Shown here: piece after piece, positions 1 through 64,000 of the stretch | How positions within the stretch are numbered: position 1 is the first letter of the stretch | Layout: each line of letters starts with the position of its first letter | Assembly (NCBI RefSeq): GCF_024223415.1 | Contig: NZ_CP100500.1 | Source of the DNA: Escherichia coli | Lineage (GTDB): Bacteria; Pseudomonadota; Gammaproteobacteria; Enterobacterales; Enterobacteriaceae | Direction: 5' to 3' (one strand) | Length of the DNA: 64,000 nucleotides | Made by a program: the position numbers and the translations under genes | The notes under the pieces: generated by a model | Database searches by the model: none | What the model saw: the letters and a program-made list of their open reading frames with translations, nothing else | Told to the model about the DNA's origin: nothing

Positions 1-1538
1 TATTCAGCTGGCAGTGCTATGCGCCACGGAAGCAGTTCGCTGACCCGGTTGACCGGCCAGTCTGCTATGACGCCAAGCACATGGCGAAGGTAGCTTTCTG
101 GATCCACGTCATTCAGTTTGCACGTCCCTATCAGGCTGTACAGTAGCGCTCCCCGCTCACCACCATGGCCAGAGCCGAAGAACAGGAAGTTTTTACGACC
201 CAGACTTACCGCCCGCAGGGCATTTTCAGCGATGTTGTTGTCGATTTCCACCCAGCCATCGTTCGCATAGTACGTCAGTGCCGGCCACTGGTTAAGTGCG
301 TACGCGAACGCCTTCGCCAACTCTGAGTGTCGCGACAGGGTCTTCATCTTTTCACGCAACCAGCTTTCCAGGGATTTCAACAGCGGTTTCGTTTTTCGCT
401 GACGTTCAGCAAGCCGCTGCTCTGCCGGCATTCCCCTTATATCCGCCTCTATGGCGTACAACTGACCGATCTGCTCCAGGGCTTCTTCCGTCAGTGCTGA
501 CGGGATGCGGACGTGCACATCGTGGATCTTTCGGCGGGCATGAGCCCAGCAGGCAGCTTCCGTTATCCCACCATTGCGATACAGCTCGTTGAACCCGGCG
601 TACGCATCCGCTTGCAGCACACCGCTGAAGCAAGCAAGATGAGTCTGCGGATGGATGCCTTTTCTGTCCGGGCTGTAAGCGAACCACACTGCAGGTGCCA
701 ACGCTGACCCGGCATTGCGGTCATCACGAACATACGCCCACAACCGCCCGGTCTTCGTCTTCTTATTACCCGGCATCAGTACCTGGACCGGGGTATCATC
801 GGCATGGAGTTTGCCGTCAGTCATGACATAGCCATGAAGCGCCTCTTCCAGCGGAGACAGCAGCCGGCAGCATGCATCCACCCAGCCCGACAGCAGTGAA
901 CGGCTCAGCTCCACACCTTGCCGGCCGTATATTTCTGACTGGCGATACAGCGGGGTGTGCTCTGCATACTTCGAGGTCAGCACGCGGGCCAGCAGCCCCG
1001 GTCCGGCGATACCCCGCTCGATGGGCCGCGAAGGTGCAGGTGCCTGCACGATGGCATCGCACTGAGTACAGGCATGTTTTTCCCGTACCGTCCGGATAAC
1101 CCGGAAGGCGCTACGCATCAACTCCAGCTGTTCGGCGGTATCCTCGCCCAGATAGCTCAGTGAACCGCCGCAGTTCGGGCAGCACGGCGCCGCAGGCAAC
1201 AGTCGCTTTTCGTCACGGGGTAGTGATTCAGGGAACGGCTTACGGATGCGGGTCTGACGCAACGGACGCTGTACTGCCGGGTCATACACCCTACCAGTCA
1301 GCGTATCGCTCTCTTTCTGAAGCTGGTTCAGATCGGCTTCCATTTGTGCGATACGGCGGGAGACTTTTTCGGAACGACTGCCGAAGTTCATCCGGCGGAG
1401 TTTATCCAGCTGCGCCTGCAGATGGTCTATTTCGCGCTCCCGGTTGCTCAGCTTTTCCTGCAGGGCGTGGATCAGCGCTTCCTGTTCGGCCAGGCGCTGT
1501 TTCAGCAGGAAGATGTCGTCAGAAGAGATGTCGTTCAT
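1..1538 (-). CDS. IS66-family transposase (orf3), about 512 aa; stop codon runs off the window edge so it is absent from the ORF track
   Basis: Minus-strand translation starts [30 protein letters not shown] at 1538, contains the CPNCGG motif near 1160-1200, and ends ...PWRIALPAE at position 3; no in-frame stop listed in that frame. Confidence 0.85.
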
Positions 1539-1587
1539 AAGCCCGTATTTTACCGGGCTTATTCTGTGACAACCAGGATAAAGAGAT

Positions 1588-1935
1588 TTACAGCATGGTC
1601 AGGGAGGTCAGCAGCCGCTTAGGCTGTCGCCAGTCGATACCTTCCAGCAGCATCGCCAGCTGCGCCTGTGTAAGGAACACTTTGCCATCACGGGCTGACG
1701 GCCAGGCGAAGCGCCCACGCTCCAGCCGTTTGGTCAGGAGGCACAGTCCGTCACCGGTGGACCACAGCAGTTTAACCTGACTGCCGCTGCGGCCCCGGAA
1801 AATGAAAACATGGCCGGACATGGGATCGTCTTTCAGCGCCGTCTGTACTTTCGCAGCCAGGCCGTTGAAGCCATTTCTCATATCGGTGATACCGGCAACC
1901 AGCCAAATTTTGGTCCCGGAAGGTAAAGGGATCAT
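1588..1935 (-). CDS. IS66 Orf2-like accessory protein (TnpB of IS66 family)
   Basis: 115-aa [33 protein letters not shown]..., matches the IS66 orf2 family from memory. Confidence 0.85.
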
Positions 1936-2333
1936 CGCTTCAGTTCCTGTATCAGCAGAGTCAGGAGCTTTTCGCTGACATTGCCATTGAAGCGGAGCGT
2001 CCCGTGCCGGAACGTTACCTCACAGCTGATACTGAGGGTTTCCGGGTCCTCTGCGAGCGATTCTGGCTGTTCGGCAGCTGCATCGAGAGTCACAGGAAGT
2101 AGCTGGGGGCTCTCTGAAGAAGGTAATAGCAGCTTTCCCTCGCGCCATTGTTGTCGCCATTTGAACAACAGATTGGCGTTAATGCCATTTTCAAGAGCAA
2201 GTTTTGAGATGGATATCCCGGGTTCACAGGAGGCAGCAACGAGCTGCTGTTTAAATTCGGGAGGATAATTAGGGCAGCCTTTTCGCCTGCCGGGAGTCAC
2301 ATTTTTCTGCATATCTGACACTTTGGTTCCCAC
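1932..2333 (-). CDS. IS66 Orf1-like accessory protein
   Basis: 133-aa ORF overlapping orf2 by 4 bp, as is typical for IS66 family elements. Confidence 0.75.
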   Translation of the reverse strand: MGTKVSDMQKNVTPGRRKGCPNYPPEFKQQLVAASCEPGISISKLALENGINANLLFKWRQQWREGKLLLPSSESPQLLPVTLDAAAEQPESLAEDPETLSISCEVTFRHGTLRFNGNVSEKLLTLLIQELKR

Positions 2334-2764
2334 TACTTATTTGGTGGACACCACTTTGTCTAATTCGTCAGATTCTGACCAGACGGTTCAGGCTGTACGC
2401 TTACGCCTGAAAGCTGACTGCCTCCTGCTGAGGTGGGAGGCTATGATTCAGTGCGTTTATAGTCTCCGGGGTATGCATGTACCGGAGCATACCATTTCTG
2501 GTGGATAACAAGCCGGCACATTCAGACTGCAGTGAAGATGGAGGCACCTGGTTGTGAAGAACGTTTCTGCCCGTGGCTGCTTCGCATCATCAATGGTATT
2601 CATACCCGCTCAGAAATGACCGGGTGCTGAAGCCCTCCGTTATCGCGCAGTATAATGACGTATATGATCTGTGGACGAGTGAGCGGCGTGCCTGATGTAC
2701 GCCGCTATTACTGTATTTTACCACAGGGCTGGTTTTCTGCTGCCAGCCCTGTGGTTCTCAGACA

Positions 2765-3373
2765 TCAACTGTGAGCGGCATCAACCGATGTACGGTATGC
2801 CATAAGCACGTACTGATCCATCAGATTTGTCAGTGGTTCACTCTGACCCTGACGTGCAATGATCCATTGCTCCAGATCTTTTTCTGATTTGTGTTTCAGG
2901 TTTTTCGTCCAGTCGTCAAGGCTGTTTCCGGTCATTAAGTCAAGCCAGCAGAGCCAGACCAGTTTGAGACGTAACTCCGTGCCGCCAAACTGACGGAAGA
3001 GGCTGATCAGTTTGTTTGCCAGAGAATGTTGCTTCAGGCGCTCACATTCAGACAGCAGGATCCCTTCCAGCATCGGATGATGAACCAGCAGGTGTTCGCT
3101 GGTGCATAAATTCACCACCAGATCATCATCCAGGGACGGGGAGCTCCGTTTGTCCGGACCATAAATCAGCCGGTGCAGACTCTGGGGAACGATGGCAATC
3201 TCCGGTTTTTCGCCATTGAATGACACCCACCCGGGCGTCAGATTATGGAAATAGTAGATATTCGGATGACACACGCCCCATGATACGGCGTGCCGGGTGA
3301 AGCCGGTCAGCCATTTCTGGTAGTTTTCATGGAGCAGCTCGTAACGGGTCTGATACTGTTGTTTCATTTTCAT
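2765..3373 (-). CDS. hypothetical protein, island-associated, co-transcribed downstream of the alpA-like gene
   Basis: 205-aa ORF; likely start at an ATG a few codons inside the listed GTG start, with a GAGGA ribosome-binding site upstream; no family recognised. Confidence 0.5.
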   Translation of the reverse strand: MKMKQQYQTRYELLHENYQKWLTGFTRHAVSWGVCHPNIYYFHNLTPGWVSFNGEKPEIAIVPQSLHRLIYGPDKRSSPSLDDDLVVNLCTSEHLLVHHPMLEGILLSECERLKQHSLANKLISLFRQFGGTELRLKLVWLCWLDLMTGNSLDDWTKNLKHKSEKDLEQWIIARQGQSEPLTNLMDQYVLMAYRTSVDAAHS

Positions 3374-3460
3374 ATTCCTCACGGGGGATAACAGGCAGCA
3401 GAGCGCCGCCGGCAGGCCGGAGATTGCGTCTGCTGTGGGCGAAGGGTTAGTGGTTAAAAA

Positions 3461-3667
3461 TTACGGACGGGACTGTGCAATACGCGCCTGCAGCCAGGCT
3501 TCCACTTCACTTTTCAGCCAGCGGGAGCTGCGCCCCATTTTGATGGGCGCAGGAAAGCCCCCATCTTTGATGAGTTTGTCAAACCACTTATCGGTTAGGC
3601 CGGTCAGTTGAGTGATAAACGCCATGTCGACCATCTGGTCATCCATCAGCGAAACTGGGGTAGCCAT
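3461..3667 (-). CDS. AlpA-family phage regulatory protein (excisionase-like DNA-binding protein), about 68 aa
   Basis: MATPVSLMDDQMVDMAFITQLTGLTDKWFDKLIKDGGFPAPIKMGRSSRWLKSEVEAWL - typical AlpA/MerR-like HTH; start placed at the internal Met. Confidence 0.8.
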   Translation of the reverse strand: MATPVSLMDDQMVDMAFITQLTGLTDKWFDKLIKDGGFPAPIKMGRSSRWLKSEVEAWLQARIAQSRP

Positions 3668-4792
3668 GAGAATGTTCCTCCGGATGTTGTTAAACCAGCC
3701 GGTGTGGTCATGAAAACAGCGCGCCACCTTCACCGGCATAACAACCGGGGAGAAACGTAAAAAATAATCGGGAATGTGGCTGTCCGGAGATAAACGGGGG
3801 GATTGCGATGGCAGAGCCGTAGCGGAATCCCGGAGGGGGGTGTTGCAAAAGATGCTTCCGCACGCACGCGCGATAAAGAGGGGATAGTTTTCGTGAGGAC
3901 AGGGAGAGAAGCAGGCGTTCTGATAATTGCAGAGTTGTTTTCGGAGGTGGTTACAGTGAGTCAGCCCGTTCCTGGCGAGCAGGAGACTGATATCACCGAT
4001 GGGATAAGGTTGTCTGATTGGTATTATAAATATAAGAAGTCATCAGAGAGTAACGTAAAGGATTTGCCAGAATAACCTAAGAGAGTAAATCTCTCCGGTA
4101 ACAGAGCGCTATGAAGCATTCTGTATCAGAGTGCAGATACATGAACGCTGATGCGTAAAATCAGCAGTGACACGCCAGCTCCCCCTATGCCCATTCCTGT
4201 ATAAGACATGAACTGAGTGTATTAATGCTTCTGCCCTGAGACTGAGCCGGTGAGTGAGGGGCTGAGAAATCCCTCTTGACACAGCTCTAACCAGAAATAC
4301 TTCCCCGGTTGTTGCGGTGCGTCCGGATCCCCGATAACGGAACACTAAGGCTGTATTGCGGGACACCGGGTAAGTAGCAGCCCGTAAGGCGTTCTGTCAA
4401 CGCCAGAAAAAATGATTTCCCACACGCGTTATAGACTCACTCCTGTGGACCTGGAAGCCCGTAACTCTGCGGTTGCCCACTGACTGACGGAACTGACCGC
4501 AAATTTTACGAGTGCGTGCTGGGCTTCAGTCTGGTCACCTGAGCGTTCGGTAACGGAGGCGCGGGCGGTAATAGGCTGATTTTCAGGTATTACCGGCTTA
4601 CAGCGTGTGGTTGATATTGAGGGGCTGTGAGTTTCGCGTATTTGTCAGAAACCCAGACGAGTTTTCCTGTATGGGACGAAATAAGGCAGCGGCAATACCT
4701 GGAAAAATTTAATATGGTATGAAGGAGAACCTGTCGGTTACGCTTAATATACCCGGTACACTGTCAGCTCAGGGGATACATGAACCGTTATC

Positions 4793-4993
4793 TCACCAGC
4801 TACACAGTATATACACACTGACGCTGACAGTAGTCAGCAGGACCACAATAATCAGTGCCAGCAGTATGGTAACGATACGGTCTGTATTCCGGTAATAGCC
4901 GAAGGGGTCGACAGAACCACAATACGGGCAACACACTGTATTATGAGTAATCGCGTTTCCACAGTCCCTGCACTTCTTTTTGCGTATCACCAT
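4793..4993 (-). CDS. small zinc-ribbon protein with C-terminal transmembrane helix (about 66 aa), function unknown
   Basis: CRDCG...CCPYCG double CxxC followed by a hydrophobic stretch ILLALIIVVLLTTVSVSVYIL; GGAGGG ribosome-binding site 5 nt upstream of the ATG. Confidence 0.5.
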   Translation of the reverse strand: MVIRKKKCRDCGNAITHNTVCCPYCGSVDPFGYYRNTDRIVTILLALIIVVLLTTVSVSVYILCSW

Positions 4994-5156
4994 CACTCCC
5001 TCCTCACAGCCTTACCCGTAACCGGTTTTTTACATTAAAAAAACAACGCTGAAAATTCAACCGTCAGTCCGGAGACGACCGTTCGGGTTATCACAGAGTG
5101 CCTGAGACAGTGTCCTGCCGGAGGTCACTTCAGGGACTCTGCGCATTTTTTACGAC

Positions 5157-5762
5157 GTGGCTATTCCGTATGAACCATACGGAGATTTAACCATGACCTA
5201 CAAATACAACCCCTTCTGGCAGCAACGTATTCGTGAGACGGTGCGGCACGCACTGAATGTTCATCCCCGCCTGACGGCATTGCGGGTTGACCTGCGTTTC
5301 CCGGATGTACCGGCAGCAACGGACGCAGCTGTGATATCCCGCTTCATCAATGCCCTGAAAGCCCGAATCGACGCTTACCAGAAACGTAAGCATCGGGAAG
5401 GTAAACGCGTGCATCCCACCACCCTGCATTACGTCTGGGCCCGGGAGTTTGGGGAGTGCAAAGGTAAAAAACACTATCACCTGATGCTGCTGGTTAACCG
5501 GGATACCTGGTGTCGTGCCGGTGATTACCGTGCTCCGGGATCACTGGCCGGGATGATTAAACAGGCGTGGTGCAGTGCCCTGGGAGTGGATGTCGGGTGC
5601 CATGCCACGCTGGTGCATTTTCCGGCCTGGCCGGCGGTGTGGCTGGAACGCGATGATGACACTGGCTTTCAGCAGGTGCTGGAACGTGCTGACTATCTGG
5701 CGAAGGAACATACCAAAGCTCACTGCACCGGTGAGCGCAATTTTGGCTGTAGCCGGAGTTGA
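5157..5762 (+). CDS. HUH-type rolling-circle Rep-like protein (inovirus Gp2 / YagK-YfjJ-like family)
   Basis: 201-aa ORF with the motif KKHYHLMLLV (His-hydrophobic-His) and candidate Tyr motifs; family assignment from memory, not searched. Confidence 0.55.
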   Translation: MAIPYEPYGDLTMTYKYNPFWQQRIRETVRHALNVHPRLTALRVDLRFPDVPAATDAAVISRFINALKARIDAYQKRKHREGKRVHPTTLHYVWAREFGECKGKKHYHLMLLVNRDTWCRAGDYRAPGSLAGMIKQAWCSALGVDVGCHATLVHFPAWPAVWLERDDDTGFQQVLERADYLAKEHTKAHCTGERNFGCSRS

Positions 5763-6015
5763 GCACGACTGGCGCGCCAATATCCGGCAAACCAAAAGTA
5801 TGGGTTGTTGTCTGGCGGCAACGATGTATCCACTCGCCCACTGACTGTTTTTTACGTCAGTGTTCCATTGTGTGACAACCACAGTGCTGTAACAGCAACC
5901 AGCCTGCTTTACCCAAACTCCAGTCCAGATTTTAACTGAACCGCCATTCACACCCTGACCACGCTGCCCGTACCGGGACGGCTGTTGCCTGCGTGTCGTC
6001 TGGCGGCTGAGGAAT

Positions 6016-6423
6016 ATGACTATGTACGCAAAATCCTTTATCGCTCTTGATGGCAACGGACGTCTGACGGGCGCCCGTACTGCACAGGCCGCACCTTATG
6101 CTAACTACACCTGCCACTTGTGTGGCAGTGCACTCAGATACCATCCGCAATACGACACTGAACTTCCCTGGTTTGAACACACTGACGACAGGCTGACAGA
6201 GCACGGTCAACAGTGCCCTTATGTCAGGCCGGAGCGCAGAGAAATACAGTTGATTAAACGTCTGCAGCAATTCGTACCGGATGCCTTACCCGTGGTGCGT
6301 AAAGCCAGCTGGCACTGCAGACAATGTCACCACGATTATTATGGGGAGCGGTACTGCACACACTGCCAGACCGGAGGATTCAGTATTCCCCGGACAACTC
6401 AGGAGGAAATATGCGAATTCTGA
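6016..6423 (+). CDS. Cys-rich hypothetical protein A (putative double zinc-ribbon)
   Basis: 135-aa ORF; conserved pattern CxxC...PWFEH...C...CxxC...DYxGExxCxxC shared with the next ORF. Confidence 0.55.
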   Translation: MTMYAKSFIALDGNGRLTGARTAQAAPYANYTCHLCGSALRYHPQYDTELPWFEHTDDRLTEHGQQCPYVRPERREIQLIKRLQQFVPDALPVVRKASWHCRQCHHDYYGERYCTHCQTGGFSIPRTTQEEICEF

Positions 6424-6821
6424 ACTGTTATATGGCGAATGACAGCAAAGGCCATTTTGTTACGGCGAAAGAAGCAGCGAAGCACAACCGCCAGGACGTT
6501 TTGTGCTGTGTGTCCTGTGGATGCCCGTTAACACTTCAGCGGGGCAATGACGGACAACCACCGTGGTTTGAACATGACCAGATGACTGTCGCTGAGAAAA
6601 TCCTGCTGCGATGCACCTGGCTTGACCCGGCAGAGAAAGAGGCCCGTCGTTTGCATCTGCAGGGTATGACGGTTCCGGATTATACGGTGAAGGTGAGAAA
6701 GTGGTTTTGTGTGATGTGTGACGAAGATTATGAAGGAGAAAAGTGCTGCCCGCGTTGTGGTACCGGGGTATACAGCAGGGAGGGGGGGCTGCAGGAAGGC
6801 AACTGGAAGGATAGGAACTGA
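6411..6821 (+). CDS. Cys-rich hypothetical protein B, paralogue of A, translationally coupled
   Basis: ATG at 6411 lies just upstream of the stop of the previous ORF (6421-6423); same Cys/PWFEH pattern. Confidence 0.55.
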   Translation: MRILNCYMANDSKGHFVTAKEAAKHNRQDVLCCVSCGCPLTLQRGNDGQPPWFEHDQMTVAEKILLRCTWLDPAEKEARRLHLQGMTVPDYTVKVRKWFCVMCDEDYEGEKCCPRCGTGVYSREGGLQEGNWKDRN

Positions 6822-7024
6822 GCGGTTCAGTCGCGGAAATCAGTTGCAGAGCTGTAATGATATCTCCGGGAGTGCTGCGTTGGTAGGGGCATCCCGGGAT
6901 AGAGAAATTTTAGCACTTTGCCCTGAATGATTGTAGACGTTCCGAGTACTCGTACCGGTCTGAGTTATTACAGTTAGATATTCACTTTTTCTCCCGCATA
7001 CTTCACATCTGTCAACGACGGATG

Positions 7025-8757
7025 AAAAGTGGTTCTTCCGCAACCTGGGTGGAAGAAAATGGATGAAACTTTCTGGCGAACAAGGATCTAAGCTGTTTTA
7101 AGTTATGGGCAACGCAATGCACTCTCTTAAGACACTTCTACAGTTACCTTGCGGATGGCGATGCAGTCGACAAATTATTAGCTCTGACGGTATAACCCTC
7201 CATCTCCACGGAAAACGCAAAACAGCACAATGTCCTGAATGCTTTAAGCGTAGCGACTCTGTTCATAGTTGTCGTCGGCGCCGGATACAGCATCTACCCT
7301 GCTCAGGGCAGACGCTATGGCTTGTATTTTCCGTCCGCCACTGGTACTGCCGTAACCCGGCTTGTTCACGTAAAATTTTTGCCGAGTCGCTTGCTCCCTT
7401 CGCCGGTTCACACCAGCAGTCTTCACAGGCGTTACAAAATTTACAACGTCAACTGGGATTAATAGCTGGAGGTGAGGCTGGAAAACGGGCTGCAACGGCA
7501 GCGGGTCTCCGTTGCAGTGCTGATACTCTTCTTCGCAGGGTATCAATACCCCGGAGACGAAACAGTCAGGCGCGCCTCATGTCGGTATTGATGAGTGGGC
7601 GTGGCATCGGGGCCACTGCTGCGGTATGTTAATAGTCAATCTTGATACTCACCGTCCCCTCGTCCTGCTTCCCGGCCGTGATCAGCGTACGCTGGCGACC
7701 TGGTTCAGAAAATATCCGGAAATACAGGTTGTCTCGCGTGATCGCAGTGGAGTCTATGCGACAGCAGCACGTGAAGGTGCACCTCAGGCCAGACAGGTGG
7801 CCGATCGATGGCACCTGCTAAAAAATATTGGTGATGAGCCTGAACGAATGATGTACAGACATATGCCTCTGATACGTCTTGTTGTCAGAGAGTTATCACT
7901 GAAGAAATCACCTGAGCCAGAAATATCTGTGCCTGTAGCATCGCTCCGTCGTCTGGAACGCCTTAAACAGCACATCCGCAAAAAACGGCATCAGCGTTGG
8001 ACAGAGGTTATGGCCCTGCATAACAAGGGATGTAGTTTCAGGGAAATATCCCGTATTACAGGCCTGTCGCGAGTGACAGTCAGTCGCTGGGTGGGTTCAG
8101 GAACATTCCCTGAAATGTCAACTAGGCCTCCAAAGCGAGGGCTTCTGGACCCATGGAGGGAGTGGTTAAAAGAGCAACGAGAATGTGGTAATTATAACTC
8201 CGGCCGGATATGGCGGGAAATGGTGGCCAGGGGGGTTACAGGCAGTGAAACCATCGTCAGGGATGCTGTTGCCAAATGGCGTAAAGGCTGGATCCCACCG
8301 GTTACTACTGCCGCAAGACTTCCTTCAGTGTCCCGGGTAAGCCGCTGGTTGATGCCCTGGAGAATAATCAGGGGTGAAGAAAATTATGCTTTCCGATTTA
8401 TTAGTCTGATGTGTGAAAAAGAACCGGAGTTGAAAATAGCGCAGCAACTGGTACTCGAGTTCTACCGTATTCTGAAAACCTAAAATAAATCACAGCTAAG
8501 CAGCTGGTTCACTCGGGTCCACGAAAGCGGCTCAGCAGAACTTCGGTGCGTAGCTGCGGGGATGGAAGCTGATGCTGCGGCTATATGTGAGGCAATCAGC
8601 AGTCGCTGGAGTACTGGTGTTGTCGAAGGTCATGTAAATCGCCTGAAGGTGCTGATACGCCAGATGTATGGTCGAGCCGGACTTGAACTACTTAGGCGGA
8701 GGGTAATGAGTCCACTGGCATGAAAATCTTCACCCAGGTTGCGGAAGAGCCACTTTT
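7025..8757 (+). mobile_element. ISL3-family insertion sequence with imperfect terminal inverted repeats, decayed
   Basis: Left end aaaagtggttcttccgcaacctgggtg at about 7025-7051 and its near-perfect reverse complement at about 8731-8757; encloses an ISL3-type transposase. Confidence 0.7.
7105..8722 (+). pseudogene. ISL3-family transposase, disrupted by a frameshift near 7588 and an in-frame TAA at 8481-8483
   Basis: N-terminal zinc-finger region (CPECF...), ...IDEWAWHRGHCCGMLIVNLDTHRPL readable only after a frame change, then ...VVEGHVNRLKVLIRQMYGRAGLELLRRRV continues in frame after the stop. Confidence 0.75.
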
Positions 8758-8766
8758 GCACTGTTC

Positions 8767-9095
8767 GTGACAGTATGGCCTTTATGTACTCACTTTGTTA
8801 CCGGTAGCTGGATCATCACTACCGTGCTGCAAATGGTGGTGAACAGCATCAATTGTGGAATGAATGTTGCCGAAGCGACCAATGCGCCTCGTTTCCACTA
8901 TCAGTGGTTGCCGGACGAGCTGCGTGTTGAAAAGGGTTTAGTCCGGATACGCTCAAGCTGCTGGATGCAAAAGGTCAGAAAGTGGCGCTGAATGAGGCGA
9001 TGGGCAGCACGCAAAGCATTATGGTTGGGTCGGATGGTGAGTTGTACGGCGCATCCGACTCGCGCTTGGTGGATGATTTAACGGCGGGGTATTAA
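8767..9095 (+). pseudogene. ggt: gamma-glutamyltranspeptidase C-terminal fragment, frameshifted in an A-run near 8935
   Basis: GSWIITTVLQMVVNSI...NAPRFHYQWLPDELRVEKG then, after a 1-nt frame change, FSPDTLKLLDAKGQKVALNEAMGSTQSIMVGSDGELYGASDSRLVDDLTAGY; starts directly at the ISL3 right end. Confidence 0.7.
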
Positions 9096-9134
9096 TTGAC
9101 ATCCCCCGGCGCAATGTGCCGGGGGATAATGGTT

Positions 9135-10169
9135 TTATGCGGTCAATAATCGTCCGGGATTATCGATACAGAGTTTTTTGAGGATCGTTTTATCGACGCC
9201 GCGCTCCGCCAGATAGGCCAGAAAAACATCTGGAACAAATCCCCAGCCATTACCGCCATTTTTAGCCCACATTTGTTTAAGGAAGACATCGTGGCTGAGA
9301 ACAAGCTGATCGGCGTATCCCAACTCAATGAGATGAGCGACGGCATCGGCAGTCTCCTGCACCCCTGGCGCTATTCCCTCTTTCGGGAAGGTAATGTCTA
9401 GGCCAATCATGTCGAATTCCAGCCAGACACCTTTATCAAGCATTTTCCGCTGATACGCCACGTCTTTTCCTGACGGATCCGAGTGTGCGAGAGAGACTTT
9501 ATTTGGCGAGACGCCCATTTCACCTAACACAATGTCGAGTACTTCATCACCGCGACGAAGCCAGCCCGGCATGTGAATATTCATCGCCACATGAGGATTG
9601 TTAATCTGTGCCAGCGAGGCAGCCCGCAAGCTGTTATGCTCGGCTTCGGTAAATGTCGGTGAAACACCTATTTCACCGATCATTCCGGCACGAATATCCG
9701 TATCGCCAATCCCTTGATTCAATTCTTTATCGATCGTTGTCGCCAGTTCATCAACCGTTTTATGAATTCTCTGGCTTTCAAATTTTTCCAGGTAGGGACC
9801 GGAGGAAGCAACAATATTCAGACCTGTTTTTAATGCGACTTCTCGTAATGCCTGCGCATCTCGTCCGATAGACTCAGACCCTGTGGCATCAATAATGGTG
9901 CGACCACCGAGCGAGATAAAGTTATTGATTTCGAAGATCACATCTTCAATAGGTTTGCGGTCCATATTATCAGCGCAGCAATAAGGATCGTGTTTTAATG
10001 CCCACTGGATTTCTGCCGTGACTTTTTTATCAACAAGCCGTTGTGAAAAAGGATAGCAAGGAGCATCCACAACAGAGGAAAGATCGTTGAACAGATGTTC
10101 ATGAGGAAGTGTTAGCCCCATATCTTCACGGGCGACGGGGCCCGTCACAGTTTGTAGATAATCTTTCAT
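9135..10169 (-). CDS. phosphotriesterase-family metal-dependent hydrolase (Php-like, TIM-barrel amidohydrolase; possible lactonase)
   Basis: 344 aa; N-terminal GLTLPHEHL metal-binding motif characteristic of the PTE family. Confidence 0.8.
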   Translation of the reverse strand: MKDYLQTVTGPVAREDMGLTLPHEHLFNDLSSVVDAPCYPFSQRLVDKKVTAEIQWALKHDPYCCADNMDRKPIEDVIFEINNFISLGGRTIIDATGSESIGRDAQALREVALKTGLNIVASSGPYLEKFESQRIHKTVDELATTIDKELNQGIGDTDIRAGMIGEIGVSPTFTEAEHNSLRAASLAQINNPHVAMNIHMPGWLRRGDEVLDIVLGEMGVSPNKVSLAHSDPSGKDVAYQRKMLDKGVWLEFDMIGLDITFPKEGIAPGVQETADAVAHLIELGYADQLVLSHDVFLKQMWAKNGGNGWGFVPDVFLAYLAERGVDKTILKKLCIDNPGRLLTA

Positions 10170-10171
10170 GA

Positions 10172-11137
10172 TTATACCTCCATTTTCTTCATTGTTTTCG
10201 AGGTTCTGTATTCCGGAATAGTGGTAACAATTGCACCGACCAGTGCAAACAGTGTTCCGATGATCGTGACCAGATAAACGCTATTGCCCAGCGATGGAAT
10301 TAATACGTCAATCAATACTGATCCCAGTAACTGGCCCGCCGTTGAAGCAACCCCCAGCATCAGTAACCCCAGACCTCTGACCAAAATGGCCATTAAACCG
10401 ATAGACATTAGTCCAAGCGGGCCGCCAAGATACATCCACCAGACATCTGGTAATTGAACAGTGACGTGCCCTAATGCGACACGAATAGCAAGCGCTGTGC
10501 CTAAAACACAAAATCCAACGATGAAATTCTAGGTGATTGAAACCAGCATGGATCCCGTAGCTTCAGCTACTTTTGCATTTCCAGCGGGCTGCCATCCTGC
10601 AAGCAAACCAGCTAAGAACGGAAGAATGGCAAGTAAGATGAAAGAGGTAGAATGCCACTGAGGTGACACAACAAAAATCGTAGCAATAACCGCAAATAAT
10701 GCACCGATGATGCAATAAGGGGTAAAGTATTTTTTCTCGTCGACACCGATACCAAAGCGATCGCAAAGTAAACCAGACAGCAATAGCGCGGAGATCAGTG
10801 CGGTTTGAAACGTTGCGACCCCGAGTGCGCTGGCTGATGCGCCTTCAGAAAATACCACCATCGCTCCACAGAGACCGGCAAACCAGTTCCAGAGAGGAAC
10901 TTTTCGGTTTTTAATCAGAGAAGGAATTGCCGCAAATTGTTGCCGGGTTTCTTTTCGCGCCATAATAATAAAAAACATCACGACTAAACCACTGGCAAAG
11001 GAGATAACTGCGCATGCATTACCATCCTGTAACCAGTGACCTAATTGACCATTCACCGCTGATTGCATAGGGGAGAGCATACCCGCAAGAATCGTGGCAA
11101 GCATCCATAAGGGAGTTGAGTACTTATTCTTTTTCAT
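10172..11137 (-). pseudogene. DMT-superfamily (DUF606/YdcZ-like) membrane transporter interrupted by an in-frame amber codon at 10529-10531
   Basis: ORFs 10529..11137 and 10172..10435 are in the same frame; the sequence between them encodes hydrophobic helix-like residues; the single TAG (plus-strand cta) separates them. Confidence 0.7.
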
Positions 11138-11193
11138 ACATCAATCCTTCTATTATAGTAAATGGAGTAACTGGAGTTACCCCATTATTATTA

Positions 11194-11952
11194 TTATCTT
11201 GCAATATGAGTCAGTATATTTACCCACAACGCGGTATAGAACGGCCAGGACATAAACTGCTGTGTACCCCAGTGCGGTGAACAGTCACTCATAAAGCAGG
11301 CTATTTTCCCGTTGTGATAGTTACCAAAGACCAGTAATGGAGCGTTGTTTATTGTTAATACCACCTCAGCATTTTCTTTAGCGATCGCCCGGTTATAACC
11401 TAGGAAAAAAGGATATTCAGAGAACCCTTTAATAACTGGATGTTCAGGTTGTGATGGCTGTGCAATAACACCCTCTGGTTTTTCGACACGATCGTCACCA
11501 TCTAACATCGTAACCGGGAGCACATCAGCCAGAACTGTATTTTTATAATTGGCTTTTGCTTCAATTCCCATGAATGAGAGATAGCCGCCAATCATCAATA
11601 ACCCACCACCGTTATTCACATATTCTTTAATCAGTTCGAGAGCGTTTGGTTTTATGCGAAGCTGATAAAAAGTATCATTTTGTAGCAGGAAAGTATTACT
11701 ACCAATATCACTAATAACGATGGCATCATATTGTTCTAACTGTGCCACATCTTCAGGGAAGGCAATTTGTACCGTATGTGCTGGCATATAGGTGACATCT
11801 ACCTGACTATTTTTCAGACACTGGAGTAACCAGGTCGCACCTTCTTCATATTTACTTGAGGTAAAACTGTCATATCCTTTTGAATGAATCATATGAATAT
11901 GCCAGGATTCCCCAATAAAGAGCACTTTTAGTGATTTTTTGGTGTTATTCAT
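11194..11952 (-). CDS. ThuA-like / class I glutamine-amidotransferase-like domain protein
   Basis: 252-aa ORF; fold assignment from sequence impression only. Confidence 0.45.
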   Translation of the reverse strand: MNNTKKSLKVLFIGESWHIHMIHSKGYDSFTSSKYEEGATWLLQCLKNSQVDVTYMPAHTVQIAFPEDVAQLEQYDAIVISDIGSNTFLLQNDTFYQLRIKPNALELIKEYVNNGGGLLMIGGYLSFMGIEAKANYKNTVLADVLPVTMLDGDDRVEKPEGVIAQPSQPEHPVIKGFSEYPFFLGYNRAIAKENAEVVLTINNAPLLVFGNYHNGKIACFMSDCSPHWGTQQFMSWPFYTALWVNILTHIAR

Positions 11953-11965
11953 TCTCTGTCCCTTC

Positions 11966-13180
11966 TTAATGCGTAAAAATAGTTTGCTGATAATGTATAC
12001 TCTGAATTCGATGTATCACAGATTCATGTTCAGGCATGTCGGAAGCATTGCTTGTCTCCACCGCTAGGGATGCAAAGGCGCTGGCATAACACAGTGCTGA
12101 TTCCAGTGATTTTCCTTTCGCAAGTCCTGATGCCAGAGAGCCGTTAAACGCATCCCCGGCTCCTGCCGTATTTTTAACGACCGCTGGAAACGCTGGCGAA
12201 TGAATGAATTTTTTGCCATCAAATGCGAGCGAGCCCTTGCTACCGAGCGTGATAACCGTGTTTTTTACCCCTTTATTGTGGATAGCTTCTGCAGCTCGTT
12301 TAGCTGATTCAAGATCGTGTACGTCTATGCCGGACAGTAAACCAGCTTCTGTTTCATTGGGGGTGATATAATCAACATCCTGAATAAGTTCGTTGACGAT
12401 ATCATTATAGGGTGCCGGGTTAATAATGACCGGGATACTGTTTTTTTGCGCCAATGTGATCGCTTGTTGCAGAGCGGTATAATTTGTTTCGAGCTGCAGA
12501 AGTATGACATCAGAATTAATAATCGCTTCTTTCTGAATAGTTATTTCATCGGACGACATTGTCATGTTGGCACCGGGATAGATCGCAATAACATTATCGC
12601 CAGTACCTTCATTAACAAGGATCGTGGCAGTTCCGGTTTGCGTTTCTTTCGTTTGATAAATTATACTTTTATAAATCTTAGACGAATTCATAAAGTTGAT
12701 CGCATAATCACTAAAGTGATCTGTACCTACTTTTGTTATGAAATAAACATCAGTATCGGCAAAGCTTGCTGCCAGCGCCTGGTTACAGCCTTTTCCCCCC
12801 GGTGAAAATATAAAATTACTTGCCAGAAGCGATTCTCCGATAGTGGGAAGCCTCGGCAAATAACTGATGATATCAACATTAAACGAACCAATAACGCATA
12901 CTTGACTTTTCATAGTTGAGTGGCCTTTTTTTATTCCCTGGGCTGTATCATAATTTTCAAGCGCATAAGCGATTTCATTTTTCGCAATAGTATCAAGCGA
13001 GTCTAGGACGATAAAAGCACCGCCATGACATCGAGTCAGATAGCCAAGCCTGGCAAGTTCATTAAGATCTGAACGAATAGTTTCTTTCGTTACATTGAGG
13101 CTATTGGACAGATCGGATACTTTTACAGAACCGAATTTACTGAGTCGTTTCAATATTTCATGATGGCGTTCAAATTTCAT
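11966..13180 (-). CDS. fusion protein: N-terminal DeoR-type HTH plus PfkB/ribokinase-family carbohydrate kinase
   Basis: N-terminus HHEILKRLSKFGSVKVSDLSNSLNVTKETIRSDLNELARLGYL (DeoR HTH); kinase motifs GGKGCNQA and NTAGAGDAFNGSLASGL. Confidence 0.7.
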   Translation of the reverse strand: MKFERHHEILKRLSKFGSVKVSDLSNSLNVTKETIRSDLNELARLGYLTRCHGGAFIVLDSLDTIAKNEIAYALENYDTAQGIKKGHSTMKSQVCVIGSFNVDIISYLPRLPTIGESLLASNFIFSPGGKGCNQALAASFADTDVYFITKVGTDHFSDYAINFMNSSKIYKSIIYQTKETQTGTATILVNEGTGDNVIAIYPGANMTMSSDEITIQKEAIINSDVILLQLETNYTALQQAITLAQKNSIPVIINPAPYNDIVNELIQDVDYITPNETEAGLLSGIDVHDLESAKRAAEAIHNKGVKNTVITLGSKGSLAFDGKKFIHSPAFPAVVKNTAGAGDAFNGSLASGLAKGKSLESALCYASAFASLAVETSNASDMPEHESVIHRIQSIHYQQTIFTH

Positions 13181-13287
13181 GCTTCACCTCACTTCAGTTA
13201 CGTTAATATCTATCGATGTATATTGATGTGATAATCACCATAAAGTGGCGGGGAAAAGCAAAAAAAAGCAAAAATAGCCTGAGAAAA

Positions 13288-13850
13288 GGTAAGCGTTAAT
13301 GGAGAATCATATTGATGCTTATTTATTGGTGAGAACTACGTTCCATGGCAGGAGTTCATCAATACGGTTGGAAGGTTATTCCGGCAGTACGCTCAGGATA
13401 TGGCGCAGATACGCTTCCGGATCAATGTCGTTCAGAAGGCAAGTGCCGATAAGCCCATACAACAGTGCACTGCGCTCGCCGCCGAAGAACATAAAGTTTT
13501 TATTTCCGAGACAGATGGCACAAAGGGCTTTTTCCGCGGCATTATGTCTGCCTCCGCCTGACCGTCAACACTGTAATAACAGAGTGCGCCCCACTGATTC
13601 AGTACACAGCTGAACCATTCTCCCAGTCTGGATTTTTGGATAGCGTGGCATTTTTCTCCACCATGCATGCAGTGAGTCCAGTAACAGTTTGCTCTTCTTC
13701 TGCCTGACCACAAGATGTGCTGGACTGGTAAACGATGGGGATACCTGCTTACGCGAGAGCAATAAGTGGCTGGCCACAATTCTCGGTACAAAACTCTGCT
13801 GAATAGCAGCGATTTTCCCAGCGTGGTGCGTCGTTTTCATTTTACTGGTT
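13288..13850 (-). mobile_element. IS66-family remnant: terminal repeat (GTAAGCG at 13288) plus frameshifted 3' part of a transposase gene
   Basis: Minus-strand translation near 13327-13380 gives PSNRIDELLPWNVVLTNK*, resembling the IS66 transposase C-terminus; upstream frames are broken. Confidence 0.6.
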
Positions 13851-15230
13851 CTAAGTTAACAATTATCTGTTCACTAATGACTACTCTAAAAACTTGTATC
13901 AGGACTATCACTTATTTAAGTGATATTGGTTGTCTGGAGATTCAGGGGGCCAGTCTATAAACTTTTTACAAAAGGATGAATGCAGAAGGTTACTCTAATG
14001 GCCAGAGTGATGACAATGATGGTCAGACGTTGACCTGCAGAAACTGCATTTTAATTGGTCTATAAAGTCTGCAAGAGGAATCAGGGTCAGATCAGTGAGT
14101 CTTATCGCGGCCCGAAGCTATGACTGAAAGAAGGCTGGATACAGAATTGCAACAATTTGGCAATGTCAGAACACAGAAGCTTTGCAAGCAGGTGAAAGGT
14201 TATGTCTAGCAAAAGGAGTATATCAGAATACATCTACTGATGTACAAAACACAACAATAGCTTCATGATATATAAATACGTGATGACGAGTGGTACTCCG
14301 CATGGTTATTTAACTTCTCAGCACCACTAATGATCCTGAGCAACTTCGTATTTGGGCCATTGCCATGGAGTAGAAAGCTGTGTCTGAGAATGCAGAATTT
14401 GAGAAAAGAATTCGCTTTCTTGGAGAGCTTCTGAAAATGGCACGCTAACAACGTTTTGTTAAAAAATGTGAATCACTTGCCGGGGCTGCATTTTCTATTC
14501 GAGGAGAATGTTGACGTAGATATTACAGAAATCTCAGCGCATCAGGATAAACTGCTACCTTAGGTCAACCACCAAAAGAAAATACAATACGTCCAGTTTG
14601 TATGCCTTTAATAACACATCTTCTAAATGTTGAAGAATTATCCCGCCTGCTGAAGAACGTTGCTCTGAGTGTGATAAACCTTTTTATTCTTGATGATGTC
14701 AGCGAGAAGATGGAATATATCCCCGACTGGGTCGTGGTTACCCGGTTAAACATCTGGTGGCGCTAATAAATCTGGCAAGTCACATTCTGTTGAATGCTGT
14801 GACAGTGCCTTACCGAGAGAGCGAAATTGTGGTGTTCTAGTGCATAGTCGCCACCATTCCGGATAATTCTATTGCGTTGTTTTACAAGTTCTTTTACAGC
14901 GCAGATCTGTTGCTGACGTTGAATCAATAGCCTGGATTTCAGAACACAATGCCCGTTTGCTGGTTGGTCCGGCAGTAGCATTAATTCATTATCTGAATGA
15001 AATGTGTCAATCCACAGAAACCGCTGTCAATGACACATTTTGTCGGACGTTAACACGAGAAAGTCTGGCTATTCCGTAATGCCATCTTATTTCGTAATGG
15101 ATTGAGAATGCTGGATTTTTAATTATATTACGCGCAGTATTAATCGCGTAAATGTTTTGCGGTCAGCAACGGTGGGGGATCCATTGTTCTGTTCAATGAA
15201 TACCATCATACATTTGAATCAGGAGTCGGT

Positions 15231-15776
15231 ATGATGATTTTGGTGACGGGGGGCGCACGGAGCGGGAAGAGTCGCCACGCAGAGGCGCTTATTGGGGACT
15301 CTTCACAGGTTCTGTATATCGCTACCTCGCAAATCCTTGATGATGAGATGGCTGCACGGATAGAACATCATCGGCAAGGCCGCCCGGAGCACTGGCGCAC
15401 AGTGGAGCGCTGGCAACATCTTGATGAATTAATTCATGCAGACATTAACCCGAATGAGGTTGTGTTGCTGGAATGCGTTACCACAATGGTGACTAATCTG
15501 TTGTTTGATTATGGCGGCGATAAAGACCCTGATGAATGGGATTATCAGGCGATGGAACAGGCGATTAATGCTGAGATTCAGTCGTTGATTGCTGCCTGCC
15601 AACGTTGCCCCGCAAAGGTTGTATTAGTGACTAACGAAGTGGGAATGGGGATTGTGCCGGAGAGTCGTCTGGCACGACATTTTCGTGATATTGCCGGGCG
15701 GGTAAATCAGCAGTTGGCCGCTGCGGCAAATGAAGTATGGCTGGTGGTTTCGGGTATTGGAGTAAAAATCAAATGA
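15231..15776 (+). CDS. cobU: adenosylcobinamide kinase / adenosylcobinamide-phosphate guanylyltransferase
   Basis: 181 aa, [19 protein letters not shown]-loop; first gene of cobU-cobS-cobT. Confidence 0.95.
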
Positions 15777-16516
15777 GTAAATTATTTTGGGCGATGCTCT
15801 CATTTATTACGCGTCTGCCTGTACCGCGTCGCTGGTCCCAGGGACTGGATTTCGAGCATTATTCTCGCGGTATTATTACTTTTCCTTTAATTGGATTATT
15901 GCTTGGCGCGATTAGCGGGCTGGTCTTCATGGTGCTGCAGGCATGGTGTGGCGTACCACTGGCGGCACTGTTTAGCGTACTTGTGCTGGCGCTGATGACC
16001 GGGGGATTCCACCTGGACGGCCTCGCCGATACCTGTGATGGCGTATTTTCTGCACGTAGCCGCGATCGCATGTTGGAAATCATGCGTGATAGCCGTTTAG
16101 GCACCCATGGCGGTCTGGCATTGATTTTTGTTGTACTGGCAAAGATTCTGGTATTAAGCGAGTTGGCTCTGCGTGGCGAACCGATCCTTGCATCGCTGGC
16201 GGCAGCATGTGCGGTCAGCCGCGGGACTGCCGCATTATTGATGTATCGTCATCGTTATGCGCGGGAAGAAGGGCTTGGCAATGTGTTCATTGGCAAAATT
16301 GATGGGCGACAAACCTGCGTCACACTCGGCTTAGCCGCTATTTTTGCTGCCGTATTATTGCCGGGTATGCATGGTGTGGCTGCTATGGTGGTGACGATGG
16401 TGGCGATTTTCATCCTCGGTCAGCTTCTCAAACGTACGCTGGGCGGGCAAACCGGCGATACGCTGGGAGCTGCTATAGAGCTTGGTGAACTGGTCTTCCT
16501 GCTGGCACTGCTATAA
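15773..16516 (+). CDS. cobS: adenosylcobinamide-GDP ribazoletransferase (cobalamin synthase)
   Basis: 247-aa membrane protein; ATG overlaps the cobU TGA (ATGA). Confidence 0.95.
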
Positions 16517-16527
16517 AGAGACGTGAC

Positions 16528-17607
16528 ATGCAAACACTTGCCGATTTACTGAATACGATCCCTGCTATCGATCCTGCCGCTATGTCGCGTGCACAACGGC
16601 ATATTGACGGGTTACTCAAACCTGTTGGTAGCCTGGGAAGGCTGGAGGCGCTTGCCATACAACTGGCGGGAATGCCGGGGTTGAATGGCATACCGCATGT
16701 GGGCAAAAAAGCGGTACTGGTTATGTGTGCCGATCACGGCGTCTGGGAGGAAGGGGTCGCTATTTCCCCAAAAGAAGTGACAGCCATTCAGGCTGAAAAT
16801 ATGACCCGCGGAACAACCGGCGTGTGTGTGCTGGCAGCACAAGCGGGCGCTAACGTCCACGTAGTTGATGTTGGTATTGATAGTGCTGAGCCTATCCCCG
16901 GGCTTATCAACATGCGTGTCGCACGAGGTAGCGGCAATATTGCTTCAGCTCCGGCAATGAGTCGCCGTCAGGCTGAAAAGTTGCTTTTGGACGTCATATG
17001 TTATACGCGGGAGCTGGCAAAAAACGGTGTCACGCTGTTTGGTGTAGGTGAACTGGGGATGGCAAACACGACACCGGCAGCGGCAATAGTCAGCACAATC
17101 ACTGGCCGGGATCCTGAAGAAGTGGTTGGGATTGGCGCAAACCTGCCGACAGATAAACTGGCTAATAAAATTGATGTTGTGCGCCGGGCGATTACGTTGA
17201 ATCAACCAAATCCGCAGGATGGCGTTGATGTCCTGGCAAAAGTGGGTGGATTTGATTTGGTCGGAATGGCTGGCGTGATGTTAGGCGCTGCTTCCTGCGG
17301 TTTACCCGTGTTGCTGGATGGATTTCTTTCTTATGCTGCCGCGCTCGCAGCCTGCCAGATGTCTCCTGCAAACAAACCGTATCTCATTCCTTCTCACCTG
17401 TCGGCAGAAAAAGGGGCGCGTATTGCGCTGTCGCATTTGGGGCTGGAGCCTTATCTCAATATGGAGATGCGTTTAGGTGAGGGGAGTGGCGCAGCTCTGG
17501 CGATGCCCATCATCGAAGCTGTCTGTGCGATATATAACAACATGGGCGAACTTGCTGCCAGTAATATTGTTCTACCGGGGAATACGACTTCTGATTTGAA
17601 CAGTTAA
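16528..17607 (+). CDS. cobT: nicotinate-nucleotide--dimethylbenzimidazole phosphoribosyltransferase
   Basis: 359 aa; operon position. Confidence 0.95.
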
Positions 17608-17668
17608 AAACGAAAAGTCTGATAAAAGCTATACTTAACGGATAGCTTTCGCGACTTAGGAAAGGGAC

Positions 17669-18604
17669 ATGATGCGTCGTGTAAATATTTTTTGCTCATT
17701 TGCTCTGCTTTTTGCCAGCCAAAATAGCCTGGCGGTAACTTATCCATTACCTCCAGAGGGTAGCCGTTTAGTGGGGCAGTCGCTTACTGTAACTGTTCCT
17801 GATCACAATACTCAGCCGCTGGAGACTTTTGCCGCACAATACGGGCAAGGGTTAAGTAATATGCTGGAAGCGAATCCGGGCGCTGATGTTTTTTTGCCGA
17901 AGCCTGGCTCACAACTCACCATTCCGCAGCAACTGATTTTGCCCGCCACTGTTCGTAAAGGGATTGTGGTTAACGTCGCTGAAATGCGTCTTTATTACTA
18001 TCCGCCAGACAGTAATACAGTGGAAGTCTTTCCTATTGGTATCGGCCAGGCTGGGCGAGAAACCCCGCGTAACTGGGTGACTACCGTTGAACGTAAACAA
18101 GAAGCACCAACCTGGACGCCAACGCCGAACACCCGGCGCGAATATGCGAAACGAGGGGAGAGTTTGCCCGCATTTGTTCCTGCGGGGCCCGATAACCCCA
18201 TGGGGCTGTACGCGATTTATATTGGCAGGTTGTATGCCATCCACGGTACCAATGCCAATTTTGGTATTGGGCTCCGTGTAAGTCAGGGCTGTATTCGTCT
18301 GCGTAATGACGATATCAAATATCTGTTTGATAATGTTCCTGTAGGCACTCGTGTACAAATTATTGATCAGCCAGTGAAATACACAACGGAACCGGATGGT
18401 TCAAAGTGGCTGGAAGTTCATGAGCCGCTGTCGCGCAATCGTGCAGAATATGAGTCTGACCGAAAAGTGCCATTGCCGGTAACCCCATCTTTGCGGGCGT
18501 TTATCAACGGGCAAGAAGTTGATGTAAATCGCGCAAATGCTGCGTTGCAACGTCGATCGGGAATGCCTGTGCAAATTAGTTCTGGTTCAAGACAGATGTT
18601 CTAA
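17669..18604 (+). CDS. ldtA: L,D-transpeptidase (ErfK/LdtA)
   Basis: About 310 aa, signal peptide, YkuD-type catalytic region with conserved ...SQGCIRL. Confidence 0.9.
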
Positions 18605-18625
18605 GAGCGTTGATAATTAGAAAGT

Positions 18626-18655
18626 AAAAAGCCTGCTCGAAAGCAGGCTTTTTTG
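18626..18655. terminator. bidirectional Rho-independent terminator hairpin between ldtA and asnV
   Basis: aaaaagcctgctcgaaagcaggctttttt. Confidence 0.7.
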
Positions 18656-18659
18656 AATT

Positions 18660-18735
18660 TGGCTCCTCTGACTGGACTCGAACCAGTGACATACGGATTA
18701 ACAGTCCGCCGTTCTACCGACTGAACTACAGAGGA
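18660..18735 (-). tRNA. asnV: tRNA-Asn (GUU)
   Basis: Reverse complement matches the E. coli tRNA-Asn sequence including CCA. Confidence 0.95.
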
Positions 18736-18990
18736 ATCGTGTGAACGGGGCGCATATTAATGGCAGTGCATGGTGATGTCAAAGGGTGAAATGCATTTTT
18801 TTGTTTGTTTGCTGCCAATTTCAACAAAGTGGTGAGCTTTCAATCTTATTGGGTAATGAACCATCGTGGTGCATACCCTCCTTTTATAGGGCAGGTGAAT
18901 GCGACTGCAGATAAAAAGAGCCAATGACGAATCTATCATAATCTCTTATTTGACAGTTGGTTAGCTTGCGCATCAACGCCAAAATAGAAC

Positions 18991-19006
18991 TGGCAAGCAT
19001 CTTGCA
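18991..19006 (+). promoter_or_regulatory. sigma-54 promoter (-24/-12 element) for nac
   Basis: TGGCAAGCATCTTGCA fits TGGCAC-N5-TTGCA with correct GG-N10-GC spacing, about 55 bp upstream of the nac ATG. Confidence 0.7.
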
Positions 19007-19061
19007 TTCTGGTTGTAAGTAATGGCGGCACTTGGGCCGACTCTTAAAAACCGGAGGCAAC

Positions 19062-19979
19062 ATGAACTTCAGACGCCTGAAATACTTCGTAAAAATTGTA
19101 GATATTGGTAGCCTGACCCAGGCTGCTGAAGTATTGCATATCGCACAACCAGCGCTCAGCCAGCAGGTTGCCACACTGGAAGGTGAGTTTAATCAACAAC
19201 TTTTGATTCGCACAAAACGGGGCGTTACGCCAACTGACGCCGGAAAAATTCTCTATACCCATGCGCGGGCCATTTTACGTCAGTGTGAGCAGGCCCAACT
19301 GGCGGTGCATAACGTTGGTCAGGCATTATCGGGGCAAGTCTCGATTGGCTTTGCGCCAGGAACCGCTGCGTCATCCATCACCATGCCCTTATTACAGGCG
19401 GTTCGCGCTGAATTCCCGGAGGTCGTTATCTATCTTCATGAAAATAGCGGTGCAGTGCTTAACGAAAAACTGATAAATCACCAACTCGATATGGCGGTGA
19501 TTTATGAGCATTCCCCTGTGGCTGGTGTATCCAGTCAGGCTTTACTGAAAGAAGATCTTTTCCTGGTAGGGACTCAAGATTGTCCGGGGCAAAGCGTTGA
19601 TGTTAATGCTATTGCGCAAATGAACCTCTTTCTTCCCAGTGATTACAGTGCTGTTAGACTTCGTGTTGATGAGGCTTTTTCCCTACGGCGACTCACGGCA
19701 AAAGTCATTGGTGAAATTGAGTCTATTGCCACGCTTACCGCAGCGATTGCCAGCGGCATGGGCGTTGCAGTATTACCCGAATCGGCCGCGCGTTCGTTAT
19801 GTGGCGCAGTAAACGGGTGGATGTCACGCATTACCACACCTTCCATGAGTCTCTCTTTGTCATTAAATTTACCCGCCAGAGCGAACTTATCACCACAGGC
19901 ACAGGCAGTGAAAGAGTTGTTAATGTCAGTGATGAGTTCTCCAGTGATGGAAAAAAGGCAGTGGCAATTGGTGAGCTAA
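19062..19979 (+). CDS. nac: nitrogen assimilation control protein, LysR-family regulator
   Basis: 305 aa, MNFRRLKYFVKIVDIGSLTQAAEVLHIAQPALSQQV. Confidence 0.95.
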   Translation: MNFRRLKYFVKIVDIGSLTQAAEVLHIAQPALSQQVATLEGEFNQQLLIRTKRGVTPTDAGKILYTHARAILRQCEQAQLAVHNVGQALSGQVSIGFAPGTAASSITMPLLQAVRAEFPEVVIYLHENSGAVLNEKLINHQLDMAVIYEHSPVAGVSSQALLKEDLFLVGTQDCPGQSVDVNAIAQMNLFLPSDYSAVRLRVDEAFSLRRLTAKVIGEIESIATLTAAIASGMGVAVLPESAARSLCGAVNGWMSRITTPSMSLSLSLNLPARANLSPQAQAVKELLMSVMSSPVMEKRQWQLVS

Positions 19980-20080
19980 GCGTTATATCGGGATGGAATA
20001 AGATGCGGGTTTTTATTATTTGTTATGCCGGGCATTAGACTTTAACAATAACGGAAAATCTGAACTGCCCGGAGTTTACC

Positions 20081-21031
20081 GTGAATTTCCAACAACTAAA
20101 GATAATCCGCGAGGCTGCACGTCAGGATTACAACCTGACAGAGGTTGCGAATATGCTTTTTACCTCACAGTCCGGCGTCAGCCGTCATATTCGGGAACTG
20201 GAGGATGAACTTGGCATCGAAATATTTGTTCGACGAGGTAAGCGACTGCTGGGCATGACTGAACCGGGCAAAGCATTACTGGTCATTGCTGAACGTATTC
20301 TGAATGAAGCCAGTAATGTTCGTCGGCTTGCAGACCTGTTTACCAACGATACGTCTGGCGTTCTCACTATTGCAACGACGCATACTCAGGCACGTTATAG
20401 TTTGCCAGAGGTCATTAAATCTTTTCGCGAACTTTTCCCGGAGGTTCGGCTCGAGCTAATCCAGGGGACGCCACAGGAAATTGCGACGTTGTTGCATAAT
20501 GGTGAAGCTGATATTGGTATCGCCAGCGAGCGTTTGAGTAATGACCCGCAGCTCGTCGCCTTCCCGTGGTTTCGTTGGCACCATAGTTTGCTTGTTCCAC
20601 TCGATCATCCCTTGACGCAAATTACACCATTGACGCTGGAATCAATAGCGAAGTGGCCGTTAATCACTTACCGACAGGGGATTACGGGGCGCTCACGTAT
20701 TGATGACGCATTTGCCCGCAAAGGTTTGCTGGCAGATATTGTATTAAGTGCGCAGGATTCTGATGTCATTAAAACCTATGTTGCTCTTGGGCTTGGGATC
20801 GGAATAGTTGCCGAACAATCCAGCGGTGAACAAGAGGAAAAGAATTTAATCCGCCTGGATACGCGGCATCTTTTTGATGCTAATACTGTCTGGTTGGGAC
20901 TGAAGCGAGGACAACTTCAGCGTAACTATGTCTGGCGCTTTCTGGAACTTTGTAATGCAGGGCTTTCAGTTGAGGATATCAAGCGGCAGGTGATGGAAAA
21001 CAGTGAAGAGGAAATTGATTATCAGATATAG
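20081..21031 (+). CDS. cbl: CysB-like LysR-family regulator
   Basis: 316 aa, MNFQQLKIIREAARQDYNLTEVANMLFTSQSGVSRHI. Confidence 0.95.
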   Translation: MNFQQLKIIREAARQDYNLTEVANMLFTSQSGVSRHIRELEDELGIEIFVRRGKRLLGMTEPGKALLVIAERILNEASNVRRLADLFTNDTSGVLTIATTHTQARYSLPEVIKSFRELFPEVRLELIQGTPQEIATLLHNGEADIGIASERLSNDPQLVAFPWFRWHHSLLVPLDHPLTQITPLTLESIAKWPLITYRQGITGRSRIDDAFARKGLLADIVLSAQDSDVIKTYVALGLGIGIVAEQSSGEQEEKNLIRLDTRHLFDANTVWLGLKRGQLQRNYVWRFLELCNAGLSVEDIKRQVMENSEEEIDYQI

Positions 21032-21033
21032 CA

Positions 21034-21060
21034 AAAAGCCCGCTATAAAAGCGGGCTTTT
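21034..21060. terminator. Rho-independent terminator after cbl
   Basis: aaaaagcccgctataaaagcgggctttt. Confidence 0.7.
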
Positions 21061-21068
21061 CAGAAATT

Positions 21069-21144
21069 TGGCTCCTCTGACTGGACTCGAACCAGTGACA
21101 TACGGATTAACAGTCCGCCGTTCTACCGACTGAACTACAGAGGA
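21069..21144 (-). tRNA. asnU: tRNA-Asn (GUU)
   Basis: Identical sequence to asnV. Confidence 0.95.
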
Positions 21145-21304
21145 ATCGCTGTTGAGGCACATCTTAACGGCGAAAAATCTTTTGTCAAACCCGATTTTTA
21201 ATTTTCCCAACTGTTTGCCGTTTCTATCAACAGTTTGTTGCATTTGCAGACAATTTGTTGGCGAAAATCTTTGCAGCTTTGCTGATTCTCCCTCATTATT
21301 TGAA

Positions 21305-22792
21305 ATGTGGTTTCACTTTCTGCAATTAAGGTCGGCTTTGAATATCTCCTCTGCTTTACGCCAGGTTGTTCACGGCACTCGCTGGCACGCTAAACGCAAG
21401 AGCTACAAAGTGTTGTTCTGGCGCGAGATAACCCCGCTTGCTGTTCCTATCTTCATGGAGAATGCCTGTGTCCTGTTGATGGGGGTTCTGAGCACTTTTC
21501 TGGTCAGCTGGCTGGGAAAAGATGCGATGGCCGGCGTGGGATTGGCGGACAGCTTCAATATGGTCATTATGGCTTTTTTTGCTGCTATCGATCTTGGTAC
21601 TACTGTCGTTGTGGCATTTAGTCTCGGTAAGCGGGATCGACGACGAGCGAGGGTGGCGACGCGGCAGTCATTGGTGATCATGACGTTGTTTGCCGTACTG
21701 TTGGCAACGATTATTCATCATTTTGGCGAGCAAATTATTGATTTTGTCGCGGGTGATGCCACGACAGAAGTTAAAGCACTGGCGTTGACTTATCTGGAGC
21801 TGACGGTACTCAGTTATCCAGCAGCTGCCATCACTTTGATTGGTAGCGGGGCACTTCGTGGTGCAGGGAATACGAAAATACCGCTACTGATTAACGGTAG
21901 CCTGAATATTCTTAATATTATTATTAGCGGCATATTGATTTACGGCCTTTTCTCCTGGCCGGGACTGGGATTTGTCGGGGCTGGGTTGGGGTTAACCATT
22001 TCTCGTTATATTGGCGCAGTGGCAATTTTGTGGGTGCTGGCGATTGGTTTTAATCCTGCGCTAAGGATTTCGTTAAAGAGCTATTTTAAACCGCTGAATT
22101 TTAGCATTATCTGGGAAGTCATGGGGATTGGTATTCCCGCGAGTGTCGAATCAGTGTTATTTACCAGTGGTCGGTTATTAACCCAAATGTTCGTTGCCGG
22201 GATGGGGACCAGTGTTATTGCCGGAAATTTTATCGCGTTTTCAATTGCGGCTCTTATCAACTTACCCGGAAGTGCGCTCGGCTCTGCTTCTACGATCATT
22301 ACAGGCCGAAGGTTGGGTGTAGGACAGATAGCGCAAGCAGAGATTCAGTTGCGGCATGTGTTCTGGCTTTCCACTCTTGGATTAACGGCCATCGCCTGGC
22401 TAACGGCTCCCTTTGCCGGGGTTATGGCATCGTTTTACACCCAGGATCCACAGGTTAAACATGTCGTTGTGATTCTGATTTGGCTAAATGCTTTATTTAT
22501 GCCTATTTGGTCTGCCTCATGGGTGCTACCCGCTGGATTTAAGGGTGCTCGCGATGCACGTTACGCCATGTGGGTTTCTATGTTGAGCATGTGGGGTTGC
22601 CGGGTTGTAGTCGGTTATGTGCTGGGAATCATGCTTGGCTGGGGTGTGGTTGGTGTCTGGATGGGAATGTTTGCCGACTGGGCTGTGCGGGCCGTGCTGT
22701 TTTACTGGCGAATGGTTACTGGACGTTGGCTGTGGAAATATCCTCGACCTGAGCCGCAAAAGTGTGAAAAAAAGCCAGTTGTGTCGGAATAA
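21305..22792 (+). CDS. yeeO: MATE-family efflux transporter
   Basis: 12-TM MATE-like protein; start placed at the internal Met giving 495 aa (the ORF track extends further upstream to 21152). Confidence 0.85.
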   Translation: MWFHFLQLRSALNISSALRQVVHGTRWHAKRKSYKVLFWREITPLAVPIFMENACVLLMGVLSTFLVSWLGKDAMAGVGLADSFNMVIMAFFAAIDLGTTVVVAFSLGKRDRRRARVATRQSLVIMTLFAVLLATIIHHFGEQIIDFVAGDATTEVKALALTYLELTVLSYPAAAITLIGSGALRGAGNTKIPLLINGSLNILNIIISGILIYGLFSWPGLGFVGAGLGLTISRYIGAVAILWVLAIGFNPALRISLKSYFKPLNFSIIWEVMGIGIPASVESVLFTSGRLLTQMFVAGMGTSVIAGNFIAFSIAALINLPGSALGSASTIITGRRLGVGQIAQAEIQLRHVFWLSTLGLTAIAWLTAPFAGVMASFYTQDPQVKHVVVILIWLNALFMPIWSASWVLPAGFKGARDARYAMWVSMLSMWGCRVVVGYVLGIMLGWGVVGVWMGMFADWAVRAVLFYWRMVTGRWLWKYPRPEPQKCEKKPVVSE

Positions 22793-22892
22793 ACGACAAA
22801 GTGCAGATTATTTCAGCAAACGATTTCAAATTTAAAAAACAGGCTTTGACATTGTGGATGAGCGTCGCTAATATTCGCCTCGTTCTCACGAT

Positions 22893-22968
22893 TCCTCTGT
22901 AGTTCAGTCGGTAGAACGGCGGACTGTTAATCCGTATGTCACTGGTTCGAGTCCAGTCAGAGGAGCCA
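22893..22968 (+). tRNA. asnW: tRNA-Asn (GUU)
   Basis: TCCTCTGTAGTTCAGTCGGTAGAACGGCGGACTGTTAATCCGTATGTCACTGGTTCGAGTCCAGTCAGAGGAGCCA. Confidence 0.95.
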
Positions 22969-23029
22969 AATTTTAGTTTTGAGATATCTCTATAAGTCTC
23001 AAAACAGTTAAAAAATAAAAATTATTTTT

Positions 23030-23067
23030 ACCCGGCCGCTTTGTAAAAAAAAGTGGCCGGGTTTTTT
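23030..23067 (+). terminator. Rho-independent terminator downstream of asnW
   Basis: acccggccgctttgtaaaaaaaagtggccgggtttttt. Confidence 0.6.
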
Positions 23068-23423
23068 GATTTCTGTGTTTCGTGCGCTTAATCGAGTCTC
23101 ACGCTTCAGTGAGCAAATTGCCCCTCCCCAACAGACATCACGATTCACAGGGTCAAAAATTCTGTTCCATGAAGTACCGTACAAAGATAAAGAGAAAAAT
23201 GCCTTATGCGGGATGTAGCTGTCGCGTCTTTATCGGGAAACTATACGTAATTGCCACTTTGTCTTCGGTAATCAGAAAAAGAAGACCTGGAATTTTAATA
23301 AATATTATTTCTCTGGGGGCGGTATTTTTATAATCAATATGACGAGTTGAACATTATATTTATTATAAGAATTATATGAAATTAAAGAAATCTGCCATAA
23401 AGACAGATTTCTTTAAAATATAA

Positions 23424-24140
23424 TTAGAGATTTGCGACGTTATGATAAACTTTTTGAACATCGTCGTCATCTTCAAGGGCATCAACAAGCCCTTCAAAGA
23501 TTTCTAAATCTTCTGGGGAAAGCTCAACTTCAGATTGAGCAATCATTTCTAATTCTGTTGTTGAGAACTCAGTGATTCCAGCAGCTTTTAGAGCCGCGAT
23601 TCCTTTATGAAGGTCAGTAGGTTCAGTATAAATAACAATATTACCTTCTTCTTCAGTTACATCACGAACATCAACTTCAGCTTCAAGTAAAATTTCAAAA
23701 ATATGGTCAGGGTCTGTTCCTTTAAATACAATCACACCCGTATTGTCAAACATATAGCTGACAGAACCTGCCGCTCCGATATTGCCGCCTTTTTTATTGA
23801 AAATTGTGCGAACGTTAGCAATCGTACGGTTAACATTTGAAGTCAAGGTCTCGGCGATAATCATTGAGCCATTAGGACCAAAGCCTTCATAACGGCCCTG
23901 CACGAACGTTTCATCTCCGCCGCCTTTGGCTTTATCAATTGCTTTATCAATAACATGCTTTGGAACTTGTGCCTGCTTTGCTCGTTCAATAACGAATTTT
24001 AAAGATGTGTTTAATTCTGGATCGGGTTCACCTTGTTTGGCAGCAGCATAGATTTCTACACCGAATTTTGCATAAATTTTAGACGTCGCACCGTCTTTAG
24101 CCGTTTTTTTAGCAACAATATTGGCCCATTTACGTCCCAC
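23424..24140 (-). CDS. yeeN: YebC/PmpR-family probable transcriptional regulator
   Basis: 238 aa, [27 protein letters not shown]. Confidence 0.9.
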
Positions 24141-24481
24141 TGGAATGATCTCCTCGAAAATTTATTTACATTACTGGTAAATCGTTAACATGTGTTAATT
24201 CGGCATATTATATCATAACAGGAAAAATCTCGTCTATTAGAAATAAAAATATTCTAAATCCATAATCTTATATTTAATCTCATAAAAACTAATGTTGTTG
24301 GCGGATTTTTTTATAATTGTGTTTTGAAAGCATACTTGCTTTTAATATGTGGAAATCATTAAGGCTATAATAAAACTCGCATCTGCCCAAGGAAGCAAAC
24401 AGCCTGCTTTATTGCAGGCTATTTGCTGGATGACTTACTAAATCCTTCACATCTATTCCTGATAAAAAGGAACAGAACTTA

Positions 24482-25936
24482 TTACCGGAACGGCGGTTCA
24501 TTAAAGGTTCGTAATTTACGTGAATGCAGTCGGTCGCCTTCTGCGCGCAGCAAATCGATCGCCCGAATGCCAATTTGCAGGTGTTCGGAAATAGCGCCTT
24601 CATAAAAACGGTTAGCCTGACCGGGAAGTTTAATCTCACCATGCAACGGTTTATCTGAAACACACAGTAGTGTCCCGTATGGCACGCGGAAACGATATCC
24701 TTGCGCGGCAATGGTTGCACTTTCCATATCAATTGCTACGGCCCGGCTTAAGTTAAAACGAAGTGCAGAAGCTGAGTAACGTAATTCCCAGTTCCTGTCA
24801 TCTGTGGTTACCACAGTGCCAGTACGTAGCCGCTGTTTAACTTCCTCACCGGGCCTGCCGCTGACTAACTTGGTAGCGTCATAAAGCGCACGTTGCACTT
24901 CAGCAATGCTCGGAATAGGAATATCGGGCGGCAGTACCGCATCAAGAACGTGGTCATCGCGTAAATAAGCGTGTGCAAGTACATAATCTCCAATGGCCTG
25001 GCTTTCACGTAAGCCACCACAGTGACCAATCATCAACCAGACATCCGGGCGTAGTACTGCCAGATGATCGCAGATGGTTTTAGCATTTGACGGTCCCACG
25101 CCAATATTCACCAGAGTAATACCCTGACCATCGGCGGTAATTAAATGCCATGCTGGCATCTGGTGTTTTTTCCATGCAAGGTCGGAAATGGCTTCTTCTG
25201 GCGCTTCGGTTTCGGCGGTGATCCAGTTCCCGCCAGCACAAGAAAGGGCAATGTAGGGACTATCAGGATCGAGGATCTGGCTGCATCCCCAACGAACGAA
25301 TTCATCCACATAACGTGTGTAGTTGGTAAACAAGACGAACGGCTGAAAATGTTCAACTGGCGTACCGGTATAATGGCGCAACCGCGCGAGGGAAAAATCG
25401 ACGCGGCGCGCATCAAAATGCGATAGCGGGGAGAATTCCGTTGGATGATAAATGCCGTCTGCAGTTTCATCGCCAATTTGCGCCAGTTCTGTTGTCGGGA
25501 AGTAGCGAGTTAACCCAGCGCTCATTGAGCGATCAAGGGTCAATTCTGAGCCATCGATGACATAAGGATAAGGGATTTCATGCTGCGAGGGTTGCACCGA
25601 GATATGCGCACCATAATCCTGATACAGCAACGTAAGTTGTTCATTGAGATACGAACGAAAGAGAGTAGGGCGAGTAATCGTGGTGGTGTAGCTGCCTGCG
25701 TGGGTAAAACGACCAAATGCGCGCGTTTTGGGGGGATTGGTTGTGCTACCGTCCCAGGTTACGGTCAGTGATGGATAGACAAAAAGACCTTGTTTGCGGG
25801 CGTTTTCATCAGGTAATTCGCCACTTTTAATATATTTGCCAATGGCGTTGCGTAAAGCGACTACAGATTGCTCATACAGCGCGTCGAGTTTATCCAGTGC
25901 CTGAGCTGGGGTCAGACCGGAGCCCTTATTATTCAT
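24482..25936 (-). CDS. amn: AMP nucleosidase
   Basis: 484 aa from the internal Met MNNKGSGLTPAQALDKL. Confidence 0.9.
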   Translation of the reverse strand: MNNKGSGLTPAQALDKLDALYEQSVVALRNAIGKYIKSGELPDENARKQGLFVYPSLTVTWDGSTTNPPKTRAFGRFTHAGSYTTTITRPTLFRSYLNEQLTLLYQDYGAHISVQPSQHEIPYPYVIDGSELTLDRSMSAGLTRYFPTTELAQIGDETADGIYHPTEFSPLSHFDARRVDFSLARLRHYTGTPVEHFQPFVLFTNYTRYVDEFVRWGCSQILDPDSPYIALSCAGGNWITAETEAPEEAISDLAWKKHQMPAWHLITADGQGITLVNIGVGPSNAKTICDHLAVLRPDVWLMIGHCGGLRESQAIGDYVLAHAYLRDDHVLDAVLPPDIPIPSIAEVQRALYDATKLVSGRPGEEVKQRLRTGTVVTTDDRNWELRYSASALRFNLSRAVAIDMESATIAAQGYRFRVPYGTLLCVSDKPLHGEIKLPGQANRFYEGAISEHLQIGIRAIDLLRAEGDRLHSRKLRTFNEPPFR

Positions 25937-26037
25937 GTGTGTCTCCTGTTCCATACAATTACCGCACATCCGATAGTATGTCACAGGAATGTGAAACAAA
26001 AGTGTAAGGCGAAGATCGGATGATCTTCGCCAGGCTA

Positions 26038-27354
26038 TTAAGCGCGTTGATTGTCTTTCATCAACAAAGCGGTCATTGCGGAAATCAGGCATCCAGCCAG
26101 CAAATAAATGGCGACGCTATGCCAGTTCCCCGCAAAGTAAGTGATGAGTGCAGCGGCAATGAAAGGTGTAAATCCACCGCCAACCACACTGGCAACCTGA
26201 TATCCGACTCCAGCGCCACTATAGCGATAACTGGCACCAAACATTTCGGTAAACATCGGTTGTTGTACACACACCACCATGTCATGCGCAATGTTTGCCA
26301 GCATTATGGAGAAGAAAACTATCCAGAAAATAGATTGTGCTTCAAGCGCCATAAAGAAAGGAAATGCGCTCAACGTTCCGATTAACGCACCTGTGATATA
26401 AACCCTGCGGCGACCAAAACGATCGGCAAGCCAGGCAAAACAGGGAATTGTCAGGCAGCTTAATCCACCTACCAGCAAACCAATATTGAGGAAAAGTTCG
26501 CGCGGTAACCCCATATTCTGGGTTGAATAATTAAGTGCGAAGGCGGTAACGATGTACATCGTCAGCAACTCGCACAGTCGTAGCGCAATAATCTTCAGGA
26601 AAGCACCGGGATGTCGTAATAGTGCTTCGATAACCGGGATGCGTTTTTTCGCGGCCGCTTGATTATGTTGCTGTTGTTCAAATTCCGCGGACTCCTCCAT
26701 GCCATTACGCACCCACAATGCTCCCAGTACCAGTACGATGCTAAACAGGAAAGGAATGCGCCAGCCCCAGCTTAAAAACTGTTCGTCAGTCGTCATCATA
26801 CTGATCAATGAAACCAGTCCGGTTGAAAGCAGTAAACCTACACCGTAGCCAACTTGTACACCGCTACTGTAAAAGGCTTTTTTATTTTTCGGAGCACTTT
26901 CAACGGAAAGCAACGCTGCGCCTCCCCATTCGCCGCCGACGGCAAATCCCTGAATGGCACGCAGCGTCACCAGTAAAATGGGGGCCCACCACCCAATGGT
27001 CGAGAAGGAAGGAAGAATACCAATCAAGGCTGTCGCGATACCCATCATCCAGACGGTCAGCATTAACATGCGTTTACGTCCCAGTCGGTCGCCAAAGTGA
27101 CCGAAAATGACACCGCCGAGCGGACGGAACAGGAATCCGACACCAAAGGTGGCAAATGCGGCGAGCGTTCCCATAGCAGGGCTTACTTGCGGGAAAAACT
27201 CGCGATTAAACACCAGTGCGGCGGTAATGCCATAGAGTAAAAAATCATACCAGTCGACGACGGCACCAGCGAAACTGCCTAACGCAGCTCGTCGGGCGCG
27301 ACTTAACGAAAGCGTCCCTTCATCGGGACGAGTGGAGATGAGCGTGGAGTCCAT
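26038..27354 (-). CDS. shiA: shikimate:H+ symporter (MFS)
   Basis: 438-aa MFS transporter in the expected position. Confidence 0.9.
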   Translation of the reverse strand: MDSTLISTRPDEGTLSLSRARRAALGSFAGAVVDWYDFLLYGITAALVFNREFFPQVSPAMGTLAAFATFGVGFLFRPLGGVIFGHFGDRLGRKRMLMLTVWMMGIATALIGILPSFSTIGWWAPILLVTLRAIQGFAVGGEWGGAALLSVESAPKNKKAFYSSGVQVGYGVGLLLSTGLVSLISMMTTDEQFLSWGWRIPFLFSIVLVLGALWVRNGMEESAEFEQQQHNQAAAKKRIPVIEALLRHPGAFLKIIALRLCELLTMYIVTAFALNYSTQNMGLPRELFLNIGLLVGGLSCLTIPCFAWLADRFGRRRVYITGALIGTLSAFPFFMALEAQSIFWIVFFSIMLANIAHDMVVCVQQPMFTEMFGASYRYSGAGVGYQVASVVGGGFTPFIAAALITYFAGNWHSVAIYLLAGCLISAMTALLMKDNQRA

Positions 27355-27596
27355 AATGATCCTGTTTGTACTGTCTTTTTATAATTAGTATGGAAAAGGT
27401 AACTCACATTGCCGTCGATCTATAAACGAACCTTATGAGACTACCTCGACAGAGCGCATCTGCAAATGATTTTATGGCTGATTAACGGCAACATGAAAAA
27501 TTCGATGGAAGATGAAAGCGCAGGAGTTGCATAAGGATTAAGCAGGGCACCTACAGTTTTGAGATATGAAACATAAAAGTCCGCATATGCACAAAA

Positions 27597-28712
27597 TTGC
27601 CCCCTGATGATTCTGATAGACTGCATTGCATTATAACCAGTAGGGAGGCGAGGTTAATTATGTTTTTAGCATCATTGTTGAGACGTATTGCATTTAGTTA
27701 CTACGATTATAAAGCTTATAATTTCAATATTGAAAAAACAGACTTTGTTGTTATCCATATTCCCGATCAAATTGGCGATGCTATGGCCATCTTTCCAGTT
27801 ATTCGGGCGCTTGAAATGCATAAAATTAAGCGTCTTTTAATTGTTACTTCGACAATTAATTTAGAAGTCTTTAATACGCTCAAACTTGAACAGACTAAAT
27901 TAACATTAGTCACAATGACTATGCAGGATCACGCAACATTAAAAGAAATAAAAGATTTAGCGAAGAACATAACACAGCAATACGGTACGCCGGATCTTTG
28001 TATAGAGGCGATGCGTAAAAAGAACCTGAAAACGATGTTATTTATCAGTCAGTTGAAAGCAAAAACGAATTTTCAGGTAGTCGGTTTAACCATGCAGTGC
28101 TATTCCCCTTTGTGTAAGAACGCGTCCCGGATGGATCAGCATCTCAGGGCTCCCGTACCCATGACATGGGCATTTATGATGCGTGAGGCGGGTTTTCCAG
28201 CAGTCAGGCCAATATATGAATTGCCATTAAGCGAGGATGTACTCGATGAGGTGCGCGAGCAAATGCGATCGTTAGGATCTTACATTGCGCTTAATTTAGA
28301 AGGTAGCTCGCAGGAGCGTACATTTTCATTATCGATTGCAGAAAATCTAATAGCAAAAATTCAAAGTGAAACAGATATGCCAATAGTGATCGTTCATGGA
28401 CCCAAAGGGGAAGATAAAGCCAGGGTATTAGTGGATTGTTATAATAATGTCTTCCGTTTATCCTTATCATCCTCGATTAAACGTTCGGCAGCAATCATAA
28501 AAGATGCTTATATCGCAATAACTCCTGACACCTCAATATTACATATGGCAAGTGCCTATAATACCCCCGTTGTTGCAATTTATGCTGATTACAAAACGCG
28601 ATGGCCCGCAATGGCCGATGTCTCGGAGTCAGTCGTCGTTGGACAAAAAATTGACAATATAAGTCTGGATGAATTCGCAAAGGCATTAAAAAGTGTTTTG
28701 TCGAGAATATGA
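27597..28712 (+). CDS. yeeL: glycosyltransferase family 9 (heptosyltransferase-like) protein; apparently intact here
   Basis: Continuous 371-aa ORF (start uncertain, possibly internal Met); position between shiA and yeeJ. Confidence 0.65.
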   Translation: MPPDDSDRLHCIITSREARLIMFLASLLRRIAFSYYDYKAYNFNIEKTDFVVIHIPDQIGDAMAIFPVIRALEMHKIKRLLIVTSTINLEVFNTLKLEQTKLTLVTMTMQDHATLKEIKDLAKNITQQYGTPDLCIEAMRKKNLKTMLFISQLKAKTNFQVVGLTMQCYSPLCKNASRMDQHLRAPVPMTWAFMMREAGFPAVRPIYELPLSEDVLDEVREQMRSLGSYIALNLEGSSQERTFSLSIAENLIAKIQSETDMPIVIVHGPKGEDKARVLVDCYNNVFRLSLSSSIKRSAAIIKDAYIAITPDTSILHMASAYNTPVVAIYADYKTRWPAMADVSESVVVGQKIDNISLDEFAKALKSVLSRI

Positions 28713-28971
28713 GGAGTACTTATGCATAGTAGTACCGAACTGTTATGAACGGTGGTGTCATCAATACTCTGAGGCTGGTCAATCATCACAGAAAGCCAGC
28801 CTTTGGATCAAAGCAATACTCACCAAATACGATCATAGTCACACCGAACGCGATTCAGGTGGTGCCGTATTGTTATTTATTCATTTTCTTTGAGAGAGGG
28901 CAAGCTCTATAGTGGGAATGTAAAAAAGAGTGCCCCGAATGGAGCACTCTTTAAGAAATTATAGCGGAAAA

Positions 28972-37638
<8,667 letters not shown>

Positions 37639-37875
37639 TATGATTGAAAATTAATAACTTTTCGTTAAGCAGTTTTGGGTGTGAGTTGCAAGAGGGGAGA
37701 CTACTGAATTACTCAAGTTTTGTAATCGAGGGGAAAATGGTGATGGCGTTCATAGCAAAACGCCCTCAACCATAAAGGTCGAGGGCGCTTAAGATGTCAA
37801 AAACCCGCTATCCGTTAAAAAGCAATGCTCAACTAAGGTCAGTGACATTGCGCTAAAAAGCGAATTTTTAGAATT

Positions 37876-37951
37876 TGGCTCCTCTGACTGGACTCGAACC
37901 AGTGACATACGGATTAACAGTCCGCCGTTCTACCGACTGAACTACAGAGGA
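37876..37951 (-). tRNA. asnT: tRNA-Asn (GUU)
   Basis: Identical to asnV/asnU. Confidence 0.95.
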
Positions 37952-38051
37952 ATCGTGAGAACGGGGCGCATATTACTTAGCGGTACCTTGTCTGTCAACA
38001 CTAAATTTCATAAGTCATTTCAATTGGTTAATTAATCCGCAAAGTTGTTAA

Positions 38052-38849
38052 TTAATGAACATTCGTCGCCGAAAACGAGTCTGTATCATTAGCGTGATGC
38101 AGTCTCTGCAAAGGATCTTGTTGATAAAATTGGCAGAAACGTTGCCACAATGAAGGGAAACGAGGAGCAAAAAGTTCTGGGGCGCTAAAGAAATATTCAG
38201 AAAGTACGGCAAAACACTCAGCAGGATCACTGGCAGCATAAGCATCGATGCTCGCCGCATTCTCGCCAACTAATTCGATTTCTTCCTGAATGTTGTTCAT
38301 TGCAGCATGAAGATCGTGTTCCCAGCCAGCAACCTCACGCAACGGAATAAAGGGAACTCCGCTGGCGCGATCGCCGTTACGGGTGTCCAGCTTATGAGCG
38401 ACTTCATGAATAATCAGGTTAAAACCAGAAGCATCAAAAGAATCTTGTATATCCAACCAGTTCAAAACGATAGGCCCTTGCTGCCAGCTCTGACCTGACT
38501 GAACAATACGTTGGTTATGCACCAGACCGATATCGTCTTCCCATTCGTCATCGACCACAAATGGCGCAGGATAAATTAAGACTTCATGAAAACCATCCAG
38601 CCATTCCAGTCCTAACTCCAGAACGGGCAGGCAAAATAGAAGTGCTATCCGGCAGCTTCTTAATGAATCCAGTTCAAAGTCCTGTAAAGGAACAAGCCGC
38701 TTTTGCTGTAAAAAACGTTCGGCAAGAGTGACTAATTTGCTTTGTTCCTGTTCCGTCAGACACGTTAAAAGGGGGATCGATAGTGCTTCCTGCCAGGGAA
38801 GGGCAGTTTGATGTGCTGATTCTTGTACTTTCCAGGGCCACTTAATCAT
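38052..38849 (-). CDS. mtfA: Mlc titration factor A (zinc-dependent peptidase-like)
   Basis: 265 aa from [19 protein letters not shown] motif. Confidence 0.9.
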
Positions 38850-38942
38850 CGTTTTGCTCGCAAACTCGTCACTTGAACAAAATTGCACGGACAGGGACTG
38901 TTAAAATGCCAAATTTCCTGGCATCATGGCAACCATCTGAAC

Positions 38943-39032
38943 GGAGAGATGCCGGAGCGGCTGAACGGACCGGTCTCGAAAACCGGAGTAGGGGCAACTC
39001 TACCGGGGGTTCAAATCCCCCTCTCTCCGCCA
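38943..39032 (+). tRNA. serU: tRNA-Ser (CGA)
   Basis: GGAGAGATGCCGGAGCGGCTGAACGGACCGGTCTCGAAAACCGG...CTCTCCGCCA, long variable arm, anticodon CGA. Confidence 0.9.
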
Positions 39033-39701
39033 CTTTATCAATGACTTATCTCCCGACTTACCGCCTTGCTTTTCCTAAACAGAACAATCGTAGAATATTC
39101 TTGAAGGGTTAGATCGTCACTGTTTTCTGTTCGATACTGTGACATTCAGCACTTGATTCGCTATGGATCTGACAGGAAGGTTTCGAGCGAAAATCTGCAG
39201 TTATTCAGTCGTTTTCTTATCGGTCACCATTATTCTTTTAGACATTGATCCTACGAAGCTGCCGCAAAGTTGGTGGTGGGAACTGAAGTTGCGTAGAGAA
39301 GGGGTCAATAATTGAGCCAAAAAAGGAACGCGGCCGTCAGATTAAAGCCGCGGGACAAAGTCCATAATTTCCAAGAGTTGTTGAATTTCCCAGCTTTTTT
39401 GAAAGCCTTTGTATCATACTAACAAGTAAAAAAGGTTTAAATACCAAAATTAACCTATATTTCTGGTTAGCTTTACCATGACAGATGACTTGCTCCTGGA
39501 GACATTGGCGCTGCCAGTCTGTATTGGTGAGTTGTGTATTTATTGTTCGCCGCTTTCTCGGTTTTTTTCTACAGACATAATAAAAAAGACACGTCTCAAG
39601 CATGAGCGTGTCTGAGTTTGTTTTATTTATTTGTCTTGGTAAATTATTGTCGTTACTACCAGGCACTGTTCTGTTAAATAATTGAAGTCAGCGCAAAAAA
39701 A

Positions 39702-40352
39702 TCAATGAGACATCATCTCCTCGACCACTTCTTCGCTACTCAACTGATAGGGATAATACGTTGGCCAGTTTTCCATTTCATTCAATAAAGATTGCTGTGA
39801 ATCATTACCCATAAAAATGTGAAAATGAGATGATTTTCGTGGTGCAATTATATGATCGCTAAATTGAATATATTTAGGGGCTTTGCTTTCAGGATCTTTA
39901 CATTCGAATAAGTAACGAACGCCTTTCTTGCCTGATTTATAGGTGAGTATTTTGTATCCCTCGTAATCATATTTACAGGATGTTGTTTCATTATTTCTAT
40001 GGAATTCAACAATGCCGTCCTCAATGCCAATCATCTCGATATCTGTCGCATAACCTTTGTGATAATAATCTTTAATTTCAGCAAATGTTTTAGTTTTATC
40101 TGCATCCGCTTTCTTCTGAAAGACGGGATCAAGTTTGCCACTTTGCAGTAAAGGATAAACGGATTGCCAGACTCCATCCCAGTCACTGAGCGTTCGATTT
40201 TGTACATTGGCATCATCAAAAACACCATTAGCAGCTTTTTGTTCGATCTCTGTTAAAGGTTTGCCGTGTGAGTGATGACCATGCGAAAAGGCAGGAGCGC
40301 TAACAATAAAGACGCCTAAAGCAACAGCCAGTTTATGAAGACGAATCGCCAA
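39702..40352 (-). CDS. zinT: zinc/cadmium-binding periplasmic protein
   Basis: 216 aa, His-rich N-terminus [12 protein letters not shown]. Confidence 0.9.
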
Positions 40353-40385
40353 AACAGTTTCCTCCAGAGTTATTGTACATGATGT

Positions 40386-40408
40386 GTTATGTTATATTGT
40401 AACATATG
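40386..40408. promoter_or_regulatory. Zur-box-like palindrome upstream of zinT
   Basis: tgttatgttatattgtaacata (ATGTTA-N5-TAACAT) about 35-55 bp upstream of the zinT ATG. Confidence 0.5.
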
Positions 40409-40545
40409 GCGAAATGCAATAACTCTTAGAAAACGAGAGCATAGTTTTCTCAGGTGTATTTACCTATCTTATTGAAATAAAATAAATTATGTCGATGATT
40501 TGAGGTTGATGACAAACGAAACATAACCTGATGCGATCTGTGTGG

Positions 40546-40575
40546 GCCGGATAAGGCGCTCGCGCCGCATCCGGC
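40546..40575. repeat. REP (repetitive extragenic palindrome) element
   Basis: gccggataaggcgctcgcgccgcatccggc. Confidence 0.6.
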
Positions 40576-40608
40576 AGGGATAACGCGTACTTTGTCGGCA
40601 ATATGAAG

Positions 40609-41244
40609 TTATAGAGATAATTTGTTGTGAACCTGCTTGCGTAACCGGTTGAAAAAGGAAAGCAACTTCTTATACCGTAAGGCTAAAAGCAGTACCGCCA
40701 GCCCAGCGTAGATGAGCGGCTGCGGTGAAATAATCTTCACTGACCACAGATAATGTATTGGGGCCAGGATCGCGACAAGATAGACGAAATTATGCAACTG
40801 TTGCCAGTGCTTGCCGAGTTTTCGCTGCATCGCCTGGGTTGAAGTAAACGCTAAAGCAAGCAAAATAACCCAGCTGATAATTCCTAACGTTAAATAAGGC
40901 CGGGTAATTAACTCCTTACCTAATAACGCCAGATTATTCACGCCCAGCTCCAGCAATGCGTAACTGGTTAAATGCAGTGTCGCCCAGGCAAAGCACCATA
41001 AGCCTAACAGGCGGCGAGTGCGTATCAATAACGGCTGTTTTGCGTAGCGTGCCAGAGGTGTGATTAACAAGGTCGCCAGCAAAAATTTCAGTGCAGTGCG
41101 ACCGGTAAAATGCTGAATATCTTTCACTGGATCGGCACCCAGTCCACCGTGATTGATCGCCCAGACCAGCCAGAGAAACGGCAACAATCCGGCAAGATGC
41201 AGGCAAACTTTCAGCCATGTCACCTGTTTTGCTGTCAGACGCAT
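40609..41244 (-). CDS. msrQ: methionine sulfoxide reductase haem-binding membrane subunit
   Basis: 211-aa polytopic membrane protein immediately downstream of msrP. Confidence 0.9.
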
Positions 41245-42255
<1,011 letters not shown>

Positions 42256-42357
42256 TCACACTTTTTTGTCGTTAGCCAGCAAGAGCCGTTTACTGTTAAT
42301 CTGTCAGGGAGTCACCTCCCTAACAGTAGCAGAGATCTGCTTTTATATATTTATGCA

Positions 42358-42771
42358 TTAACTGCCACGATAGGTTGAATACCCATATTGGCTGAGTAAT
42401 AAAGGCACATGATAATGCTCGTTCACTTTATTGATATGAAATTCAACGGGGATCTCAGGGAAGAAACTTTCAAGATTTTGTTTCTTGAAATAGTCCCCGG
42501 TTTTAAATACGACACGGTAATCGCCAGTAGTCGCAGTTTGCTCGGGCCACAGTGCCTTAATTCGTCCATCCTTATCTGTTTTGGCGGTATTAAGTTGTAA
42601 CCAGCCGTTGTCCGCTTTCTTTTCAAGAGTGACTGTCACGTCGGCAGCGGGTTTTCCTGTTTGCTGGTTCAAAATATGCACGCTAAGAATGTTTTGTTGT
42701 GCAGCATAGACCAAAGAAGGTAATGAAAATGCAGCCGTTACTACGGAGAGTACTAAATAACGCTTTAACAT
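42358..42771 (-). CDS. hiuH: 5-hydroxyisourate hydrolase (transthyretin-like)
   Basis: 137 aa ending in YRGS. Confidence 0.9.
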
Positions 42772-42840
42772 GTTTATATCCTTGTCATGTGAATGATTTT
42801 TGAGGATAGCGAAAAAACGTCCAGGGTAACCTTACAGAAG

Positions 42841-42858
42841 CATTACAATTTTGTAATG
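42841..42858. promoter_or_regulatory. HprR-box-like palindrome in the hiuH/hprR divergent region
   Basis: cattacaattttgtaatg, perfect inverted repeat. Confidence 0.6.
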
Positions 42859-42903
42859 AACCAGGCTGTTTCTATAACATATGATTTATGGCATATTATT
42901 TTC

Positions 42904-43575
42904 ATGAAGATTCTACTTATTGAAGATAATCAAAGGACCCAGGAATGGGTAACGCAGGGGCTTTCCGAAGCGGGTTATGTCATTGATGCCGTTACTGATG
43001 GCAGAGATGGGCTTTATCTTGCGCTGAAGGATGATTATGCATTGATCATTCTGGATATTATGCTTCCGGGTATGGATGGCTGGCAGATCTTACAAACGTT
43101 AAGAACGGCAAAGCAAACTCCTGTTATTTGCCTTACTGCAAGAGATTCTGTCGATGACAGAGTCAGAGGGCTGGACAGTGGGGCAAATGATTATCTGGTA
43201 AAACCTTTTTCATTTTCTGAGTTGCTGGCAAGGGTTCGGGCACAATTAAGGCAACATCACGCTTTGAATTCAACACTAGAAATCAGCGGCTTAAGAATGG
43301 ACTCTGTTAGTCAAAGTGTGAGCAGGGACAATATCAATATTACACTGACGCGCAAGGAGTTTCAGTTACTTTGGCTACTGGCCTCCAGAGCTGGCGAAAT
43401 TATACCCAGAACGGTTATTGCGAGTGAAATTTGGGGAATCAACTTTGATAGTGATACCAATACGGTGGATGTCGCCATTCGCAGGCTCCGCGCAAAAGTT
43501 GATGATCCTTTTCCTGAAAAGCTAATCGCCACAATCCGGGGGATGGGCTATTCATTCGTAGCGGTAAAAAAATAA
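42904..43575 (+). CDS. hprR: OmpR-family response regulator
   Basis: 223 aa from MKILLIEDNQRTQEWV. Confidence 0.9.
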   Translation: MKILLIEDNQRTQEWVTQGLSEAGYVIDAVTDGRDGLYLALKDDYALIILDIMLPGMDGWQILQTLRTAKQTPVICLTARDSVDDRVRGLDSGANDYLVKPFSFSELLARVRAQLRQHHALNSTLEISGLRMDSVSQSVSRDNINITLTRKEFQLLWLLASRAGEIIPRTVIASEIWGINFDSDTNTVDVAIRRLRAKVDDPFPEKLIATIRGMGYSFVAVKK

Positions 43576-44933
43576 TGAAAAGATTATCTATAACCGTCCG
43601 TTTAACCTTGCTTTTTATATTGCTGCTGTCTGTTGCTGGCGCTGGAATTGTATGGACTCTCTATAATGGCCTGGCAAGTGAGTTGAAATGGCGCGATGAT
43701 ACAACACTCATTAACCGGACAGCGCAGATCAAGCAGTTGTTAATTGATGGGGTAAATCCAGATACGTTACCTGTGTACTTTAACCGGATGATGGATGTTA
43801 GTCAGGATATCTTGATCATTCATGGTGATAGCATCAACAAAATTGTTAACCGGACGAATGTCAGTGATGACATGTTAAATAACATACCTGCTACTGAGAC
43901 AATCAGCGCAGCTGGCATTTACAGAAGCATTATTAATGACACAGAGATAGATGCTTTACGAATTAATATTGATGAAGTTTCGCCATCATTAACGGTTACT
44001 GTGGCTAAATTGGCTTCAGCCAGACATAACATGCTTGAACAGTATAAAATTAATAGCATTATAATTTGCATTGTCGCCATTATACTGTGCTCAGTATTAA
44101 GTCCGTTGTTAATCAGAACGGGGTTACGAGAGATCAAAAAGTTGAGTGGTGTAACGGAAGCGCTGAATTATAACGATAGCCGAGAGCCTGTTGAGGTTAG
44201 CGCATTACCGAGAGAACTAAAACCTCTTGGGCAGGCGTTGAATAAAATGCACCAAGCCTTAGTCAAAGATTTTGAACGCCTAAGTCAATTTGCTGACGAT
44301 CTCGCTCATGAACTTAGAACGCCAATTAATGCATTACTGGGTCAGAATCAGGTTACGCTCAGTCAAACCAGAAGTATCGCTGAATATCAAAAAACAATTG
44401 CCGGAAACATTGAAGAGCTGGAAAATATTTCGCGGTTAACAGAGAATATACTGTTTCTTGCCAGGGCAGATAAAAACAATGTTTTGGTGAAACTGGATTC
44501 GCTTTCTCTCAATAAGGAAGTCGAAAATTTGTTGGACTATCTTGAATACCTTTCAGACGAGAAAGAGATTTGCTTTAAGGTCGAGTGCAATCAGCAAATC
44601 TTTGCGGATAAAATTTTACTGCAACGAATGTTATCGAATCTTATTGTTAACGCCATTCGATATTCACCAGAAAAATCGCGCATTCATATAACCAGTTTTC
44701 TTGATACCAACGGCTATCTTAATATTGATATCGCCAGCCCTGGAACGAAAATTAATGAGCCTGAAAAACTCTTCCGTAGATTTTGGCGGGGAGATAATTC
44801 GCGTCATTCCGTAGGTCAGGGACTTGGTCTTTCTTTAGTCAAAGCGATTGCCGAATTACATGGAGGAAGTGCTACGTATCACTATCTCAATAAGCATAAC
44901 GTGTTCCGAATTACGTTACCGCAAAGAAATTAA
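43575..44933 (+). CDS. hprS: sensor histidine kinase
   Basis: 452 aa; HAMP/HisKA/ATPase-type sequence; overlaps the hprR stop. Confidence 0.9.
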   Translation: MKRLSITVRLTLLFILLLSVAGAGIVWTLYNGLASELKWRDDTTLINRTAQIKQLLIDGVNPDTLPVYFNRMMDVSQDILIIHGDSINKIVNRTNVSDDMLNNIPATETISAAGIYRSIINDTEIDALRINIDEVSPSLTVTVAKLASARHNMLEQYKINSIIICIVAIILCSVLSPLLIRTGLREIKKLSGVTEALNYNDSREPVEVSALPRELKPLGQALNKMHQALVKDFERLSQFADDLAHELRTPINALLGQNQVTLSQTRSIAEYQKTIAGNIEELENISRLTENILFLARADKNNVLVKLDSLSLNKEVENLLDYLEYLSDEKEICFKVECNQQIFADKILLQRMLSNLIVNAIRYSPEKSRIHITSFLDTNGYLNIDIASPGTKINEPEKLFRRFWRGDNSRHSVGQGLGLSLVKAIAELHGGSATYHYLNKHNVFRITLPQRN

Positions 44934-45040
44934 CATAGGGCTTCAGTACGCCATAAATTAACCGTGAAAAAACGCAGTCACGTCGTAAGTACTAACGCAG
45001 CTGCGATTGATTATGCGCTTACATTCAAACGTAACAGGGA

Positions 45041-45892
45041 TTAACCCGCGTAAGCTGCCAGCATTTCCTGCGCCGCCAGTTTACCCAACGCATTCGCTGC
45101 GAAAGGACTGTCGCCGGTGAGAACTTTACGGTCCTTATGTACTCGCCCGGTGATGTCGTCATTAATAATGCTCATGCCCATTTTCTTCAGCTCTTCGCCG
45201 AAGTACCAGGTGAGATGACCCGGCATATAGCCAATATCTGGCGTTTGTTTGTCTGCGGCGTCTGGGAATGCGCAAATGGAATAACCATTCAGTGGGTTAT
45301 CGCCGTGGCGAAGCGCCAGAAATGCCGCCGGGCCGTGGCAAAGGGAGATAACAAAACGGTCATTTTTGATTGCCCACTGTAAAGCGGCAGCCACGTCCTG
45401 GCTTTCTGGTAAACCAATAAGTGCGCCATGACCACCAGGAACAAAGATTGCTGCATATTCGCTGTCAGCGTTGAGGCTGGCGACAACATCCGCGAGTTTC
45501 TTCGGATTGCGGAACAACGATTTATGCTGCTCAAAGAATGGCATTACTTTTTCATCTTTGTGTGGCATAGCCCAGTATTCAAACTTGGTCATCAGACCGG
45601 AAATGGTCGCCACTTCGAATTCGAAACCTGCAGCATGGAGATGATACAACGGCAGCAACGTTTCAATCGGATGGTTACCGGTCGAGAACAGTTTTCCGTT
45701 ATCGGTCGGCAAATAACGTTCGTCCGCGGCGATCACCAGAATTTTATGTTTCCCGCGATACGGTTTTGGATAGTCCACGCCATCAAGATCAGAGACGGGA
45801 CTCGTATATTGGCTAAGCGAATATTCTGAAGGGAAGAATGCATTATCTTCAGCAATATCGACCTGCGGGTTTTTACTTGTTTGAACAGTCAT
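45041..45892 (-). CDS. hchA: Hsp31 chaperone / glyoxalase III
   Basis: 283 aa, MTVQTSKNPQVDIAEDNAFFPSEYSLSQ. Confidence 0.95.
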   Translation of the reverse strand: MTVQTSKNPQVDIAEDNAFFPSEYSLSQYTSPVSDLDGVDYPKPYRGKHKILVIAADERYLPTDNGKLFSTGNHPIETLLPLYHLHAAGFEFEVATISGLMTKFEYWAMPHKDEKVMPFFEQHKSLFRNPKKLADVVASLNADSEYAAIFVPGGHGALIGLPESQDVAAALQWAIKNDRFVISLCHGPAAFLALRHGDNPLNGYSICAFPDAADKQTPDIGYMPGHLTWYFGEELKKMGMSIINDDITGRVHKDRKVLTGDSPFAANALGKLAAQEMLAAYAG

Positions 45893-46483
45893 AGTGTATT
45901 CCTTATTGTTGCTTAGTTAGGGTAGTCACTATATTTGCGACTGAGCTGGTCGTTATTTTTACCCAGGCTGGAAAATTGAGTCAATATATCGAAAGCGGTA
46001 GTCGGCGGGCGTAAGTATGTAATGATGATGCTGCACTGGTGTTGAATATTATTCACACCAACTTTTCCTTATTGAGCAACGCCGTCGCAAGTGGCCTCAA
46101 TGATTTTAGACCATTATCAGAGATCCGGGGCGGCAGGGAGAGATTTAGTGCTGTGGAATATTGTGGTGCTGATGAATATTTATATCCCGGATTGGCAGAG
46201 AAAAAGCTTTTTTCATGCACTATTTTTGCAAATATTTCTATATGGACGGCGGTTTTGTTGCGGATTAATTCATAAAGAAATGCATTTGGGTGTTGGCTGG
46301 AAGAAACGCTGGTAGATTTTATTGAGCCAGGAGGGGCGGGGTAATGTGCTGTATCGATATGCTTTGGCAATTGCGTGTGCCGCAGATGGAGATGAAATGC
46401 CAATAAAAAAGCCTGAGTTCGATGAGGGACGAACTCAGGCTAGTGTTTAGTTTTACAGTAACACGCCGCGGCGCGTTGGCTGA

Positions 46484-47671
46484 TTAGAACTGGTAGACTA
46501 AGCCCACAGCAACGATATCATCGGTAGCGATACCGTTTTCTTTGTAGAAGTCGTCGTCGTTGTCCAGCAGGTTGATTTTGTAATCAACGTAGGTGGACAT
46601 GTTTTTGTTAAAGTAATAGGTCGCACCGACTTCAACGTATTTAACCAGATCTTTGTTTGCGTAGTGATGATTACCCTGGCTATCAAAGTTATCACCATTC
46701 AATCCGCCTAAATCCTTACCTTTAGATTGCAGGTAAGCGATGGACGGGCGCAGACCGAAGTCGAACTGATACTGAGCAACAACTTCAAAGTTTTGGGTTT
46801 TGTTAGCGATGGCATCAGCATCACCGTAACCAGTCATGTTACGGGTTTCAGCATACATAGCTGCTAAGTAAACGTTATTAGCGTCGTATTTAGCACCAAC
46901 GGTCCATGCTTCTGCTGTTTCACCGCCAGCAGTTGCATCGAAGCGATCTCCATAACGAGTGTTATGCAAACCTTTGTGAACCTGATTGTCAGTACGGTCA
47001 GAATTAGAATATGCAGCACCCAGACTTAAACCAAAGTCAAAGTCATAGGAAGTGGACATACCGTAACCGTCGCCGTTCTCTTTAGCAAGTTTACGGCCAT
47101 TCCCGTTACCTGAACCTTCTTGATCAAATAATCCGCTTTTCTCGTTGTTACCTTGATACTGGAGTGCAAAGTTCAGACCATCAACTTGACCAAAGAAACC
47201 ATTGTTACGATAGGTTGCTACGCTGTTAGCACGACCGTTCATGAAGTTGTCGGCACCAGCATAGGTATCGCCACCAAATTCTGGCAGCATATCGGTCCAT
47301 GCTTCGATGTCATATACGACACCGTAGTTACGACCATAGTCGAAAGTACCATTCTGACCAAAGCCTAAACCTGCAAATGCCAGACGCGTTGCGGTATTAC
47401 CTTTGTCGCTTTCAGGACCGTTTGCGCCAATGTTAAATTCCCACTGACCATAACCAGTGAATTGGTCAGCGATCTGAGTTTCACCTTTGAAACCGATACG
47501 GGCATATGACATGTCGCCATCGCTGCCAGCATCATCAGAGAAGTAGTGCAGGCCCGCTACTTTTCCGTACAAATCCAGTTTATTACCATCTTTATTATAG
47601 ACTTCAGCCGCATTTGCTGCGCCAGCAACTAATAACGCCGGGACCAGCATTGCCAGAACTTTTCTTTTCAT
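46484..47671 (-). CDS. yedS: general outer-membrane porin (OmpC/OmpF/NmpC family), intact
   Basis: 395 aa from [22 protein letters not shown]-terminal ...VGLVYQF beta-barrel signature. Confidence 0.8.
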
Positions 47672-48235
47672 TATGTATTCCCTTGTGATTATAATCTTCA
47701 TGGATATATCAATAAGTGCCGTTATCCAAAAAAGCACATTTGGATACTATTCTATGAAGTTCATTTTATTTTAAGGGTTACATGTAACAAATGTATTTAA
47801 AAGATTTCAAAATGTTTCCAATCTATTTAATATAATTCAGAATTATGAATTCTAGATATAAGCATTCATGAGATTTATAAATATATATCAATATGTTATG
47901 AGTTAATCGGAAAGATAGGGAGTATCAATGAGTGTTGCGCTAAACGGCTGGTGTGATCACGCGCATATTAATGAAGGCATAAAAAAAAGCCGGCATCATG
48001 CCGGCCCAAAAAATATAAACAAGACGATAAAAGGCTAATAACGGGGTTATCATGACACAGAAATCAAAAAAGGTATAATTGAATTCGGTGCTAATATATT
48101 GTTTAGGTGAATTAATAAAACCATTACCATAGATAATAATAAATCTTTATTGCTGTTTTTCCGGTAATTATTGCCATTGCGCAAAAATTATCTATTTGTT
48201 CAAAAAATGATTGAGTCTTGACTGGCTCATCCAAT

Positions 48236-48601
48236 GTGAAAAAATGTGACTTTTATCACATAATAGTACTAAGTCTGAATTTTCCGGGTTATCTCAAAAT
48301 GGAATACGGTTCGACAAAGATGGAAGAGAGACTCTCTCGCAGTCCTGGTGGCAAACTGGCTTTGTGGGCTTTCTATACATGGTGTGGCTATTTTGTCTGG
48401 GCAATGGCGCGTTACATCTGGGTGATGAGCCGGATCCCCGATGCCCCTGTGTCGGGATTTGAAAGCGATTTAGGCTCTACCGCGGGAAAGTGGTTAGGGG
48501 CACTGGTTGGCTTTTTATTTATGGCTCTGGTCGGGGCATTGTTAGGCAGCATTGCCTGGTACACCCGACCTCGTCCCGCACGTAGCAGACGCTATGAATA
48601 A
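48236..48601 (+). CDS. yedR: small inner-membrane protein
   Basis: 121 aa assuming a GTG start; two hydrophobic helices. Confidence 0.7.
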   Translation: MKKCDFYHIIVLSLNFPGYLKMEYGSTKMEERLSRSPGGKLALWAFYTWCGYFVWAMARYIWVMSRIPDAPVSGFESDLGSTAGKWLGALVGFLFMALVGALLGSIAWYTRPRPARSRRYE

Positions 48602-48640
48602 AAACTGCTAAGGTTGCGACTCTTTGGCAACGGAGCGCGT

Positions 48641-49336
48641 ATGGACGTACAACACTGGCAGGCACAGTTCGAAAACTGGTTGAAAAACCATCACCAGCAC
48701 CAGGACGCGGCCCATGACGTGTGTCATTTTCGCCGCGTCTGGGCTACGGCACAGAAGCTGGCGGCAGATGACGATGTCGATATGCTGGTGATTTTAACCG
48801 CCTGTTATTTTCACGATATTGTGAGCCTGGCGAAAAATCATCCACAACGGCAGCGTTCTTCAATCCTGGCGGCAGAAGAGACGCGTCGCCTGCTCCGTGA
48901 AGAGTTCGTGCAATTTCCGGCGGAGAAAATCGAGGCCGTTTGTCATGCCATTGCCGCTCACAGTTTCAGCGCGCAAATCGCCCCCTTAACAACGGAAGCT
49001 AAAATCGTCCAGGATGCGGATCGGCTGGAAGCCCTGGGGGCGATTGGCCTGGCGCGCGTCTTTGCTGTTTCAGGGGCATTGGGCGTGGCGCTGTTTGATG
49101 GCGAAGATCCGTTCGCACAGCATCGCCCGCTGGATGATAAACGCTACGCGCTGGATCATTTCCAGACTAAGTTGCTGAAGCTACCGCAAACCATGCAAAC
49201 CGCAAGAGGCAAGCAGCTGGCGCAGCACAACGCGCAATTTTTAGTCGAGTTTATGGAGAAGCTCAGTGCCGAACTGGCGGGGGAGAATGAAGGTGTCGAT
49301 CACAAGGTGATAGATGCGTTTTCACCCGCGGGATAA
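48641..49336 (+). CDS. yedJ: HD-domain phosphohydrolase
   Basis: 231 aa from the internal Met; HD motif ...YFHDIV. Confidence 0.85.
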
Positions 49337-49402
49337 GCGCGTGGCCCTAAATGGCTGTAATTATGTTAACCTGTCGGCCATCTCAGATGGCCGGTTAAAT
49401 CT

Positions 49403-50821
49403 ATGCAGGAAAATATATCAGTAACCGATTCATACAGCACCGGGAATGCCGCACAGGCAATGCTGGAGAAACTGCTGCAAATTTATGATGTTAAAACGCT
49501 GGTGGCGCAGCTTAATGGTGTGGGTGAGAATCACTGGAGCGCGGCAATTTTAAAACGTGCGCTGGCGAATGACTCGGCATGGCACCGTTTAAGTGAGAAA
49601 GAGTTCGCCCATCTGCAAACGTTGTTACCCAAACCACCGGCACATCATCCGCATTATGCGTTTCGCTTTATCGATCTATTTGCCGGAATTGGCGGCATCC
49701 GTCGCGGTTTTGAATTGATTGGCGGACAATGCGTGTTTACCAGCGAATGGAACAAACATGCGGTACGCACTTATAAAGCCAACCATTATTGCGATCCGGC
49801 GACGCATCATTTTAATGAAGATATCCGCGATATCACCCTCAGCCATAAAGAAGGCGTGAGTGATGAGGCGGCGGCGGAACATATTCGTCAACACATTCCT
49901 GAACACGATGTTTTACTGGCCGGTTTCCCTTGTCAGCCATTTTCGCTGGCTGGCGTATCGAAAAAGAACTCGCTCGGGCGGGCGCACGGTTTTGCCTGCG
50001 ATACCCAGGGCACGCTGTTTTTTGATGTGGTACGCATTATCGACGCGCGTCGTCCGGCGATGTTTGTGCTCGAAAACGTCAAAAACCTGAAAAGTCACGA
50101 CCAGGGTAAAACGTTCCGCATCATCATGCAGACGCTGGACGAACTGGGCTATGACGTGGCTGATGCAGAAGATAACGGGCCGGACGATCCGAAAATCATC
50201 GATGGTAAACATTTTCTGCCGCAGCACCGTGAACGCATCGTGCTGGTGGGTTTTCGTCGCGATCTTAATCTGAAAGCCGATTTTACTCTGCGTGATATCA
50301 GCGAATGTTTCCCTGCACAGCGAGTGACGCTGGCGCAGCTGTTGGACCCGATGGTCGAGGCGAAATATATCCTGACGCCGGTGCTGTGGAAGTACCTCTA
50401 TCGATATGCGAAAAAACATCAGGCGCGCGGTAACGGCTTCGGTTATGGAATGGTTTATCCGAACAATCCGCAAAGCGTCACGCGTACGCTGTCTGCGCGT
50501 TATTACAAAGATGGCGCGGAAATTTTAATCGATCGCGGCTGGGATATGGCCACGGGTGAGAAAGATTTTGACGATCCGCTGAATCAGCAACATCGTCCAC
50601 GTCGGTTAACGCCTCGGGAATGCGCGCGCTTAATGGGTTTTGAAGCGCCGGGAGAAGCGAAATTCCGCATTCCGGTTTCGGACACTCAGGCCTATCGCCA
50701 GTTCGGTAACTCGGTGGTCGTGCCGGTCTTTGCCGCGCTGGCAAAACTGCTTGAGCCAAAAATCAAACAGGCGGTGGCGTTGCGTCAGCAAGAGGCACAA
50801 CATGGCCGACGTTCACGATAA
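49403..50821 (+). CDS. dcm: DNA-cytosine C5 methyltransferase (CCWGG)
   Basis: 472 aa; motifs FAGIGG and GFPCQPFS. Confidence 0.95.
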
Positions 50822-51272
50822 GGCCACTCGCAGCAAAAATATGCGCGCGATTGCCACGCGTGATACGGCGATTGAGAAGCGCCTCGCCAGTCTGTTAACC
50901 GGGCAGGGCCTGGCGTTTCGCGTTCAGGACGCCAGTCTGCCCGGAAGCCCGGATTTTGTCGTTGATGAATATCGCTGCGTGATATTTACCCATGGCTGCT
51001 TCTGGCATCATCATCACTGCTATCTGTTTAAAGTGCCTGCGACTCGAACCGAGTTCTGGCTGGAGAAGATAGGTAAAAATGTTGAACGCGATCGCCGCGA
51101 TATCAGTCGTTTGCAGGAACTCGGCTGGCGCGTACTGATTGTCTGGGAGTGTGCATTACGTGGGCGCGAGAAGCTGACGGATGAAGCGCTTACCGAGCGT
51201 CTGGAAGAGTGGATCTGCGGCGAAGGTGCCAGCGCGCAGATCGACACGCAGGGGATTCATTTACTCGCTTGA
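50802..51272 (+). CDS. vsr: very-short-patch repair endonuclease
   Basis: 156 aa from [14 protein letters not shown]; overlaps the dcm 3' end by 20 bp. Confidence 0.95.
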
Positions 51273-52181
51273 TGCGTCCTGAATAACTGGCGCAACTAAG
51301 GGTTTTGCCGGGAAGAGATATTTTCCCAACGTGACCAGTACCACCGCGAAGACAATTACGCCGAGCGCCAGCCATTCAATCTTCGACAGCGTCTCTCCGC
51401 CCAGTCCCGTACCCAGCAAGACCGCGACCACCGGGTTAACGTAGGCGTAGCTGGTGGCGAGAGCCGGACTGACATTACGGATTAAATACATATAAGCGTT
51501 GATGGCGATAATCGAACCAAACAGCGCCAGATAGCCGACCGCAAGGAAGCCTGAAAGGGAAGGGAGCGCCGTCAGTTTTTCACCTGCAATCATCGACGCG
51601 ATCATTAACACCACGCCTGCCGCCAGCATCTCAATCGCACCCGCCATCATCCCTACAGGTAAGGTAATGCGCGAGCCATAAACCGAGCCAAACGCCCAGC
51701 TAATCGAGCCGATTAAAATCAGAATCGCGCCCCACGGATTGCCGCTTAAATTTCCACCGCTATTGAGCATGATGATTCCGGCAAGCCCAATGGCAATACC
51801 CACCCATTCCAGTTTGCGCGTTTTAATGCCAAACAGGCGGCTGAAGCACAGGGTAAAGAGGGGCACGGTTGCAACCACTACGGCGGCGATGCCGGAAGGA
51901 ACATTTTGATGTTCGGCAACCGTCACCATGCCATTACCGACAGCCAGCAATAATAGGCCAATCAGCGCGGCATTAAGCAGCGGACGTAGCGGGGGGAGTT
52001 TGTGTCCGCGCAGTAGCAAAAATGCCAGCAATAAAATACCGGCTGCCAGGAATCGCACGCCTGCCATCATTAACGGAGGCCAGCTTTCCACGCCAATCCG
52101 AATGACAAAATAGGTTGAGCCCCAAATGATATACAACGCAAACAGCGCGCCAAAAAGCGGTAACAACTGGCGGAAACGCAT
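51261..52181 (-). CDS. yedA: EamA/DMT-family transporter
   Basis: 306-aa 10-TM protein. Confidence 0.9.
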   Translation of the reverse strand: MRFRQLLPLFGALFALYIIWGSTYFVIRIGVESWPPLMMAGVRFLAAGILLLAFLLLRGHKLPPLRPLLNAALIGLLLLAVGNGMVTVAEHQNVPSGIAAVVVATVPLFTLCFSRLFGIKTRKLEWVGIAIGLAGIIMLNSGGNLSGNPWGAILILIGSISWAFGSVYGSRITLPVGMMAGAIEMLAAGVVLMIASMIAGEKLTALPSLSGFLAVGYLALFGSIIAINAYMYLIRNVSPALATSYAYVNPVVAVLLGTGLGGETLSKIEWLALGVIVFAVVLVTLGKYLFPAKPLVAPVIQDASSE

Positions 52182-52353
52182 AATCCCTCACGGTGGAAAT
52201 AAAAAGGTGGGTCATAGTAAACGTGAAAATCATTCTGCTGACGAGAGATATAATTGCACTTGATTGTTAAAAAAATGTTGACCTGTGAAGCAAGTATCAG
52301 AGCTGCCGTTTTTGCTTCATACTTACACCCTTCAACAATAAAAATGAGAGGGA

Positions 52354-53271
52354 ATGCTTTTGGCCGGGAGTAGTTTACTGACGTTGCTCGATGATATCGC
52401 CACACTGCTGGACGATATCTCCGTGATGGGCAAACTGGCGGCGAAGAAAACCGCCGGTGTATTAGGGGATGACTTATCGCTCAATGCGCAACAAGTTTCA
52501 GGCGTGCGGGCCAACCGGGAACTTCCCGTGGTCTGGGGCGTGGCGAAAGGATCGCTGATTAATAAAGTGATTCTGGTGCCGCTGGCGCTGATCATCAGTG
52601 CGTTTATCCCGTGGGCGATTACGCCTCTGTTGATGATTGGTGGCGCGTTTCTCTGCTTTGAAGGAGTAGAGAAAGTGCTGCATATGCTGGAGGCTCGTAA
52701 ACATAAAGAAGATCCGGCGCAGAGCCAGCAGCGTCTGGAGAAGCTGGCGGCGCAGGATCCGCTGAAGTTTGAAAAGGACAAAATAAAAGGGGCGATTCGT
52801 ACCGATTTTATATTGTCTGCGGAAATCGTCGCCATCACGCTGGGGATTGTGGCCGAAGCGCCGTTGCTTAATCAGGTGCTGGTGCTTTCAGGCATCGCGC
52901 TGGTAGTGACCGTGGGCGTCTACGGTCTGGTAGGGGTTATCGTTAAGATTGATGACCTGGGGTATTGGCTGGCGGAAAAATCCAGCGCGCTGATGCAGGC
53001 ATTAGGTAAAGGGTTATTGATCATTGCGCCCTGGTTGATGAAAGCATTATCGATTGTCGGCACGCTGGCGATGTTCCTCGTCGGCGGCGGGATTGTGGTA
53101 CATGGTATTGCGCCGCTGCATCACGCCATTGAACATTTCGCCGGGCAGCAAAGTGCAGTGGTGGCGATGATATTACCGACTGTTTTAAATCTGATTCTTG
53201 GATTTATCATCGGCGGCATCGTGGTGCTGGGAGTGAAAGCCGTAGCGAAAATACGCGGTCAGGCACATTAA
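52354..53271 (+). CDS. yedI: DUF808 inner-membrane protein
   Basis: 305 aa. Confidence 0.85.
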
Positions 53272-53349
53272 TACTCGCACAGGCTATTATGCAAAATTCG
53301 CCATCTTCAACTAAGGTGAACAAGTTTCACTCGAAAAAAGGAGGCGAGT

Positions 53350-53592
53350 ATGAGCTTTATGGTTAGTGAGGAAGTTACGGTTAAAGAGGGCGGCCCGCGG
53401 ATGATTGTCACTGGATACTCCAGCGGTATGGTTGAGTGTCGTTGGTATGACGGTTACGGGGTCAAGCGGGAGCTTTTCATGAAACCGAGCTTGTTCCGGG
53501 GGAGGGGAGTCGTTCTGCGGAAGAAGTTTGAAAGGGTATCATTAACACCAGGCCGGATCACATCCGGCCTGGTGTGCCAATGCCTGCAATGA
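53350..53592 (+). CDS. yodC: small DUF2158-like protein; 3' end uncertain (a perfect hairpin lies inside the predicted C-terminus)
   Basis: MSFMVSEEVTVKEGGPRMIVTGYSSGMVECRWYDGYGVKRE. Confidence 0.5.
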   Translation: MSFMVSEEVTVKEGGPRMIVTGYSSGMVECRWYDGYGVKRELFMKPSLFRGRGVVLRKKFERVSLTPGRITSGLVCQCLQ

Positions 53593-53701
53593 ATGATAGT
53601 CGCGTCTTATCATGCCACCATTATAAAATTATCGCTGTTTTGCGGTACGCTATCGCCAGGTTATGCCAGAATCATAAAAAAGCAGGTTGGGAGTCGTCAG
53701 G

Positions 53702-56226
<2,525 letters not shown>

Positions 56227-56405
56227 TTACCAGGATGATTCTCAAAACAGCACAAATTATCAAAGATGATTTTTTCGGGAGCGATCCCGCTGACGCCAGA
56301 GCCACCAAGGGGTGACGTGCGTCACATTTCTATTCATAAGTAGCGTTAATCATTCATATAGCGAATATTTTCTTGTCAGCGAAAAAAATTGCGGATAAGG
56401 TGATG

Positions 56406-56492
56406 AACACATCAGATTTCCTGGTGTAACGAATTTTTTAAGTGCTTCTTGCTTAAGCAAGTTTCATCCCGACCCCCTCAGGGTCGGGATTT
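56406..56492 (+). ncRNA. dsrA: DsrA small regulatory RNA (activates rpoS, represses hns)
   Basis: AACACATCAGATTTCCTGGTGTAACGAATTTTTTAAGTGCTTCTTGCTTAAGCAAGTTTCATCCCGACCCCCTCAGGGTCGGGATTT matches DsrA as recalled, including its terminator. Confidence 0.9.
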
Positions 56493-56505
56493 TTTTATTG
56501 TGCAT

Positions 56506-56733
56506 TCAACGATTCACTTCAGAGACGCTGAAGTCATGAATATCCAGTTCGAAGGCATCCGCCAATTCACGCCATGTATGATATTCACGTCCATCGACGC
56601 TAACGTGTTCAGAATCGTTCTGGCTGCGATGAACCTCGCTTTCGCTAATTTCATTGATCGCCGCCAGCAGGGCATCGACATCGACGCTGACCTCACGTTT
56701 TGCGGTATCGCTGTACTCTTTTGCGGTTTTCAT
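56506..56733 (-). CDS. yodD: small stress-induced protein
   Basis: 75 aa from MKTAKEYSDTAKREVSVD. Confidence 0.85.
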   Translation of the reverse strand: MKTAKEYSDTAKREVSVDVDALLAAINEISESEVHRSQNDSEHVSVDGREYHTWRELADAFELDIHDFSVSEVNR

Positions 56734-56805
56734 CATCTTTCCTCGCAACCGTTACTCTGTTGTTGCCGCCAGTCGTTAAGTCCGCCTGGCATCTCTTAAG
56801 TATAG

Positions 56806-57084
<279 letters not shown>

Positions 57085-57127
57085 TCTTATTCAGCCTGAC
57101 TGGTGGGAAACCACCAGTCAGAATGTG

Positions 57128-57751
57128 TTAGCGCATGTTGACAAAAATACCATTAGTCACATTATCCGTCAGTCGGACGACATGGTAGATAACCTGTTTA
57201 TTATGCGTTTTGATCTTACGTTTAATATTACCTTTATGCGATGAAACGGTCTTGGCTTTGATATTCATTTGGTCAGAGATTTGAATGGTTCCCTGACCTG
57301 CCATCCACATTCGCAACATACTCGATTCGGTTCGGCTCAATGATAACGTCGGCATATTTAAAAAAGAGGTTATCGTTGTCTCTTTTTTCAGAATATCGCC
57401 AAGGATATCGTCGAGAGATTCCGGTTTAATCGATTTAGAACTTATCAATAAATTTTTTCTGACCAATAGATATTCATCAAAATGAACATTGGCAATTGCC
57501 ATAAAAACGATAAATAACGTATTGGGATGTTGATTAATGATGTGCTTGATGTGCTGACTGTTAGAAGCATCATGGATGAAACAGTCCTCATTAATAAACA
57601 CCACTGAAGGGCGCTGTGAATCACAAGCTATGGCAAGGTCATCAACGGTTTCAATGTCGTTGATTTCTCTTTTTTTAACCCCTCTACTCAACAGATACCC
57701 GGTTAAACCTAGTCGGGTGTAACTACATAAATCCATAATAATCGTTGACAT
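57128..57751 (-). CDS. rcsA: LuxR-type auxiliary regulator of capsule synthesis
   Basis: 207 aa, [24 protein letters not shown]. Confidence 0.95.
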
Positions 57752-58040
57752 GGCATACCCTCACTCAATGCGTAACGATAATTCCCCTTACCTGAATATT
57801 TCATCATGACTAAACGGAACAACATGGGTCACCTAATGCGCCACTCTCGCGATTTTTCAGGCGGACTTACTATCCCGTAAAGTGTTGTATAATTTGCCTG
57901 GAATTGTCTTAAAGTAAAGTAAATGTTGCGATATGTGAGTGAGCTTAAAACAAATATTTCGCCGCAGGAGTATCCTGGAAGATGTTCGTAGGTATTATTT
58001 TTCGGATAATCCTTAGGATAACATGATAAACGTTACGGAA

Positions 58041-58826
58041 TTATATTAATGGCAATTCACTAATAATATCAGCCAGCAAATTAAACATCTCACTGAATAA
58101 ATGTTCGCAAAAAGGCGCAATTAACGGCATTAATGCCGCCATTAAAGAGATACCGACAGTCAGAGTTAATGGAAATCCAATAACAAAAATGGATAATTGC
58201 GGGGCCATACGATTCAGTAAACCTAATGCCAGATTCAGGGTCAGCAGCAGAGTAATGAGCGGTAACGCCAGCATCAGCCCGTTAAGGAAAATCAAACTCC
58301 CTGCTTTGGTGAGTGCCAGAAACGCATTGCTGTTCAACGGTTCGCCACCAATCGGCAGGGTGTGAAAGGTATCGACCAGCAGTGAAATCAACCATAAATG
58401 ACCGTTAAATGTCAGGAACAGCAGTAACGCCAGCATATCCATGATACGCGCTAGAACGGGCATGTTGAGATGGCTGGCCGGATCGACAAACGTCGCAAAT
58501 GACAGCCCCATTTGCAGACCGATAATTTCGCCAGCGGTTCGCACAGCGGCAAAGGCAAATTGCATGGTGAAACCAAGCGCAATGCCGATCAGGATCTGCT
58601 GCACGGCCAGCCACAGAGCAAAGAACGAAAAAACAGGAACATCGTTGGCAGGTAATGATGGGGCAATAGCGAACGTGATCATCATTGCCAGACCCAGTTT
58701 TACCCGCTTCGGCACGCTGCGTTCGCTCAGAATTGGCGCGGTAGAAATGAGCGCCAGCACGCGCAGTAACGGCCAGAAGTACAGACTTAGCCAGGAAAGC
58801 CATTGATCGCTTGTCACCTGCAACAT
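58041..58826 (-). CDS. fliR: flagellar export apparatus protein FliR
   Basis: 261 aa from [19 protein letters not shown]. Confidence 0.9.
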
Positions 58827-58833
58827 AGTACGG

Positions 58834-59103
58834 CTACCCGATGGTATACGGCAGGTTAGTGAACAAGGTGCGGACGTAATCCAGCAACAGATTGAGCATC
58901 CACGGTCCGGCAATAATAATGGCAATAAATACGGCGATGATTTTCGGAATAAACGACAGCGTCATTTCGTTAATCTGGGTGGCGGCCTGCAAAATACTGA
59001 TGATAAGGCCCGTGACCAACGCTACCAACAATAGCGGGGCAGCCAGTGCCAGCGCGACTTTCATCGCTTCAGTCCCCATCATCATGACCGATTCAGGTGT
59101 CAT
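58834..59103 (-). CDS. fliQ: flagellar export apparatus protein FliQ
   Basis: 89 aa. Confidence 0.95.
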
Positions 59104-59112
59104 TTTGCCTCT

Positions 59113-59850
59113 CTAGCTGTAAAAGCTCTGCGCCAGCGAACCGACCAGCAATTGCCAGCCATCCACCAGTACAAACAGCATCAGTTTAAAGGGCAGAGCA
59201 ATGGTGGCGGGGGGAACCATCATCATCCCTAATGCCATCAACACGCTGGCTATCACCAGGTCGATAATCAAAAAAGGGATGAAAATCGTGAAGCCTATCT
59301 GAAATGCGGTTTTCAACTCGCTGGTCACGTAGGCCGGGAGCAAAATGCGCATCGGCACGGCTTCAGGTCCCTGCAACGGGTCGGTATTCGCTAGTCTGGC
59401 AAACAACCCTAAATCTGCCTCACGGGTCTGACGCAGCATAAACTCACGTAGCGGCTGCGCCCCTTTTTCCAGCGCCTCCTGCATTGATATTTTCTCTTCG
59501 CTGAATGGCTGGTACGCATCGACATAAATTTTGTCGATCACCGGTGACATAATAAAAAAGGTCAAAAATAGTGCCAGCCCCAGCAATACCTGGTTAGGTG
59601 GCGCGGAGGGCGTTCCCAGCGCGTTACGCAATAAACCAAAAACAATGATGATGCGGGTGAAACTGGTCATCATCAGTAAAATTGCCGGAATAAACGTCAA
59701 CGAGGTGATGAACACCAGCGTCTGCACCGGGAGCGACCAGCTTTGTCCACCGCCAGGCAGCGGCTGGCTGGTGATACCCGGCAGTTGCGCGAAGGCGAGG
59801 GGCGTAACCAGCCAGAGAAGGACAGGTGCGATAGACAACAAACGACGCAT
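59113..59850 (-). CDS. fliP: flagellar export apparatus protein FliP
   Basis: 245 aa with signal peptide. Confidence 0.95.
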
Positions 59851-60218
59851 CAGGATCTCCCACTACGCTTAAGCAAATTTTTCATGACCGACTGAAAATC
59901 GGTTTGCGGTATCTCTTCTGTTGGTGCTGAAGGGGGAAGTTTATGCAGCAGATTGATTTGCCCTGCGGTAACGCCGAGCACCAGCCGTGCATCTTCCACA
60001 TCGACCACCACAACCCGTTCACGCGCGCCCAGCGAAGCACTGGCGCTAATTTTCAGACCGTTAACGCCAGTGCGTTTCGGGGCAAATCCCAACCGTTTTA
60101 CCAGCCAGGCAGCAGCGAGGATCAGGGCAATAATGGCGATGAGTGCGCCGCTGACCTGCAGCAGTGGCGCAGCAGAAACCGGCGTGGAAGATTGCACAGT
60201 AGCGTGGTTATTCATCAC
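59850..60218 (-). CDS. fliO: flagellar protein FliO
   Basis: About 121 aa, single TM; operon position. Confidence 0.85.
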
Positions 60219-60631
60219 TAACGGCTCAGGCGACGCATTCGCTCAGACGGAGTAATGATATCGGTGATCCGCACGCCATATTTATCGGCAACGACCACCA
60301 CTTCGCCCTGGGCGATTAAATAACCGTTGATCAGAATATCCAGTGGTTCGCCCGCCAGACCGTCCAGCGCCACGACGGACCCTTGCGTCAGACGCAACAG
60401 CTCTTTGATGGTCATCCGCGTACGGCCCAGCTCGACGGTCAGCTTGACCGGAATATCCATTATCAGGTCGATATCCTGCAACGTTCCGCTGACATCACCA
60501 CCGCCAAATTGCTGGAACACCGCGTCGGCAGCGCTTTTGCTGCTGGTTGATTTTTGTTCGCTCAACGCTTCAGCCCACAGATCGTCCATTGCGCCGTTGT
60601 TGTCATCGGCCGGATTATTCATGTCACTCAT
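60218..60631 (-). CDS. fliN: flagellar motor switch protein FliN
   Basis: 137 aa. Confidence 0.95.
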   Translation of the reverse strand: MSDMNNPADDNNGAMDDLWAEALSEQKSTSSKSAADAVFQQFGGGDVSGTLQDIDLIMDIPVKLTVELGRTRMTIKELLRLTQGSVVALDGLAGEPLDILINGYLIAQGEVVVVADKYGVRITDIITPSERMRRLSR

Positions 60632-61632
60632 TTGGGCTGTTCCTCGTTCAGAGAATTTAAAATCGGGTTAATCAAATGTTCTATCCGTAACGCATACTGA
60701 CCGTTGAGAGTGCCGTACTGACTGGTCAGCACCGGGACGCCGTCAACATGGGCGATGATGCGATCGGGTTTTTCTATCGGCAGGACGTCGCCGGGTTTCA
60801 GTTTTAAAATCTGCGACAGGCGTAGCGAGATATCGGCAAAGTTGGCGACCAGCTCCAGCTGTGAATGCTGCACCTGGCGCACCAGGTTATCGCGCCAGTT
60901 CTGATCTTCATTACGCGAGTTTTCCAGCGGCGGGTTAACCAACAATTCCCGTAGCGGCTCGATCATGCTGAATGGCAGACAGATATTAAATTCGCCGGTC
61001 AGGTTGCCAATCTCCACATGGAACGGCGTGTTAACCACAATGTCGTTCGGCGAGGTGGTGATATTGGTAAATTTCACCTGCATTTCCGAACGCACGTACT
61101 CAACTTCCAGCGGATTAATCGCCTTCCAGGCGTCGCTATAGCCTTCAAGCGCCAGCTTTAACATGCGGTTGATGACGCGCTGTTCGGTATGGGTAAACTC
61201 GCGACCTTCCACTTTGGTCGGGAAGCGTCCATCGCCGCCAAACAGGTTATCCACGGCGATAAACACCAGACTCGGTGAAAACACCACCAGCCCTGTGCCG
61301 CGCAGCGGTTTCAGATGGATAAGGTTCAGGTTGGTCGGCACCGGCAGGTTGCGGGCAAATTCATGGTACGGCTGAATGCGGATGGCCCCGACGGTTATAT
61401 CCGGGCTACGACGCAGCAGGTTGAACAGCCCCATACGAAAATGGCGGGCAAAGCGCTCATTAATGATTTCCAGCGCCTGCAAACGTTCGCGCACAACCCG
61501 TCGTTGGGTATTCGGATCGTACGGACGAATGTCACTTTCGCCGCTAACACTGGCTGTCGGTTCGTCTTTGACTTCGCTGTCACCATTCAACAGCGCATCA
61601 ATTTCAGCTTGAGAAAGAATACTATCGCCCAT
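60628..61632 (-). CDS. fliM: flagellar motor switch protein FliM
   Basis: 334 aa from MGDSILSQAEIDALL. Confidence 0.95.
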   Translation of the reverse strand: MGDSILSQAEIDALLNGDSEVKDEPTASVSGESDIRPYDPNTQRRVVRERLQALEIINERFARHFRMGLFNLLRRSPDITVGAIRIQPYHEFARNLPVPTNLNLIHLKPLRGTGLVVFSPSLVFIAVDNLFGGDGRFPTKVEGREFTHTEQRVINRMLKLALEGYSDAWKAINPLEVEYVRSEMQVKFTNITTSPNDIVVNTPFHVEIGNLTGEFNICLPFSMIEPLRELLVNPPLENSRNEDQNWRDNLVRQVQHSQLELVANFADISLRLSQILKLKPGDVLPIEKPDRIIAHVDGVPVLTSQYGTLNGQYALRIEHLINPILNSLNEEQPK

Positions 61633-61636
61633 GTCG

Positions 61637-62101
61637 TTATCGCAGAATAAAAGCGGTATACAGCACGTCGGTGACATCCTGTTTCGGTTGCCCGGCAACA
61701 AGCGGGGTGGAAAGCGTGGTTTTAATCTCGGCAATCAGGTTTTTCTTGCCTTCTTCTGTCGCCAGTACGGCAGCATCCTGACGCGAAAACAGTAACAGCA
61801 AACGGCTACGGACTTCCGGCAAATACTCACTCAGCCGCGAGCGGGTAGCTTCATCTTTCAGGCGCAGGGTTATGCCGATATAAAGTACGCGATCTGCATC
61901 GCCCAGATTGACCGTAAAGGTATCCAGCGCATAGAAGACCGGGGAGGGCACGACGCGTTGCTGCGCTTTGTCGTCAGCGGCAACCTGATGCGAATGCCAG
62001 TAGCTGTAACCTGCGCTGGCACAGGCCGCGAGGGTAATGAATACCAGAATCGGGATCCAAAGCGATCGCTTGCTTTTCTTGCTTATCGCGTAATCAGTCA
62101 T
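61637..62101 (-). CDS. fliL: flagellar basal-body-associated protein FliL
   Basis: 154 aa. Confidence 0.95.
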
Positions 62102-62205
62102 GTGTTGCGGTCTTCCTGTGTCGCTACTGCTTATCGGCTAATTATCCTGCGTCTTGAGCGCAACAAAGCGGGGAAAAGACGCGGATTACGGTGCTACCTC
62201 TGACG

Positions 62206-63333
62206 TTAGGCGAAAATATCAACGCCGCTGTTGCCTGTTACACGTACTTGTAAAGAGACGGGAACCGGAAGCGTATCGTCGTCTTCCCCCGCCAGAGGTT
62301 CATGGTTTGCTGTGCGTTGGCTTTGCTGTTGCTGGGAAGCGGCCTGCTGCTGACCACTAAAGCTTTCGCCACTGATGTTGCTTTGCCCTAACTGAATGCC
62401 ACTTTCGGCCAGCTGCGTTCGCAGTACCGGAAGCGCTGCTTCCAGGGCGGCGCGTACGTGTTGATGCGGTGAAACCATCTGGATTTGCGCCTGGTTATCA
62501 TCCACTTTGAGGGAGATTTGCACTTCACCTAAATCCTGCGGGTGCAGACGCAACTCTGCACTTTGTTGCCCCTGGCGGGTGAACAGCGAAATATGCTGGC
62601 TTAATGATTGTTGCCATTCGTGAGAACCCAGCGGTGCACTCAACACAGGCGCGGCGACGGTGGGCAGTGGCTGTGTCTGGTGTGGAGTGATTAGCGGGCT
62701 GGCGGCAGCGGTCACCGGTGAAGGTGTGCTGATGACTTCCGCTTTACTCTGGGCTTCTGCTACCAGCGGTGTTAATGGCTGAGCTGGCGTGCCGGGGGCA
62801 TCATCAGGCTGTGCTGTTGTGAGTTGCGCAGAAGTCAGTTTTGTGAAGAGCGTTGGTTTCTCTGCCGGTAACACGGTTGACGGCACATCAGTCACTTTGG
62901 GCGTATTGTCAAAACCCGGCAACATCGCAAAAAGGGCGCTCAGGCTTGCGGTGACGTCTTCATTCAGATCATCCGCTTTTTCGTCTTTTGCCGTATTGTT
63001 GCCAGCCACCGCAGCCAACGTCATCGTTTGAGCGGTGGTTAATGGTGTTGATGTGGATTGTTCGTCGTTGATGACAGGCGGTGTTTCATCCACGGGGATC
63101 AGTAAATCCGCTTGTTGCGCGTCGGCAAGAATATCGCTGATCAGCGGCTCGCCTTTTGTCGTGGGCTTATCTGTTGCCACCAGCAACTGGGGGGCCGCTT
63201 TGTCGGTAGTTGTCTCGCCTGCTAATGCTTCGCTCAACAACGCGAGAAAATCTTGTGCAGCATCGCTGGCTTTGCCGCCAGGCAATGTGGTGGTGTCAAC
63301 GTCGGCGGTAATTAAGGGCGCTAAGCGAATCAT
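62206..63333 (-). CDS. fliK: flagellar hook-length control protein FliK
   Basis: 375 aa, Pro/Gln/Thr-rich. Confidence 0.9.
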
Positions 63334-63773
63334 TCAGGTTTCCTCATGGCGGCGCGCTGGGCGAACTCATCCATCTTTTTCTGATCGAGGCGGTTTTCTG
63401 CAAGCAGTGCCGCCGTGGATTGCCGTTCCTGCAGTGTCTGCCAGGCCTGCAAACGTTGTTTCTTTTCTCGCCAGCTGTTCAGGGCAATGTCAACTTTCTG
63501 CGTCCACTGATTAAGTTGCTGGCGATGCTGAGTAATGGCTTTTTCCAGCGTCTGGATAAACTGCTGATAGTTGATCCAGCGGTTGCTGGTCATCCCGGCA
63601 CTCATATCGCTGTTGAGGTTATTGCGATATTCATTCTGATAATCGATCAGCATTTTGAGCTGTTCTTCCGCCTGCTGACACCCGCGACGCATTTCACCCA
63701 GCAGGCGCGCGGCATCCTCTACCTCTTTTTCTGCCAGATCTTTCAGGGTCGCCAGCGCGCCATGTTCTGCCAT
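63330..63773 (-). CDS. fliJ: flagellar export chaperone FliJ
   Basis: 147 aa coiled-coil protein. Confidence 0.9.
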
Positions 63774-63791
63774 CTGCCGTTATCTCCTGGG

Positions 63792-64000
63792 TTATGACAC
63801 TGTCGGGAAAATACGCTCCAGCCCCTGGAGAGACGCTTCCCAGTCCGCACGTTCAAAAATGCCTTGTTGCAAATAGCCCTCCAGCTGCGGCCACAGGGCG
63901 ATGGCTTTGTCGAGCATCGGATCGCTGCCTTTGGCATACGCGCCGACGCTAACCAGATCGCGGTTACGCTGAAAACTCGACAACAGCTGTTTGAAGGTGC
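63792..64000 (-). CDS. fliI: flagellum-specific ATPase FliI, C-terminal part only (gene continues beyond the window)
   Basis: C-terminal sequence ...[14 protein letters not shown]; frame open to the window edge. Confidence 0.8.

Follow-up and report, generated by a model that had tools for sequence, protein, structure and literature searches.

A PAI-cobU-type segment upstream of cobU in Escherichia coli with two different IS66-family sequences

The island at cobU and its closest relatives

PAI-CFT073-cobU (PAI-cobU or GI-cobU) is a listed island of extraintestinal pathogenic E. coli (PMC7545054). The cryptic prophage CP4-44 of K-12 occupies the identical chromosomal position. Compound transposons of the Tn5, Tn9 or Tn10 kind have two copies of one IS around non-IS DNA, with a usable outer end on both. 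RikA (STM3547) of Salmonella has been characterised as a protein of 404 amino acids with an internal Met90 and a catalytic Asp343, and the substrate of the rikA cassette is still unknown (PMC13432705).

We analysed a 64,000-nucleotide stretch of E. coli DNA (the window). A first-pass annotation had read its first 13,850 nucleotides as accessory DNA bracketed by two IS66 sequences at the CP4-44 position. The features of this region, up to the first flanking core gene, are as follows.

1-2404, minus strand: ISEc8 (IS66 family), cut by the window start; IS66 transposase domains by Pfam and NCBIfam
3-1538, minus strand: ISEc8 tnpC, 512 amino acids, IS66 DDE domain
1588-1935, minus strand: ISEc8 tnpB, open reading frame
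1932-2333, minus strand: ISEc8 tnpA, open reading frame
2405-7008, no strand assigned: CP4/P4-type island backbone, from Pfam matches and 96.5 to 99.6% collinearity with PAI-CFT073-cobU
2765-3382, minus strand: hypothetical gene
3461-3739, minus strand: AlpA-family regulator (Pfam)
5157-5762, plus strand: YagK/YfjJ-family gene (Pfam)
6016-6423 and 6324-6821, plus strand: two DUF7828/zinc-ribbon genes (Pfam)
7009-8773, plus strand: defective ISL3-family element with 43-nt inverted repeats, transposase split into 7105-7632 and 7626-8483
8782-9095, plus strand: ggt 3′ fragment (gamma-glutamyltranspeptidase, residues ~499-602), frameshifted (tblastn)
9135-10169, minus strand: phosphotriesterase-family (PTE; amidohydrolase) gene, homologue of STM3550 and Pmi1525 (Pfam PTE, 9e-47; PDB 3rhg/4qsf, Pmi1525, E 5e-174)
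10172-11137, minus strand: transporter gene of the DMT/YdcZ type, homologous to STM3549 and a pseudogene in this sequence (the N-terminal open reading frame matches Pfam DMT_YdcZ)
11194-11952, minus strand: GATase1-like protein gene, STM3548 homologue (Pfam GATase1_like, 1e-111; PDB 2gk3, E 7e-145)
11966-13180, minus strand: rikA homologue, 404 amino acids, with HTH_DeoR (helix-turn-helix) and PfkB ribokinase domains (TIGR02152 ribokinase, 1e-84)
13289-13714, minus strand: decayed ISEc23-like IS66-family remnant, consisting of the right inverted repeat and the last ~137 tnpC codons, frameshifted; left end absent
13746-13957, no strand assigned: IS2-like (IS3 family) terminal remnant, matching positions 1086-1331 of K-12 IS2F at 83 to 90%
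13958-15230, no strand assigned: yoeG/yeeH pseudogene region directly upstream of cobU, containing remnants of IS4 and cbiP (the T2 annotation has IS4 and cobalamin-biosynthesis fragments)
15231-15776, plus strand: cobU, the first core gene flanking the island; the cobU-ldtA region is 97.5% identical to K-12

Alignment to K-12 confirmed the CP4-44 position next to cobU, giving a flank of 97.5 to 99.8% identity with cobU from 15231. Positions 13956-14840 matched the K-12 yoeG region, annotated inside CP4-44, at 99.8%; the K-12 IS5H site at 14837-14840 is empty in the window, and two K-12 matches overlap by 4 bp there. The likeness to CP4-44 covers the chromosomal position, yoeG/yeeH (99.8% and 97.5%) and the IS2-like remnant (88%). 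In contrast, CP4-44 has no counterpart of 2405-13741, carries IS5H and yoeA′::IS2 instead, and has just one IS66 relic (yoeD), which lies at the other end of the island and points the other way.

With PAI-CFT073-cobU, the window shares both the locus, directly upstream of cobU, and the order of its contents. Positions 2404-13957 were collinear with the published island in five blocks at 96.5 to 99.6% identity, including the IS66 remnant, the rikA cassette, ggt′, the dead ISL3, the zinc-ribbon genes, YfjJ and AlpA. However, the window lacks a 9.2-kb hma-ibrAB-yaiO segment and the ISEc10 and ISEc20 insertions of CFT073, and it has ISEc8 at a site seen nowhere else and a DMT gene interrupted by a stop codon. 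The more distant genes of the CFT073 island (fbp, dynamin, yeeS-cbtA) are beyond the window; the far boundary at yoeF/tmaR, with a yeeS-yeeT-cbeA-cbtA module in T2, WCHEC040047 and CFT073, would be upstream of position 1. Among 5426 complete E. coli genomes, the best overall match was 98.8% identical with a different arrangement. The segment is accessory, as proposed, rather than core: it was present in 12 to 47% of the 5426 genomes, depending on the junction tested. The region has already been published as the PAI-cobU island, and its ISEc8 is a further example of an IS insertion confined to one strain; the finding is ordinary and matters little by itself.

The cargo is heterogeneous, as the first-pass annotation held, and the AlpA, YagK/YfjJ and zinc-ribbon genes, ISL3, the ggt fragment and the four-gene cassette at 9135-13180 were all found. 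Composition also differs between modules, with a GC content of 56.6% in ISEc8, 52% in the backbone and 43.8% in the cassette, a span of 13 points. Positions 3740-5156 are poor in open reading frames, with short ones only. Rfam found no structured RNAs in 1-15000, and elsewhere in the window only tRNAs, DsrA and RseX.

Two IS66-family sequences of different species

The left element has the tnpA-tnpB-tnpC organisation of the IS66 family with a DDE_Tnp_IS66 transposase (TnpC matched DDE_Tnp_IS66 in Pfam at 9e-107 and transpos_IS66 in NCBIfam at 5e-137). These features and the GTAAGCGTACAGCC terminus are common to the window copy and the known ISEc8, and the window copy is 99.4% identical to the 2442-bp ISEc8 of strain TO60, which has an 8-bp target duplication on its flanks and the GTAAGCG terminus at its right end. 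The left inverted-repeat terminus in the window is at 2398-2404. The right end lies about 38 bp beyond the window start, and those final 38 bp (the right inverted repeat), the last base of the tnpC stop codon and the target duplication of this copy, unlike those of the known element, fall outside the window. The description of 1-2404 as intact therefore holds for the three open reading frames and the left end and fails for the right inverted repeat, which the window start cuts.

A survey of the 5426 complete genomes, which do not include the source genome, found the junction between ISEc8 and the cargo in none of them (0/5426). In TO60, T2 and WCHEC040047, the insertion point is read straight through as an empty site, with the sequence left of 2405 continuing uninterrupted. 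Because the sequence runs on leftward in these strains, the left boundary at 2405 is, on these alignments, a late, strain-specific insertion into a longer conserved island. Eight-base-pair duplications were seen at six of the eight distinct complete ISEc8 insertion sites, and the sites were unrelated; judged by these copies, ISEc8 is an active 2442-bp IS that makes 8-bp duplications at unrelated sites. A target-site motif was suggested by the best matches to the junction query, 8 to 17 nt past the IS end, with flanks resembling GAAAG(C)TGACTGC. Since eight other ISEc8 sites, an unbiased sample, had unrelated flanks, we attribute this resemblance to selection among thousands of matches and reject a target preference.

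The right IS66 remnant is real and has the same orientation as the left element, as had been noted. Its extent is shorter than the 13288-13850 first given and spans 13289-13714; the sequence at 13746-13957, previously assigned to IS66 up to 13850, matches the end of IS2 instead. The tnpC part corresponds to residues 401 to 537 of ISEc23 TnpC (tblastn), and the DNA is 83% identical to the ISEc23 end in TO60. Against ISEc8, DNA identity was about 65%, with 66 to 74% over the short aligning stretches, and the TnpC proteins were 64% identical. On these values, the remnant belongs to a different IS66-family species, ISEc23-like and not ISEc8. The junction of rikA with the remnant was present in 1981 of the 5426 genomes, and that of the remnant, the IS2-like sequence and yoeG as arranged in the window in 671 of the 5426. 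The IS2-like remnant meets the yoeG region with its terminus at 13957, where CFT073 and TO60 carry an additional 9 to 12 kb (hma, ibrAB, yaiO cluster). Other strains have IS66 members at different positions in the island: T2 has ISEc22 (393 bp away, duplication GAAGATGT), TO60 has an ISEc8 within its PTE gene and WCHEC040047 has ISCro1.

Do the two IS66 sequences make up, or did they once make up, a unit like a composite transposon, which imported the intervening 10.9 kb or is able to mobilise it? Both are of the IS66 family, lie in the same orientation around compositionally foreign DNA and, as the first-pass annotation reported, end in GTAAGCG. The motif lies at 2398-2404 (minus strand) and 13289-13295 (plus strand), exactly where IS66 homology ends, and this position gives it meaning, not the count of the 7-mer, which is not significant by itself (13 matches against 7.3 expected). 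The likeness to Tn5, Tn9 and Tn10 is that of two family-related IS sequences around non-IS DNA. In those transposons one IS flanks the DNA in two copies, whereas here ISEc8 and the ISEc23-like remnant (TnpC 64%, DNA ~65% identical) are related at the family level only, which counts against the unit by the test that the first-pass annotation itself had set, the relatedness of the two ends. One of them is a 426-bp relic that retains the inner (right) end and ~137 codons only, the IS2-like remnant replacing the rest. The whole unit was found nowhere else: none of the 5426 genomes has the left junction, and about 2000 have the cargo with the right remnant. The cargo also extends past the ISEc8 site in other genomes, and the segment was almost never on plasmids (3 of 8142 places). 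We consider the composite transposon, and with it the proposed bracketing of a ~10.9-kb unit, refuted and its probability negligible. The common orientation and terminus reflect family membership and coincidence, not common history. Foreign-looking DNA between two family-related IS that point the same way is not necessarily a mobile unit, and junction surveys across genomes settle such a question fast.

A proposed stepwise assembly of the mosaic

We read 1-13957 as the cobU-proximal part of the known PAI-cobU island, put together stepwise as a mosaic by several different IS and not as a two-IS66 unit, and we give this reading a probability of about 85%. Support comes from the module borders, most of which coincide with IS termini, and IS-mediated shaping of the locus had been correctly anticipated. 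The defective ISL3 element, whose orthologous copy is an ISL3 pseudogene in the RefSeq annotation, has no target-site duplication (flanks cttcacat and tatggcct), which implies rearrangement at ISL3 rather than simple insertion.

In the assembly that we propose, the ggt′-PTE-DMT-GATase-rikA block would have been captured into a CP4/P4-type island; its collinearity with related loci is observed, and an Escherichia-like donor seems probable. One end of the block abuts ISL3, which is now dead, and the other abuts the right inverted repeat of the ISEc23-like element; this element would then have been truncated by the IS2-like element. A deletion of the 9.2-kb hma-ibrAB-yaiO segment, exactly at the IS2-like terminus, would have followed in a subset of strains, and the mosaic would have been inherited at the locus in about a third to half of E. 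coli. Junction anatomy and identity levels suggest both the order of these older events and the donor. Finally, an active ISEc8 probably inserted at an intergenic island site in the lineage of this strain by ordinary transposition. This would be a simple insertion with an expected 8-bp duplication GCCTGAAA, the outer end of the element and its flank lying beyond the window; its presumably recent age is bounded only by its absence in other genomes.

Alternatively, the segment may be ancestral DNA, acquired once before E. coli diversified, with the differences among strains, including the short CP4-44 of K-12, arising mainly by deletion and the IS as passengers. The fixed chromosomal position fits this history, as do the identity of at least 99% among carriers, the ggt′|PTE junction in up to 47% of genomes, the flanking remnants kept by K-12 (yoeG region, IS2-like remnant, yoeA′) and the 9.2-kb deletion in the window relative to CFT073. 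It accounts less well for module borders at IS termini, for an ISL3 element without target duplication, for a second, truncated ggt only 92% identical to the resident gene and for a GC difference of 13 points between modules. These features show that DNA was acquired and joined in an IS-linked way, although most of the later variation may have been loss. We regard the ancestral history as unlikely on its own, and it complements the stepwise mosaic more than it competes with it.

The ggt′-rikA block

The window RikA agrees with STM3547 in length and in both reported residues (M90 and D343) and has 81% identity to its orthologue in S. enterica diarizonae. The four genes and their order are shared with the Salmonella rikA (STM3547)-STM3548-STM3549-STM3550 cluster (PMC13432705), with protein identities of 80 to 96%. 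The same order (DeoR-PfkB kinase, GATase1-like, DMT/YdcZ, PTE) is common to Salmonella, Citrobacter, Proteus, Providencia and Budvicia. In contrast to the Salmonella cluster, that of the window sits in the cobU island between IS ends, has a ggt fragment only and does not have four intact genes, because the DMT gene contains an internal stop between 10435 and 10529. This gene also has an internal stop in the T2 and WCHEC040047 annotations and is intact in TO60 and CFT073.

Citrobacter and S. enterica diarizonae carry ggt convergently downstream of the cluster, as in the window, and 8802-13275 is collinear with both at 76% DNA identity, convergent ggt included. In Citrobacter and Salmonella, the interval from yhhY to ggt has a gene order identical to that of the block, so the block appears to have moved from a yhhY-ggt-type locus. 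The ggt′ fragment is 92% identical to K-12 ggt at the DNA level, versus 80 to 82% to Salmonella and Citrobacter ggt; tblastn with Citrobacter Ggt as query gave 85% and 66% in two frames. The ggt′|PTE junction was present in 2529 of the 5426 genomes, nearly all at 99% identity or more. No native ggt-linked cassette was found in these genomes, non-carriers matching the resident ggt only, at 90 to 93%. No closer donor genome was found among species representatives, where the best PTE match was 87% (protein).

One possible reading, which we hold tentatively and at somewhat less than even odds, is that the block descends from a yhhY-ggt locus of the Escherichia lineage and survived as a relic by moving into the cobU island via IS-assisted recombination, the island then being the sole E. 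coli home of an uncharacterised sugar-type pathway. Even if this were true, the IS66 pair itself would stay uninteresting. The cassette is seen shifted from a ggt-linked locus to a virulence-associated island in a third to half of E. coli, and conservation of the core of this putative pathway (GATase1-like, DMT and PTE, usually with a PfkB kinase) extends from Enterobacterales to Actinobacteria.

Position and content of the segment

The first-pass annotation had placed an IS66-bounded accessory segment (1-13850) at the CP4-44 position of K-12 next to cobU, and the K-12 flanks bear out this placement. The K-12 yoeG region, which is annotated inside CP4-44, matches window 13956-14840 at 99.8% identity, and K-12 yeeH-cobU-cobS-cobT-ldtA matches 14837-20000 at 97.5%, with the K-12 IS5H position corresponding to 14837-14840. 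The left element and the DNA between it and the right IS66 remnant (the cargo) are made up as follows.

Features of the left IS66-family element and the cargo
3-1538, minus strand: tnpC of the left IS66-family element, 512 aa
1588-1935, minus strand: tnpB of the same element
1932-2333, minus strand: tnpA of the same element
2405-7008: CP4/P4-type backbone with an AlpA-family regulator, a YagK/YfjJ-family protein and two DUF7828/zinc-ribbon proteins; GC 52%
7009-8773: dead ISL3 element with 43-nt inverted repeats
8782-9095: ggt′, the 3′-terminal ~104 codons of a gamma-glutamyltranspeptidase gene
9135-13180, minus strand: four-gene cassette; GC 43.8%

This structure is already known and is PAI-cobU. 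The interior of the catalogued island PAI-CFT073-cobU (PMC7545054) is collinear with window 2404-13957 at 96.5-99.6% identity. Compared to E. coli CFT073, the window lacks ISEc10, ISEc20, and a 9.2-kb hma-ibrAB-yaiO segment (the hma receptor gene, ibrAB, and the yaiO-yaiP cluster), has gained ISEc8, and has a stop codon in its transporter gene. The endpoint of the hma-ibrAB-yaiO deletion is exactly the terminus of an IS2-like relic (13957/13958), and this deletion junction is common to 671 genomes. Strain TO60 carries a larger, 11.8-kb version of the segment.

The cbi-pdu region has been lost from E. coli. Fragments of IS4 and cbiP lie just upstream of cobU (14739-15079), and in related genomes the far end of the island carries yoeF, a PduV-family fragment (L005 7814-7996). 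Because these fragments sit at opposite ends, the island fills the gap of the lost region. Elsewhere in the window, the core small RNAs RseX and DsrA (47982-48071 and 56406-56492) are ordinary, and none of the four tRNA-Asn genes and one tRNA-Ser gene has an island inserted at it in this strain.

Relationship of the two IS66 sequences

The tnpC product of the left element shows the IS66 transposase domain set (LZ, zinc-finger, DDE_Tnp_IS66, and C-terminal), and window 1-2404 is 99.4% identical to a TO60 copy labelled ISEc8 by RefSeq. The TO60 copy is 2442 bp long with termini GTAAGCGTACAGC and an 8-bp duplication on both sides, which sets the end of the window copy at 2404 (CGCTTAC at 2398-2404); the window copy is without its last 38 bp only, and these lie beyond the window start. 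Among eight distinct complete ISEc8 insertion sites sampled from unrelated contexts, six had 8-bp duplications, and no common target sequence was found. In other assemblies (loci L095 and L098), ISEc8 lies directly downstream of a YagK/YfjJ gene and two DUF7828/zinc-ribbon genes, the same backbone trio as at window 5157-6821, in what is apparently a different island copy.

The second IS66 sequence starts with GTAAGCG at 13289 and has the same orientation as the first, as originally described. The remnant had been given as a single stretch, 13288-13850. Homology to the IS66 right end stops at 13714, and 13746-13957 aligns with the final 246 bp of IS2 (83-90%), so that an IS66 relic is present but the noted remnant comprises two different relics. 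The IS66 part spans the final ~137 tnpC codons and contains deletions and frameshifts. The GTAAGCG heptamer is not enriched (13 matches versus 7.3 expected); the GTAAGCG termini stand as described because they fall precisely where the IS66 homology ends. The remnant matches the end of a TO60 ISEc23 copy at 83% identity and that of ISEc8 at about 65% (66% over 151 bp, 74% over 58 bp); identity between the two full-length transposases is 64%, and the inverted repeats differ past GTAAGCGT. Judged by these alignments, the two IS66 sequences are related at the family level only.

The PAI-cobU/CP4-44 island has an ISEc23-like right-end remnant at each end (see also L005 8059-8196 with L004 27663-28001), in inverted orientation with the termini facing inward. 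Window 13289-13714 is the one at the cobU end; at the far end, the yoeD remnant (K-12 L003 22517-22678) abuts the pduV remnant yoeF. The two are only about 88% identical and are therefore probably independent relics.

The reading of the segment as a unit bounded by two IS66 sequences did not survive comparison with 5,426 complete E. coli genomes. None of them covered the ISEc8/cargo junction (200-bp query), which is unique to this strain. The ggt′/PTE junction occurred in 2,529 (almost all at ≥99% identity), the rikA/remnant junction in 1,981, at least 80% of window 1-14000 in 1,538, and the remnant/IS2-like/yoeG junction in 671. In strains TO60, T2, and WCHEC040047, the site is empty, with uninterrupted sequence across it (...cgtttttcc/GCCTGAAAGCTG...). 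These junction counts and the read-through show that the cargo and remnant are old and widespread and that this copy of ISEc8 entered a longer conserved sequence late, as a lineage-specific insertion. Homologous recombination would need more similarity than the IS66 pair retains, and the remnant lacks an outer end, so neither mobilisation nor deletion of the segment by the two sequences is to be expected.

Origin of the cassette block

The cassette encodes a phosphotriesterase-family (PTE) enzyme, a DMT/YdcZ transporter, a GATase1-like protein, and a DeoR-PfkB kinase. The PTE-family enzyme has its nearest solved structure in Proteus mirabilis Pmi1525, a protein with reported esterase activity (PMC5341072), and the GATase1-like protein matches the STM3548 structure 2gk3. 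The 404-aa kinase is a homologue of Salmonella RikA (STM3547), a ribokinase (PMC13432705), with Met90 and Asp343 conserved. The transporter is the best-conserved cassette protein (94-96% versus Salmonella and Citrobacter, with the others at 80-87%), and its gene (10172-11137) is interrupted by an internal stop in the window; T2 and WCHEC040047 also have an internal stop annotated, and the gene is intact in CFT073 and TO60.

Among species-representative genomes, this cluster recurs in several genera, including Citrobacter (PTE 87% identical), Salmonella enterica diarizonae (85%), Budvicia, Providencia, Klebsiella spallanzanii, and Proteus. DNA homology of 76% extends unbroken in S. enterica diarizonae and in three genomes of Citrobacter, from window 13275, 14 nt from the IS66 terminus, to 8802, within the ggt fragment. 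Citrobacter has the cluster flanked by yhhX-yhhY homologues on one side and by a full-length convergent ggt on the other; K-12 has yhhZ-yrhA-yrhB at the corresponding place. The unbroken homology and the Citrobacter position indicate that the block was lifted as one piece from a yhhY-ggt locus. The truncated second copy, ggt′, matches the resident K-12 ggt (L086 7082-7376) at 92% identity and Salmonella and Citrobacter ggt at 80-82%, which points to an Escherichia-like donor, and this donor probably lies outside present-day E. coli; none of the 5,426 genomes has the cluster beside an intact ggt.

Synteny of the GATase1-like, DMT, and PTE trio extends from Enterobacterales to many Actinobacteria (L026-L047 versus window 9135-13180), with 40-64% protein identity in actinobacterial examples such as Georgenia, Actinotignum, Streptomyces, Brachybacterium, and Saccharopolyspora. 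Several Actinobacteria also have an adjacent PfkB kinase, about 30% identical, and Georgenia has a divergent LacI regulator there. This synteny suggests a self-contained sugar-type pathway.

IS termini and assembly of the island

The general notion of IS-driven mosaicism agrees with the borders, which coincide with IS termini: ISL3 at 7009 and 8773, IS66 at 13289, and IS2-like at 13957. The original observation is thus correct in substance, right about the locus and the mosaicism and wrong about the IS66-bounded unit. One side of the cassette block abuts ISL3, which has no target duplication in its flanking sequence; the opposite side abuts the right end of the IS66 relic. The block probably entered the island by IS-associated recombination or a transposition-linked rearrangement, the IS66 element would later have been truncated by the IS2-like element, and hma-yaiO would have been removed in a subset of strains by deletion beside the IS2-like end. 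ISEc8 would have arrived last, by simple transposition. A simple insertion predicts, beyond the window start, 38 bp of ISEc8, then GCCTGAAA, then ...GGAAAAACGTTGCAGTTAAAG, the last being the conserved left flank, reverse-complemented, of the uninterrupted site in other genomes.

In other strains, further IS66-family elements sit elsewhere in this island. TO60 has ISEc8 within the PTE gene, and WCHEC040047 has ISCro1 beside a GTPase gene. T2 carries ISEc22 (L002 11964-14416; 2453 bp, duplication GAAGATGT) at a site 393 bp left of the equivalent of window 2404/2405, an independent insertion in the same orientation as the window ISEc8.

Follow-up and report, generated by a model that had tools for sequence, protein, structure and literature searches.

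The window, a 64,000-nucleotide stretch of an Escherichia coli genome (contig NZ_CP100500.1), holds the right part of a genomic island: a copy of ISEc8, an AlpA-family gene (alpA) with its partner gene p200, a YagK/YfjJ-family (‘inovirus Gp2 family’) gene, and two zinc-ribbon genes. An ISL3 pseudogene, metabolic cargo genes, IS fragments, and the remnant of a cobalamin-biosynthesis gene follow, and beyond the island lie cobUST, ldtA, and four tRNA-Asn genes. Over positions 2400-5200, the window shares 99.9% identity with more than 1000 complete E. coli chromosomes, and 2135 of 5426 E. coli genomes contain 80% or more of this region. In the O104:H4 annotation, the matching stretch falls within an island that spans from the cobU side to tmaR/yeeX, a position that we take to be the chromosomal site of the K-12 cryptic prophage CP4-44. 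The island’s left half is outside the window and is observed solely in relatives. Both the near-identical O104:H4 island and sister islands have a backbone of GTPase, DUF932, antirestriction, RadC/JAB, and CbeA-CbtA genes; the corresponding side of the source strain’s island lies beyond the left edge of the window, past ISEc8.

The ISEc8 copy (IS66 family; 1-2408, minus strand) comprises tnpA, tnpB, and most of tnpC, with 99.9-100% identity to annotated ISEc8. Matches to annotated copies end at 2408-2410, ∼356 bp downstream of the p200 gene. From 2401 rightward the O104:H4 sequence matches the window, and left of 2401 it is different; the closest relatives have no ISEc8 at this site. On the other side of the core module, before the cargo, two consecutive ORFs (7105-8483, plus strand) make up an ISL3-family transposase pseudogene that is annotated in O104:H4 as ‘ISL3 family transposase, internal stop’. 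A gamma-glutamyltransferase fragment (8767-8991) follows this split transposase as a further sign of decay between core module and cargo. The island ends on the cobU side in an IS4 fragment and the cobalamin-biosynthesis gene remnant (∼14750-15111, plus strand; the coordinates are approximate, having been transferred from the O104:H4 annotation). Because the island is bounded by this cobalamin-biosynthesis (cbi) fragment at the cobU side and by a pduV-like (EutP/PduV) fragment at the yeeX side (L001 3321-3503), it occupies the place of the pdu-cbi region and not a tRNA attachment site. The four tRNA-Asn genes are spread across positions 18660-37951. The source strain lacks a yersiniabactin island at its asnT-equivalent gene (37876-37951) and retains an intact 2888-aa ORF (28972-37638); O104:H4 carries a yersiniabactin island with its integrase there, and its gene for a large Ig-like-domain protein is fragmented.

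The AlpA-like gene (3461-3667, minus strand) encodes a small, single-domain protein of 68 aa that belongs to the AlpA family of DNA-binding proteins (HTH_17, MerR-like); its orthologues are 68-78 aa long. The ORF scores 25.2 bits against Pfam Phage_AlpA (PF05930; cut-off 21), is sub-threshold for HTH_17 (22.3 versus 27), and also matches PHROG excisionase/regulator families. The protein shares 70% identity with a Klebsiella orthologue that likewise precedes p200, and 33% identity, over 30 aa alone, with K-12 AlpA. A literature search found no paper on this AlpA subfamily, on p200, or on DUF7828, a domain encoded nearby (see below).

The preliminary description paired the AlpA-like gene with a co-oriented, unclassifiable ORF of 205 aa. 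Both the pairing and the ORF hold up, as the reading frame is intact and matches no known family, and its length needs correction. Alignment of homologues places the conserved start at an ATG at 3367, five codons inside the GTG start of the ORF at 2765-3382, so the protein, here called p200, has 200 aa (2765-3367, minus strand). Profile searches of Pfam, PHROGs, NCBIfam, PADLOC, and PDB returned no match for p200. An AlphaFold2 model, built from a 30-sequence alignment that included relatives of 27-32% identity, is confident (pLDDT 89.3, pTM 0.87) and mainly helical with one β-hairpin; it matches no known fold. Residues that are invariant across the family include His41, Gly102, Ser106, Glu107, Cys108, and Cys140, a pattern that hints at a putative catalytic or metal site. 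With no recognizable domain or fold to guide it, any role given to p200 is a guess. The family is narrow: a search of 1.84 billion representative sequences yielded 113 clusters at E < 1e-3, mostly fragments, and the named sources are almost all Enterobacterales. Nine of 72,556 plasmid records contain p200, and most of those are chromosome-sized; among 50,697 phage records there is one, a 3.6-kb fragment.

Between alpA and p200 lies a 93-nt spacer, and within it folding and a covariance model delineate a conserved, extended stem-loop that forms the p200 leader (3392-3442, minus strand). Its folding energy in the window is -20.9 kcal/mol, and the folds of 29 such spacers have a mean z of -1.93 relative to shuffled flanks. 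The inner helix, TCCGN/N'CGGA, is nearly invariant save for its closing pair, for which GC, CG, AU, UA, and UG are all observed. The outer stem varies from one subfamily to another through compensatory changes (CAGCAG/CUGCUG, UGACAGGCAG/CUGCCUGUCA, CAGCCAG/CUGGCUG, and GCCGU/ACGGC). RNAalifold recovered the inner helix only when run on a plain MAFFT alignment; the outer stem required per-sequence folding and the covariance model. In the model alignment, 86% of cells are paired, compared with 34-52% when the partner strand is slid, and seven pairs show double changes, although these pairing counts lean in favour of the structure because the alignment was fitted to it. G-U pairs are frequent in the stem, which favours an RNA of the sense strand over a DNA palindrome. 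The covariance model, built from one subfamily, matches just 5′ of p200 and at most once per locus, and the stem-loop keeps this position even at one locus that has a zinc-ribbon gene between alpA and p200. No Rfam 15 family matches positions 2300-7200 at E ≤ 1. The leader stem-loop covaries and is new to Rfam. Attenuation, processing, and protein binding are all possible roles for it, and p200 would be co-expressed with the AlpA-like protein through this hairpin.

A structured leader that stays with p200 even when another gene intervenes is also what would be expected if the AlpA-like protein worked on transcription. AlpA proteins act as activators or antiterminators in PICI satellites and in Pseudomonas aeruginosa. 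Applied here, the AlpA-like protein would be a transcription activator or antiterminator of p200 and of the Rep-like and helicase-like genes of the islands, and the hairpin would be a terminator or attenuator that it overrides. The hairpin itself does not favour such a role, however, since the canonical U-tract is absent after it and a promoter and terminator scan, which stayed at background, did not flag it as a terminator. We return to this explanation, the main rival to the one we prefer, with the neighbouring genes and the known satellites.

Upstream of alpA, the interval 3740-4790 had been described as lacking a convincing ORF and was proposed for a search for integrase fragments. It holds two recognizable features. 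The first is a conserved small ORF of 90 aa with a TTG start (3803-4075, plus strand), a candidate gene without a Pfam match whose product is 99% identical (74 of 75 residues) to a hypothetical protein of F9792. The second is a pseudogene of the Hha/YmoA family (∼4409-4534, plus strand), found by tblastn with the F9792 Hha-family product (24 of 43 identities) and interrupted by an in-frame stop. At this spot STEC1587 has an annotated Hha fragment, and the leuX island of F9792 has, in the same place, an annotated and uninterrupted Hha-family ORF of 58 aa. Translated searches of the interval gave no integrase fragment.

Next to this interval lies the gene for a 67-aa protein (4793-4996, minus strand) that has a zinc-ribbon motif and, at its C-terminus, a hydrophobic stretch. 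The protein is 98% identical to the F9792 copy (65 of 66 residues) and is conserved in sister islands; its database matches are weak (zinc-ribbon Pfam families, and phrog_38187 at E 1.6e-5). The YagK/YfjJ-family protein (5157-5762, plus strand; PF11726, E 1.1e-47) shares 36% identity with K-12 YfjJ and has a sub-threshold match to REP_ORF2-G2P; together with alpA it makes up the core module present in the window. Two overlapping tandem paralogues follow (6016-6821, plus strand), each with DUF7828 and Zn_ribbon_11 (Pfam E 2.8e-31 and 1.4e-30). Such paralogues accompany the cassette across genera, including in distant relatives.

The island lacks an integrase, as the preliminary description had noted. 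Tblastn with the K-12 IntA and leuX-island integrases found none in the 64 kb; the sole match, in the dsrB/rcsA region, is a chance one (E 0.012), and a control integrase was recovered at E 1e-53. Six-frame Pfam scans likewise found no recombinase domain in 3668-4792 (E ≤ 1), nor any recombinase at the island edge in 13181-15230, where an IS66 fragment was the only match. The att-like direct repeats whose search had been suggested were also absent: the 17-bp Asn-tRNA attachment core occurs in the window only within the four tRNA genes, and the ends of the O104:H4 island share no 11-mer or longer. The whole O104:H4 island, from the cobU side to tmaR, is similarly without an integrase. For CP4-44, the absence of an integrase and undetected excision have been reported (Wang et al., PMC3105296); that this site has no integrase is thus already published.

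Where an integrase would have been is a separate matter. The preliminary description expected one beside alpA and explained its absence by decay or IS truncation. If an integrase had once adjoined alpA, in the 3740-4790 interval or at the position of the IS, and had been destroyed by decay or by an insertion, the island would lack one today, as it does, and IS elements are indeed abundant around the cassette. The contents of the interval do not fit this, since it consists of the Hha-family pseudogene and the small ORF, carries no recombinase signal, and is 92-98% identical to the same region of F9792, where the integrase is 37 kb from alpA. ISEc8 is not the cause of the loss either, because it lies downstream of p200, away from the side on which an integrase would be expected, and is missing here from the closest relatives. 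Decay of the island therefore stands as a description, and truncation by an IS does not. In none of 42 related loci (described below) does an integrase adjoin alpA, and we consider a lost neighbouring integrase very improbable.

Of 5426 complete E. coli genomes, 3334 (∼60%) carry the alpA-p200 pair, at a median of two copies per genome. Sister copies, ∼90% identical, lie in other E. coli islands within one common module. On one strand this module carries two zinc-ribbon genes and the YagK/YfjJ gene; on the other it carries a 66-aa zinc-ribbon gene, a region of ∼1 kb with an Hha gene or fragment, alpA, and p200. A convergent YfjI family gene is found in two of the three sister islands examined and is absent in F9792. 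A block of GTPase, Ag43, DUF932, antirestriction, JAB, DUF987, CbeA, and CbtA genes then follows. In F9792 the module is part of the leuX island, in which an integrase pseudogene abuts tRNA-Leu at the 37-kb distance given above.

Both genes of the pair are intact in every copy examined and are under purifying selection, as the preliminary description allowed in suggesting that the remaining genes may be functional. Comparison of E. coli paralogues gives dN/dS ratios of 0.05-0.18 (alpA) and mostly ∼0.2 (p200), or mostly 0.05-0.28 for the two genes together, values that, because they compare paralogues, partly reflect selection that acted while the copies sat in intact islands and so partly predates orphaning. 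This bears on the idea that both genes are inert relics that have yet to accumulate mutations. The surrounding island is littered with pseudogenes, and the loss of the integrase makes the presumed function moot. Against this, ratios well below 1, reading frames intact throughout, a retained leader structure, and the presence of the cassette in most complete E. coli genomes are not what relics would be expected to show, and we regard this explanation as improbable.

To place the cassette outside E. coli, one genome per species was scanned, and the loci were surveyed by tblastn together with their 10-kb flanks. The scan gave 42 loci, nearly all in Enterobacterales, including Yersinia, Serratia, Hafnia, Salmonella, Photorhabdus, Providencia, Morganella, Pectobacterium, Brenneria, Klebsiella, and Rahnella. 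The position of alpA could be evaluated in 41 loci; in 40 of them it immediately precedes p200 in the same orientation, at a median distance of ∼105 nt, and two loci have a zinc-ribbon gene inserted between the pair. Most loci also have a YagK/YfjJ family member beside alpA or p200 (immediately before alpA in 24 loci, immediately after p200 in 19), and a divergent GTPase and DUF932 block lies on the upstream side in 26. The cassette was always found within this same island backbone, beside the Rep-like gene, and never free-standing. Cargo directly downstream of it includes BREX in Klebsiella (L005 11772-20600) and a type VI secretion cluster in Yersinia (L006 16057-20597).

In six of the 42 loci the 10-kb flank includes an integrase, which in every case lies beyond p200, is encoded on the opposite strand, and is 4.1-9.1 kb away; in four of these six a tRNA-SeC or tRNA-Leu gene lies just beyond it. 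The 10-kb flanks of the remaining 36 loci yielded no integrase. The comparison with integrase-bearing relatives thus speaks against the expectation of a neighbouring integrase, which in these relatives lies across the cargo, beside a tRNA gene. Since the complete element runs from the tRNA through integrase, cargo, and core module to the backbone, its integrase is never beside alpA. Because alpA-family genes in this island family lie far from the integrase, a lone alpA is no evidence that a neighbouring integrase was lost. The E. coli segment is also inverted relative to the other genera. In E. coli, alpA and p200 share the direction of the GTPase block and diverge from the YagK/YfjJ gene, whereas in all 42 loci of other genera the YagK/YfjJ gene has the orientation of alpA and p200, and the GTPase gene is divergent from all three. 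Regulation may therefore differ between E. coli and the other genera.

The strict pairing of alpA with a partner from so narrow a family might instead reflect a two-gene system unrelated to mobility, for example one for addiction, defence, or anti-defence, with the HTH protein as its regulator. The islands are rich in defence cargo (BREX) and anti-restriction genes, and the invariant histidine, Ser-Glu-Cys, and cysteine of p200 could form a catalytic or metal site. However, p200 has no PADLOC match, the AlpA-like protein has weak, HTH-type PADLOC matches only (best E 5e-4), and the cassette is always embedded in one island backbone beside a Rep-like gene. We give this explanation little credence. 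An excision or regulatory module remains the most likely role of the cassette, and in the window that module is orphaned.

Several known islands resemble this one in part. K-12 CP4-44 has the same chromosomal site, belongs to the same island family, and also lacks an integrase. The gene order of the O104:H4 island presumably matches that of CP4-44. The scan found no p200 locus in the K-12 GTDB representative, so K-12 CP4-44 appears to be without the module of alpA-p200, YagK/YfjJ, and zinc-ribbon genes; the strain analysed here retains this module as well as metabolic cargo genes. CP4-57 (intA, alpA, yfjI, yfjJ) has the backbone of GTPase, DUF932, antirestriction, JAB, and toxin-antitoxin genes, an AlpA-family gene, and the 36%-identical YfjJ homologue. 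It differs in that its alpA is 1.2 kb from intA and in that no p200 homologue was found in it.

Separation of an AlpA-family gene from the integrase has precedents in other lineages. In the Salmonella island ROD21, the integrase SEN1970 and the AlpA-family directionality factor (RDF) SEN1998 are far apart (PMC6968874), and in Pseudomonas tmRNA islands intY lies at the end opposite to alpA and a Gp2-like gene (PMC12595487). ROD21 and the Pseudomonas islands I23, I44, and I55 thus share with the present family an AlpA-family gene that is far from the integrase, across the cargo, and the Pseudomonas tmRNA islands share, in addition, the adjoining inovirus Gp2-like gene. These islands belong to other lineages, use other integration sites, and have no reported p200. 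Moreover, a further block of 10-15 kb follows alpA in the present family, which places alpA away from the island end.

The PICI and P4-like satellites are similar in combining an AlpA-family regulator with a replication-type neighbour, represented in the sister islands by the YfjI family gene. Their integrase is adjacent and they carry packaging or capsid-redirecting genes, all of which our locus lacks; they are also smaller (∼10-15 kb, compared with 40-100 kb for islands of the present family). Apart from the AlpA family itself, no phage-type PHROG match was obtained at the locus. These observations bear on the reading of the AlpA-like protein as an activator or antiterminator. The YagK/YfjJ neighbour with its weak Rep_ORF2-G2P match, and the YfjI family gene in sister islands, would be plausible targets of such a regulator, and the distance from the integrase suits a regulator better than a dedicated directionality factor. 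On the other hand, phage-satellite genes are missing from the neighbourhood, and p200 is nearly absent from phage records. We therefore regard this explanation as unlikely overall, while giving it more weight than any of the other rivals.

We favour the interpretation that the locus is the core cassette of an Enterobacterales family of islands that use P4-type integrases to target tRNA genes, probably in a copy that has lost its integrase at the cobU site, and that its AlpA-like protein serves excision or expression of the island. The family would include K-12 CP4-57 and CP4-44 as well as pathogenicity islands bearing Ag43 and CbtA/CbeA. A complete member would be ordered as tRNA, integrase, variable cargo, and core (YagK/YfjJ Rep-like gene, alpA, p200, and zinc-ribbon genes), followed by GTPase, DUF932, antirestriction, RadC, and CbeA-CbtA genes. 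The tyrosine integrase beside a tRNA gene and the direct repeats that characterize tRNA-targeting P4-integrase islands are found in relatives and absent from the window copy, which is accordingly a degenerate member of the CP4-57/CP4-44-type islands.

Within such islands, the cassette would consist of three parts: the AlpA-family DNA-binding protein, the structured RNA leader, and p200. By analogy with CP4-57 AlpA and ROD21 SEN1998, we infer that the AlpA-like protein is an excision or transcription factor of the island family, one that would activate or direct excision and the expression of island genes. Here the cassette cannot excise its own island, because that island is without an integrase, a tRNA junction, and attachment repeats. 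An orphan copy may nevertheless persist by acting in trans on sister islands or by regulating neighbouring island genes. It is tempting to go further and to view alpA, the leader hairpin, and p200 as an undescribed, self-contained control cassette, in which p200, taken to have a new fold, would be the effector (e.g., a switch for excision, replication, or transfer), the RNA leader would gate it in response to AlpA or a host signal, and orphan copies would act in trans. We offer this bolder version as a conjecture and regard it as unlikely.

The finding of an island without an integrase is in itself ordinary and largely known, as the island is a common, annotated E. coli remnant. The cassette of alpA, leader, and p200 is apparently an undescribed feature, if a modest one. 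The analysis defines a strictly conserved gene pair whose second member is a narrow Enterobacterales family. Ag43, iron-uptake loci, and BREX are found in islands of this family; if the cassette controls island excision or transfer, it would provide a handle on the mobility of those islands.

Follow-up and report, generated by a model that had tools for sequence, protein, structure and literature searches.

The window analysed here, a stretch of 64,000 nucleotides of the Escherichia coli contig NZ_CP100500.1, contains on its minus strand an open reading frame of 66 codons (4993..4793), with the ATG at 4993-4991 and the stop codon TGA at 4795-4793. Its translation is MVIRKKKCRDCGNAITHNTVCCPYCGSVDPFGYYRNTDRIVTILLALIIVVLLTTVSVSVYILCSW. 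The protein is identical to RefSeq WP_001297900.1, annotated as "hypothetical protein" by the NCBI pipeline (PGAP), which also calls this CDS on identical DNA. The same sequence is present in UniProt as A0A024L0K2 ("Uncharacterized protein") and bears the IMG name "predicted nucleic acid-binding Zn ribbon protein". The gene is therefore already annotated in RefSeq, but without a name or a family assignment, and a literature search by accession, peptide, neighbour and domain names found nothing on it. A size of 66 residues alone is unremarkable, as 86 ORFs of 40 aa or more lie wholly or partly within the first 12 kb of the window. What sets this ORF apart from chance is not its length but its conservation, its synteny and its dN/dS. 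It is a real protein-coding gene, uncharacterised and conserved in E. coli islands.

A Shine-Dalgarno (SD) sequence, AGGAGG (4999..5004, minus strand), is located 5 nt before the ATG. The preliminary description of this DNA had reported the hexamer GGAGGG 5 nt upstream of the start codon as a strong ribosome-binding site. The strength of the site is not in question, but the spacing has to be corrected: GGAGGG (5003-4998) stands 4 nt before the ATG, and the distance of 5 nt is that of AGGAGG. An in-frame GTG at 4996 would give an alternative product of 67 aa, but it lies too near the SD. The SD-like purine run was present in all eight island variants, even in those starting at the GTG second codon. 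In one allele class (L004, L011 and L012) the ATG is replaced by ATC, and the adjacent GTG can act as start; gene callers still give the ATC position as the start of the gene in this class.

Codons 1-39 (4877..4993, minus strand) encode a basic N-terminus (RKKK), a putative C4 zinc ribbon (C8, C11, C22 and C25) and a juxtamembrane segment, DPFGYYRNTDR, as delimited by the allele alignments and by the beta-hairpin of the AlphaFold2 model. The two CxxC pairs were found in the translation as C8-R-D-C11 and C22-P-Y-C25, with an additional cysteine at position 21. Codons 40-66 (4796..4876, minus strand) encode a single C-terminal transmembrane (TM) helix, which occurs in three allele classes, all of them hydrophobic. 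The highest 19-residue Kyte-Doolittle window covers residues 40-58 (mean 2.99), and the AlphaFold2 model (mean pLDDT 80.7) has strands at residues 5-7 and 14-16 followed by a helix at residues 33-65. Both CxxC pairs and the single C-terminal helix had been proposed in the preliminary description and are borne out by these data. The two CxxC knuckles on a predicted beta-hairpin point to a zinc-ribbon fold, and metal binding is predicted accordingly for this fold. C8xxC11 and C22xxC25 are invariant or nearly so among intact alleles, and a zinc ligand is lost in some alleles (CCPGY in L005, C11S in P0048, C25R in P0001).

By prediction, the protein has the layout of a tail-anchored membrane protein, i.e., a single TM segment at the extreme C-terminus and a cytoplasmic N-terminal domain. 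Across the alleles, the hydrophobic window falls at residues 40-58 or 46-64 and is followed by 1-8 residues. In six of seven alleles, residues 1-39 have a net charge of +2 to +6, and the C-terminal tail is uncharged; the head is thus predicted to be cytoplasmic by the positive-inside rule. WP_001297900.1 and its alleles, the island ZnR-TM family, share the pattern MVIRKKKC..C...HNTVCCP.CG..DPFGYYRNTDR followed by a TM helix, and their gene diverges from a 189-aa YagK/YfjJ gene. The protein of the window has all of these features.

Island module and distribution

The small gene lies between an alpA-like gene and a Rep-like operon, as previously described. The former is an AlpA-family helix-turn-helix gene (3461-3667, minus strand; Pfam Phage_AlpA). 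The latter starts with a gene encoding a Rep-like YagK/YfjJ protein of 189 aa ("inovirus Gp2 family"; 5193..5762, plus strand; PF11726, E 9e-48; PF23343, weak), whose dN/dS is about 0.2-0.3. Further downstream on the plus strand, two overlapping genes (6016-6423 and 6411-6821) each encode a DUF7828 and a Zn_ribbon_11 domain; no significant similarity was detected between the head of the small protein and these Zn_ribbon_11 proteins. On the other side, the remnant of an Hha/YmoA-family gene (about 4400..4553, plus strand) converges on the small gene. In the window this hha-like gene is broken by a stop codon and a frameshift, and in the homologous stretch of L001 and L002 (about 97% identical) it is a PGAP pseudogene, while it is intact (49-74 aa) in L004-L006, L009, L011 and L013.

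Eight distinct loci, including a Salmonella contig, were compared, with 57-100% identity of the small protein. All eight have the order alpA-like gene, hha-like gene (plus strand), small gene (minus strand) and 189-aa YagK/YfjJ gene (plus strand), and the two DUF7828/Zn_ribbon_11 genes come after YagK/YfjJ in most of them. Conservation in related islands had been put forward as a test of the gene, and the gene is kept in every related island examined. The block lies within the Ag43/YeeP-GTPase type of island. Within the multi-copy integrative islands of the CP4-44/Ag43 type in E. coli, the small gene is an accessory gene, divergent from the YagK/YfjJ Rep-like operon. The YagK/YfjJ proteins of the window and of L004 are 97.9% identical, and the small genes of these two loci fall into different allele classes; YagK/YfjJ and the small gene therefore do not co-evolve. 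The function of the conserved block (hha-like gene, small gene, YagK/YfjJ and the two DUF7828/Zn_ribbon_11 genes) would help to explain how such "cryptic" elements persist and move.

Other features of these islands were also recorded. Directly downstream of alpA, a protein of about 190-200 aa without Pfam match (2765-3367, minus strand) is encoded in all related islands. The island of the window is rich in insertion sequences, which include IS66 remnants (1588-2333) and a disrupted ISL3 transposase gene (7105-8483). In the Nissle 1917 and SK1144 copies, an inserted ISEc20 element (IS110 family; L001 6693-8141) separates alpA from the small gene; the corresponding site of the window (3838/3839) is without insertion.

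Of 5,426 complete E. coli genomes, 3,374 contain the 401-bp stretch around the small gene. With a more sensitive search for the small-gene region, this number rose to 3,494 genomes and 6,429 places, nearly all chromosomal, with a median of 2 copies of the small-gene DNA per genome (range 1-6). Roughly two thirds of sequenced E. coli thus carry the gene, often in several copies; Nissle 1917 and many pathogens are among them. At least 1,000 contigs encode the exact protein, and each of the other two classes is represented by intact alleles on several hundred to 1,000 contigs. An exhaustive HMMER search of 1.84 billion representative sequences returned no more than 50 proteins with E<=1e-3, most of which are variants from E. 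coli. Contig scans of species-representative genomes with the small protein and YagK/YfjJ gave only two tiny contaminant-like contigs, and the hha-like/small-gene/YagK/YfjJ module is essentially absent from species representatives. In a phage collection, only a 20-aa fragment at the end of a record was detected, and no phage of that collection carries the gene. The island-type protein matched only 8 records of a plasmid collection, several of them chromosome-sized. A tblastn search of the K-12 elements CP4-57 and CP4-6, with CP4-44 and KpLE2 outside the search, detected no homologue, and thus no K-12 gene name or data apply.

Putative regulatory DNA shared with YagK/YfjJ

The small gene and YagK/YfjJ share a divergent intergenic region of 199 bp (4994..5192), which is 89-99% identical among variants in the alignment. 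This identity is tighter than that of the synonymous sites of either gene. The promoter scan gave no consensus promoter for the small gene. A candidate sigma-70 promoter, TTGAAT, 17 nt, TAATGT (5032..5060, minus strand), matches the consensus at 7 of 12 positions, below the scan threshold; it is present in six of seven variants, with base changes in two. On the plus strand, a promoter-like site that passed the scan (TTTACA, 16 nt, GAAAAT; 5029-5056) overlaps this candidate around an AT-rich palindrome. The palindrome, TTTTTTA-CAT-TAAAAAA (5026-5042), is retained among the variants, with single-base changes in a few, and may be an operator. No intrinsic terminator was found after the small gene. 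In the 5' untranslated region, a predicted hairpin covers the start codon of the small gene (z -2.5 for 97 nt; z -0.85 for the whole transcript). Expression of the small gene is thus plausible.

A perfect hairpin, CCGTATG-AAC-CATACGG (5166-5184), is located directly 5' of the YagK/YfjJ start codon, and its 3' arm overlaps the GGAG SD sequence of this gene. The stem is kept in all eight variants, two of them with a 5-nt insertion in the loop. This would be in line with a control of the Rep-like gene at the level of translation, as the hairpin suggests.

A further promoter-like site, antisense to the small gene (4824-4852), was rejected as a chance occurrence: it arises from two ATT codons (ATT ATT) specific to the window and is missing in the other alleles.

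Allele classes and selection

Seven alleles of the small gene entered the codon-aligned comparison. In codons 2-39, dN/dS ranges from 0.06 to 0.29 and dS reaches values above 1. Fisher tests on four allele pairs gave p values of 6e-4 to 1e-7 for this N-terminal half, in which the variable columns are concentrated at the third codon position (11, 14 and 26 at positions 1, 2 and 3, respectively). In the C-terminal 25-27 codons, dN/dS ranges from 0.4 to more than 1. The TM half falls into three allele classes (IVTILLALIIVVLL..., IFTALLALLVVVLL... and LLCLLTLLLVLILV...). Its Kyte-Doolittle hydropathy is 2.8-3.0 in all seven alleles, its least variable codon position is the second, and every allele keeps an open frame with a stop codon 0-4 residues past the helix. 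The head and the juxtamembrane DPFG-YYRNTDR segment bear most of the purifying selection, and the helix is constrained only to hydrophobicity. This suggests that the cytoplasmic head carries a specific function and that the helix is an anchor.

The same comparison bears on an alternative explanation, in which the ORF is non-functional and persists because its 5' half shares its DNA with conserved regulatory or origin-like elements of the YagK/YfjJ operon. Such an explanation would account for an intergenic region more conserved than the synonymous sites of the small gene. However, in the N-terminal half it is precisely the synonymous sites that have strongly diverged while the amino acids are kept, and in the diverged 3' half the frame is always open and always encodes a hydrophobic helix followed directly by a stop codon. 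The pattern of synonymous and non-synonymous changes is unlike that of a constraint at the DNA level, and a non-coding ORF is therefore very unlikely.

Divergent island copies found by blastn align only from about codon 39 upstream, including the upstream region, which places a break of homology inside the gene, at the junction between ribbon and helix (codon 39-40). One may imagine from this break that the protein is a specificity factor of the exclusion or immunity type, with a constant head and exchangeable TM "cassettes", in three classes, that pick a membrane partner or a competing element. A dN/dS of 1.65-2.77 in the TM half between the allele of the window and class C goes in the same direction, although these values, calculated from about 23 synonymous sites, are to be treated as non-significant. 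Also, relatives of the protein, presented below, lie within conjugative transfer regions, one of them about 5.5 kb from an exclusion-determining gene. Nevertheless, recombination mosaicism explains the pattern without any selection for diversity, and a predicted periplasmic part of 0-4 residues offers little to recognise outside the membrane. We consider an exclusion factor improbable.

Relatives and possible function

No family of Pfam, NCBIfam or PADLOC matched the small protein at threshold. The best Pfam scores were 16.3 bits (cut-off 23.2) and 16.0 bits (cut-off 29), and the best NCBIfam score was 16.4 bits (cut-off 32). Zn_ribbon_3 (PF13248), DZR (PF12773), UPF0547 (PF10571) and zf-ChsH2 (PF12172) display the same two-knuckle CxxC...CxxC hairpin as the small protein, which scores 14-16 bits against them, compared with cut-offs of 23-29. 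Membership in these four families and in DUF2116 (PF09889) was rejected on the basis of scores under the gathering cut-offs. The only match in PADLOC-DB 2.0 was Cas12f, at E 0.25 and from a zinc-finger segment. Three phage protein groups (phrog_38187, phrog_10292 and phrog_14275) combine a ribbon with a following TM segment and match the N-terminal part of the small protein; unlike it, they are 136-178 aa long, carry a further C-terminal part and have no known function. Foldseek searches against the PDB and BFVD gave nothing at E<0.1. Marginal, non-significant matches of structure and of PDB sequences were to generic zinc ribbons, mostly nucleic-acid-binding ones such as those of RNA polymerase subunit P, reverse gyrase, Nop10 and L32/L40e.

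The weak sequence matches also included proteins of 71-80 aa with the pattern C-x-DCG...C-xx-C-x-S-x-DPFG-xx-R-xx-DR followed by a TM segment, which are encoded on conjugative plasmids (e.g., P0115, P0095, P0127, P0101 and P0130). Alignment of the island and plasmid profiles with hhalign (98.3%, E 1.5e-14, 55 columns) confirms, at the level of profile similarity, that they are homologous to the island protein. They have the same CxxC-x10-CxxC head, the S-x-DPFG-xx-R-xx-DR segment and a single TM helix, they belong to mobile elements and, like the island gene, their genes are oriented against the neighbouring ones. They differ from the island protein by an identity of only about 36%, by 10-20 residues after the TM helix, and by their gene arrangement: at its 3' end, each gene meets and overlaps a convergent gene for a conserved protein of 126-148 aa, of which the island loci examined contain no homologue. 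They are likewise uncharacterised and mostly unannotated. One subtype was found on 120 PLSDB plasmids, 116 of which are conjugative, again mostly without annotation. These relatives are located on the anti-tra strand, for example between traN and trbC on IncF plasmids or in the nuc/TrbC region of an IncI-like element. Their neighbours differ from those of the island gene, and no context is common to the superfamily.

Among characterised proteins, the ZAS anti-sigma factors combine an N-terminal cytoplasmic zinc module (zf-HC2) with one TM segment and sequester their partner at the membrane. The small protein resembles them by its predicted cytoplasmic zinc module and single TM helix, but it lacks a periplasmic domain, and the H-x3-C-x2-C motif is out of register. 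An assignment to this group was discarded, as PF13490 was not among the Pfam matches and the module contains no sigma-factor gene.

The toxins of type I systems (Hok, Ldr, TisB, Ibs and others) are short, span the membrane with one TM helix and are encoded by stand-alone genes of mobile elements, and the small protein shares each of these traits. The preliminary description had considered it a plausible toxin or abortive-infection effector. On this view, the protein would damage or depolarise the inner membrane and would perhaps be silenced by H-NS/Hha or by an unrecognised antitoxin. Its size, single helix, near-perfect SD and location in a mobile island agree with this proposal, and a silencer gene of the hha family is conserved beside it. 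Databases also contain frameshifted or truncated alleles, and plasmid homologues stand alone on the anti-tra strand near addiction genes, e.g., a PIN/Phd pair in L022. However, intact alleles are far more numerous than the rare broken ones and are maintained in as many as 6 copies per genome. No PADLOC match at threshold and no adjacent antitoxin-like ORF were found. As for an antitoxin RNA, an Rfam search of positions 3000-7000 with E values up to 1 gave no match, and the sole antisense promoter-like site, at 4824-4852, is specific to the allele of the window. Selection acts most strongly on the soluble head and least on the helix, which is the opposite of what is expected of a pore-forming or peptide toxin: in contrast to type I toxins, the protein has a structured and selected soluble domain of 39 residues, and its TM segment is its least conserved part. 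The toxin proposal thus gains no support from the analysis, and we regard it as unlikely.

The interpretation that we tentatively prefer, at somewhat less than an even chance, is that the small protein serves the mobile element as a tail-anchored adaptor or regulator with a zinc ribbon. Residues 1-39 would form a basic C4 zinc-ribbon head, predicted to be cytoplasmic, and residues 40-62 would form one membrane helix with almost no periplasmic tail. The conserved head and the DPFG-YYRNTDR segment would bind a partner at the inner membrane, which could be a nucleic acid or a protein encoded by the element, and the helix would mainly serve as an interchangeable anchor rather than as a pore. The protein is most suitably classed as a new family, as yet unnamed, of the known "zinc ribbon plus TM" kind, and as an ordinary uncharacterised accessory protein rather than a demonstrated toxin or defence gene.

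This adaptor interpretation can be extended to the plasmid relatives, although we find the extension doubtful and rather unlikely as a whole. The island gene and the plasmid relatives would then constitute a superfamily of tail-anchored zinc-ribbon proteins of mobile elements, which would tether the DNA, the RNA or a transfer or replication protein of the element, or would take part in allele-specific exclusion or killing. Their TM segment would set specificity, and the TYW3-like protein whose gene overlaps the 3' end of the plasmid genes would be the partner. In any case, the plasmid relatives constitute a second system, experimentally easier, in which the function could be studied. The transfer region in which they lie also contains artA (L021 1434-1769), a gene of the anti-tra strand of the F plasmid whose product is now named "toxin ArtA" by NCBI.

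Follow-up and report, generated by a model that had tools for sequence, protein, structure and literature searches.

The three genes at positions 5157–6821 of the window, the 64,000-nucleotide stretch of Escherichia coli DNA analyzed here, are a common and already catalogued, putative housekeeping core of islands that are widespread in E. coli and Enterobacterales, rather than new defence cargo. With a probability of roughly 55%, we regard the block as a backbone of conserved life-cycle genes belonging to an integrative island of the CP4-44/CP4-57 type, including the workings proposed below. Such an island is probably a tRNA/tmRNA-inserted satellite-like mobile element. The features of the region are the following.

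2765..3382, minus strand: 205-aa protein of an unnamed family, usually encoded directly after AlpA; recurrent backbone member
3461..3667 (to 3739), minus strand: AlpA-family regulator/excisionase (own AlpA HMM, E = 7e-41)
5029..5056, plus strand: sigma-70-like promoter candidate upstream of gene 1, TTTACA-16-GAAAAT (consensus scan only)
5193..5762, plus strand: gene 1, YagK/YfjJ ('inovirus Gp2') family, 189 aa; putative HUH-type nickase/rolling-circle initiator
5963..5982, plus strand: leader element GCTGCCC-N5-7-GGGACGGC upstream of type-A genes; potential 7-bp hairpin with a bulged A
6022..6423 (alternative ATG at 6016), plus strand: gene 2, zinc-finger protein type A, 133 aa; CoiA_N-like C2HC finger (DUF7828) and C4 ribbon (Zn_ribbon_11)
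6401..6406, plus strand: AGGAGG, ribosome-binding site of gene 3 within the end of gene 2 (direct sequence reading)
6411..6821, plus strand: gene 3, zinc-finger protein type B, 136 aa, paralogue of type A; 13-nt overlap with type A

Gene 1 encodes a putative HUH-type nickase

The longest open reading frame of gene 1 spans 5157–5762, and the ATG at 5193, which has a GGAG 8 nt upstream, is favoured as the start by both the RefSeq start and the family alignment. The initial annotation had described the product as HUH Rep-like, and the searches bear this out. Pfam YagK_YfjJ_C (PF11726) matches it over the full length of the model (positions 1–170 of 170, E = 1.1e-47), and REP_ORF2-G2P (PF23343) gives a weak match (5e-5). 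The product contains GKKHYHLMLLVN and the motifs RVDL, HYHLMLLV (HUH) and YLAK (YxxK). An HUH motif (HYH, HIH or HFH) and a tyrosine motif Y(L/M/F)xK were each found in 39 of 39 YagK relatives. We describe gene 1 as a putative HUH-type nickase or rolling-circle initiator.

An HUH motif with hydrophobic residues after it and a single YxxK are also seen in the HUH rolling-circle Reps, such as inovirus gpII, the SIRV1 ORF119 Rep and the nuclease domain of parvovirus NS1. These nucleases are the best matches in the fold comparison of gene 1, although the matches are weak and come from a structure predicted from a single sequence. The HUH and YxxK motifs and the position in an island next to AlpA are shared with the family members of K-12, YfjJ of CP4-57 and YagK of CP4-6. 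Unlike gene 1, however, YfjJ is preceded by YfjI (DUF3987) and is not followed by zinc-finger genes: the order in CP4-57 is alpA-yfjI-yfjJ and then the AbpAB defence genes. Among 50,697 phage records, gene 1 matched a single one, an unannotated 4.4-kb 'phage' record.

Genes 2 and 3 encode paralogous zinc-finger proteins

The two downstream genes had been noted for a seven-cysteine pattern with an invariant PWFEH motif and taken for paralogues, and both observations hold. Types A and B are 31% identical (E = 3e-16), which makes them ancient paralogues, and they have the signature CxxC...PWFEH...C...CxxC...DYxGExxCxxC in common. A degenerate DNA pattern of this signature matches the window twice, compared to 0.00 matches expected in shuffles. 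In an alignment of 33 family members the columns C33, C36, F53, H55, C68, C100, C103, C113 and C116 are invariant. The predicted metal ligands are C33, C36, H55 and C68 for one site and C100, C103, C113 and C116 for the other, and hence the seven invariant Cys and one His would suffice for two zinc sites. We also considered a reading of 'FEH' as part of an HNH/His-Me nuclease, and rejected it because the first zinc site requires this His to complete its four ligands; there are no further conserved catalytic residues.

The initial annotation could not assign these proteins to a named family, but such families exist. Pfam assigns DUF7828 followed by Zn_ribbon_11 to type A (2.8e-31 and 1.3e-9) as well as to type B (7.9e-31 and 5.7e-18), both models match all 33 aligned relatives, and RefSeq already names the proteins 'putative zinc ribbon protein' or 'zinc-ribbon domain-containing protein' in thousands of genomes. 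The families are functionally uncharacterised, and no study of their function turned up in the literature under DUF3279, PF11682, PF25165 or 'putative zinc ribbon protein'. None of the three proteins is covered by an NCBIfam model, PDB sequence searches returned nothing meaningful, and Foldseek against AFDB50 matched only the proteins' own family, many of whose entries bear the wrong label 'DNA-directed RNA polymerase beta subunit'.

A more distant relationship is seen in the N-terminal half, which hhalign aligns with CoiA_N (PF25164) over 58 columns (96.1% probability, E = 3.5e-9) with the CxxC, the (W/H)FxH and the next Cys in register. Direct Pfam matches to CoiA_N stay below the threshold, with 8 of the 33 members reaching E = 0.1 or better, and DUF7828 also matches the N-termini of streptococcal CoiA fragments. 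The similarity to CoiA, a competence nuclease that acts on DNA, is limited to this N-terminal zinc finger: the PD-(D/E)XK nuclease domain of CoiA (PF06054) was not found in types A and B by Pfam, and where CoiA has its nuclease and C-terminal region, they have a C4 zinc ribbon. No role is known for the CoiA finger itself (bioRxiv 10.1101/2024.02.06.579203).

Gene 3 had been thought to start at an ATG overlapping the stop codon of gene 2. The two reading frames do overlap, by 13 nt, but the start codon (ATG at 6411) does not lie on the stop codon (6421–6423). The longest open reading frame of gene 3 begins at 6324, which is not the start used by the family.

The zinc-finger proteins are near neutral, with a median pI of 7.6, and hence general nucleic-acid binding gains no support from their charge. 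Gene 1 and type A have dN/dS values of 0.1–0.25 (about 0.18 for type A). For type B, the value within E. coli is 0.91, which is based on small counts, and type B is less conserved than the rest (33–51% versus 61–66% identity).

The genes form a probable backbone that stays constant next to changing cargo

Of the 5,426 complete E. coli genomes, about 3,200 have the trio. Relatives were located with a hand-made degenerate DNA pattern of the Cys signature, which gave 54 species-level loci, all in Enterobacterales save two contigs labelled Collinsella. Neighbourhoods were counted in the 22 of these whose upstream flank spans 2.5 kb or more. A YagK gene lies beside the zinc-finger gene, on the same strand and within 4 kb, in 22 of 22 loci, and AlpA is present in 21 of them; the genes are most often arranged as YagK-AlpA-ZnR(-ZnR). 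Metagenome and plasmid contexts show this linkage independently. Wherever zinc-finger genes occur in tandem, type A precedes type B (16 of 16), and the 13-nt overlap is conserved across genera. The initial annotation had counted a lack of any conserved neighbourhood with the Rep-like gene as evidence against its reading; such a neighbourhood does exist, and it extends across genera.

The reverse dependence does not hold. Islands with YagK and AlpA and no zinc-finger genes are found in K-12 (CP4-57) and in Pseudomonas, and the pair is thus unnecessary for the core chemistry of the HUH protein. No zinc-finger remnant was found in K-12 CP4-44 or CP4-57, so we rejected the yoeG and yoeH pseudogenes as remnants of the pair.

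The module is flanked on one side by variable cargo and the integrase, while its other flank carries GTPase, DUF932, antirestriction, RadC and CbtA/CbeA genes. This gene set and layout match those of published tRNA/tmRNA-inserted satellite-like islands (PMC12458937; Pseudomonas I55, PMC12595487), in which the GTPase, DUF932, antirestriction, RadC and CbeA/CbtA genes are at one end and cargo and then the integrase at the other. The same E. coli elements were described as putative satellites with an integrase, an AlpA-like excisionase, an HUH 'Rep-like RCR initiator' and a RadC/CbtA module (PMC12458937 section 11), and a jumbo phage was shown to transduce a Pseudomonas island whose core consists of IntY, AlpA, a Gp2-like protein and RadC (PMC12595487). 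Since this element class was described in 2025, the claim of an undescribed module stands for the zinc-finger pair only; neither paper mentions the DUF7828/Zn_ribbon_11 proteins.

The neighbourhood of the block had also been described as the kind in which such elements carry defence or replication cargo. The cargo in these islands is what adjoins it and changes from one to another (ars, fec, Hachiman-like and metabolic genes), while the block stays constant. That the trio, or the zinc-finger pair alone, serves as anti-phage defence or anti-defence cargo is in our view very improbable. Defence systems do lie directly downstream in some islands (a Hachiman-like HamA with a helicase, SMEK/CTD10/MC6 genes), and AbpAB adjoins yfjJ in K-12. 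However, the linkage is to the life-cycle genes, AlpA and the Rep-like gene, and neither an effector nor an enzymatic domain is present in the zinc-finger proteins. PADLOC-DB v2 gave no significant match (none for gene 1 or type A, and only PDC-S64 at E = 0.067 for type B), and the 50,697 phage records lent a defence role no support. The block should therefore be annotated as island backbone and not as a candidate defence system.

Transcription and a conserved leader element

The promoter and terminator scan gave no more sites than expected from shuffles. The spacer between genes 1 and 2 is 259 nt long; despite this, a single three-gene transcript is plausible, as the plus strand has no terminator-like site.

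The leader element upstream of type-A genes hardly varies among 23 loci drawn from many genera, and occurs once per locus, at that position only. In the alignment of its potential hairpin, 98% of the cells are paired and one closing pair covaries, while the folding energy is unexceptional. The element may be an RNA hairpin, a DNA hairpin or a protein-binding site. An intrinsic terminator was rejected because there is no U-tract. Rfam found no RNA family in positions 1–12000, and a repeat search around the module gave only short two-copy repeats of doubtful meaning.

Proposed role of the backbone

The block most likely contributes to excision, replication and regulation of the island. The analysis shows to which families the proteins belong, that their motifs are conserved, how the genes are linked and ordered, and that they are under purifying selection; each biochemical step below is an inference. 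AlpA would promote integrase expression and excision. The YagK/YfjJ HUH protein would then nick the excised circle at an origin and thereby prime rolling-circle replication. The two zinc-finger paralogues, presumably co-produced from their overlapping genes, are most likely an accessory of the backbone: they would bind DNA, RNA or a partner protein and so assist or control the replication and expression programme, with the hairpin-like element before the type-A gene as a candidate target.

A more specific version of this proposal is speculative, and we give it a low probability. The A/B pair could serve specifically HUH-initiated replication, or the exploitation of helper phages, as an accessory that has escaped notice in a very large family of satellite-like islands of Enterobacterales. 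The GCTGCCC-N5-7-GGGACGGC element could then be the recognition site of the pair or of YagK, possibly even the replication origin of the island.

Alternatively, the pair could link the island to a helper phage or to host transcription as an Ogr/Delta-like transactivator or adaptor that switches on helper or island genes instead of assisting replication. P2 Ogr and P4 Delta are small zinc-binding activators of late genes. Like types A and B, they are associated with P4-integrase-type satellites and are found near an AlpA/Vis-type regulator, and P4 Delta resembles the A/B pair in having arisen as a tandem duplication. The small size of the proteins, their two predicted zinc sites, their near-neutral charge and their lack of an enzymatic domain would all suit such an adaptor. 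So would the restriction of the family to Enterobacterales, as YagK and AlpA are distributed more broadly and a host- or helper-specific partner would be expected to be narrower, and so would the fast evolution of type B. Nevertheless, we consider this explanation unlikely. P2 Ogr and P4 Delta have one C4 site, whereas types A and B have two sites, C2HC and C4, and the Pfam scans do not list Ogr_Delta (PF04606) even with the cutoff relaxed to E = 10. Furthermore, no helper phage is known, no homologue occurs in the 50,697 phage records (a tblastn search of these with type B gave no match), and the N-terminal domain is the one found in the DNA-processing nuclease CoiA.

The preferred reading, a backbone for excision, replication and regulation, matters because these islands are present in most E. 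coli genomes, many of which have several copies, and carry much of the accessory load of the species: defence systems, fec, Ag43 and toxin-antitoxin pairs. Together, the 22 of 22 gene linkage, the CoiA-like finger and the conserved cis element give a short list of candidate parts for excision, replication and helper-phage dependence, namely AlpA, the 205-aa protein, YagK, types A and B and the hairpin.

The island copy in the window

The island in the window is of the CP4-44 type and adjoins cobUST. Both an AlpA-like regulator nearby and the loss of the integrase had been proposed for it, correctly in each case. The AlpA protein is 65% identical to a Klebsiella plasmid AlpA, is named 'helix-turn-helix/AlpA family' in RefSeq, and falls below the cutoff of the excisionase family TIGR01764. 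In the identical strain S88 the whole island, from cobU to tmaR, has no annotated integrase, unlike the published islands (PMC12458937; PMC12595487). Packaging or capsid-hijack genes were not recognised in it either. The AlpA gene is divergent from the trio here, whereas in most other genomes it lies between YagK and the zinc-finger gene. This inversion, the missing integrase and the abundance of IS elements (IS66, ISL3 and IS fragments) indicate that the window copy has probably lost its activity as a mobile element.

It could be argued from the same three features, and from the many truncated or frameshifted copies among the database entries, that the genes in this genome are inert remnants of a decayed element. 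We find this quite improbable, as the open reading frames are intact and 94–100% identical in thousands of E. coli genomes, the metal ligands are invariant across the order, and gene 1 and type A have dN/dS values far below 1. In addition, both the leader element and the 13-nt overlap have been conserved across genera.

The 205-aa protein gave no match in Pfam, NCBIfam or PHROG. Its homologues, with 28–62% identity, were nevertheless present in 17 of the fetched loci, where they lie beside AlpA, YagK or a zinc-finger gene.

Gene structure

The cluster had been initially annotated as a plus-strand Rep-like gene followed by two cysteine-rich paralogues. All three genes are real in the window sequence, and only small corrections to their limits are required.

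5193-5762, plus strand: gene 1, best start an ATG with GGAG 8 nt upstream, identical to the RefSeq start
6022-6423, plus strand: gene 2, with an alternative ATG at 6016
6411-6821, plus strand: gene 3, preceded by AGGAGG at 6401-6406

The start of gene 1 previously placed at 5157 gives the longest ORF, but the ATG at 5193 is the better one. The proposed overlap of genes 2 and 3 is present, but extends over 13 nt, from the start at 6411 to the end at 6423. The two genes are indeed paralogues (31% identity, E 3e-16), and a degenerate DNA pattern of their shared WFEH...W-C-x2-C...C-x2-C signature matched the window exactly twice compared to 0.00 times in shuffles. The spacer between genes 1 and 2 is 259 nt long, and a plus-strand scan found no terminator-like site in it; it is possible that genes 1-3 are carried on a single transcript. 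Many complete genomes, among them that of strain S88, match positions 4700-7100 of this E. coli window at 100% identity; in S88 the block lies within a CP4-44-type island flanked by cobUST and tmaR.

The assignment of gene 1 as an HUH Rep-like gene holds. Its product matches Pfam YagK_YfjJ_C over the full length (1.1e-47), has a weak match to REP_ORF2-G2P (4.7e-5) and also matches the function-unassigned family phrog_25019; RefSeq labels it 'inovirus Gp2 family protein'. In a survey of 39 distinct relatives from many genera, the HUH motif (HYH, HIH or HFH, then hydrophobic residues) and a Y(L/M/F)xK motif were present in all 39, and an RVDL-type motif, by the pattern used, in 32.

The zinc-finger pair

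The cysteine-rich proteins, which the initial annotation could not assign to a named family, both match Pfam DUF7828 (~1e-31) followed by Zn_ribbon_11 (1e-9 and 6e-18), and this order is found in 33/33 aligned relatives. Residues C33, C36, F53, H55 and C68, and C100, C103, C113 and C116 (family alignment) are invariant, hence each protein has one C2HC and one C4 site. These two sites explain the seven-cysteine pattern noticed earlier, with the histidine coming from its 'PWFEH' motif. The family is small, with 268 matches at E <= 0.001 among 1.84 billion cluster representatives. Residues 6-73 align with the N-terminal 58 residues of streptococcal CoiA (hhalign probability 96.1%, E 3.5e-9), superposing the CxxC, the (W/H)FxH and the next Cys, and CoiA fragments in the databases have precomputed DUF7828 matches too. 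The N-terminal half is therefore a CoiA_N zinc finger, whereas the CoiA nuclease is absent. No role has been established for this finger within CoiA itself (bioRxiv 10.1101/2024.02.06.579203).

The family has two types: type A (gene 2) begins MYAKSF and type B (gene 3) begins MRxLKCY. Single genes of either type occur, and tandem pairs are ordered A then B in 16/16 cases. The 13-nt overlap recurs in loci of Escherichia, Klebsiella, Hafnia, Siccibacter, Superficieibacter, Tenebrionibacter and Mixta. Purifying selection acts on gene 1 and type A (dN/dS 0.11-0.24). Type B has diverged more rapidly than the rest; its dN/dS is ~0.9 between two E. coli alleles (window 6411-6821 and 1616-2050 of locus L076), so that faster or diversifying evolution is possible, although the counts are small (15.5 non-synonymous and 4.5 synonymous changes).

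In some loci a 160-177-aa protein replaces type A upstream of type B. These proteins are alternative type-B partners at the same position:

L012 87-569: Pfam UCP030791 protein
L008 7458-7991 and 9537-10067: proteins of the p205 family (see below)

A nearly invariant element, GCTGCCC-N5-7-GGGACGGC (window 5963-5982, plus strand) with CTGC..G after it, precedes every type-A gene across genera and occurs once per locus. It can fold as a 7-bp hairpin with a bulged A, in which 98% of cells are paired (23 sequences), one closing pair covaries and one invariant pair is U-G. The folding energy is not unusual for its GC-rich stretch. The hairpin is plausible, and the element may act as a leader in the RNA, as a hairpin in the DNA or as a binding site for a protein. 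It is a candidate target of YagK, AlpA or the zinc-finger pair.

Distribution and neighbourhood

Of 5,426 complete E. coli genomes, 3,235 contain 80% or more of window 5100-6900, in up to nine places per genome. With one genome taken for each species, the degenerate DNA pattern gave 54 loci from Yersinia, Budvicia (seven copies), Serratia, Pectobacterium, Hafnia, Salmonella, Klebsiella, Citrobacter, Photorhabdus, Mixta and others, all of them Enterobacterales except two contigs (L060 and L061) of an actinobacterial 'Collinsella' MAG that bear the module. As the zinc-finger genes of L061 are very close to those of E. coli, our guess is that this is bin contamination rather than real presence outside Enterobacterales.

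We ran our own YagK, AlpA and zinc-finger family (ZnR) HMMs on the surveyed loci. The neighbourhood with the Rep-like gene is conserved across genomes: in 22 loci the upstream sequence extends for 2.5 kb or more, and of these, 22 have YagK on the same strand, no more than 4 kb away, and 21 have AlpA. The commonest order is YagK-AlpA-ZnR(-ZnR), with AlpA...YagK-ZnR and AlpA-x-ZnR-YagK as variants, and metagenome contigs and a Klebsiella IncHI1B plasmid agree with it. The window has no AlpA in its usual place between YagK and type A. Its AlpA gene lies on the strand opposite to the module and is followed by a gene for a 205-aa protein, p205. In Mixta, AlpA-p205-YagK-A-B are all on a single strand.

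3461-3667, minus strand: AlpA gene
2765-3382, minus strand: p205, directly 3' of AlpA
9135-13180, minus strand: cargo by the module (phosphotriesterase-related, DMT transporter, glutamine amidotransferase, PfkB kinase)

p205 had no match in Pfam, NCBIfam or PHROG. Homologues with 28-62% identity occur in 17 fetched loci, almost always immediately behind AlpA, and p205 appears to represent another conserved backbone family that has no name yet.

Backbone or cargo

The position of the module in the elements is fixed. On one flank are genes for a GTPase, DUF932, antirestriction, RadC/JAB, DUF987 and CbeA/CbtA; the other holds variable cargo, followed by a tyrosine integrase in those elements that have one; none is annotated in the whole S88 island. 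The cargo ranges from arsenic resistance, the SMEK/CTD10/MC6 system and HamA with a helicase to the fec operon, and in the window consists of metabolic genes and IS elements. K-12 CP4-57 differs in that alpA-yfjI(DUF3987)-yfjJ is followed by the AbpAB defence genes, without a zinc-finger gene.

The initial annotation regarded the block as possible defence or replication cargo. However, it stays constant while the cargo changes, is tied to AlpA and the Rep-like gene, and has no significant PADLOC match; gene 1 and type A are under purifying selection, and no homologue of the zinc-finger genes was found in 50,697 phage records. Hence, we read the block as island backbone, not cargo.

It is a new copy of an already catalogued kind. 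E. coli tRNA-inserted elements with an integrase, an AlpA-like excisionase and an HUH 'Rep-like RCR initiator' carry a payload of defence or fec genes together with a RadC/ArdB/CbtA-CbeA module, and have been proposed to behave as phage satellites (2025 preprint, PMC12458937). A jumbo phage transduces a Pseudomonas island whose core is IntY/AlpA/Gp2-like/RadC, and this island excises and forms circles or concatemers (2025 PNAS, PMC12595487). Neither paper mentions the zinc-finger proteins. New here are how tightly the genes are linked, the order of A before B, the homology to CoiA_N, the 205-aa AlpA partner and the leader element.

In our best model, AlpA would drive excision, YagK would nick the circle and start rolling-circle replication, and the A/B pair would serve as a non-enzymatic accessory or regulator. 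Because the pair is restricted to Enterobacterales and is missing from some YagK and AlpA islands, an adaptor or regulator role is more likely for it than a part in the nicking chemistry. The near-neutral charge of the proteins (median pI 7.6) and the faster divergence of type B leave room for a protein-protein role, with a helper phage or RNA polymerase among the possible partners.

Additional observations

Directly 3' of gene 3 is an ISL3-family transposase gene in several ORFs (7105-8723, plus strand), which in S88 is a pseudogene with an internal stop. IS66 tnpA/tnpB lie upstream of the module (1588-2333, minus strand), and in S88 an additional ISEc43, absent from the window, lies between gene 1 and AlpA. 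The DMT transporter of the window is apparently split into two ORFs, the PfkB kinase has an N-terminal HTH, and beyond this cargo are IS fragments and then cobUST. A 67-aa ORF divergent from gene 1 (4793-4996, minus strand), 'hypothetical' in RefSeq, has an N-terminal CxxC...CxxC zinc ribbon, a C-terminal hydrophobic helix and weak matches to function-unassigned PHROGs, and is found only in the E. coli copies.

Several loci, the window not among them, have a 45-52-aa mini-ORF with a Zn_ribbon_11-like CxxC...CxxC between AlpA and type A:

L002 5729-5863
L016 7247-7405
L024 1596-1730
L013 4903-5037
L051 672-812

In the database protein P0041, a type-B N-terminus is fused at PWFEH to a type-A C-terminus, which points to the paralogues having recombined, or undergone a deletion, at that conserved motif; several further entries of the family are frameshifted or chimeric. 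Among the AFDB50 matches one is named 'Competence protein', and many UniProt entries of the family are named 'DNA-directed RNA polymerase, beta subunit/140 kD subunit', a label that looks like a propagated annotation error.

Follow-up and report, generated by a model that had tools for sequence, protein, structure and literature searches.

A defective copy of the ISL3-family insertion sequence ISEc38 is followed, in the Escherichia coli DNA analysed here, by a short spacer, a 3' fragment of the gamma-glutamyltransferase gene ggt, a G+C-rich hairpin and, on the opposite strand, a four-gene operon (Table 1). Positions refer to the window, by which we mean the whole 64,000-nt stretch of contig NZ_CP100500.1 that was analysed. 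The DNA to the left of ISEc38 is unrelated island DNA with zinc-ribbon/DUF7828 genes, and past approximately 13275 there are IS66 and IS4 remnants, a cbi gene stub and cobU. RefSeq labels both the transposase gene and the ggt fragment as pseudogenes and then annotates a convergent 'phosphotriesterase-related protein'.

Table 1. Features of the junction and the adjoining operon, with positions in the window
Feature	Position	Strand	Basis
Defective ISEc38 copy (ISL3 family), 1763 bp	7010..8772	+	Ends by alignment with intact plasmid copies
ISEc38 left terminal inverted repeat	7010..7051	+	Repeat pair; homology to other copies from T7010
ISEc38 transposase pseudogene	7105..8723	+	Pfam; alignment and reconstruction; RefSeq 'frameshifted; internal stop'
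ISEc38 right terminal inverted repeat	8731..8772	+	Repeat pair; homology to other copies up to A8772
Spacer, 24 nt, between IS end and ggt fragment	8773..8796	+	No ggt homology
ggt 3' fragment, Ggt residues ~478-580	8797..9095	+	Alignments, Pfam; RefSeq 'gamma-glutamyltransferase, frameshifted; incomplete; missing N-terminus'
G+C-rich hairpin, 12 bp stem	9101..9127		Terminator scan; dG -24.6 kcal/mol, z = -3.9
Phosphotriesterase-family gene (php-like, STM3550 homologue), intact	9135..10169	-	Pfam PTE 9e-47
DMT/YdcZ-type transporter gene (STM3549 homologue), internal stop	10172..11137	-	DMT_YdcZ on both halves; RefSeq 'internal stop'
GATase1-like gene (STM3548 homologue)	11194..11952	-	Pfam GATase1_like 1e-111; synteny
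DeoR-HTH/PfkB kinase gene (RikA/STM3547 homologue)	11966..13180	-	Pfam HTH_DeoR and PfkB; synteny; PMC13432705
Conserved region upstream of PfkB gene, far end of block	13181..13275	-	blastn

The preliminary description of this DNA had recognised a decayed ISL3 element with legible inverted repeats, and both observations hold. Pfam matched Zn_ribbon_ISL3 (PF14690, 1.1e-7) and both halves of DDE_Tnp_ISL3 (PF01610, 1.8e-11 and 4.1e-8) on the broken transposase ORF. A megablast search against plasmids returned hundreds of copies, approximately 95% identical, that are named 'ISL3-like element ISEc38 family transposase'; the identity of the window IS to plasmid ISEc38 copies was 95.0-95.5% over 98-99% of the query. 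Like intact ISEc38 (e.g. WP_075262665.1, from E. coli IncF plasmids), which measures 1764 bp, the window copy has the termini TGTCAACG...CGTGACA and a 539-codon ORF encoding an ISL3 zinc ribbon at the N terminus and a DDE_Tnp_ISL3 domain that is split. Two intact copies, when aligned with it, place the left end at T7010 (TGTCAACGACGG...) and the right end at A8772 (...GTTCGTGACA), so the element extends approximately 15 bp further to the left and 5 bp further to the right than the limits of 7025 and 8767 given for it earlier. The inverted repeats form an imperfect pair of 43 nt (7009-7051 and 8731-8773) that is 81% complementary and agrees with the ISEc38 ends.

The window copy is thus a member of ISEc38 by descent, yet it is defective, with a broken transposase frame. 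Both of the lesions reported earlier, a frameshift and an in-frame TAA, are real. Position 7541 is a single T in place of the TT of intact ISEc38 copies, a 1-nt deletion that shifts the transposase frame, and CAA has changed to TAA at 8481-8483, placing an in-frame stop at codon 460 of 539 (Q460*). The transposase ORF is 95.4% identical to that of an intact copy at the nucleotide level, with 74 nucleotide differences and 37 amino-acid replacements. Whereas intact copies are plasmid-borne and active, the copy in the window is dead and forms a fixed chromosomal relic that roughly one in two complete E. coli genomes contains. The annotation of this IS copy in strains S171-1, GPEC1035 and CUVET18-789 gives the internal stop only, without the frameshift, which indicates that the TAA stop is the older of the two lesions. 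An 8-bp target-site duplication is typical of the ISL3 family. The flanks of the IS in the window (TTCACATC and GTATGGCC) differ from each other, so there is no target-site duplication here; however, an 8-bp duplication is equally missing from four independent, intact copies of ISEc38 on plasmids. Its absence is therefore uninformative either way, and we dropped the target-site duplication as a means of telling simple insertion from IS-mediated deletion. ISEc38 is a named element that is regularly listed in E. coli genome and MGE surveys.

The second pseudogene had been described as the C-terminal 100 or so amino acids of a gamma-glutamyltranspeptidase distinct from the native gene, frameshifted by one base in an A-run, and this reading proved correct on each count. 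DNA alignment with the ggt genes of K-12, Salmonella and Citrobacter detects homology that starts at 8797 (GTTACCGGTAGC) and reaches as far as the stop codon (9093-9095), while the GTG at 8767, where the mechanically called ORF starts, falls inside the IS end. When the frame is corrected, the fragment aligns with residues 477-580 of E. coli K-12 Ggt at 86% identity (BLASTP, E = 4e-60), so that the assignment stands in a translated alignment. Pfam matched G_glu_transpept (PF01019, 3.7e-10), and blastn against native ggt gave E = 3e-114. The homology is not chance similarity.

At the nucleotide level, the fragment is 92.3% identical to the gene for E. coli K-12 Ggt (b3447, glutathione hydrolase proenzyme, 580 aa) and has the same stop position, but it retains only approximately the last 100 codons and continues into a different 3' flank. 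The frameshift is a 1-nt deletion that leaves A4 instead of A5 at 8930-8933. In addition, we found a 12-bp in-frame deletion (CCAGGCGGTAGC) at 8808/8809, between GGTAGC repeats, that removes four codons and was absent from the preliminary description. There are 22 substitutions relative to K-12, nine of which are replacements at residues that are invariant in K-12 and four Salmonella/Citrobacter sequences, and these nine indicate relaxed constraint on the fragment. The first 477 or so codons are gone, and with them the signal peptide, the large subunit and the start of the small subunit that make up the complete proenzyme. The nucleophile, which we take to be Thr391 in the published numbering of E. 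coli Ggt, falls in the missing part. What the fragment represents is only the tail of the small subunit, and no enzyme can be encoded by it.

Contrary to the earlier statement, the right repeat and this fragment are not directly adjacent. Between the two lies the 24-mer GTATGGCCTTTATGTACTCACTTT, which matches K-12 ggt at 8 of 24 positions and is neither ggt nor IS sequence. No other copy of this spacer was present within the window, even when 3 mismatches were allowed, and among the loci that we fetched it occurred only at the same locus and nowhere else. Since the spacer separates them, the IS end did not directly make the ggt breakpoint that is seen today.

On its other side, the ggt fragment is convergent with the php-like gene, and the hairpin lies between the two. 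The operon to which this gene belongs has a known counterpart. The rikA (STM3547)-STM3550 cluster of S. Typhimurium was described in a 2026 paper in which RikA is reported to have ribose-kinase activity, and the cluster is conserved in Citrobacter, Escherichia, Budvicia and Proteus (PMC13432705). The four genes in the window belong to the same four families, in the same order and orientation, as rikA (STM3547)-STM3548-STM3549-STM3550 (PMC13432705). Their proteins have 80-96% amino acid identity to the versions in S. diarizonae and Citrobacter, and the php-like protein is 85-88% identical to the Salmonella and Citrobacter proteins encoded beside native ggt. The gene for the DMT/YdcZ-type transporter, which carries an internal stop in the window, is intact in strain GPEC1035. 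At the far end of the operon, a stretch of 127 nt across the start of the PfkB gene matches S. diarizonae and S. bongori at 90% identity (blastn), and this similarity ends at approximately 13275. The setting of the cluster differs between genera. In Salmonella and Citrobacter it forms part of the core chromosome, between yhhY and native ggt, whereas in E. coli it is found in an IS-littered island beside cobUST and is accompanied by a ggt stub only.

We scanned one genome per bacterial species (GTDB representatives) for the php-like protein and obtained 79 listed loci in addition to 33 weaker candidates. In the listed loci, the set of PfkB, GATase1-like, DMT and PTE genes is kept in Salmonella, Citrobacter, Budvicia, Providencia, Klebsiella spallanzanii and Proteus (tblastn). 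S. enterica diarizonae and three Citrobacter species have ggt convergent to the PTE gene at a distance of approximately 50 bp; the Citrobacter loci contain the whole of this ggt, and the S. diarizonae locus that was retrieved ends inside it. The gene order in these loci is gntR-yhhW-yhhX-ryhB-yhhY-[operon]-ggt-yhhA-ugpQ-ugpC, and S. bongori shares it. In every other genus examined, the ggt beside the operon is the single native gene in its ugp-yhhA context and not an extra copy. K-12 is syntenic with Salmonella and Citrobacter in the surroundings of this slot, but it has yhhZ-yrhA-yrhD-yrhB where they have the operon.

The homology of the window to the Salmonella and Citrobacter loci runs from 8797, inside ggt, to approximately 13275, some 95 nt upstream of the PfkB start. 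It includes the intergenic region, where the window, like the Salmonella and Citrobacter loci, has a G+C-rich hairpin at the corresponding place. This hairpin is predicted to be a bidirectional terminator and is likely to have been inherited from the ancestral junction between ggt and the operon. No Escherichia locus with a php-like gene was among the 79 listed in the species-representative scan, nor did any of the listed loci represent a donor genome with an Escherichia-type ggt beside the operon. P0007, the only php-like protein of intermediate identity (91%) that bears an E. coli label, was rejected as a sign of a closer donor, as it is a 315-aa, shortened variant of the protein encoded at the same cobU-adjacent locus.

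Despite the resemblance of its surroundings to Salmonella and Citrobacter, the ggt fragment itself is of the Escherichia type, since it is 92.3% identical to K-12 ggt at the nucleotide level versus 80-82% for the ggt genes of Salmonella and Citrobacter. For comparison, K-12 ggt is 83-84% identical to these same genes. The closeness to E. coli ggt is what might suggest a recent ectopic duplicate, or a gene-conversion product, of the native gene that has nothing to do with the operon. Several observations make such an origin very improbable. In a sample spread across the 5,375 genomes that matched, native ggt covers only 8802-9095, at 90.5-92.5%, and no native ggt was more than 92.5% identical to the fragment. 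At every native E. coli ggt locus, the homology to the fragment ends at the stop codon. Beyond that point, the window has the hairpin and then the convergent php-like gene, which is the layout of the Salmonella and Citrobacter ggt/operon junction. The fragment also keeps ancestral states where K-12 is derived, namely an ATG Met codon at 8860, AGC at 9006 and GAT at 9033. Recent duplication of the native gene was rejected on the end of the homology at the stop codon and on the ceiling of 92.5% among the sampled native alleles.

The arrangement is widespread in E. coli. Positions 6900-9200 are 100% identical in many complete chromosomes, including those of Combat11I9, S88, 55989 and O104:H4. In Combat11I9 the region is situated in an IS-rich island just upstream of cobU-cobS-cobT and near asn-tRNA genes. 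At a query cover of at least 80%, the IS together with the ggt stub was found in 2,588 genomes, and the stub together with the PTE-like gene was found in 2,615 of 5,426 complete E. coli genomes. Matches to the left flank at other coordinates (H92, H112, H116 and H130) turned out to be the same locus in genomes that are renumbered or partly deleted. Every sampled E. coli copy has in common the truncation, the 24-nt spacer, the 12-bp deletion and the A-run frameshift, and this sharing points to a single old event.

The same distribution bears on the question of whether the two pseudogenes are real. The loss of a single base from a homopolymer, as in the A-run (8930-8933), is a frequent kind of sequencing error, and sequencing or assembly errors in two genes that are really intact could in principle be imagined. 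The chance of this is negligible. The A-run deletion, the 12-bp deletion and the truncation recur in independent assemblies, thousands of complete genomes carry the same lesions at 99-100% identity, and the TAA stop of the transposase is common to other strains too. Moreover, some 477 codons of ggt are missing from the fragment in any reading frame.

A weightier alternative is the one put forward in the preliminary description, that the island once included a paralogous ggt, which was truncated by the insertion or an adjacent deletion. In its full form, the island would have held a complete and possibly functional second ggt, from which the insertion of ISEc38 and an adjacent deletion removed the 5' part of approximately 1.4 kb in situ. 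IS-mediated adjacent deletions are a well-established process. The IS lies only 24 nt from the breakpoint, the island DNA to its left is unrelated, so that some rearrangement at the IS is required, and there is no target-site duplication, although that is equally true of the intact plasmid copies. A full-length second ggt could also have arrived with the block and been shortened later, in which case its absence from the sampled genomes would be compatible with this history.

We nevertheless consider truncation in situ unlikely. A chimeric query (the 5' part of K-12 ggt, the window ggt fragment and the php-like gene) was matched at a cover of at least 80% in 0 of 5,426 complete E. coli genomes, which leaves no intact or longer ggt beside the php-like gene in this set, and the comparison with genomes carrying an intact ggt at this site thus yielded no case. 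Likewise, a joined-flank query found an IS-free junction in 0 of the 5,426. The breakpoint is identical in all sampled copies, and it is set apart from the IS end by 24 nt that belong to neither ggt nor the IS. The other genera examined have a single native ggt in this position, so that an incomplete ggt where the block ends is what would be expected. As worded, the claim of a paralogous ggt in the island is unsupported; the observations describe instead the edge of a block from the neighbourhood of native ggt, with no longer copy found.

Our preferred reading is that the ggt stub is the cut edge of a relocated Escherichia-type block, for which no working second ggt is needed, and we regard this as highly probable. 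A partial ggt is expected without a working paralogue if the boundary of a transferred segment happened to fall inside the neighbouring ggt. According to this explanation, a block of approximately 4.5 kb (8797-13275 in the window) would come from an Escherichia-type chromosome, where it lay in the yhhY-ggt interval, and would have been copied or moved into the cobU-adjacent island. Its cargo would have comprised the last 300 bp or so of ggt, the terminator hairpin, the four-gene rikA-type operon and about 95 bp of its upstream region. The ggt piece would then be collateral DNA at the edge of the block that has decayed since. The block is bounded by ISEc38 on one side and by an IS66-family remnant on the other. 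The ISEc38 transposase was lost first to the nonsense mutation and then, in this lineage, to the frameshift. From the identities, boundaries, lesions, synteny and distribution that we observed, we infer the direction of the move and its mechanism, IS-associated recombination or deletion, and also that a complete second ggt was never present. The region as it exists today is a junction scar in the E. coli island beside cobUST and has no function of its own.

A broader history of the operon may be suggested, for which we see about an even chance. The rikA-type operon would have been a neighbour of ggt in the core chromosome of the ancestor of Escherichia, Salmonella and Citrobacter and would have been lost from the E. 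coli slot, now occupied by yhhZ-yrhA-yrhB. Roughly half of the strains would keep only the stub-bearing island copy, derived from an Escherichia lineage that is now unsampled. By a rough count over 288 bp, the synonymous divergence of the stub from native ggt is approximately 0.17-0.19, which exceeds that of all E. coli alleles sampled. If this history is true, the scrap of ggt is a molecular timestamp for the relocation of the operon from core to island.

In itself, the locus is an old fixed scar that is already known and correctly annotated by RefSeq. It matters little as such, being non-functional and, in thousands of genomes, correctly labelled by the NCBI pipeline. Together, the stub and the conserved hairpin point to the yhhY-ggt interval as the origin of the E. 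coli copy of rikA/STM3547-3550, an operon that is poorly understood. This origin of the block and its stub is the only mildly new point, and it may help in the study of how the operon evolved. As a conjecture, the dead chromosomal ISEc38 could explain some of the ISEc38 entries in MGE surveys.

We found that the ggt stub, the truncated 3' ggt fragment beside the defective ISL3-family insertion sequence (dead ISEc38), exists as a more divergent allele in E. coli TW10590. This allele is truncated and frameshifted like the window copy and has the same 12-bp deletion, and yet it still reads CAT (His), the ancestral state, at window position 8899 and keeps GAA at about 8966, so point decay went on after the structural lesions had been acquired. 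Decay also extends to the relocated rikA-type operon itself in some lineages, since its DMT/YdcZ transporter gene is broken in the window and intact in strain GPEC1035. Across this operon overall, identity to S. diarizonae and S. bongori is approximately 75-76%, whereas the ~127 nt around the start and upstream region of the PfkB/rikA gene (13150-13275) are 90% identical to both, and this difference suggests a conserved promoter or operator there.

One feature of the ISEc38 transposase is a trait of the element and not a product of decay, since it is also present in the intact plasmid copies L002 and L003. This feature is an insertion of ~200 residues (window 7626-8483) that contains matches to the helix-turn-helix profiles HTH_7 and HTH_38 and splits the ISL3 DDE domain, which aligns over profile positions 19-105 and then 168-239. 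An 8-bp target-site duplication is usual in the ISL3 family; none was obvious at four independent intact plasmid copies of ISEc38 (L002, L003, L090 and L091), and a possible 5-bp AGTAC repeat flanks the copy in L091.

The same island segment, including the Gp2-family gene, the zinc-ribbon genes, the dead ISEc38, the ggt stub and the phosphotriesterase-like (PTE-like) gene, was found on pARG01, a conjugative IncF plasmid carried by E. coli JL05 (NZ_CP049937.1). In addition, window 7000-8790, which comprises the IS and the sequence immediately on either side of it, has a 99.5% match to NZ_CP079635.1, a 1-Mb record labelled as a Klebsiella pneumoniae plasmid. These two matches could be real captures, or the records could be mislabelled or misassembled.

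Features flanking or within the relocated block (window coordinates; those of the last row derive from the annotation of comparison locus L001, offset 5101)
Feature	Coordinates	Strand	Remark
Gene of the YagK/YfjJ-type 'inovirus Gp2 family'; two overlapping DUF7828 + zinc-ribbon paralogues in tandem	~5157-6821	+	Upstream of dead ISEc38
DMT/YdcZ transporter gene, rikA-type operon	10172-11137	-	Internal stop gives two ORFs, 10529-11137 and 10172-10435
IS66-family transposase, IS4-family transposase remnants and 'cobalamin biosynthesis protein' stub	~13376-15100		Between relocated block and cobU

Paralogous copies of the genes upstream of the IS occur in other E. coli islands, where the match ends at ~6796. 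On the far side of the relocated block, the 'cobalamin biosynthesis protein' stub is consistent with what is known of E. coli, which has lost the cbi operon that lay upstream of cobUST.

Follow-up and report, generated by a model that had tools for sequence, protein, structure and literature searches.

The closest described relative of the locus studied here is the cluster rikA(STM3547)-stm3548-stm3549-stm3550 of Salmonella (McCormick, Jabbar & Escalante-Semerena 2026, Mol Microbiol 126:129), with Escherichia listed among the carrier genera (PMC13432705). RikA is a ribose kinase that phosphorylates free D-ribose in vitro and supports growth on ribose, and its residue D343 is essential (PMC13432705). 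Its Km for ribose, ~2 mM, is similar to that of RbsK, and its kcat/Km is ~50-fold lower than that of RbsK, near the off-target value of DeoK; with so low a kcat/Km, the true substrate may be something other than ribose, a possibility that the RikA authors raised too (PMC13432705). From native Salmonella translation signals, only a ~35-kDa RikA product, starting at Met90, was detected (PMC13432705). BioCyc predicts two operons in the Salmonella cluster.

For the hydrolase of the cluster, relatives have been described separately. Pmi1525 of Proteus mirabilis HI4320 (PDB 3RHG, 4QSF), which belongs to the Proteus version of this four-gene cluster, and its paralogue Rsp3690 are cited as metal-stimulated esterases in a passage of PMC5341072, whose reference list gives a Pmi1525 paper with methylphosphonate esterase in its title. 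Eukaryotic PTER is a deacetylase that hydrolyses N-acetyltaurine, cleaving a short acyl group off a small polar metabolite (PMC11374699, PMC12873775). The 2026 rikA paper draws no connection between STM3550 and the Pmi1525 work (PMC13432705).

A rikA cluster in an accessory island of E. coli

We analysed a 64-kb stretch of an Escherichia coli genome (the window). Its four-gene cassette is the orthologue of the Salmonella cluster, in an accessory, IS-scarred island beside cobU (Table 1). All four proteins are orthologous over their full length, with order and orientation kept, in the Salmonella, Citrobacter, Budvicia, Providencia and Proteus clusters, with 81–95% identity to the Salmonella and Citrobacter proteins. 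The likeness to Salmonella extends to a 404-aa kinase with a DeoR HTH, Met90 and Asp343. The E. coli copy differs in that its transporter gene is a pseudogene in this strain, and in that it has moved, with ~300 bp of the γ-glutamyltransferase gene ggt, to an IS-flanked island, whereas the Salmonella and Citrobacter copy adjoins an intact ggt. The four genes had been described from the sequence as co-oriented and closely spaced, and so they are, with gaps of 13, 56 and 2 bp from kinase to hydrolase; we infer from this spacing that they are co-transcribed.

Table 1. Features of the cassette and its flanks (positions in the window)
Feature	Positions	Strand	Evidence
ISL3-family transposase pseudogene, bounding the cassette and ggt fragment on one side	7105..8723	+	RefSeq annotation of identical sequence
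3′ fragment of a foreign γ-glutamyltransferase gene (ggt), convergent with the cassette	8803..9095	+	RefSeq: partial, frameshifted
GC-rich palindromic hairpin (12 bp) separating the PTE stop codon from the ggt fragment end	9101..9127	.	Terminator-like scan
STM3550/Pmi1525 orthologue, PTE-family binuclear-metal amidohydrolase, 344 aa	9135..10169	-	Pfam, PDB 3RHG/4QSF
STM3549 orthologue, DMT-superfamily transporter pseudogene	10172..11137	-	Translation, Pfam on intact allele
STM3548 orthologue, PF07090 GATase1_like, 252 aa	11194..11952	-	Pfam, PDB 2GK3
rikA orthologue, DeoR-type HTH and PfkB fusion, 404 aa	11966..13180	-	Pfam, NCBIfam, RbsK alignment
Shine-Dalgarno region GTGAGGTGAAGC, directly 5′ of the fusion M1 ATG	13181..13195	-	Upstream alignment
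Conserved box CCACTTTATGGTGATTATCACA	13227..13248	-	Upstream alignments
T-rich direct repeat TTTTTGCTTTTTTTTGCTTTT, TGC units 10 bp apart	13254..13274	-	Upstream alignment, motif count
IS66-family transposase remnant, bounding the other side of the cassette	13376..13714	-	RefSeq annotation

The cassette has a GC content of 43.8% against 48.5% for the window, whose lowest-GC 4-kb windows lie at 10.5–15 kb; ~10% of 4-kb windows have a GC content equal to or below that of the cassette. The sequence-only reading had called all four genes AT-rich. This holds clearly for the kinase (GC 41.6%, GC3 36%) and PF07090 (GC 39.9%, GC3 36%) genes, and is marginal for the PTE (GC 47.5%, GC3 45%) and DMT (GC 46.4%, GC3 45%) genes, which are not more AT-rich than ldtA, nac and cbl (GC3 44–46%). 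At least 80% of the region was found in 1909 of 5426 complete E. coli genomes (~35%), and apart from an IS fragment the cassette was not found in K-12 JM109, in keeping with the view that this is no core operon of the species. Horizontal acquisition, also proposed earlier, gains support from this 35% presence, the low GC3 of two genes, the IS remnants and the foreign ggt fragment. The ISL3-family pseudogene arrangement recurs in three other strains, and by megablast positions 13281–13400 match IS66/ISEc23 elements. In Salmonella diarizonae and Citrobacter a complete ggt adjoins the PTE gene, and the DNA directly 3′ of that gene is 80–82% identical to the E. coli ggt fragment, which was carried along with the cassette and marks its ancestral context on the chromosome. 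The adjacent hairpin (12 pairs, 9 of them G-C) is likely a bidirectional terminator closing the cassette. Synonymous sites are saturated between the E. coli cassette and those of Salmonella and Citrobacter, so the transfer was not recent.

The HTH-kinase fusion and its upstream elements

The fusion comprises a DeoR-type HTH (residues 5–56; Pfam HTH_DeoR, 4.9e-15), a linker and a PfkB ribokinase-like domain (residues 92–382; 1.2e-64), and its kinase is 81–83% identical to the Salmonella and Citrobacter orthologues. It scores 284.2 bits against the NCBIfam ribokinase model TIGR02152, just under the equivalog cut-off of 299.65. The kinase domain is 38% identical to RbsK (PDB 1GQT/1RKD), and alignment with 1GQT shows the ribose-binding and catalytic motifs to be kept: N101-x-D103, GGKGxNQ, E231 and GAGD343, the last containing the catalytic Asp. 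Unlike RbsK, the E. coli protein carries the N-terminal HTH and linker and lacks linkage to rbsDACB. The internal Met90 is present in E. coli and absent from all Proteus and Providencia orthologues.

Upstream of the fusion lie two conserved elements and a Shine-Dalgarno region, at fixed spacing from M1 in 21 of 22 Enterobacterales HTH-kinase loci. The T-rich repeat is situated ~75–95 nt 5′ of the M1 start codon. In 21 of the 22 loci the motif TTTTTTTG[CGT]TTT stands at positions -86 to -90 relative to the ATG, against a background of one match in 653 kb, and it was not found elsewhere in the 64-kb window; we regard the repeat as a candidate element of the cassette promoter, either an operator or bent DNA. 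The box reads TCAC-N6-GTGA-N3-TCAC in Salmonella and Citrobacter, and its ATCACA part is kept at -53 to -57 in most genera. Its region is nearly invariant among E. coli, Salmonella and Citrobacter despite the synonymous saturation of the adjacent gene, and the box too may be an operator, or else a core-promoter element. Within the Shine-Dalgarno region, GTGAGGT is invariant in these three genera and GAGGT is kept in others. The two elements could instead constitute promoter architecture, with phased T-tracts, rather than an operator.

The hydrolase, the PF07090 protein and the transporter

The hydrolase matches Pfam PTE (2.3e-46) and aligns with Pmi1525 (PDB 3RHG/4QSF) over residues 1–344 (E=4.7e-174; ~73–75% identity, identical metal ligands). 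By profile, Pmi1525 ranks above Rsp3690 (3K2G), followed by PTER (9EFA), each over the full length, whereas the alignments with Php, PTE and PLL begin only near residue 75. These comparisons place the hydrolase as a Pmi1525 orthologue in the PTER-like branch of the PTE family. Xiang et al. 2015 (Biochemistry 54:2919) reportedly found Pmi1525 active on synthetic carboxylate and methylphosphonate esters. PTER shares with this branch a helical insertion between the first two β/α units, commonly missing from bacterial phosphotriesterases; it is a distant relative (E=1e-36 with a single sequence), has an amide rather than an ester as substrate, and has no operon context. The metal-ligand set His23, His25, Glu166, His199, His229 and Asp294 is invariant, with Glu166 bridging. 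In the Php/lactonase branch, Glu replaces the carbamylated Lys as bridging ligand. The hydrolase stays under the thresholds of the NCBIfam models for Php, OPH and phospho-furanose lactonase; for the last (NF045706, Lmo2620/Bh0225 type) it reaches 41.5 bits where the cut-off is 630. Those lactonases share PF02126 and TIM-barrel binuclear-metal chemistry but form a separate branch, and an identity as phospho-sugar lactonase is not supported.

The STM3548 orthologue matches Pfam PF07090 (E=1.1e-111) and the STM3548 structure (PDB 2GK3; E=7e-145), and its AF2 model has a pLDDT of 86.5. Among 51 residues invariant across phyla in the PF07090 alignment, no Cys was found; Tyr124, in a GGY motif, occupies the position expected for the catalytic Cys. 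The protein has a ThuA-like fold without a catalytic Cys. The earlier label 'ThuA-like' is right for the fold, while the Pfam family is PF07090 and not PF06283. PF06283 proteins (PDB 1T0B, 4E5V, 4JQS) share the GATase1 fold and an association with sugar-utilisation clusters, but are only 15–20% identical to it.

The transporter gene, earlier taken as intact, carries one in-frame stop, TAG in place of the TGG of Trp203 (10529–10531), and an identical sequence carries the RefSeq label of a pseudogene with an 'internal stop'. Three other E. coli genomes have intact TGG alleles; on an intact allele Pfam finds DMT_YdcZ (PF04657) repeats at 10–154 and 169–303. Of 2038 carrier records, 599 contain the exact TAG-bearing 61-mer. 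Because of this nonsense mutation, uptake and thereby the pathway are probably disabled in this strain.

Conservation of the core cluster

In 73 of 74 complete loci the PF07090, DMT and PTE genes follow one another in a constant order and form a core. These loci come from Enterobacterales, Orbus, Succinivibrionaceae/Anaerobiospirillum and more than 15 actinobacterial genera, and the flanking genes differ between genera and are unrelated. Ribokinase-type kinases lie inside the cluster in 46 of the 74 loci, from several orders and at three different positions, which bears out the functional link earlier suggested between kinase, PTE-family hydrolase and transporter. In all 46 their best NCBIfam match is TIGR02152 (225–284 bits), and they are 29–32% identical among themselves against 38% to housekeeping RbsK. 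The three positions, with no mutual closeness beyond that to RbsK, argue for repeated, independent recruitment of ribokinase-type activity. The kinase is not obligatory, since 27 of the 73 core-bearing loci lack one. Every locus without an HTH-bearing kinase, or without any kinase, has a separate divergent regulator (LacI in 51 loci, AraC in 6), and no separate LacI or AraC gene was found in any of the 17 loci (17/17) with the HTH-kinase fusion. In Anaerobiospirillum, rpiB, transketolase and TRAP-transporter genes are neighbours; recurring resistance or stress genes were not found in the cluster neighbourhoods examined.

Proposed function and alternatives

We favour, at a probability of roughly 0.55, a catabolic or salvage module for a ribose-containing or very ribose-like small molecule, regulated by the fusion. 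The compound would be imported by the YdcZ-type DMT permease; an acyl group, or another moiety in ester or amide linkage, would be removed by the PTER/Pmi1525-type hydrolase; the PF07090 protein would perform a second reaction, other than glutamine hydrolysis; and released ribose would be phosphorylated by the ribokinase-like domain and enter the pentose-phosphate pathway. The full-length fusion would probably act on the T-rich repeat and TCACA box 5′ of its own start codon. Ribose is suggested because RikA phosphorylates it, because D343 and the RbsK ribose motifs are kept in the E. coli copy, and because the embedded kinases all match ribokinase best. Ester or amide chemistry is suggested by the Pmi1525 and Rsp3690 esterases, the PTER deacetylase and the invariant metal ligands. 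Among the reactions of the cluster, ribose phosphorylation alone has been demonstrated for any orthologue.

The sequence-only reading proposed a sugar-lactone pathway, in which the kinase would phosphorylate a ribofuranose-shaped pentono-1,4-lactone and the PTE-family enzyme would hydrolyse the lactone-5-phosphate in the manner of Lmo2620/Bh0225. Membership of phospho-furanose lactonases in the PTE family, the bridging Glu166, a ligand type shared with the Php/lactonase branch, and the repeated clustering of kinases with the PTE gene would fit it. The modest kcat/Km of RikA likewise leaves room for another ribose-shaped substrate (PMC13432705). We nonetheless consider this pathway unlikely: the hydrolase misses the lactonase cut-off widely and belongs to the PTER-like branch with its N-terminal helical insertion, where Pmi1525, Rsp3690 (as cited in the passage of PMC5341072) and PTER are all ester or amide deacylases; the 27 core loci without a kinase sit ill with a kinase required to make the substrate; the kinase orthologue phosphorylates D-ribose; and the PF07090 protein is left without a role. 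Against it in part also stands the homology of the entire cassette to a named cluster with a ribose kinase (PMC13432705).

It is similarly improbable that the fusion is mainly a transcription factor whose kinase fold senses a ligand, as in ROK repressors, with ribose phosphorylation a side reaction and a pathway of PF07090, DMT and PTE proteins only, acting on a non-ribose substrate such as a short-chain N- or O-acyl polar metabolite, PTER-like. The kept Asp343 and full ribokinase motif set speak against it, as do HTH-less kinases independently recruited in Actinobacteria and Succinivibrionaceae beside a separate LacI or AraC regulator, where a sensor domain cannot explain them; yet the kinase-less core loci, the regulator slot that the fusion fills, and PTER hydrolysis of N-acetyltaurine (PMC11374699, PMC12873775) agree with it, and the authors call the low ribose activity of RikA possible moonlighting (PMC13432705). 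Least probable is detoxification or export, with the PTE-family enzyme hydrolysing a toxic ester or organophosphonate and YdcZ exporting the product, apart from carbon catabolism. Pfam describes PF04657 as a 'putative inner membrane exporter', and the methylphosphonate esterase title (reference list of PMC5341072) points the same way. Against it speak the consistent association with sugar-type regulators of the LacI family and with ribokinase-type kinases, the Anaerobiospirillum neighbours listed above, and the lack of recurring resistance or stress genes in the neighbourhoods examined.

For the favoured ribose module, the best joint explanation includes the full-length fusion as the one-component regulator of the cluster in Enterobacterales and Orbus, the groups whose kinase is joined to the DeoR-type HTH. 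We infer this role because LacI or AraC is present exactly where the fusion is absent, because the HTH codons are under purifying selection (dN/dS 0.02–0.22), because Met90 is missing in Proteus and Providencia, and because the Shine-Dalgarno region and cis-elements sit at a fixed distance from M1. The four-gene cluster was already known from Salmonella (PMC13432705); new here are the conserved order of its core, the independent recruitment of kinases at three positions, and the complementarity between LacI/AraC regulators and the DeoR HTH.

The cassette is the rikA cluster, with an interrupted transporter

All four genes lie on the minus strand, separated by gaps of 13, 56 and 2 bp, which bears out the co-orientation and close packing described in the sequence-only reading. 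Their order and orientation (kinase, PF07090 protein, YdcZ-type DMT transporter, PTE-family hydrolase) match those of rikA-stm3548-stm3549-stm3550 in Salmonella, and all four proteins are orthologous. The E. coli proteins are 81–95% identical to their Salmonella/Citrobacter counterparts; against the S. diarizonae locus L008, identity is 81% for the HTH, 82% for the kinase, 83% for the PF07090 protein, 95% for the transporter and 85% for the hydrolase, and the S. enterica hydrolase P0011 is 86% identical to that of E. coli. A full-text literature search for the cluster returned a sole match, McCormick, Jabbar and Escalante-Semerena 2026 (PMC13432705). The cassette is an already known cluster, described in 2026, and not a discovery in itself, so its novelty is low. 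In that work Salmonella STM3547, a 404-aa protein named RikA, is shown to be a ribose kinase in vitro (Km 2.0 mM; kcat/Km ~50-fold under that of RbsK); activity needs Asp343, and deoxyribose, xylose and xylulose are poor substrates (PMC13432705). [quoted passage not shown]

The window's strain differs from the Salmonella cluster in its transporter gene, which is interrupted here and intact in other E. coli genomes. Codon 203 is TAG in the window, leaving three of the four genes intact, and TGG (Trp) in three other E. coli genomes, where the gene encodes a 321-aa protein; the intact allele carries two YdcZ repeats (PF04657) at residues 10–154 (3.7e-30) and 169–303 (1.3e-15). RefSeq tags a sequence identical to the window's transporter as 'internal stop'. 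The exact TAG-bearing 61-mer occurs in 599 of 2038 records carrying the transporter gene (~29%), so the nonsense allele is no sequencing accident but the mark of a common lineage. In the window's strain this change, W203*, probably disables the cassette pathway. A terminator scan found no terminator-like site convincingly separating the four genes, which are presumably co-transcribed, and a promoter scan returned promoter-like sites at chance level (10 found, 9.5 expected).

Coordinates of the cassette and of neighbouring features in the window
Feature	Position	Strand	Remark
Island cargo	5193-6821	+	upstream of ISL3 pseudogene
'Inovirus Gp2 family' gene	5193-5762	+	in island cargo
Zinc-ribbon protein gene	6022-6423	+	in island cargo; overlaps next
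Zinc-ribbon protein gene	6411-6821	+	in island cargo
ISL3 pseudogene	7105-8723		borders cassette and ggt fragment
ggt 3' fragment, 293 bp	8803-9095	+	non-E. coli; beside cassette
GC-rich hairpin, 12 bp	9101-9127		between convergent ends of PTE gene and ggt fragment
PTE-family gene, 344 aa	9135-10169	-	ORF
DMT transporter gene	10172-11137	-	ORF, in-frame TAG at codon 203
TAG codon of transporter	10529-10531		
PF07090 gene, 252 aa	11194-11952	-	ORF
HTH-PfkB kinase gene, 404 aa	11966-13180	-	ORF
Region of Met90 codon and AAAGG	12880-12935	-	
Box ending ATCACA	13227-13248		upstream of M1
T-rich direct repeat, 10-bp spacing	13254-13274		upstream of M1
Gene debris, 2 kb	13181-15230		cassette to cobU; GC 42.5%
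IS66 remnant	13376-13714		cassette's other border
IS4 fragment	14739-14927		
Cobalamin biosynthesis gene fragment	14936-15079		
tRNA-Asn(GTT)	18660-18735		
tRNA-Asn(GTT)	21069-21144		
tRNA-Asn(GTT)	22893-22968		
GC 0.33-0.35	23000-23750		lowest in first 24 kb; between tRNA-Asn and yeeN
yeeN	23424-24140		YebC/PmpR family
tRNA-Asn(GTT)	37876-37951		

Composition and genomic setting

GC content is 43.8% in the cassette against 48.5% in the window, and the lowest-GC 4-kb windows across the 64 kb fall at 10.5–15 kb. The AT-richness claimed for the whole cassette holds for the kinase and PF07090 genes, both clearly deviant at a GC3 of 36%, but not for the PTE and DMT genes, whose GC3 of 45% is like that of the neighbouring core genes ldtA, nac and cbl (44–46%). 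The same uneven composition recurs in every carrier host of ~50–54% GC (Salmonella, Citrobacter, Klebsiella spallanzanii and Budvicia); it is a trait of the cluster rather than of the window's strain. As a description of the genes, the sequence-only reading largely stands, the exceptions being that the transporter is a pseudogene, that the ThuA assignment gives way to PF07090 and that just two genes out of four are AT-rich.

The window spans the cobUST-ldtA-nac-cbl-yeeO-yeeN-amn-shiA-yeeJ region of E. coli with its four tRNA-Asn genes. Horizontal acquisition of the cassette, also proposed from the sequence, is supported by a foreign ggt fragment, IS borders and patchy presence: at least 80% of the region is found in 1909 of 5426 complete E. 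coli genomes, and in K-12 (JM109) the match is limited to an IS fragment. In Salmonella diarizonae and Citrobacter the PTE gene is followed directly by DNA to which the ggt fragment is 80–82% identical, and a complete, convergent ggt is found there, so the donor genome had the cassette beside ggt and the end of ggt was dragged along; the fragment is a record of the cassette's earlier chromosomal context. Compared with the Salmonella or Citrobacter copy, that of E. coli is saturated at synonymous sites (pS 0.75–0.83), and therefore either the transfer is old or the donor is unsampled. Other strains carry IS3, IS66 or IS1 insertions, or deletions sparing just the 3' part of the PTE gene, which together with the nonsense allele indicates weak selection on the cassette in E. 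coli. Decay of cluster genes is not restricted to this species, since in Providencia stuartii NCTC11800 (locus L013, 4927-6128) the HTH-kinase gene is apparently frameshifted, with an ORF stopping after 352 aa and a tblastn match split at 5952.

Several features of the surroundings were also recorded. Between the cassette and cobU lie the remains of IS66, IS4 and a cobalamin gene; in other strains the IS66 remnant is followed by other cargo, yaiO/yaiP-like genes in some cases and an aspartate ammonia-lyase with a C4-dicarboxylate transporter in others. The Gp2-family and zinc-ribbon cargo genes, for which no NCBIfam match was found, accompany the cassette in each of the four E. coli strains compared. 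The four tRNA-Asn(GTT) genes fall within 20 kb, with ldtA, nac, cbl, yeeO and yeeJ scattered among them. Such genes are classic island-integration sites; the cassette's island sits at cobU and at none of these four. The GI-cobU paper does not mention the cassette genes.

The hydrolase belongs to the PTER/Pmi1525-like branch

The PTE-family protein falls in Pfam PF02126 (PTE). Its best PDB match, over the full length, is Proteus mirabilis Pmi1525 (3RHG/4QSF; E=4.7e-174), whose gene sits in the same four-gene cluster in Proteus; Rsp3690 (3K2G) ranks second and eukaryotic PTER (9EFA) third, again over the full length. Pmi1525 reportedly hydrolyses 4-nitrophenyl butyrate and methylphosphonate esters with a kcat/Km of ~1e5 M-1 s-1. 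Profile alignment carries residues 2–344 onto 9EFA 8–354 and residues 3–342 onto 3K2G; for Php, PTE and the PLL lactonases the alignment starts only at ~residue 72–79. Six residues (H23, H25, E166, H199, H229 and D294) are the same in all 12 sequences compared, which come from three phyla, and we take them to be the HxH/bridging carboxylate/His/His/Asp ligands of a binuclear metal centre.

In PTER, an N-acetyltaurine deacetylase (PMC11374699, PMC12873775), a helical insertion separates the first beta/alpha unit from the second, a feature that bacterial phosphotriesterases commonly lack (PMC12873775); the E. coli protein aligns through the insertion, unlike Php, PTE and the PLL lactonases. A passage of PMC5341072 cites Pmi1525 and Rsp3690 as metal-stimulated esterases of the PTE family. 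By these alignments the E. coli protein is a member of the PTER/Pmi1525-like branch. The 2026 paper, whose authors report finding no studies of STM3550 homologues (PMC13432705), missed this link.

Other family models scored far below their cut-offs: 108.6 bits against 486 for Php/YhfV (NF007373; a match covering just residues 77–340), 81.5 against 500 for the organophosphate hydrolase OPH (NF041153), and 41.5 against 630 for phospho-furanose lactonase (NF045706). The lactonase chemistry suggested at the outset is therefore unsupported by family placement.

The PF07090 protein is probably not a glutamine amidotransferase

The 252-aa protein, labelled ThuA-like from the sequence, did not match the Pfam ThuA model (PF06283) and is assigned to PF07090 (GATase1_like; E=1e-111). 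It is orthologous to STM3548, the crystal-structure sequence 2GK3 (E=7e-145); STM1381 (PDB 3SOZ) is a Salmonella paralogue. Across 20–23 aligned sequences, 51 positions are invariant, many of them polar (E15, S16, K25, D28, H59, D76, S81, D82, N86, D153, D154, R155, E157, H171, D223 and H227), and no Cys is among them. The expected nucleophile-elbow position is occupied by an invariant Tyr124 in a GGY motif, which leaves the protein without the elbow Cys of the Cys-His-Glu triad of class I glutamine amidotransferases. Judged from these residues, the protein is probably an enzyme or a ligand-binding subunit rather than a glutamine amidotransferase. Literature on PF07090/DUF1355, PMI1522-1525 and the SPI-2 orf245/orf408 paralogues yielded nothing useful on function.

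A conserved trio to which kinases were apparently added

Hydrolases of the same subfamily, 55–64% identical, occur in Actinobacteria, Orbus and the Succinivibrionaceae/Anaerobiospirillum group. We collected 80 loci from a species-level genome collection and six from protein look-ups, mapped genes by tblastn, and counted architectures over the 74 loci with complete flanks. The trio PF07090>DMT>PTE keeps its order and orientation in 73 of the 74, while flanking genes vary between genera; gene order thus marks the trio as a conserved functional unit.

Architectures among the 74 loci with complete flanks (core, PF07090>DMT>PTE)
Architecture	Loci	Taxa
Divergent LacI + core	23	Actinobacteria
HTH-kinase fusion + core	17	Enterobacterales, Orbus
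Divergent LacI + PF07090, kinase, DMT, PTE	13	Georgenia, Oerskovia, Cellulosimicrobium, Sanguibacter, others
Divergent LacI + core + kinase after PTE	11	Amycolatopsis, Brachybacterium, Rothia
Divergent AraC + core, kinase after PTE in two	6	Succinivibrionaceae/Anaerobiospirillum
Single-locus LacI variants of the above, kinase in each	3	Actinobacteria
PTE gene alone, without core	1	Pseudonocardia

A kinase is present in 46 of the 74 loci. For all embedded kinases of other phyla the best match is the ribokinase model TIGR02152 (225–274 bits). Kinases of different architectures share 29–32% identity (85–135 bits) with one another, which does not exceed the 38% (174 bits) between the cluster kinase of E. 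coli and the housekeeping RbsK, so ribokinase-type genes appear, on pairwise scores with a single RbsK as reference, to have been recruited several times, at three positions. Such repeated recruitment argues that the kinase-pathway link is real and points to ribose, or something closely like it, as a pathway intermediate. The functional linkage of kinase, hydrolase and transporter proposed from the window is thereby upheld. At the Anaerobiospirillum thomasii locus L007 (9808-16386), the AraC-type core is followed downstream by rpiB-DUF3666, LacI, a split transketolase and a TRAP transporter, a pentose-phosphate-related neighbourhood that fits a sugar substrate.

The HTH-kinase fusion probably occupies the regulator slot

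The fusion comprises a DeoR-type HTH (PF08220; residues 5–56, E=4.9e-15) and a PfkB kinase domain (92–382, E=1.2e-64), the latter in place of a DeoRC-type C-terminal effector domain, which is absent. Among NCBIfam models it scores best with ribokinase TIGR02152, whose cut-off of 299.65 bits it narrowly misses at 284.2, and Asp343 (in GAGD), Met90 and the ribose-binding motifs of RbsK are all kept. Each of the 57 loci without the fusion has a separate LacI or AraC regulator and the 17 with it have none, a distribution by which the fusion would fill the cluster's regulator slot.

For RikA the sole product detected was ~35 kDa and started at Met90, and the authors considered that the HTH may be untranslated (PMC13432705). 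Over codons 1–60, dN/dS is 0.02–0.22 in nine pairwise comparisons, indicating purifying selection and resembling the kinase domain where estimable. None of the 13 orthologues from Proteus and Providencia has Met90, which is kept in Escherichia, Salmonella, Citrobacter, Budvicia, Klebsiella spallanzanii and Orbus; M1, the start codon of the full-length fusion, has a GAGG Shine-Dalgarno sequence in front of it. We infer from this conservation that cells make the full-length fusion and that it controls the cluster, and the Met90 product of Salmonella may be an additional isoform. The sequence AAAGG, ~13 nt upstream of the Met90 codon, could be a weak ribosome-binding site for the 35-kDa form.

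Upstream of M1 lies a T-rich direct repeat; the motif TTTTTTTG[CGT]TTT occurs at -86 to -90 from M1 in 21 of 22 loci; 653 kb of background sequence contain a single match, and the rest of the window has none. Nearer to M1, at -53 to -57, is a box that ends in ATCACA. The T-rich motif is absent from AraC-type loci. A TCAC-N6-GTGA operator was considered, and its strict form is limited to Salmonella and Citrobacter rather than extending to E. coli and the other genera; the T-rich repeat with the TCACA box is the preferred candidate for a general motif. No Rfam family was found in 8500-15300, cassette leader included, so the conserved leader is not explained by a known riboswitch or sRNA.

A proposed ribose-conjugate pathway and its rivals

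We favour, at a probability of about 0.55, a scheme in which a ribose conjugate would be imported by the YdcZ-type permease and deacylated or de-esterified by the PTER/Pmi1525-type hydrolase; the PF07090 protein would carry out a further, unspecified step, the kinase would phosphorylate the freed ribose, and the fusion protein would auto-regulate the cluster. Gene content, orthology and conservation were observed in these genomes, and the ribose kinase and esterase activities belong to orthologues. Which way the transporter works, what kind of compound is used, in which sequence the steps run and how the cluster is regulated are, like co-transcription, inferred.

The scheme first put forward, in which the kinase acts before a phospholactonase, shares the linkage of kinase and hydrolase and is at odds with the placement of the hydrolase outside the lactonases; we consider it improbable. 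Equally improbable is that the kinase serves as a sensor only, for a substrate other than ribose. The fusion's place in the regulator slot would suit such a role, and in its strong form, a mere regulator domain outside the pathway, it conflicts with 29 further loci whose clusters contain a free-standing kinase. A module for detoxification or export fits poorly with the ribokinase-type kinases of the cluster and is very unlikely.

Broader than the favoured ribose-conjugate scheme is the doubtful idea that the trio is an unrecognised cross-phyla ribose-conjugate pathway, extending from Actinobacteria to gut Gammaproteobacteria and run in Enterobacterales by one polypeptide that is both ribokinase and DeoR-type repressor. 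Within it, a ribosyl alkylphosphonate such as ribose-1-methylphosphonate, a C-P lyase by-product, is proposed as substrate because the orthologue Pmi1525 is said to be a methylphosphonate esterase; this is a long shot.

Gut and soil bacteria from two phyla keep the trio, with kinases apparently added several times independently, and the DeoR HTH that the 2026 paper suspected of being untranslated behaves evolutionarily like the cluster's regulator. Crystal structures are available for orthologues of two cassette proteins, and the comparative data narrow which strains, protein forms and compound classes deserve assay. What remains of interest is a widely conserved, structurally characterised orphan pathway whose substrate is now easier to seek. 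If the broader idea is true, a single ribokinase/DeoR-type polypeptide would couple catalysis to gene control in Enterobacterales.

Follow-up and report, generated by a model that had tools for sequence, protein, structure and literature searches.

A common amber allele of a DMT_YdcZ transporter gene in Escherichia coli is best explained as a loss-of-function nonsense mutation

Does an amber codon in the middle of a transporter reading frame mark a dead gene, a gene whose stop is read through, a half-size protein that works in its own right, two genes taken for one, or an error in the assembly? The question is raised by a DUF606-type transporter gene in a 64,000-nucleotide stretch of Escherichia coli DNA (assembly GCF_024223415.1, contig NZ_CP100500.1; the whole stretch is referred to below as the window), where a TAG separates two parts that share one reading frame. 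A sequence-only reading of the window had left the choice between a recent inactivating nonsense mutation, a sequencing error, and a gene that depends on amber suppression. Having compared the gene with its orthologues and with its counterparts in complete E. coli genomes, we regard it as very probable that this is a plain loss-of-function nonsense allele of a DMT_YdcZ transporter, which arose once and to which damage was added later.

Results

A single two-repeat frame is interrupted at codon 203

The gene and its parts lie in the window as follows.

10172..11137, minus strand: DMT_YdcZ (PF04657) transporter gene, homologue of STM3549; a pseudogene, broken at codon 203 (ORFs and Pfam)
10529..10531, minus strand: amber codon TAG, codon 203, which appears as c-t-a on the plus strand
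10532..11137, minus strand: N-terminal part that is still translated, 202 aa, covering the first YdcZ repeat, one further hydrophobic segment (the sixth) and the first residues of the seventh
10172..10528, minus strand: stranded 3' part, 118 codons plus TAA, with the remainder of the second YdcZ repeat

Read from 11137 down to 10172 on the minus strand, the gene translates as a single frame of 321 codons with one internal stop, at codon 203, and a terminal TAA; in the ORF listing, the 202-aa ORF ends exactly at 10529. (The plus strand also spells tag at 10530-10532, a coincidence that is irrelevant to the amber codon.) Downstream of the TAG, homology to the last 118 residues of intact alleles and orthologues is 100%, which means that the frame truly continues past the stop and has not stayed open by chance. 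With one 321-codon frame, a TAG at its codon 203, and a match to PF04657, the earlier description of an in-frame amber at 10529-10531 splitting a DUF606-type transporter gene proved accurate.

PF04657 (DMT_YdcZ, formerly DUF606) matches the intact allele in two stretches (157.5 bits; cut-off 24), the fused two-repeat form of the family, and the window's translatable 202-aa ORF in one (residues 10-154; 107.1 bits; cut-off 24). Because its second repeat is cut at codon 203, we class the window copy as a pseudogene of the DMT_YdcZ family and not as a functional member. The hydrophobic residues noticed earlier on both sides of the TAG belong to one segment: by Kyte-Doolittle hydropathy, codon 203 falls within the seventh hydrophobic segment (residues 195-227), and Pfam and hydropathy together place the cut inside the second repeat and not at the boundary between the repeats. 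Beyond the amber codon, the frame offers no start codon (ATG, GTG, or TTG) until the ATG of codon 235 at 10435, and nothing like a convincing ribosome-binding site was seen near that ATG. The copy combines two marks of a nonsense pseudogene, namely an in-frame stop where full-length orthologues carry a sense codon and a downstream part that lacks a translation start of its own.

Tryptophan is the ancestral residue, and TAG is a common allele

In a protein search we found 302 relatives. Those of full length are single proteins of ~315-342 aa with 64-93% identity, and they come from Citrobacter, Salmonella, Klebsiella, Pectobacterium, Proteus, Anaerobiospirillum, Bifidobacterium, and Lactobacillaceae. 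Trp203 is present, within the conserved motif TGSMLVSITWNFIVGF, in all 22 of the full-length orthologues that were aligned, which range from Citrobacter to Bifidobacterium and lactobacilli, and not one of these 22 is split into two genes at codon 203. The sole 202-aa entry among the relatives is the E. coli truncation itself (protein cluster P0114, 685 member sequences). Judged from this alignment, the ancestral residue at codon 203 is tryptophan.

The mutated base is window position 10530, a T on the plus strand where intact alleles have the C that gives TGG on the coding strand. In an alignment of 71 bases around it, Nissle 1917, AMSCJX02, and MRE162 have TGG, the window, Combat11I9, and O145:H28 have TAG, and all the other bases are identical. 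The TGG strains have the gene annotated as an intact 321-aa protein; the intact E. coli alleles (WP_000739817.1 in Nissle 1917, WP_000739825.1, and WP_000739816.1) occupy the same locus adjoining cobU, and intact alleles share 98.6-99.5% nucleotide identity with the window copy.

Among complete E. coli genomes, the exact TAG 71-mer was found in 598 of 2038 records and the exact TGG 71-mer in 1428, with 12 carrying some other sequence, and TGG stands at codon 203 in 70% of E. coli carriers. The TAG allele is a common, segregating allele, present in ~29% of gene carriers, and it is not private to one strain. RefSeq lists the gene as a pseudogene with an internal stop in Combat11I9, 181.1, O145:H28 RM13516, ATCC 8739, EC21Z-063, Z1002, and CFSAN061768; it is an ordinary nonsense pseudogene that the annotation already records, and neither the paper on the cassette (PMC13432705) nor the survey of in-frame stops (PMC7918605) mentions the TAG allele. 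The idea of a recent inactivating nonsense mutation is upheld in its main part by the TGG-to-TAG change, by the tryptophan in 22/22 orthologues, and by the RefSeq pseudogene entries; it has to be qualified in that the allele is common (598/2038).

All sampled TAG alleles share one haplotype, and some carry further damage

We compared 19 E. coli alleles over the transporter gene and its two neighboring genes, and eight of these are TAG alleles. All eight represent one haplotype, which reaches into the neighboring genes and is marked by 477T in the transporter gene and 132G in the amidotransferase gene, with 857G in seven of the eight. Because the eight share this haplotype, the comparison points to a single origin of the amber mutation. 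The TAG allele of Z1002 has the TGG-type bases at transporter positions 857 (857C) and 934 (934G), and this suggests that recombination took place between haplotypes downstream of the stop.

The window copy carries a second lesion.

10712..10714, minus strand: codon 142, TGC (Cys) in place of CGC (Arg), giving R142C (alignment)

Arg142 is invariant in 22/22 orthologues. The window shares R142C with Combat11I9 and 181.1; with its exact 71-mer in just 2 of 2030 E. coli records, the change is a recent event in the window's lineage, later than the amber mutation. Another TAG strain, CFSAN061768, has lost the start codon (ATG to ATA), and most TAG alleles carry T286S. Within the TAG clade we counted three nonsynonymous and three synonymous changes, a count too small for a formal test of selection. 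Both R142C and the loss of the start codon would fit a TAG clade in which constraint has been lost.

The gene belongs to a rikA-type cassette that is decaying in E. coli

The transporter gene is the third of a four-gene minus-strand cassette that adjoins cobU and has the rikA-type order HTH_DeoR-PfkB, GATase1_like, DMT_YdcZ, and PTE. The other three genes are as follows.

11966..13180, minus strand: HTH_DeoR plus PfkB kinase gene, homologue of RikA/STM3547, first gene of the cassette; intact, 404 aa (ORF and Pfam)
11194..11952, minus strand: GATase1_like (PF07090) gene, homologue of STM3548, upstream of the transporter gene; intact, 252 aa (ORF and Pfam)
9135..10169, minus strand: phosphotriesterase family (PF02126) gene, homologue of STM3550, downstream of the transporter gene; ORF intact, 344 aa (ORF and Pfam)

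Since these three genes are intact in the window, the copy of the cassette found here is not clearly defunct. The window is chromosomal DNA of E. coli and is colinear with strain Combat11I9 over 14.9 kb, with six mismatches. In two Klebsiella loci (L021 and L022), the order of the four genes is identical. K-12 MG1655 lacks the cassette at the corresponding locus. The cassette is framed by debris at window positions 7105-9095 and 13376-15079 (coordinates transferred from the colinear Combat11I9 annotation). One flank has an ISL3 transposase pseudogene together with a piece of a gamma-glutamyltransferase gene; the other has remnants of IS66 and IS4 transposases and, immediately ahead of cobU, part of a cobalamin-biosynthesis gene.

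The rikA (STM3547)-STM3548-STM3549-STM3550 cluster is conserved in Escherichia, and RikA, the only member that has been characterized, has a ribose kinase activity that is possibly off-target (PMC13432705). Salmonella enterica STM3549 is the closest point of comparison for the transporter, being 93% identical at full length (P0005) and standing in the same four-gene order, but the Salmonella gene is intact, whereas the window copy has W203* and R142C. In the intact E. coli alleles, annotated as functional proteins of 321 aa, codon 203 is TGG and codon 142 is CGC.

We also looked at the whole cassette in 19 E. coli loci, which were chosen to be spread by sequence divergence and whose counts are not population frequencies. 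All four genes are annotated as intact in three of the 19 (Nissle 1917, Ecol_745, and MS7163). The lesions seen outside the transporter gene were these.

rikA homologue, internal stop, on a shared haplotype that has an intact transporter gene: AMSCJX02, MRE162, PEB01-20, NCTC11121, and MDR_56 (L004, L005, L014, L016, and L017)
rikA homologue, frameshift: EC21Z-063, U1, and CFSAN061768
amidotransferase gene, frameshift or internal stop: Z1002 and WP5-S17
IS insertions or deletions: AMSCJX02, Z1002, WP5-S17, and Ecol_AZ147

On these annotations, the cassette is decaying by different routes in many lineages, and it has been inactivated independently several times, because only three of the 19 sampled cassettes have four intact genes.

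Discussion

A probable single loss of function and its likely consequences

The explanation that we prefer is as follows. A G-to-A transition on the coding strand (C to T at 10530) turned the invariant Trp203 codon from TGG into TAG. The affected codon sits midway along the seventh predicted membrane segment of a DMT_YdcZ transporter with a predicted architecture of ten segments in two repeats. Release factor 1 would terminate at this TAG once 202 residues have been joined, leaving most of the second repeat (the final 118 residues) unmade, and the 202-aa product would not suffice to build the ten-segment transporter. The mutation would have had a single origin on one haplotype of the rikA-STM3548-STM3549-STM3550-like cassette. 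It is now present in ~29% of cassette carriers, and the TAG lineages have since taken further damage, R142C in the window's lineage included.

The stop may also reach beyond its own gene. The phosphotriesterase ATG lies 2 nt past the natural stop of the transporter gene, with a GGAGG 7 nt upstream, and because of this close spacing the premature stop probably lowers phosphotriesterase expression. Coupling into the phosphotriesterase gene would be lost because ribosomes stop 357 nt early; expression could be lowered through this loss of translational coupling or through Rho-dependent polarity.

Outside the upkeep of annotations, the finding has little weight: the TAG is no error, and this strain's copy of the gene is to be handled as a pseudogene. 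Work on the cassette in E. coli needs a strain with four intact genes, such as Nissle 1917. The TAG and TGG forms offer a natural allele pair for testing the role of the transporter once its substrate has been found.

Alternative explanations

We considered whether the TAG allele might be maintained and not be a case of neutral decay, either because loss or down-tuning of the transporter is advantageous or because leaky readthrough at UAG-A supplies a low level of transporter that is tolerated, and we judge this to be improbable. If loss were advantageous, this would be in keeping with other cassette genes having been inactivated independently, for example, by the internal stop in rikA on another haplotype. 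The version with leaky readthrough follows a suggestion already made for in-frame stops that persist in bacteria (PMC7918605).

Less probable still is that the amber codon is read through, by a suppressor tRNA or by basal near-cognate decoding at TAG-A, so that the gene remains functional at a low level of full-length protein. E. coli does show some low-level basal near-cognate readthrough of UAG, and among the contexts for amber suppression, a 3' A is comparatively favorable. The TAG allele is frequent (598 records), and all eight of the sampled TAG alleles keep the 118 downstream codons open, with two synonymous substitutions among the changes there; however, an open downstream frame is expected anyway at 0-4 SNPs per 966 bp. 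A survey of in-frame stops argues that some persistent ones in bacteria may be read through and that most are short-lived and deleterious (Belinky et al. 2021, PMC7918605). Against readthrough of this one, the stop shows no conservation: codon 203 encodes Trp in all 22 orthologues and in 70% of E. coli carriers, and within the species only one haplotype carries TAG. The TAG clade has, in addition, a change at an invariant residue (R142C) and a lost start codon.

The search for a suppressor covered the tRNA genes of the window, of which a tRNA scan found five, and a supE-type allele.

38943-39032, plus strand: serU, tRNA-Ser (CGA), the supD locus, with the wild-type CGA anticodon
18660-18735, 21069-21144, 22893-22968, and 37876-37951: four tRNA-Asn (GTT) genes

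For the supE-type allele, K-12 glnV with its anticodon changed to CTA served as the query against all complete E. coli genomes. An exact supE-type tRNA-Gln (CUA) was found in 155 of 5423 records, and among the matches listed, 60 of 60 were K-12 laboratory derivatives, with C600, DH5alpha, DH1, and J53 among them. Because the listed carriers are K-12 laboratory derivatives, the 598 natural TAG isolates cannot plausibly rely on a supE-type suppressor, and K-12 itself is without the cassette at this locus. Dependence on amber suppression, one of the three possibilities first raised for this gene, is argued against by the sense codon in all orthologues and most carriers, the wild-type serU in the window, the K-12 laboratory origin of all 60 listed supE-type matches, and the extra damage in the TAG clade; basal UAG readthrough here would be incidental leakage and not a design feature.

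We give equally little credence to the proposal that the 202-aa fragment is itself a working half-size transporter, which would form homodimers in the manner of YdcZ proteins with one repeat (~150 aa). PF04657, the Pfam family of the window transporter, does include members with a single repeat, E. coli YdcZ (149 aa) among them, and the fragment holds a complete DMT_YdcZ repeat (residues 10-154, 107 bits). However, YdcZ-type proteins have ~150 aa and one repeat, whereas the window gene has the fused two-repeat form, and its truncation gives no clean single repeat: beyond that repeat it has a sixth segment and half of a seventh, neither of which a half-transporter would contain. None of the 302 relatives is organized in this way, the short entries being only partial sequences or the same E. 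coli truncation, and the N-terminal half is itself damaged in the TAG clade by R142C and by the loss of the start codon.

An error of sequencing or assembly in a genome whose true codon is TGG has next to no likelihood: the difference is a single base, but the identical TAG 71-mer is found in 598 independent complete assemblies, and the TAG is linked to other haplotype-specific SNPs in the transporter gene and its neighbors, so this earlier suggestion can be dropped. DMT-superfamily proteins do consist of two homologous halves, and the sequence is hydrophobic on both sides of the stop, but two adjacent half-transporter genes with a stop and restart, misread as one, are just as remote a prospect, given that the stop lies inside the second repeat (segment 7) and not between the repeats, that no start codon precedes codon 235 and no ribosome-binding site follows the stop, and that the orthologues, whose comparison had been proposed at the outset as a way to reveal such a pair, are all single fused proteins (22/22). 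Tried as a candidate in its own right, a split half-size DMT gene pair showed neither starts of its own, nor a boundary between the repeats, nor split orthologues.

Related systems and further observations

The loss-of-function reading has parallels elsewhere. The rpoS amber allele in E. coli K-12 lineages is likewise a segregating nonsense pseudogene. Belinky et al. (2021, PMC7918605) surveyed in-frame stop polymorphisms that resemble the TAG allele in being one-base sense-to-stop changes, shared by many related strains, in a frame that is otherwise open. Unlike in the surveyed stops, we saw here no conservation of the stop across species, no reversal in the sample, and no linked suppressor.

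Two observations concern other parts of the window. Salmonella RikA made under the conditions of the published study starts at Met90 and is without the N-terminal DeoR helix-turn-helix (PMC13432705). The 404-aa RikA homologue of the window keeps HTH_DeoR (residues 5-56) and has a Met near the position equivalent to Met90, so the question of two isoforms extends to it. The Asn tRNA genes are spaced more widely in the window than in K-12, and this wider spacing hints at islands inserted at these tRNA sites.

The transporter is unusually conserved across phyla, with 64-68% identity between the E. coli protein and those of Lactobacillaceae and Bifidobacterium (P0076-P0111). In Lentilactobacillus hilgardii (locus L019, 5172-8110), only the GATase1_like and DMT_YdcZ pair of the cassette is retained, followed by a CBAH-family hydrolase and an amidase that replace the PTE gene and the PfkB kinase. 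This pattern suggests that the amidotransferase-like protein and the transporter form a functional core and that the two genes move horizontally as a pair.
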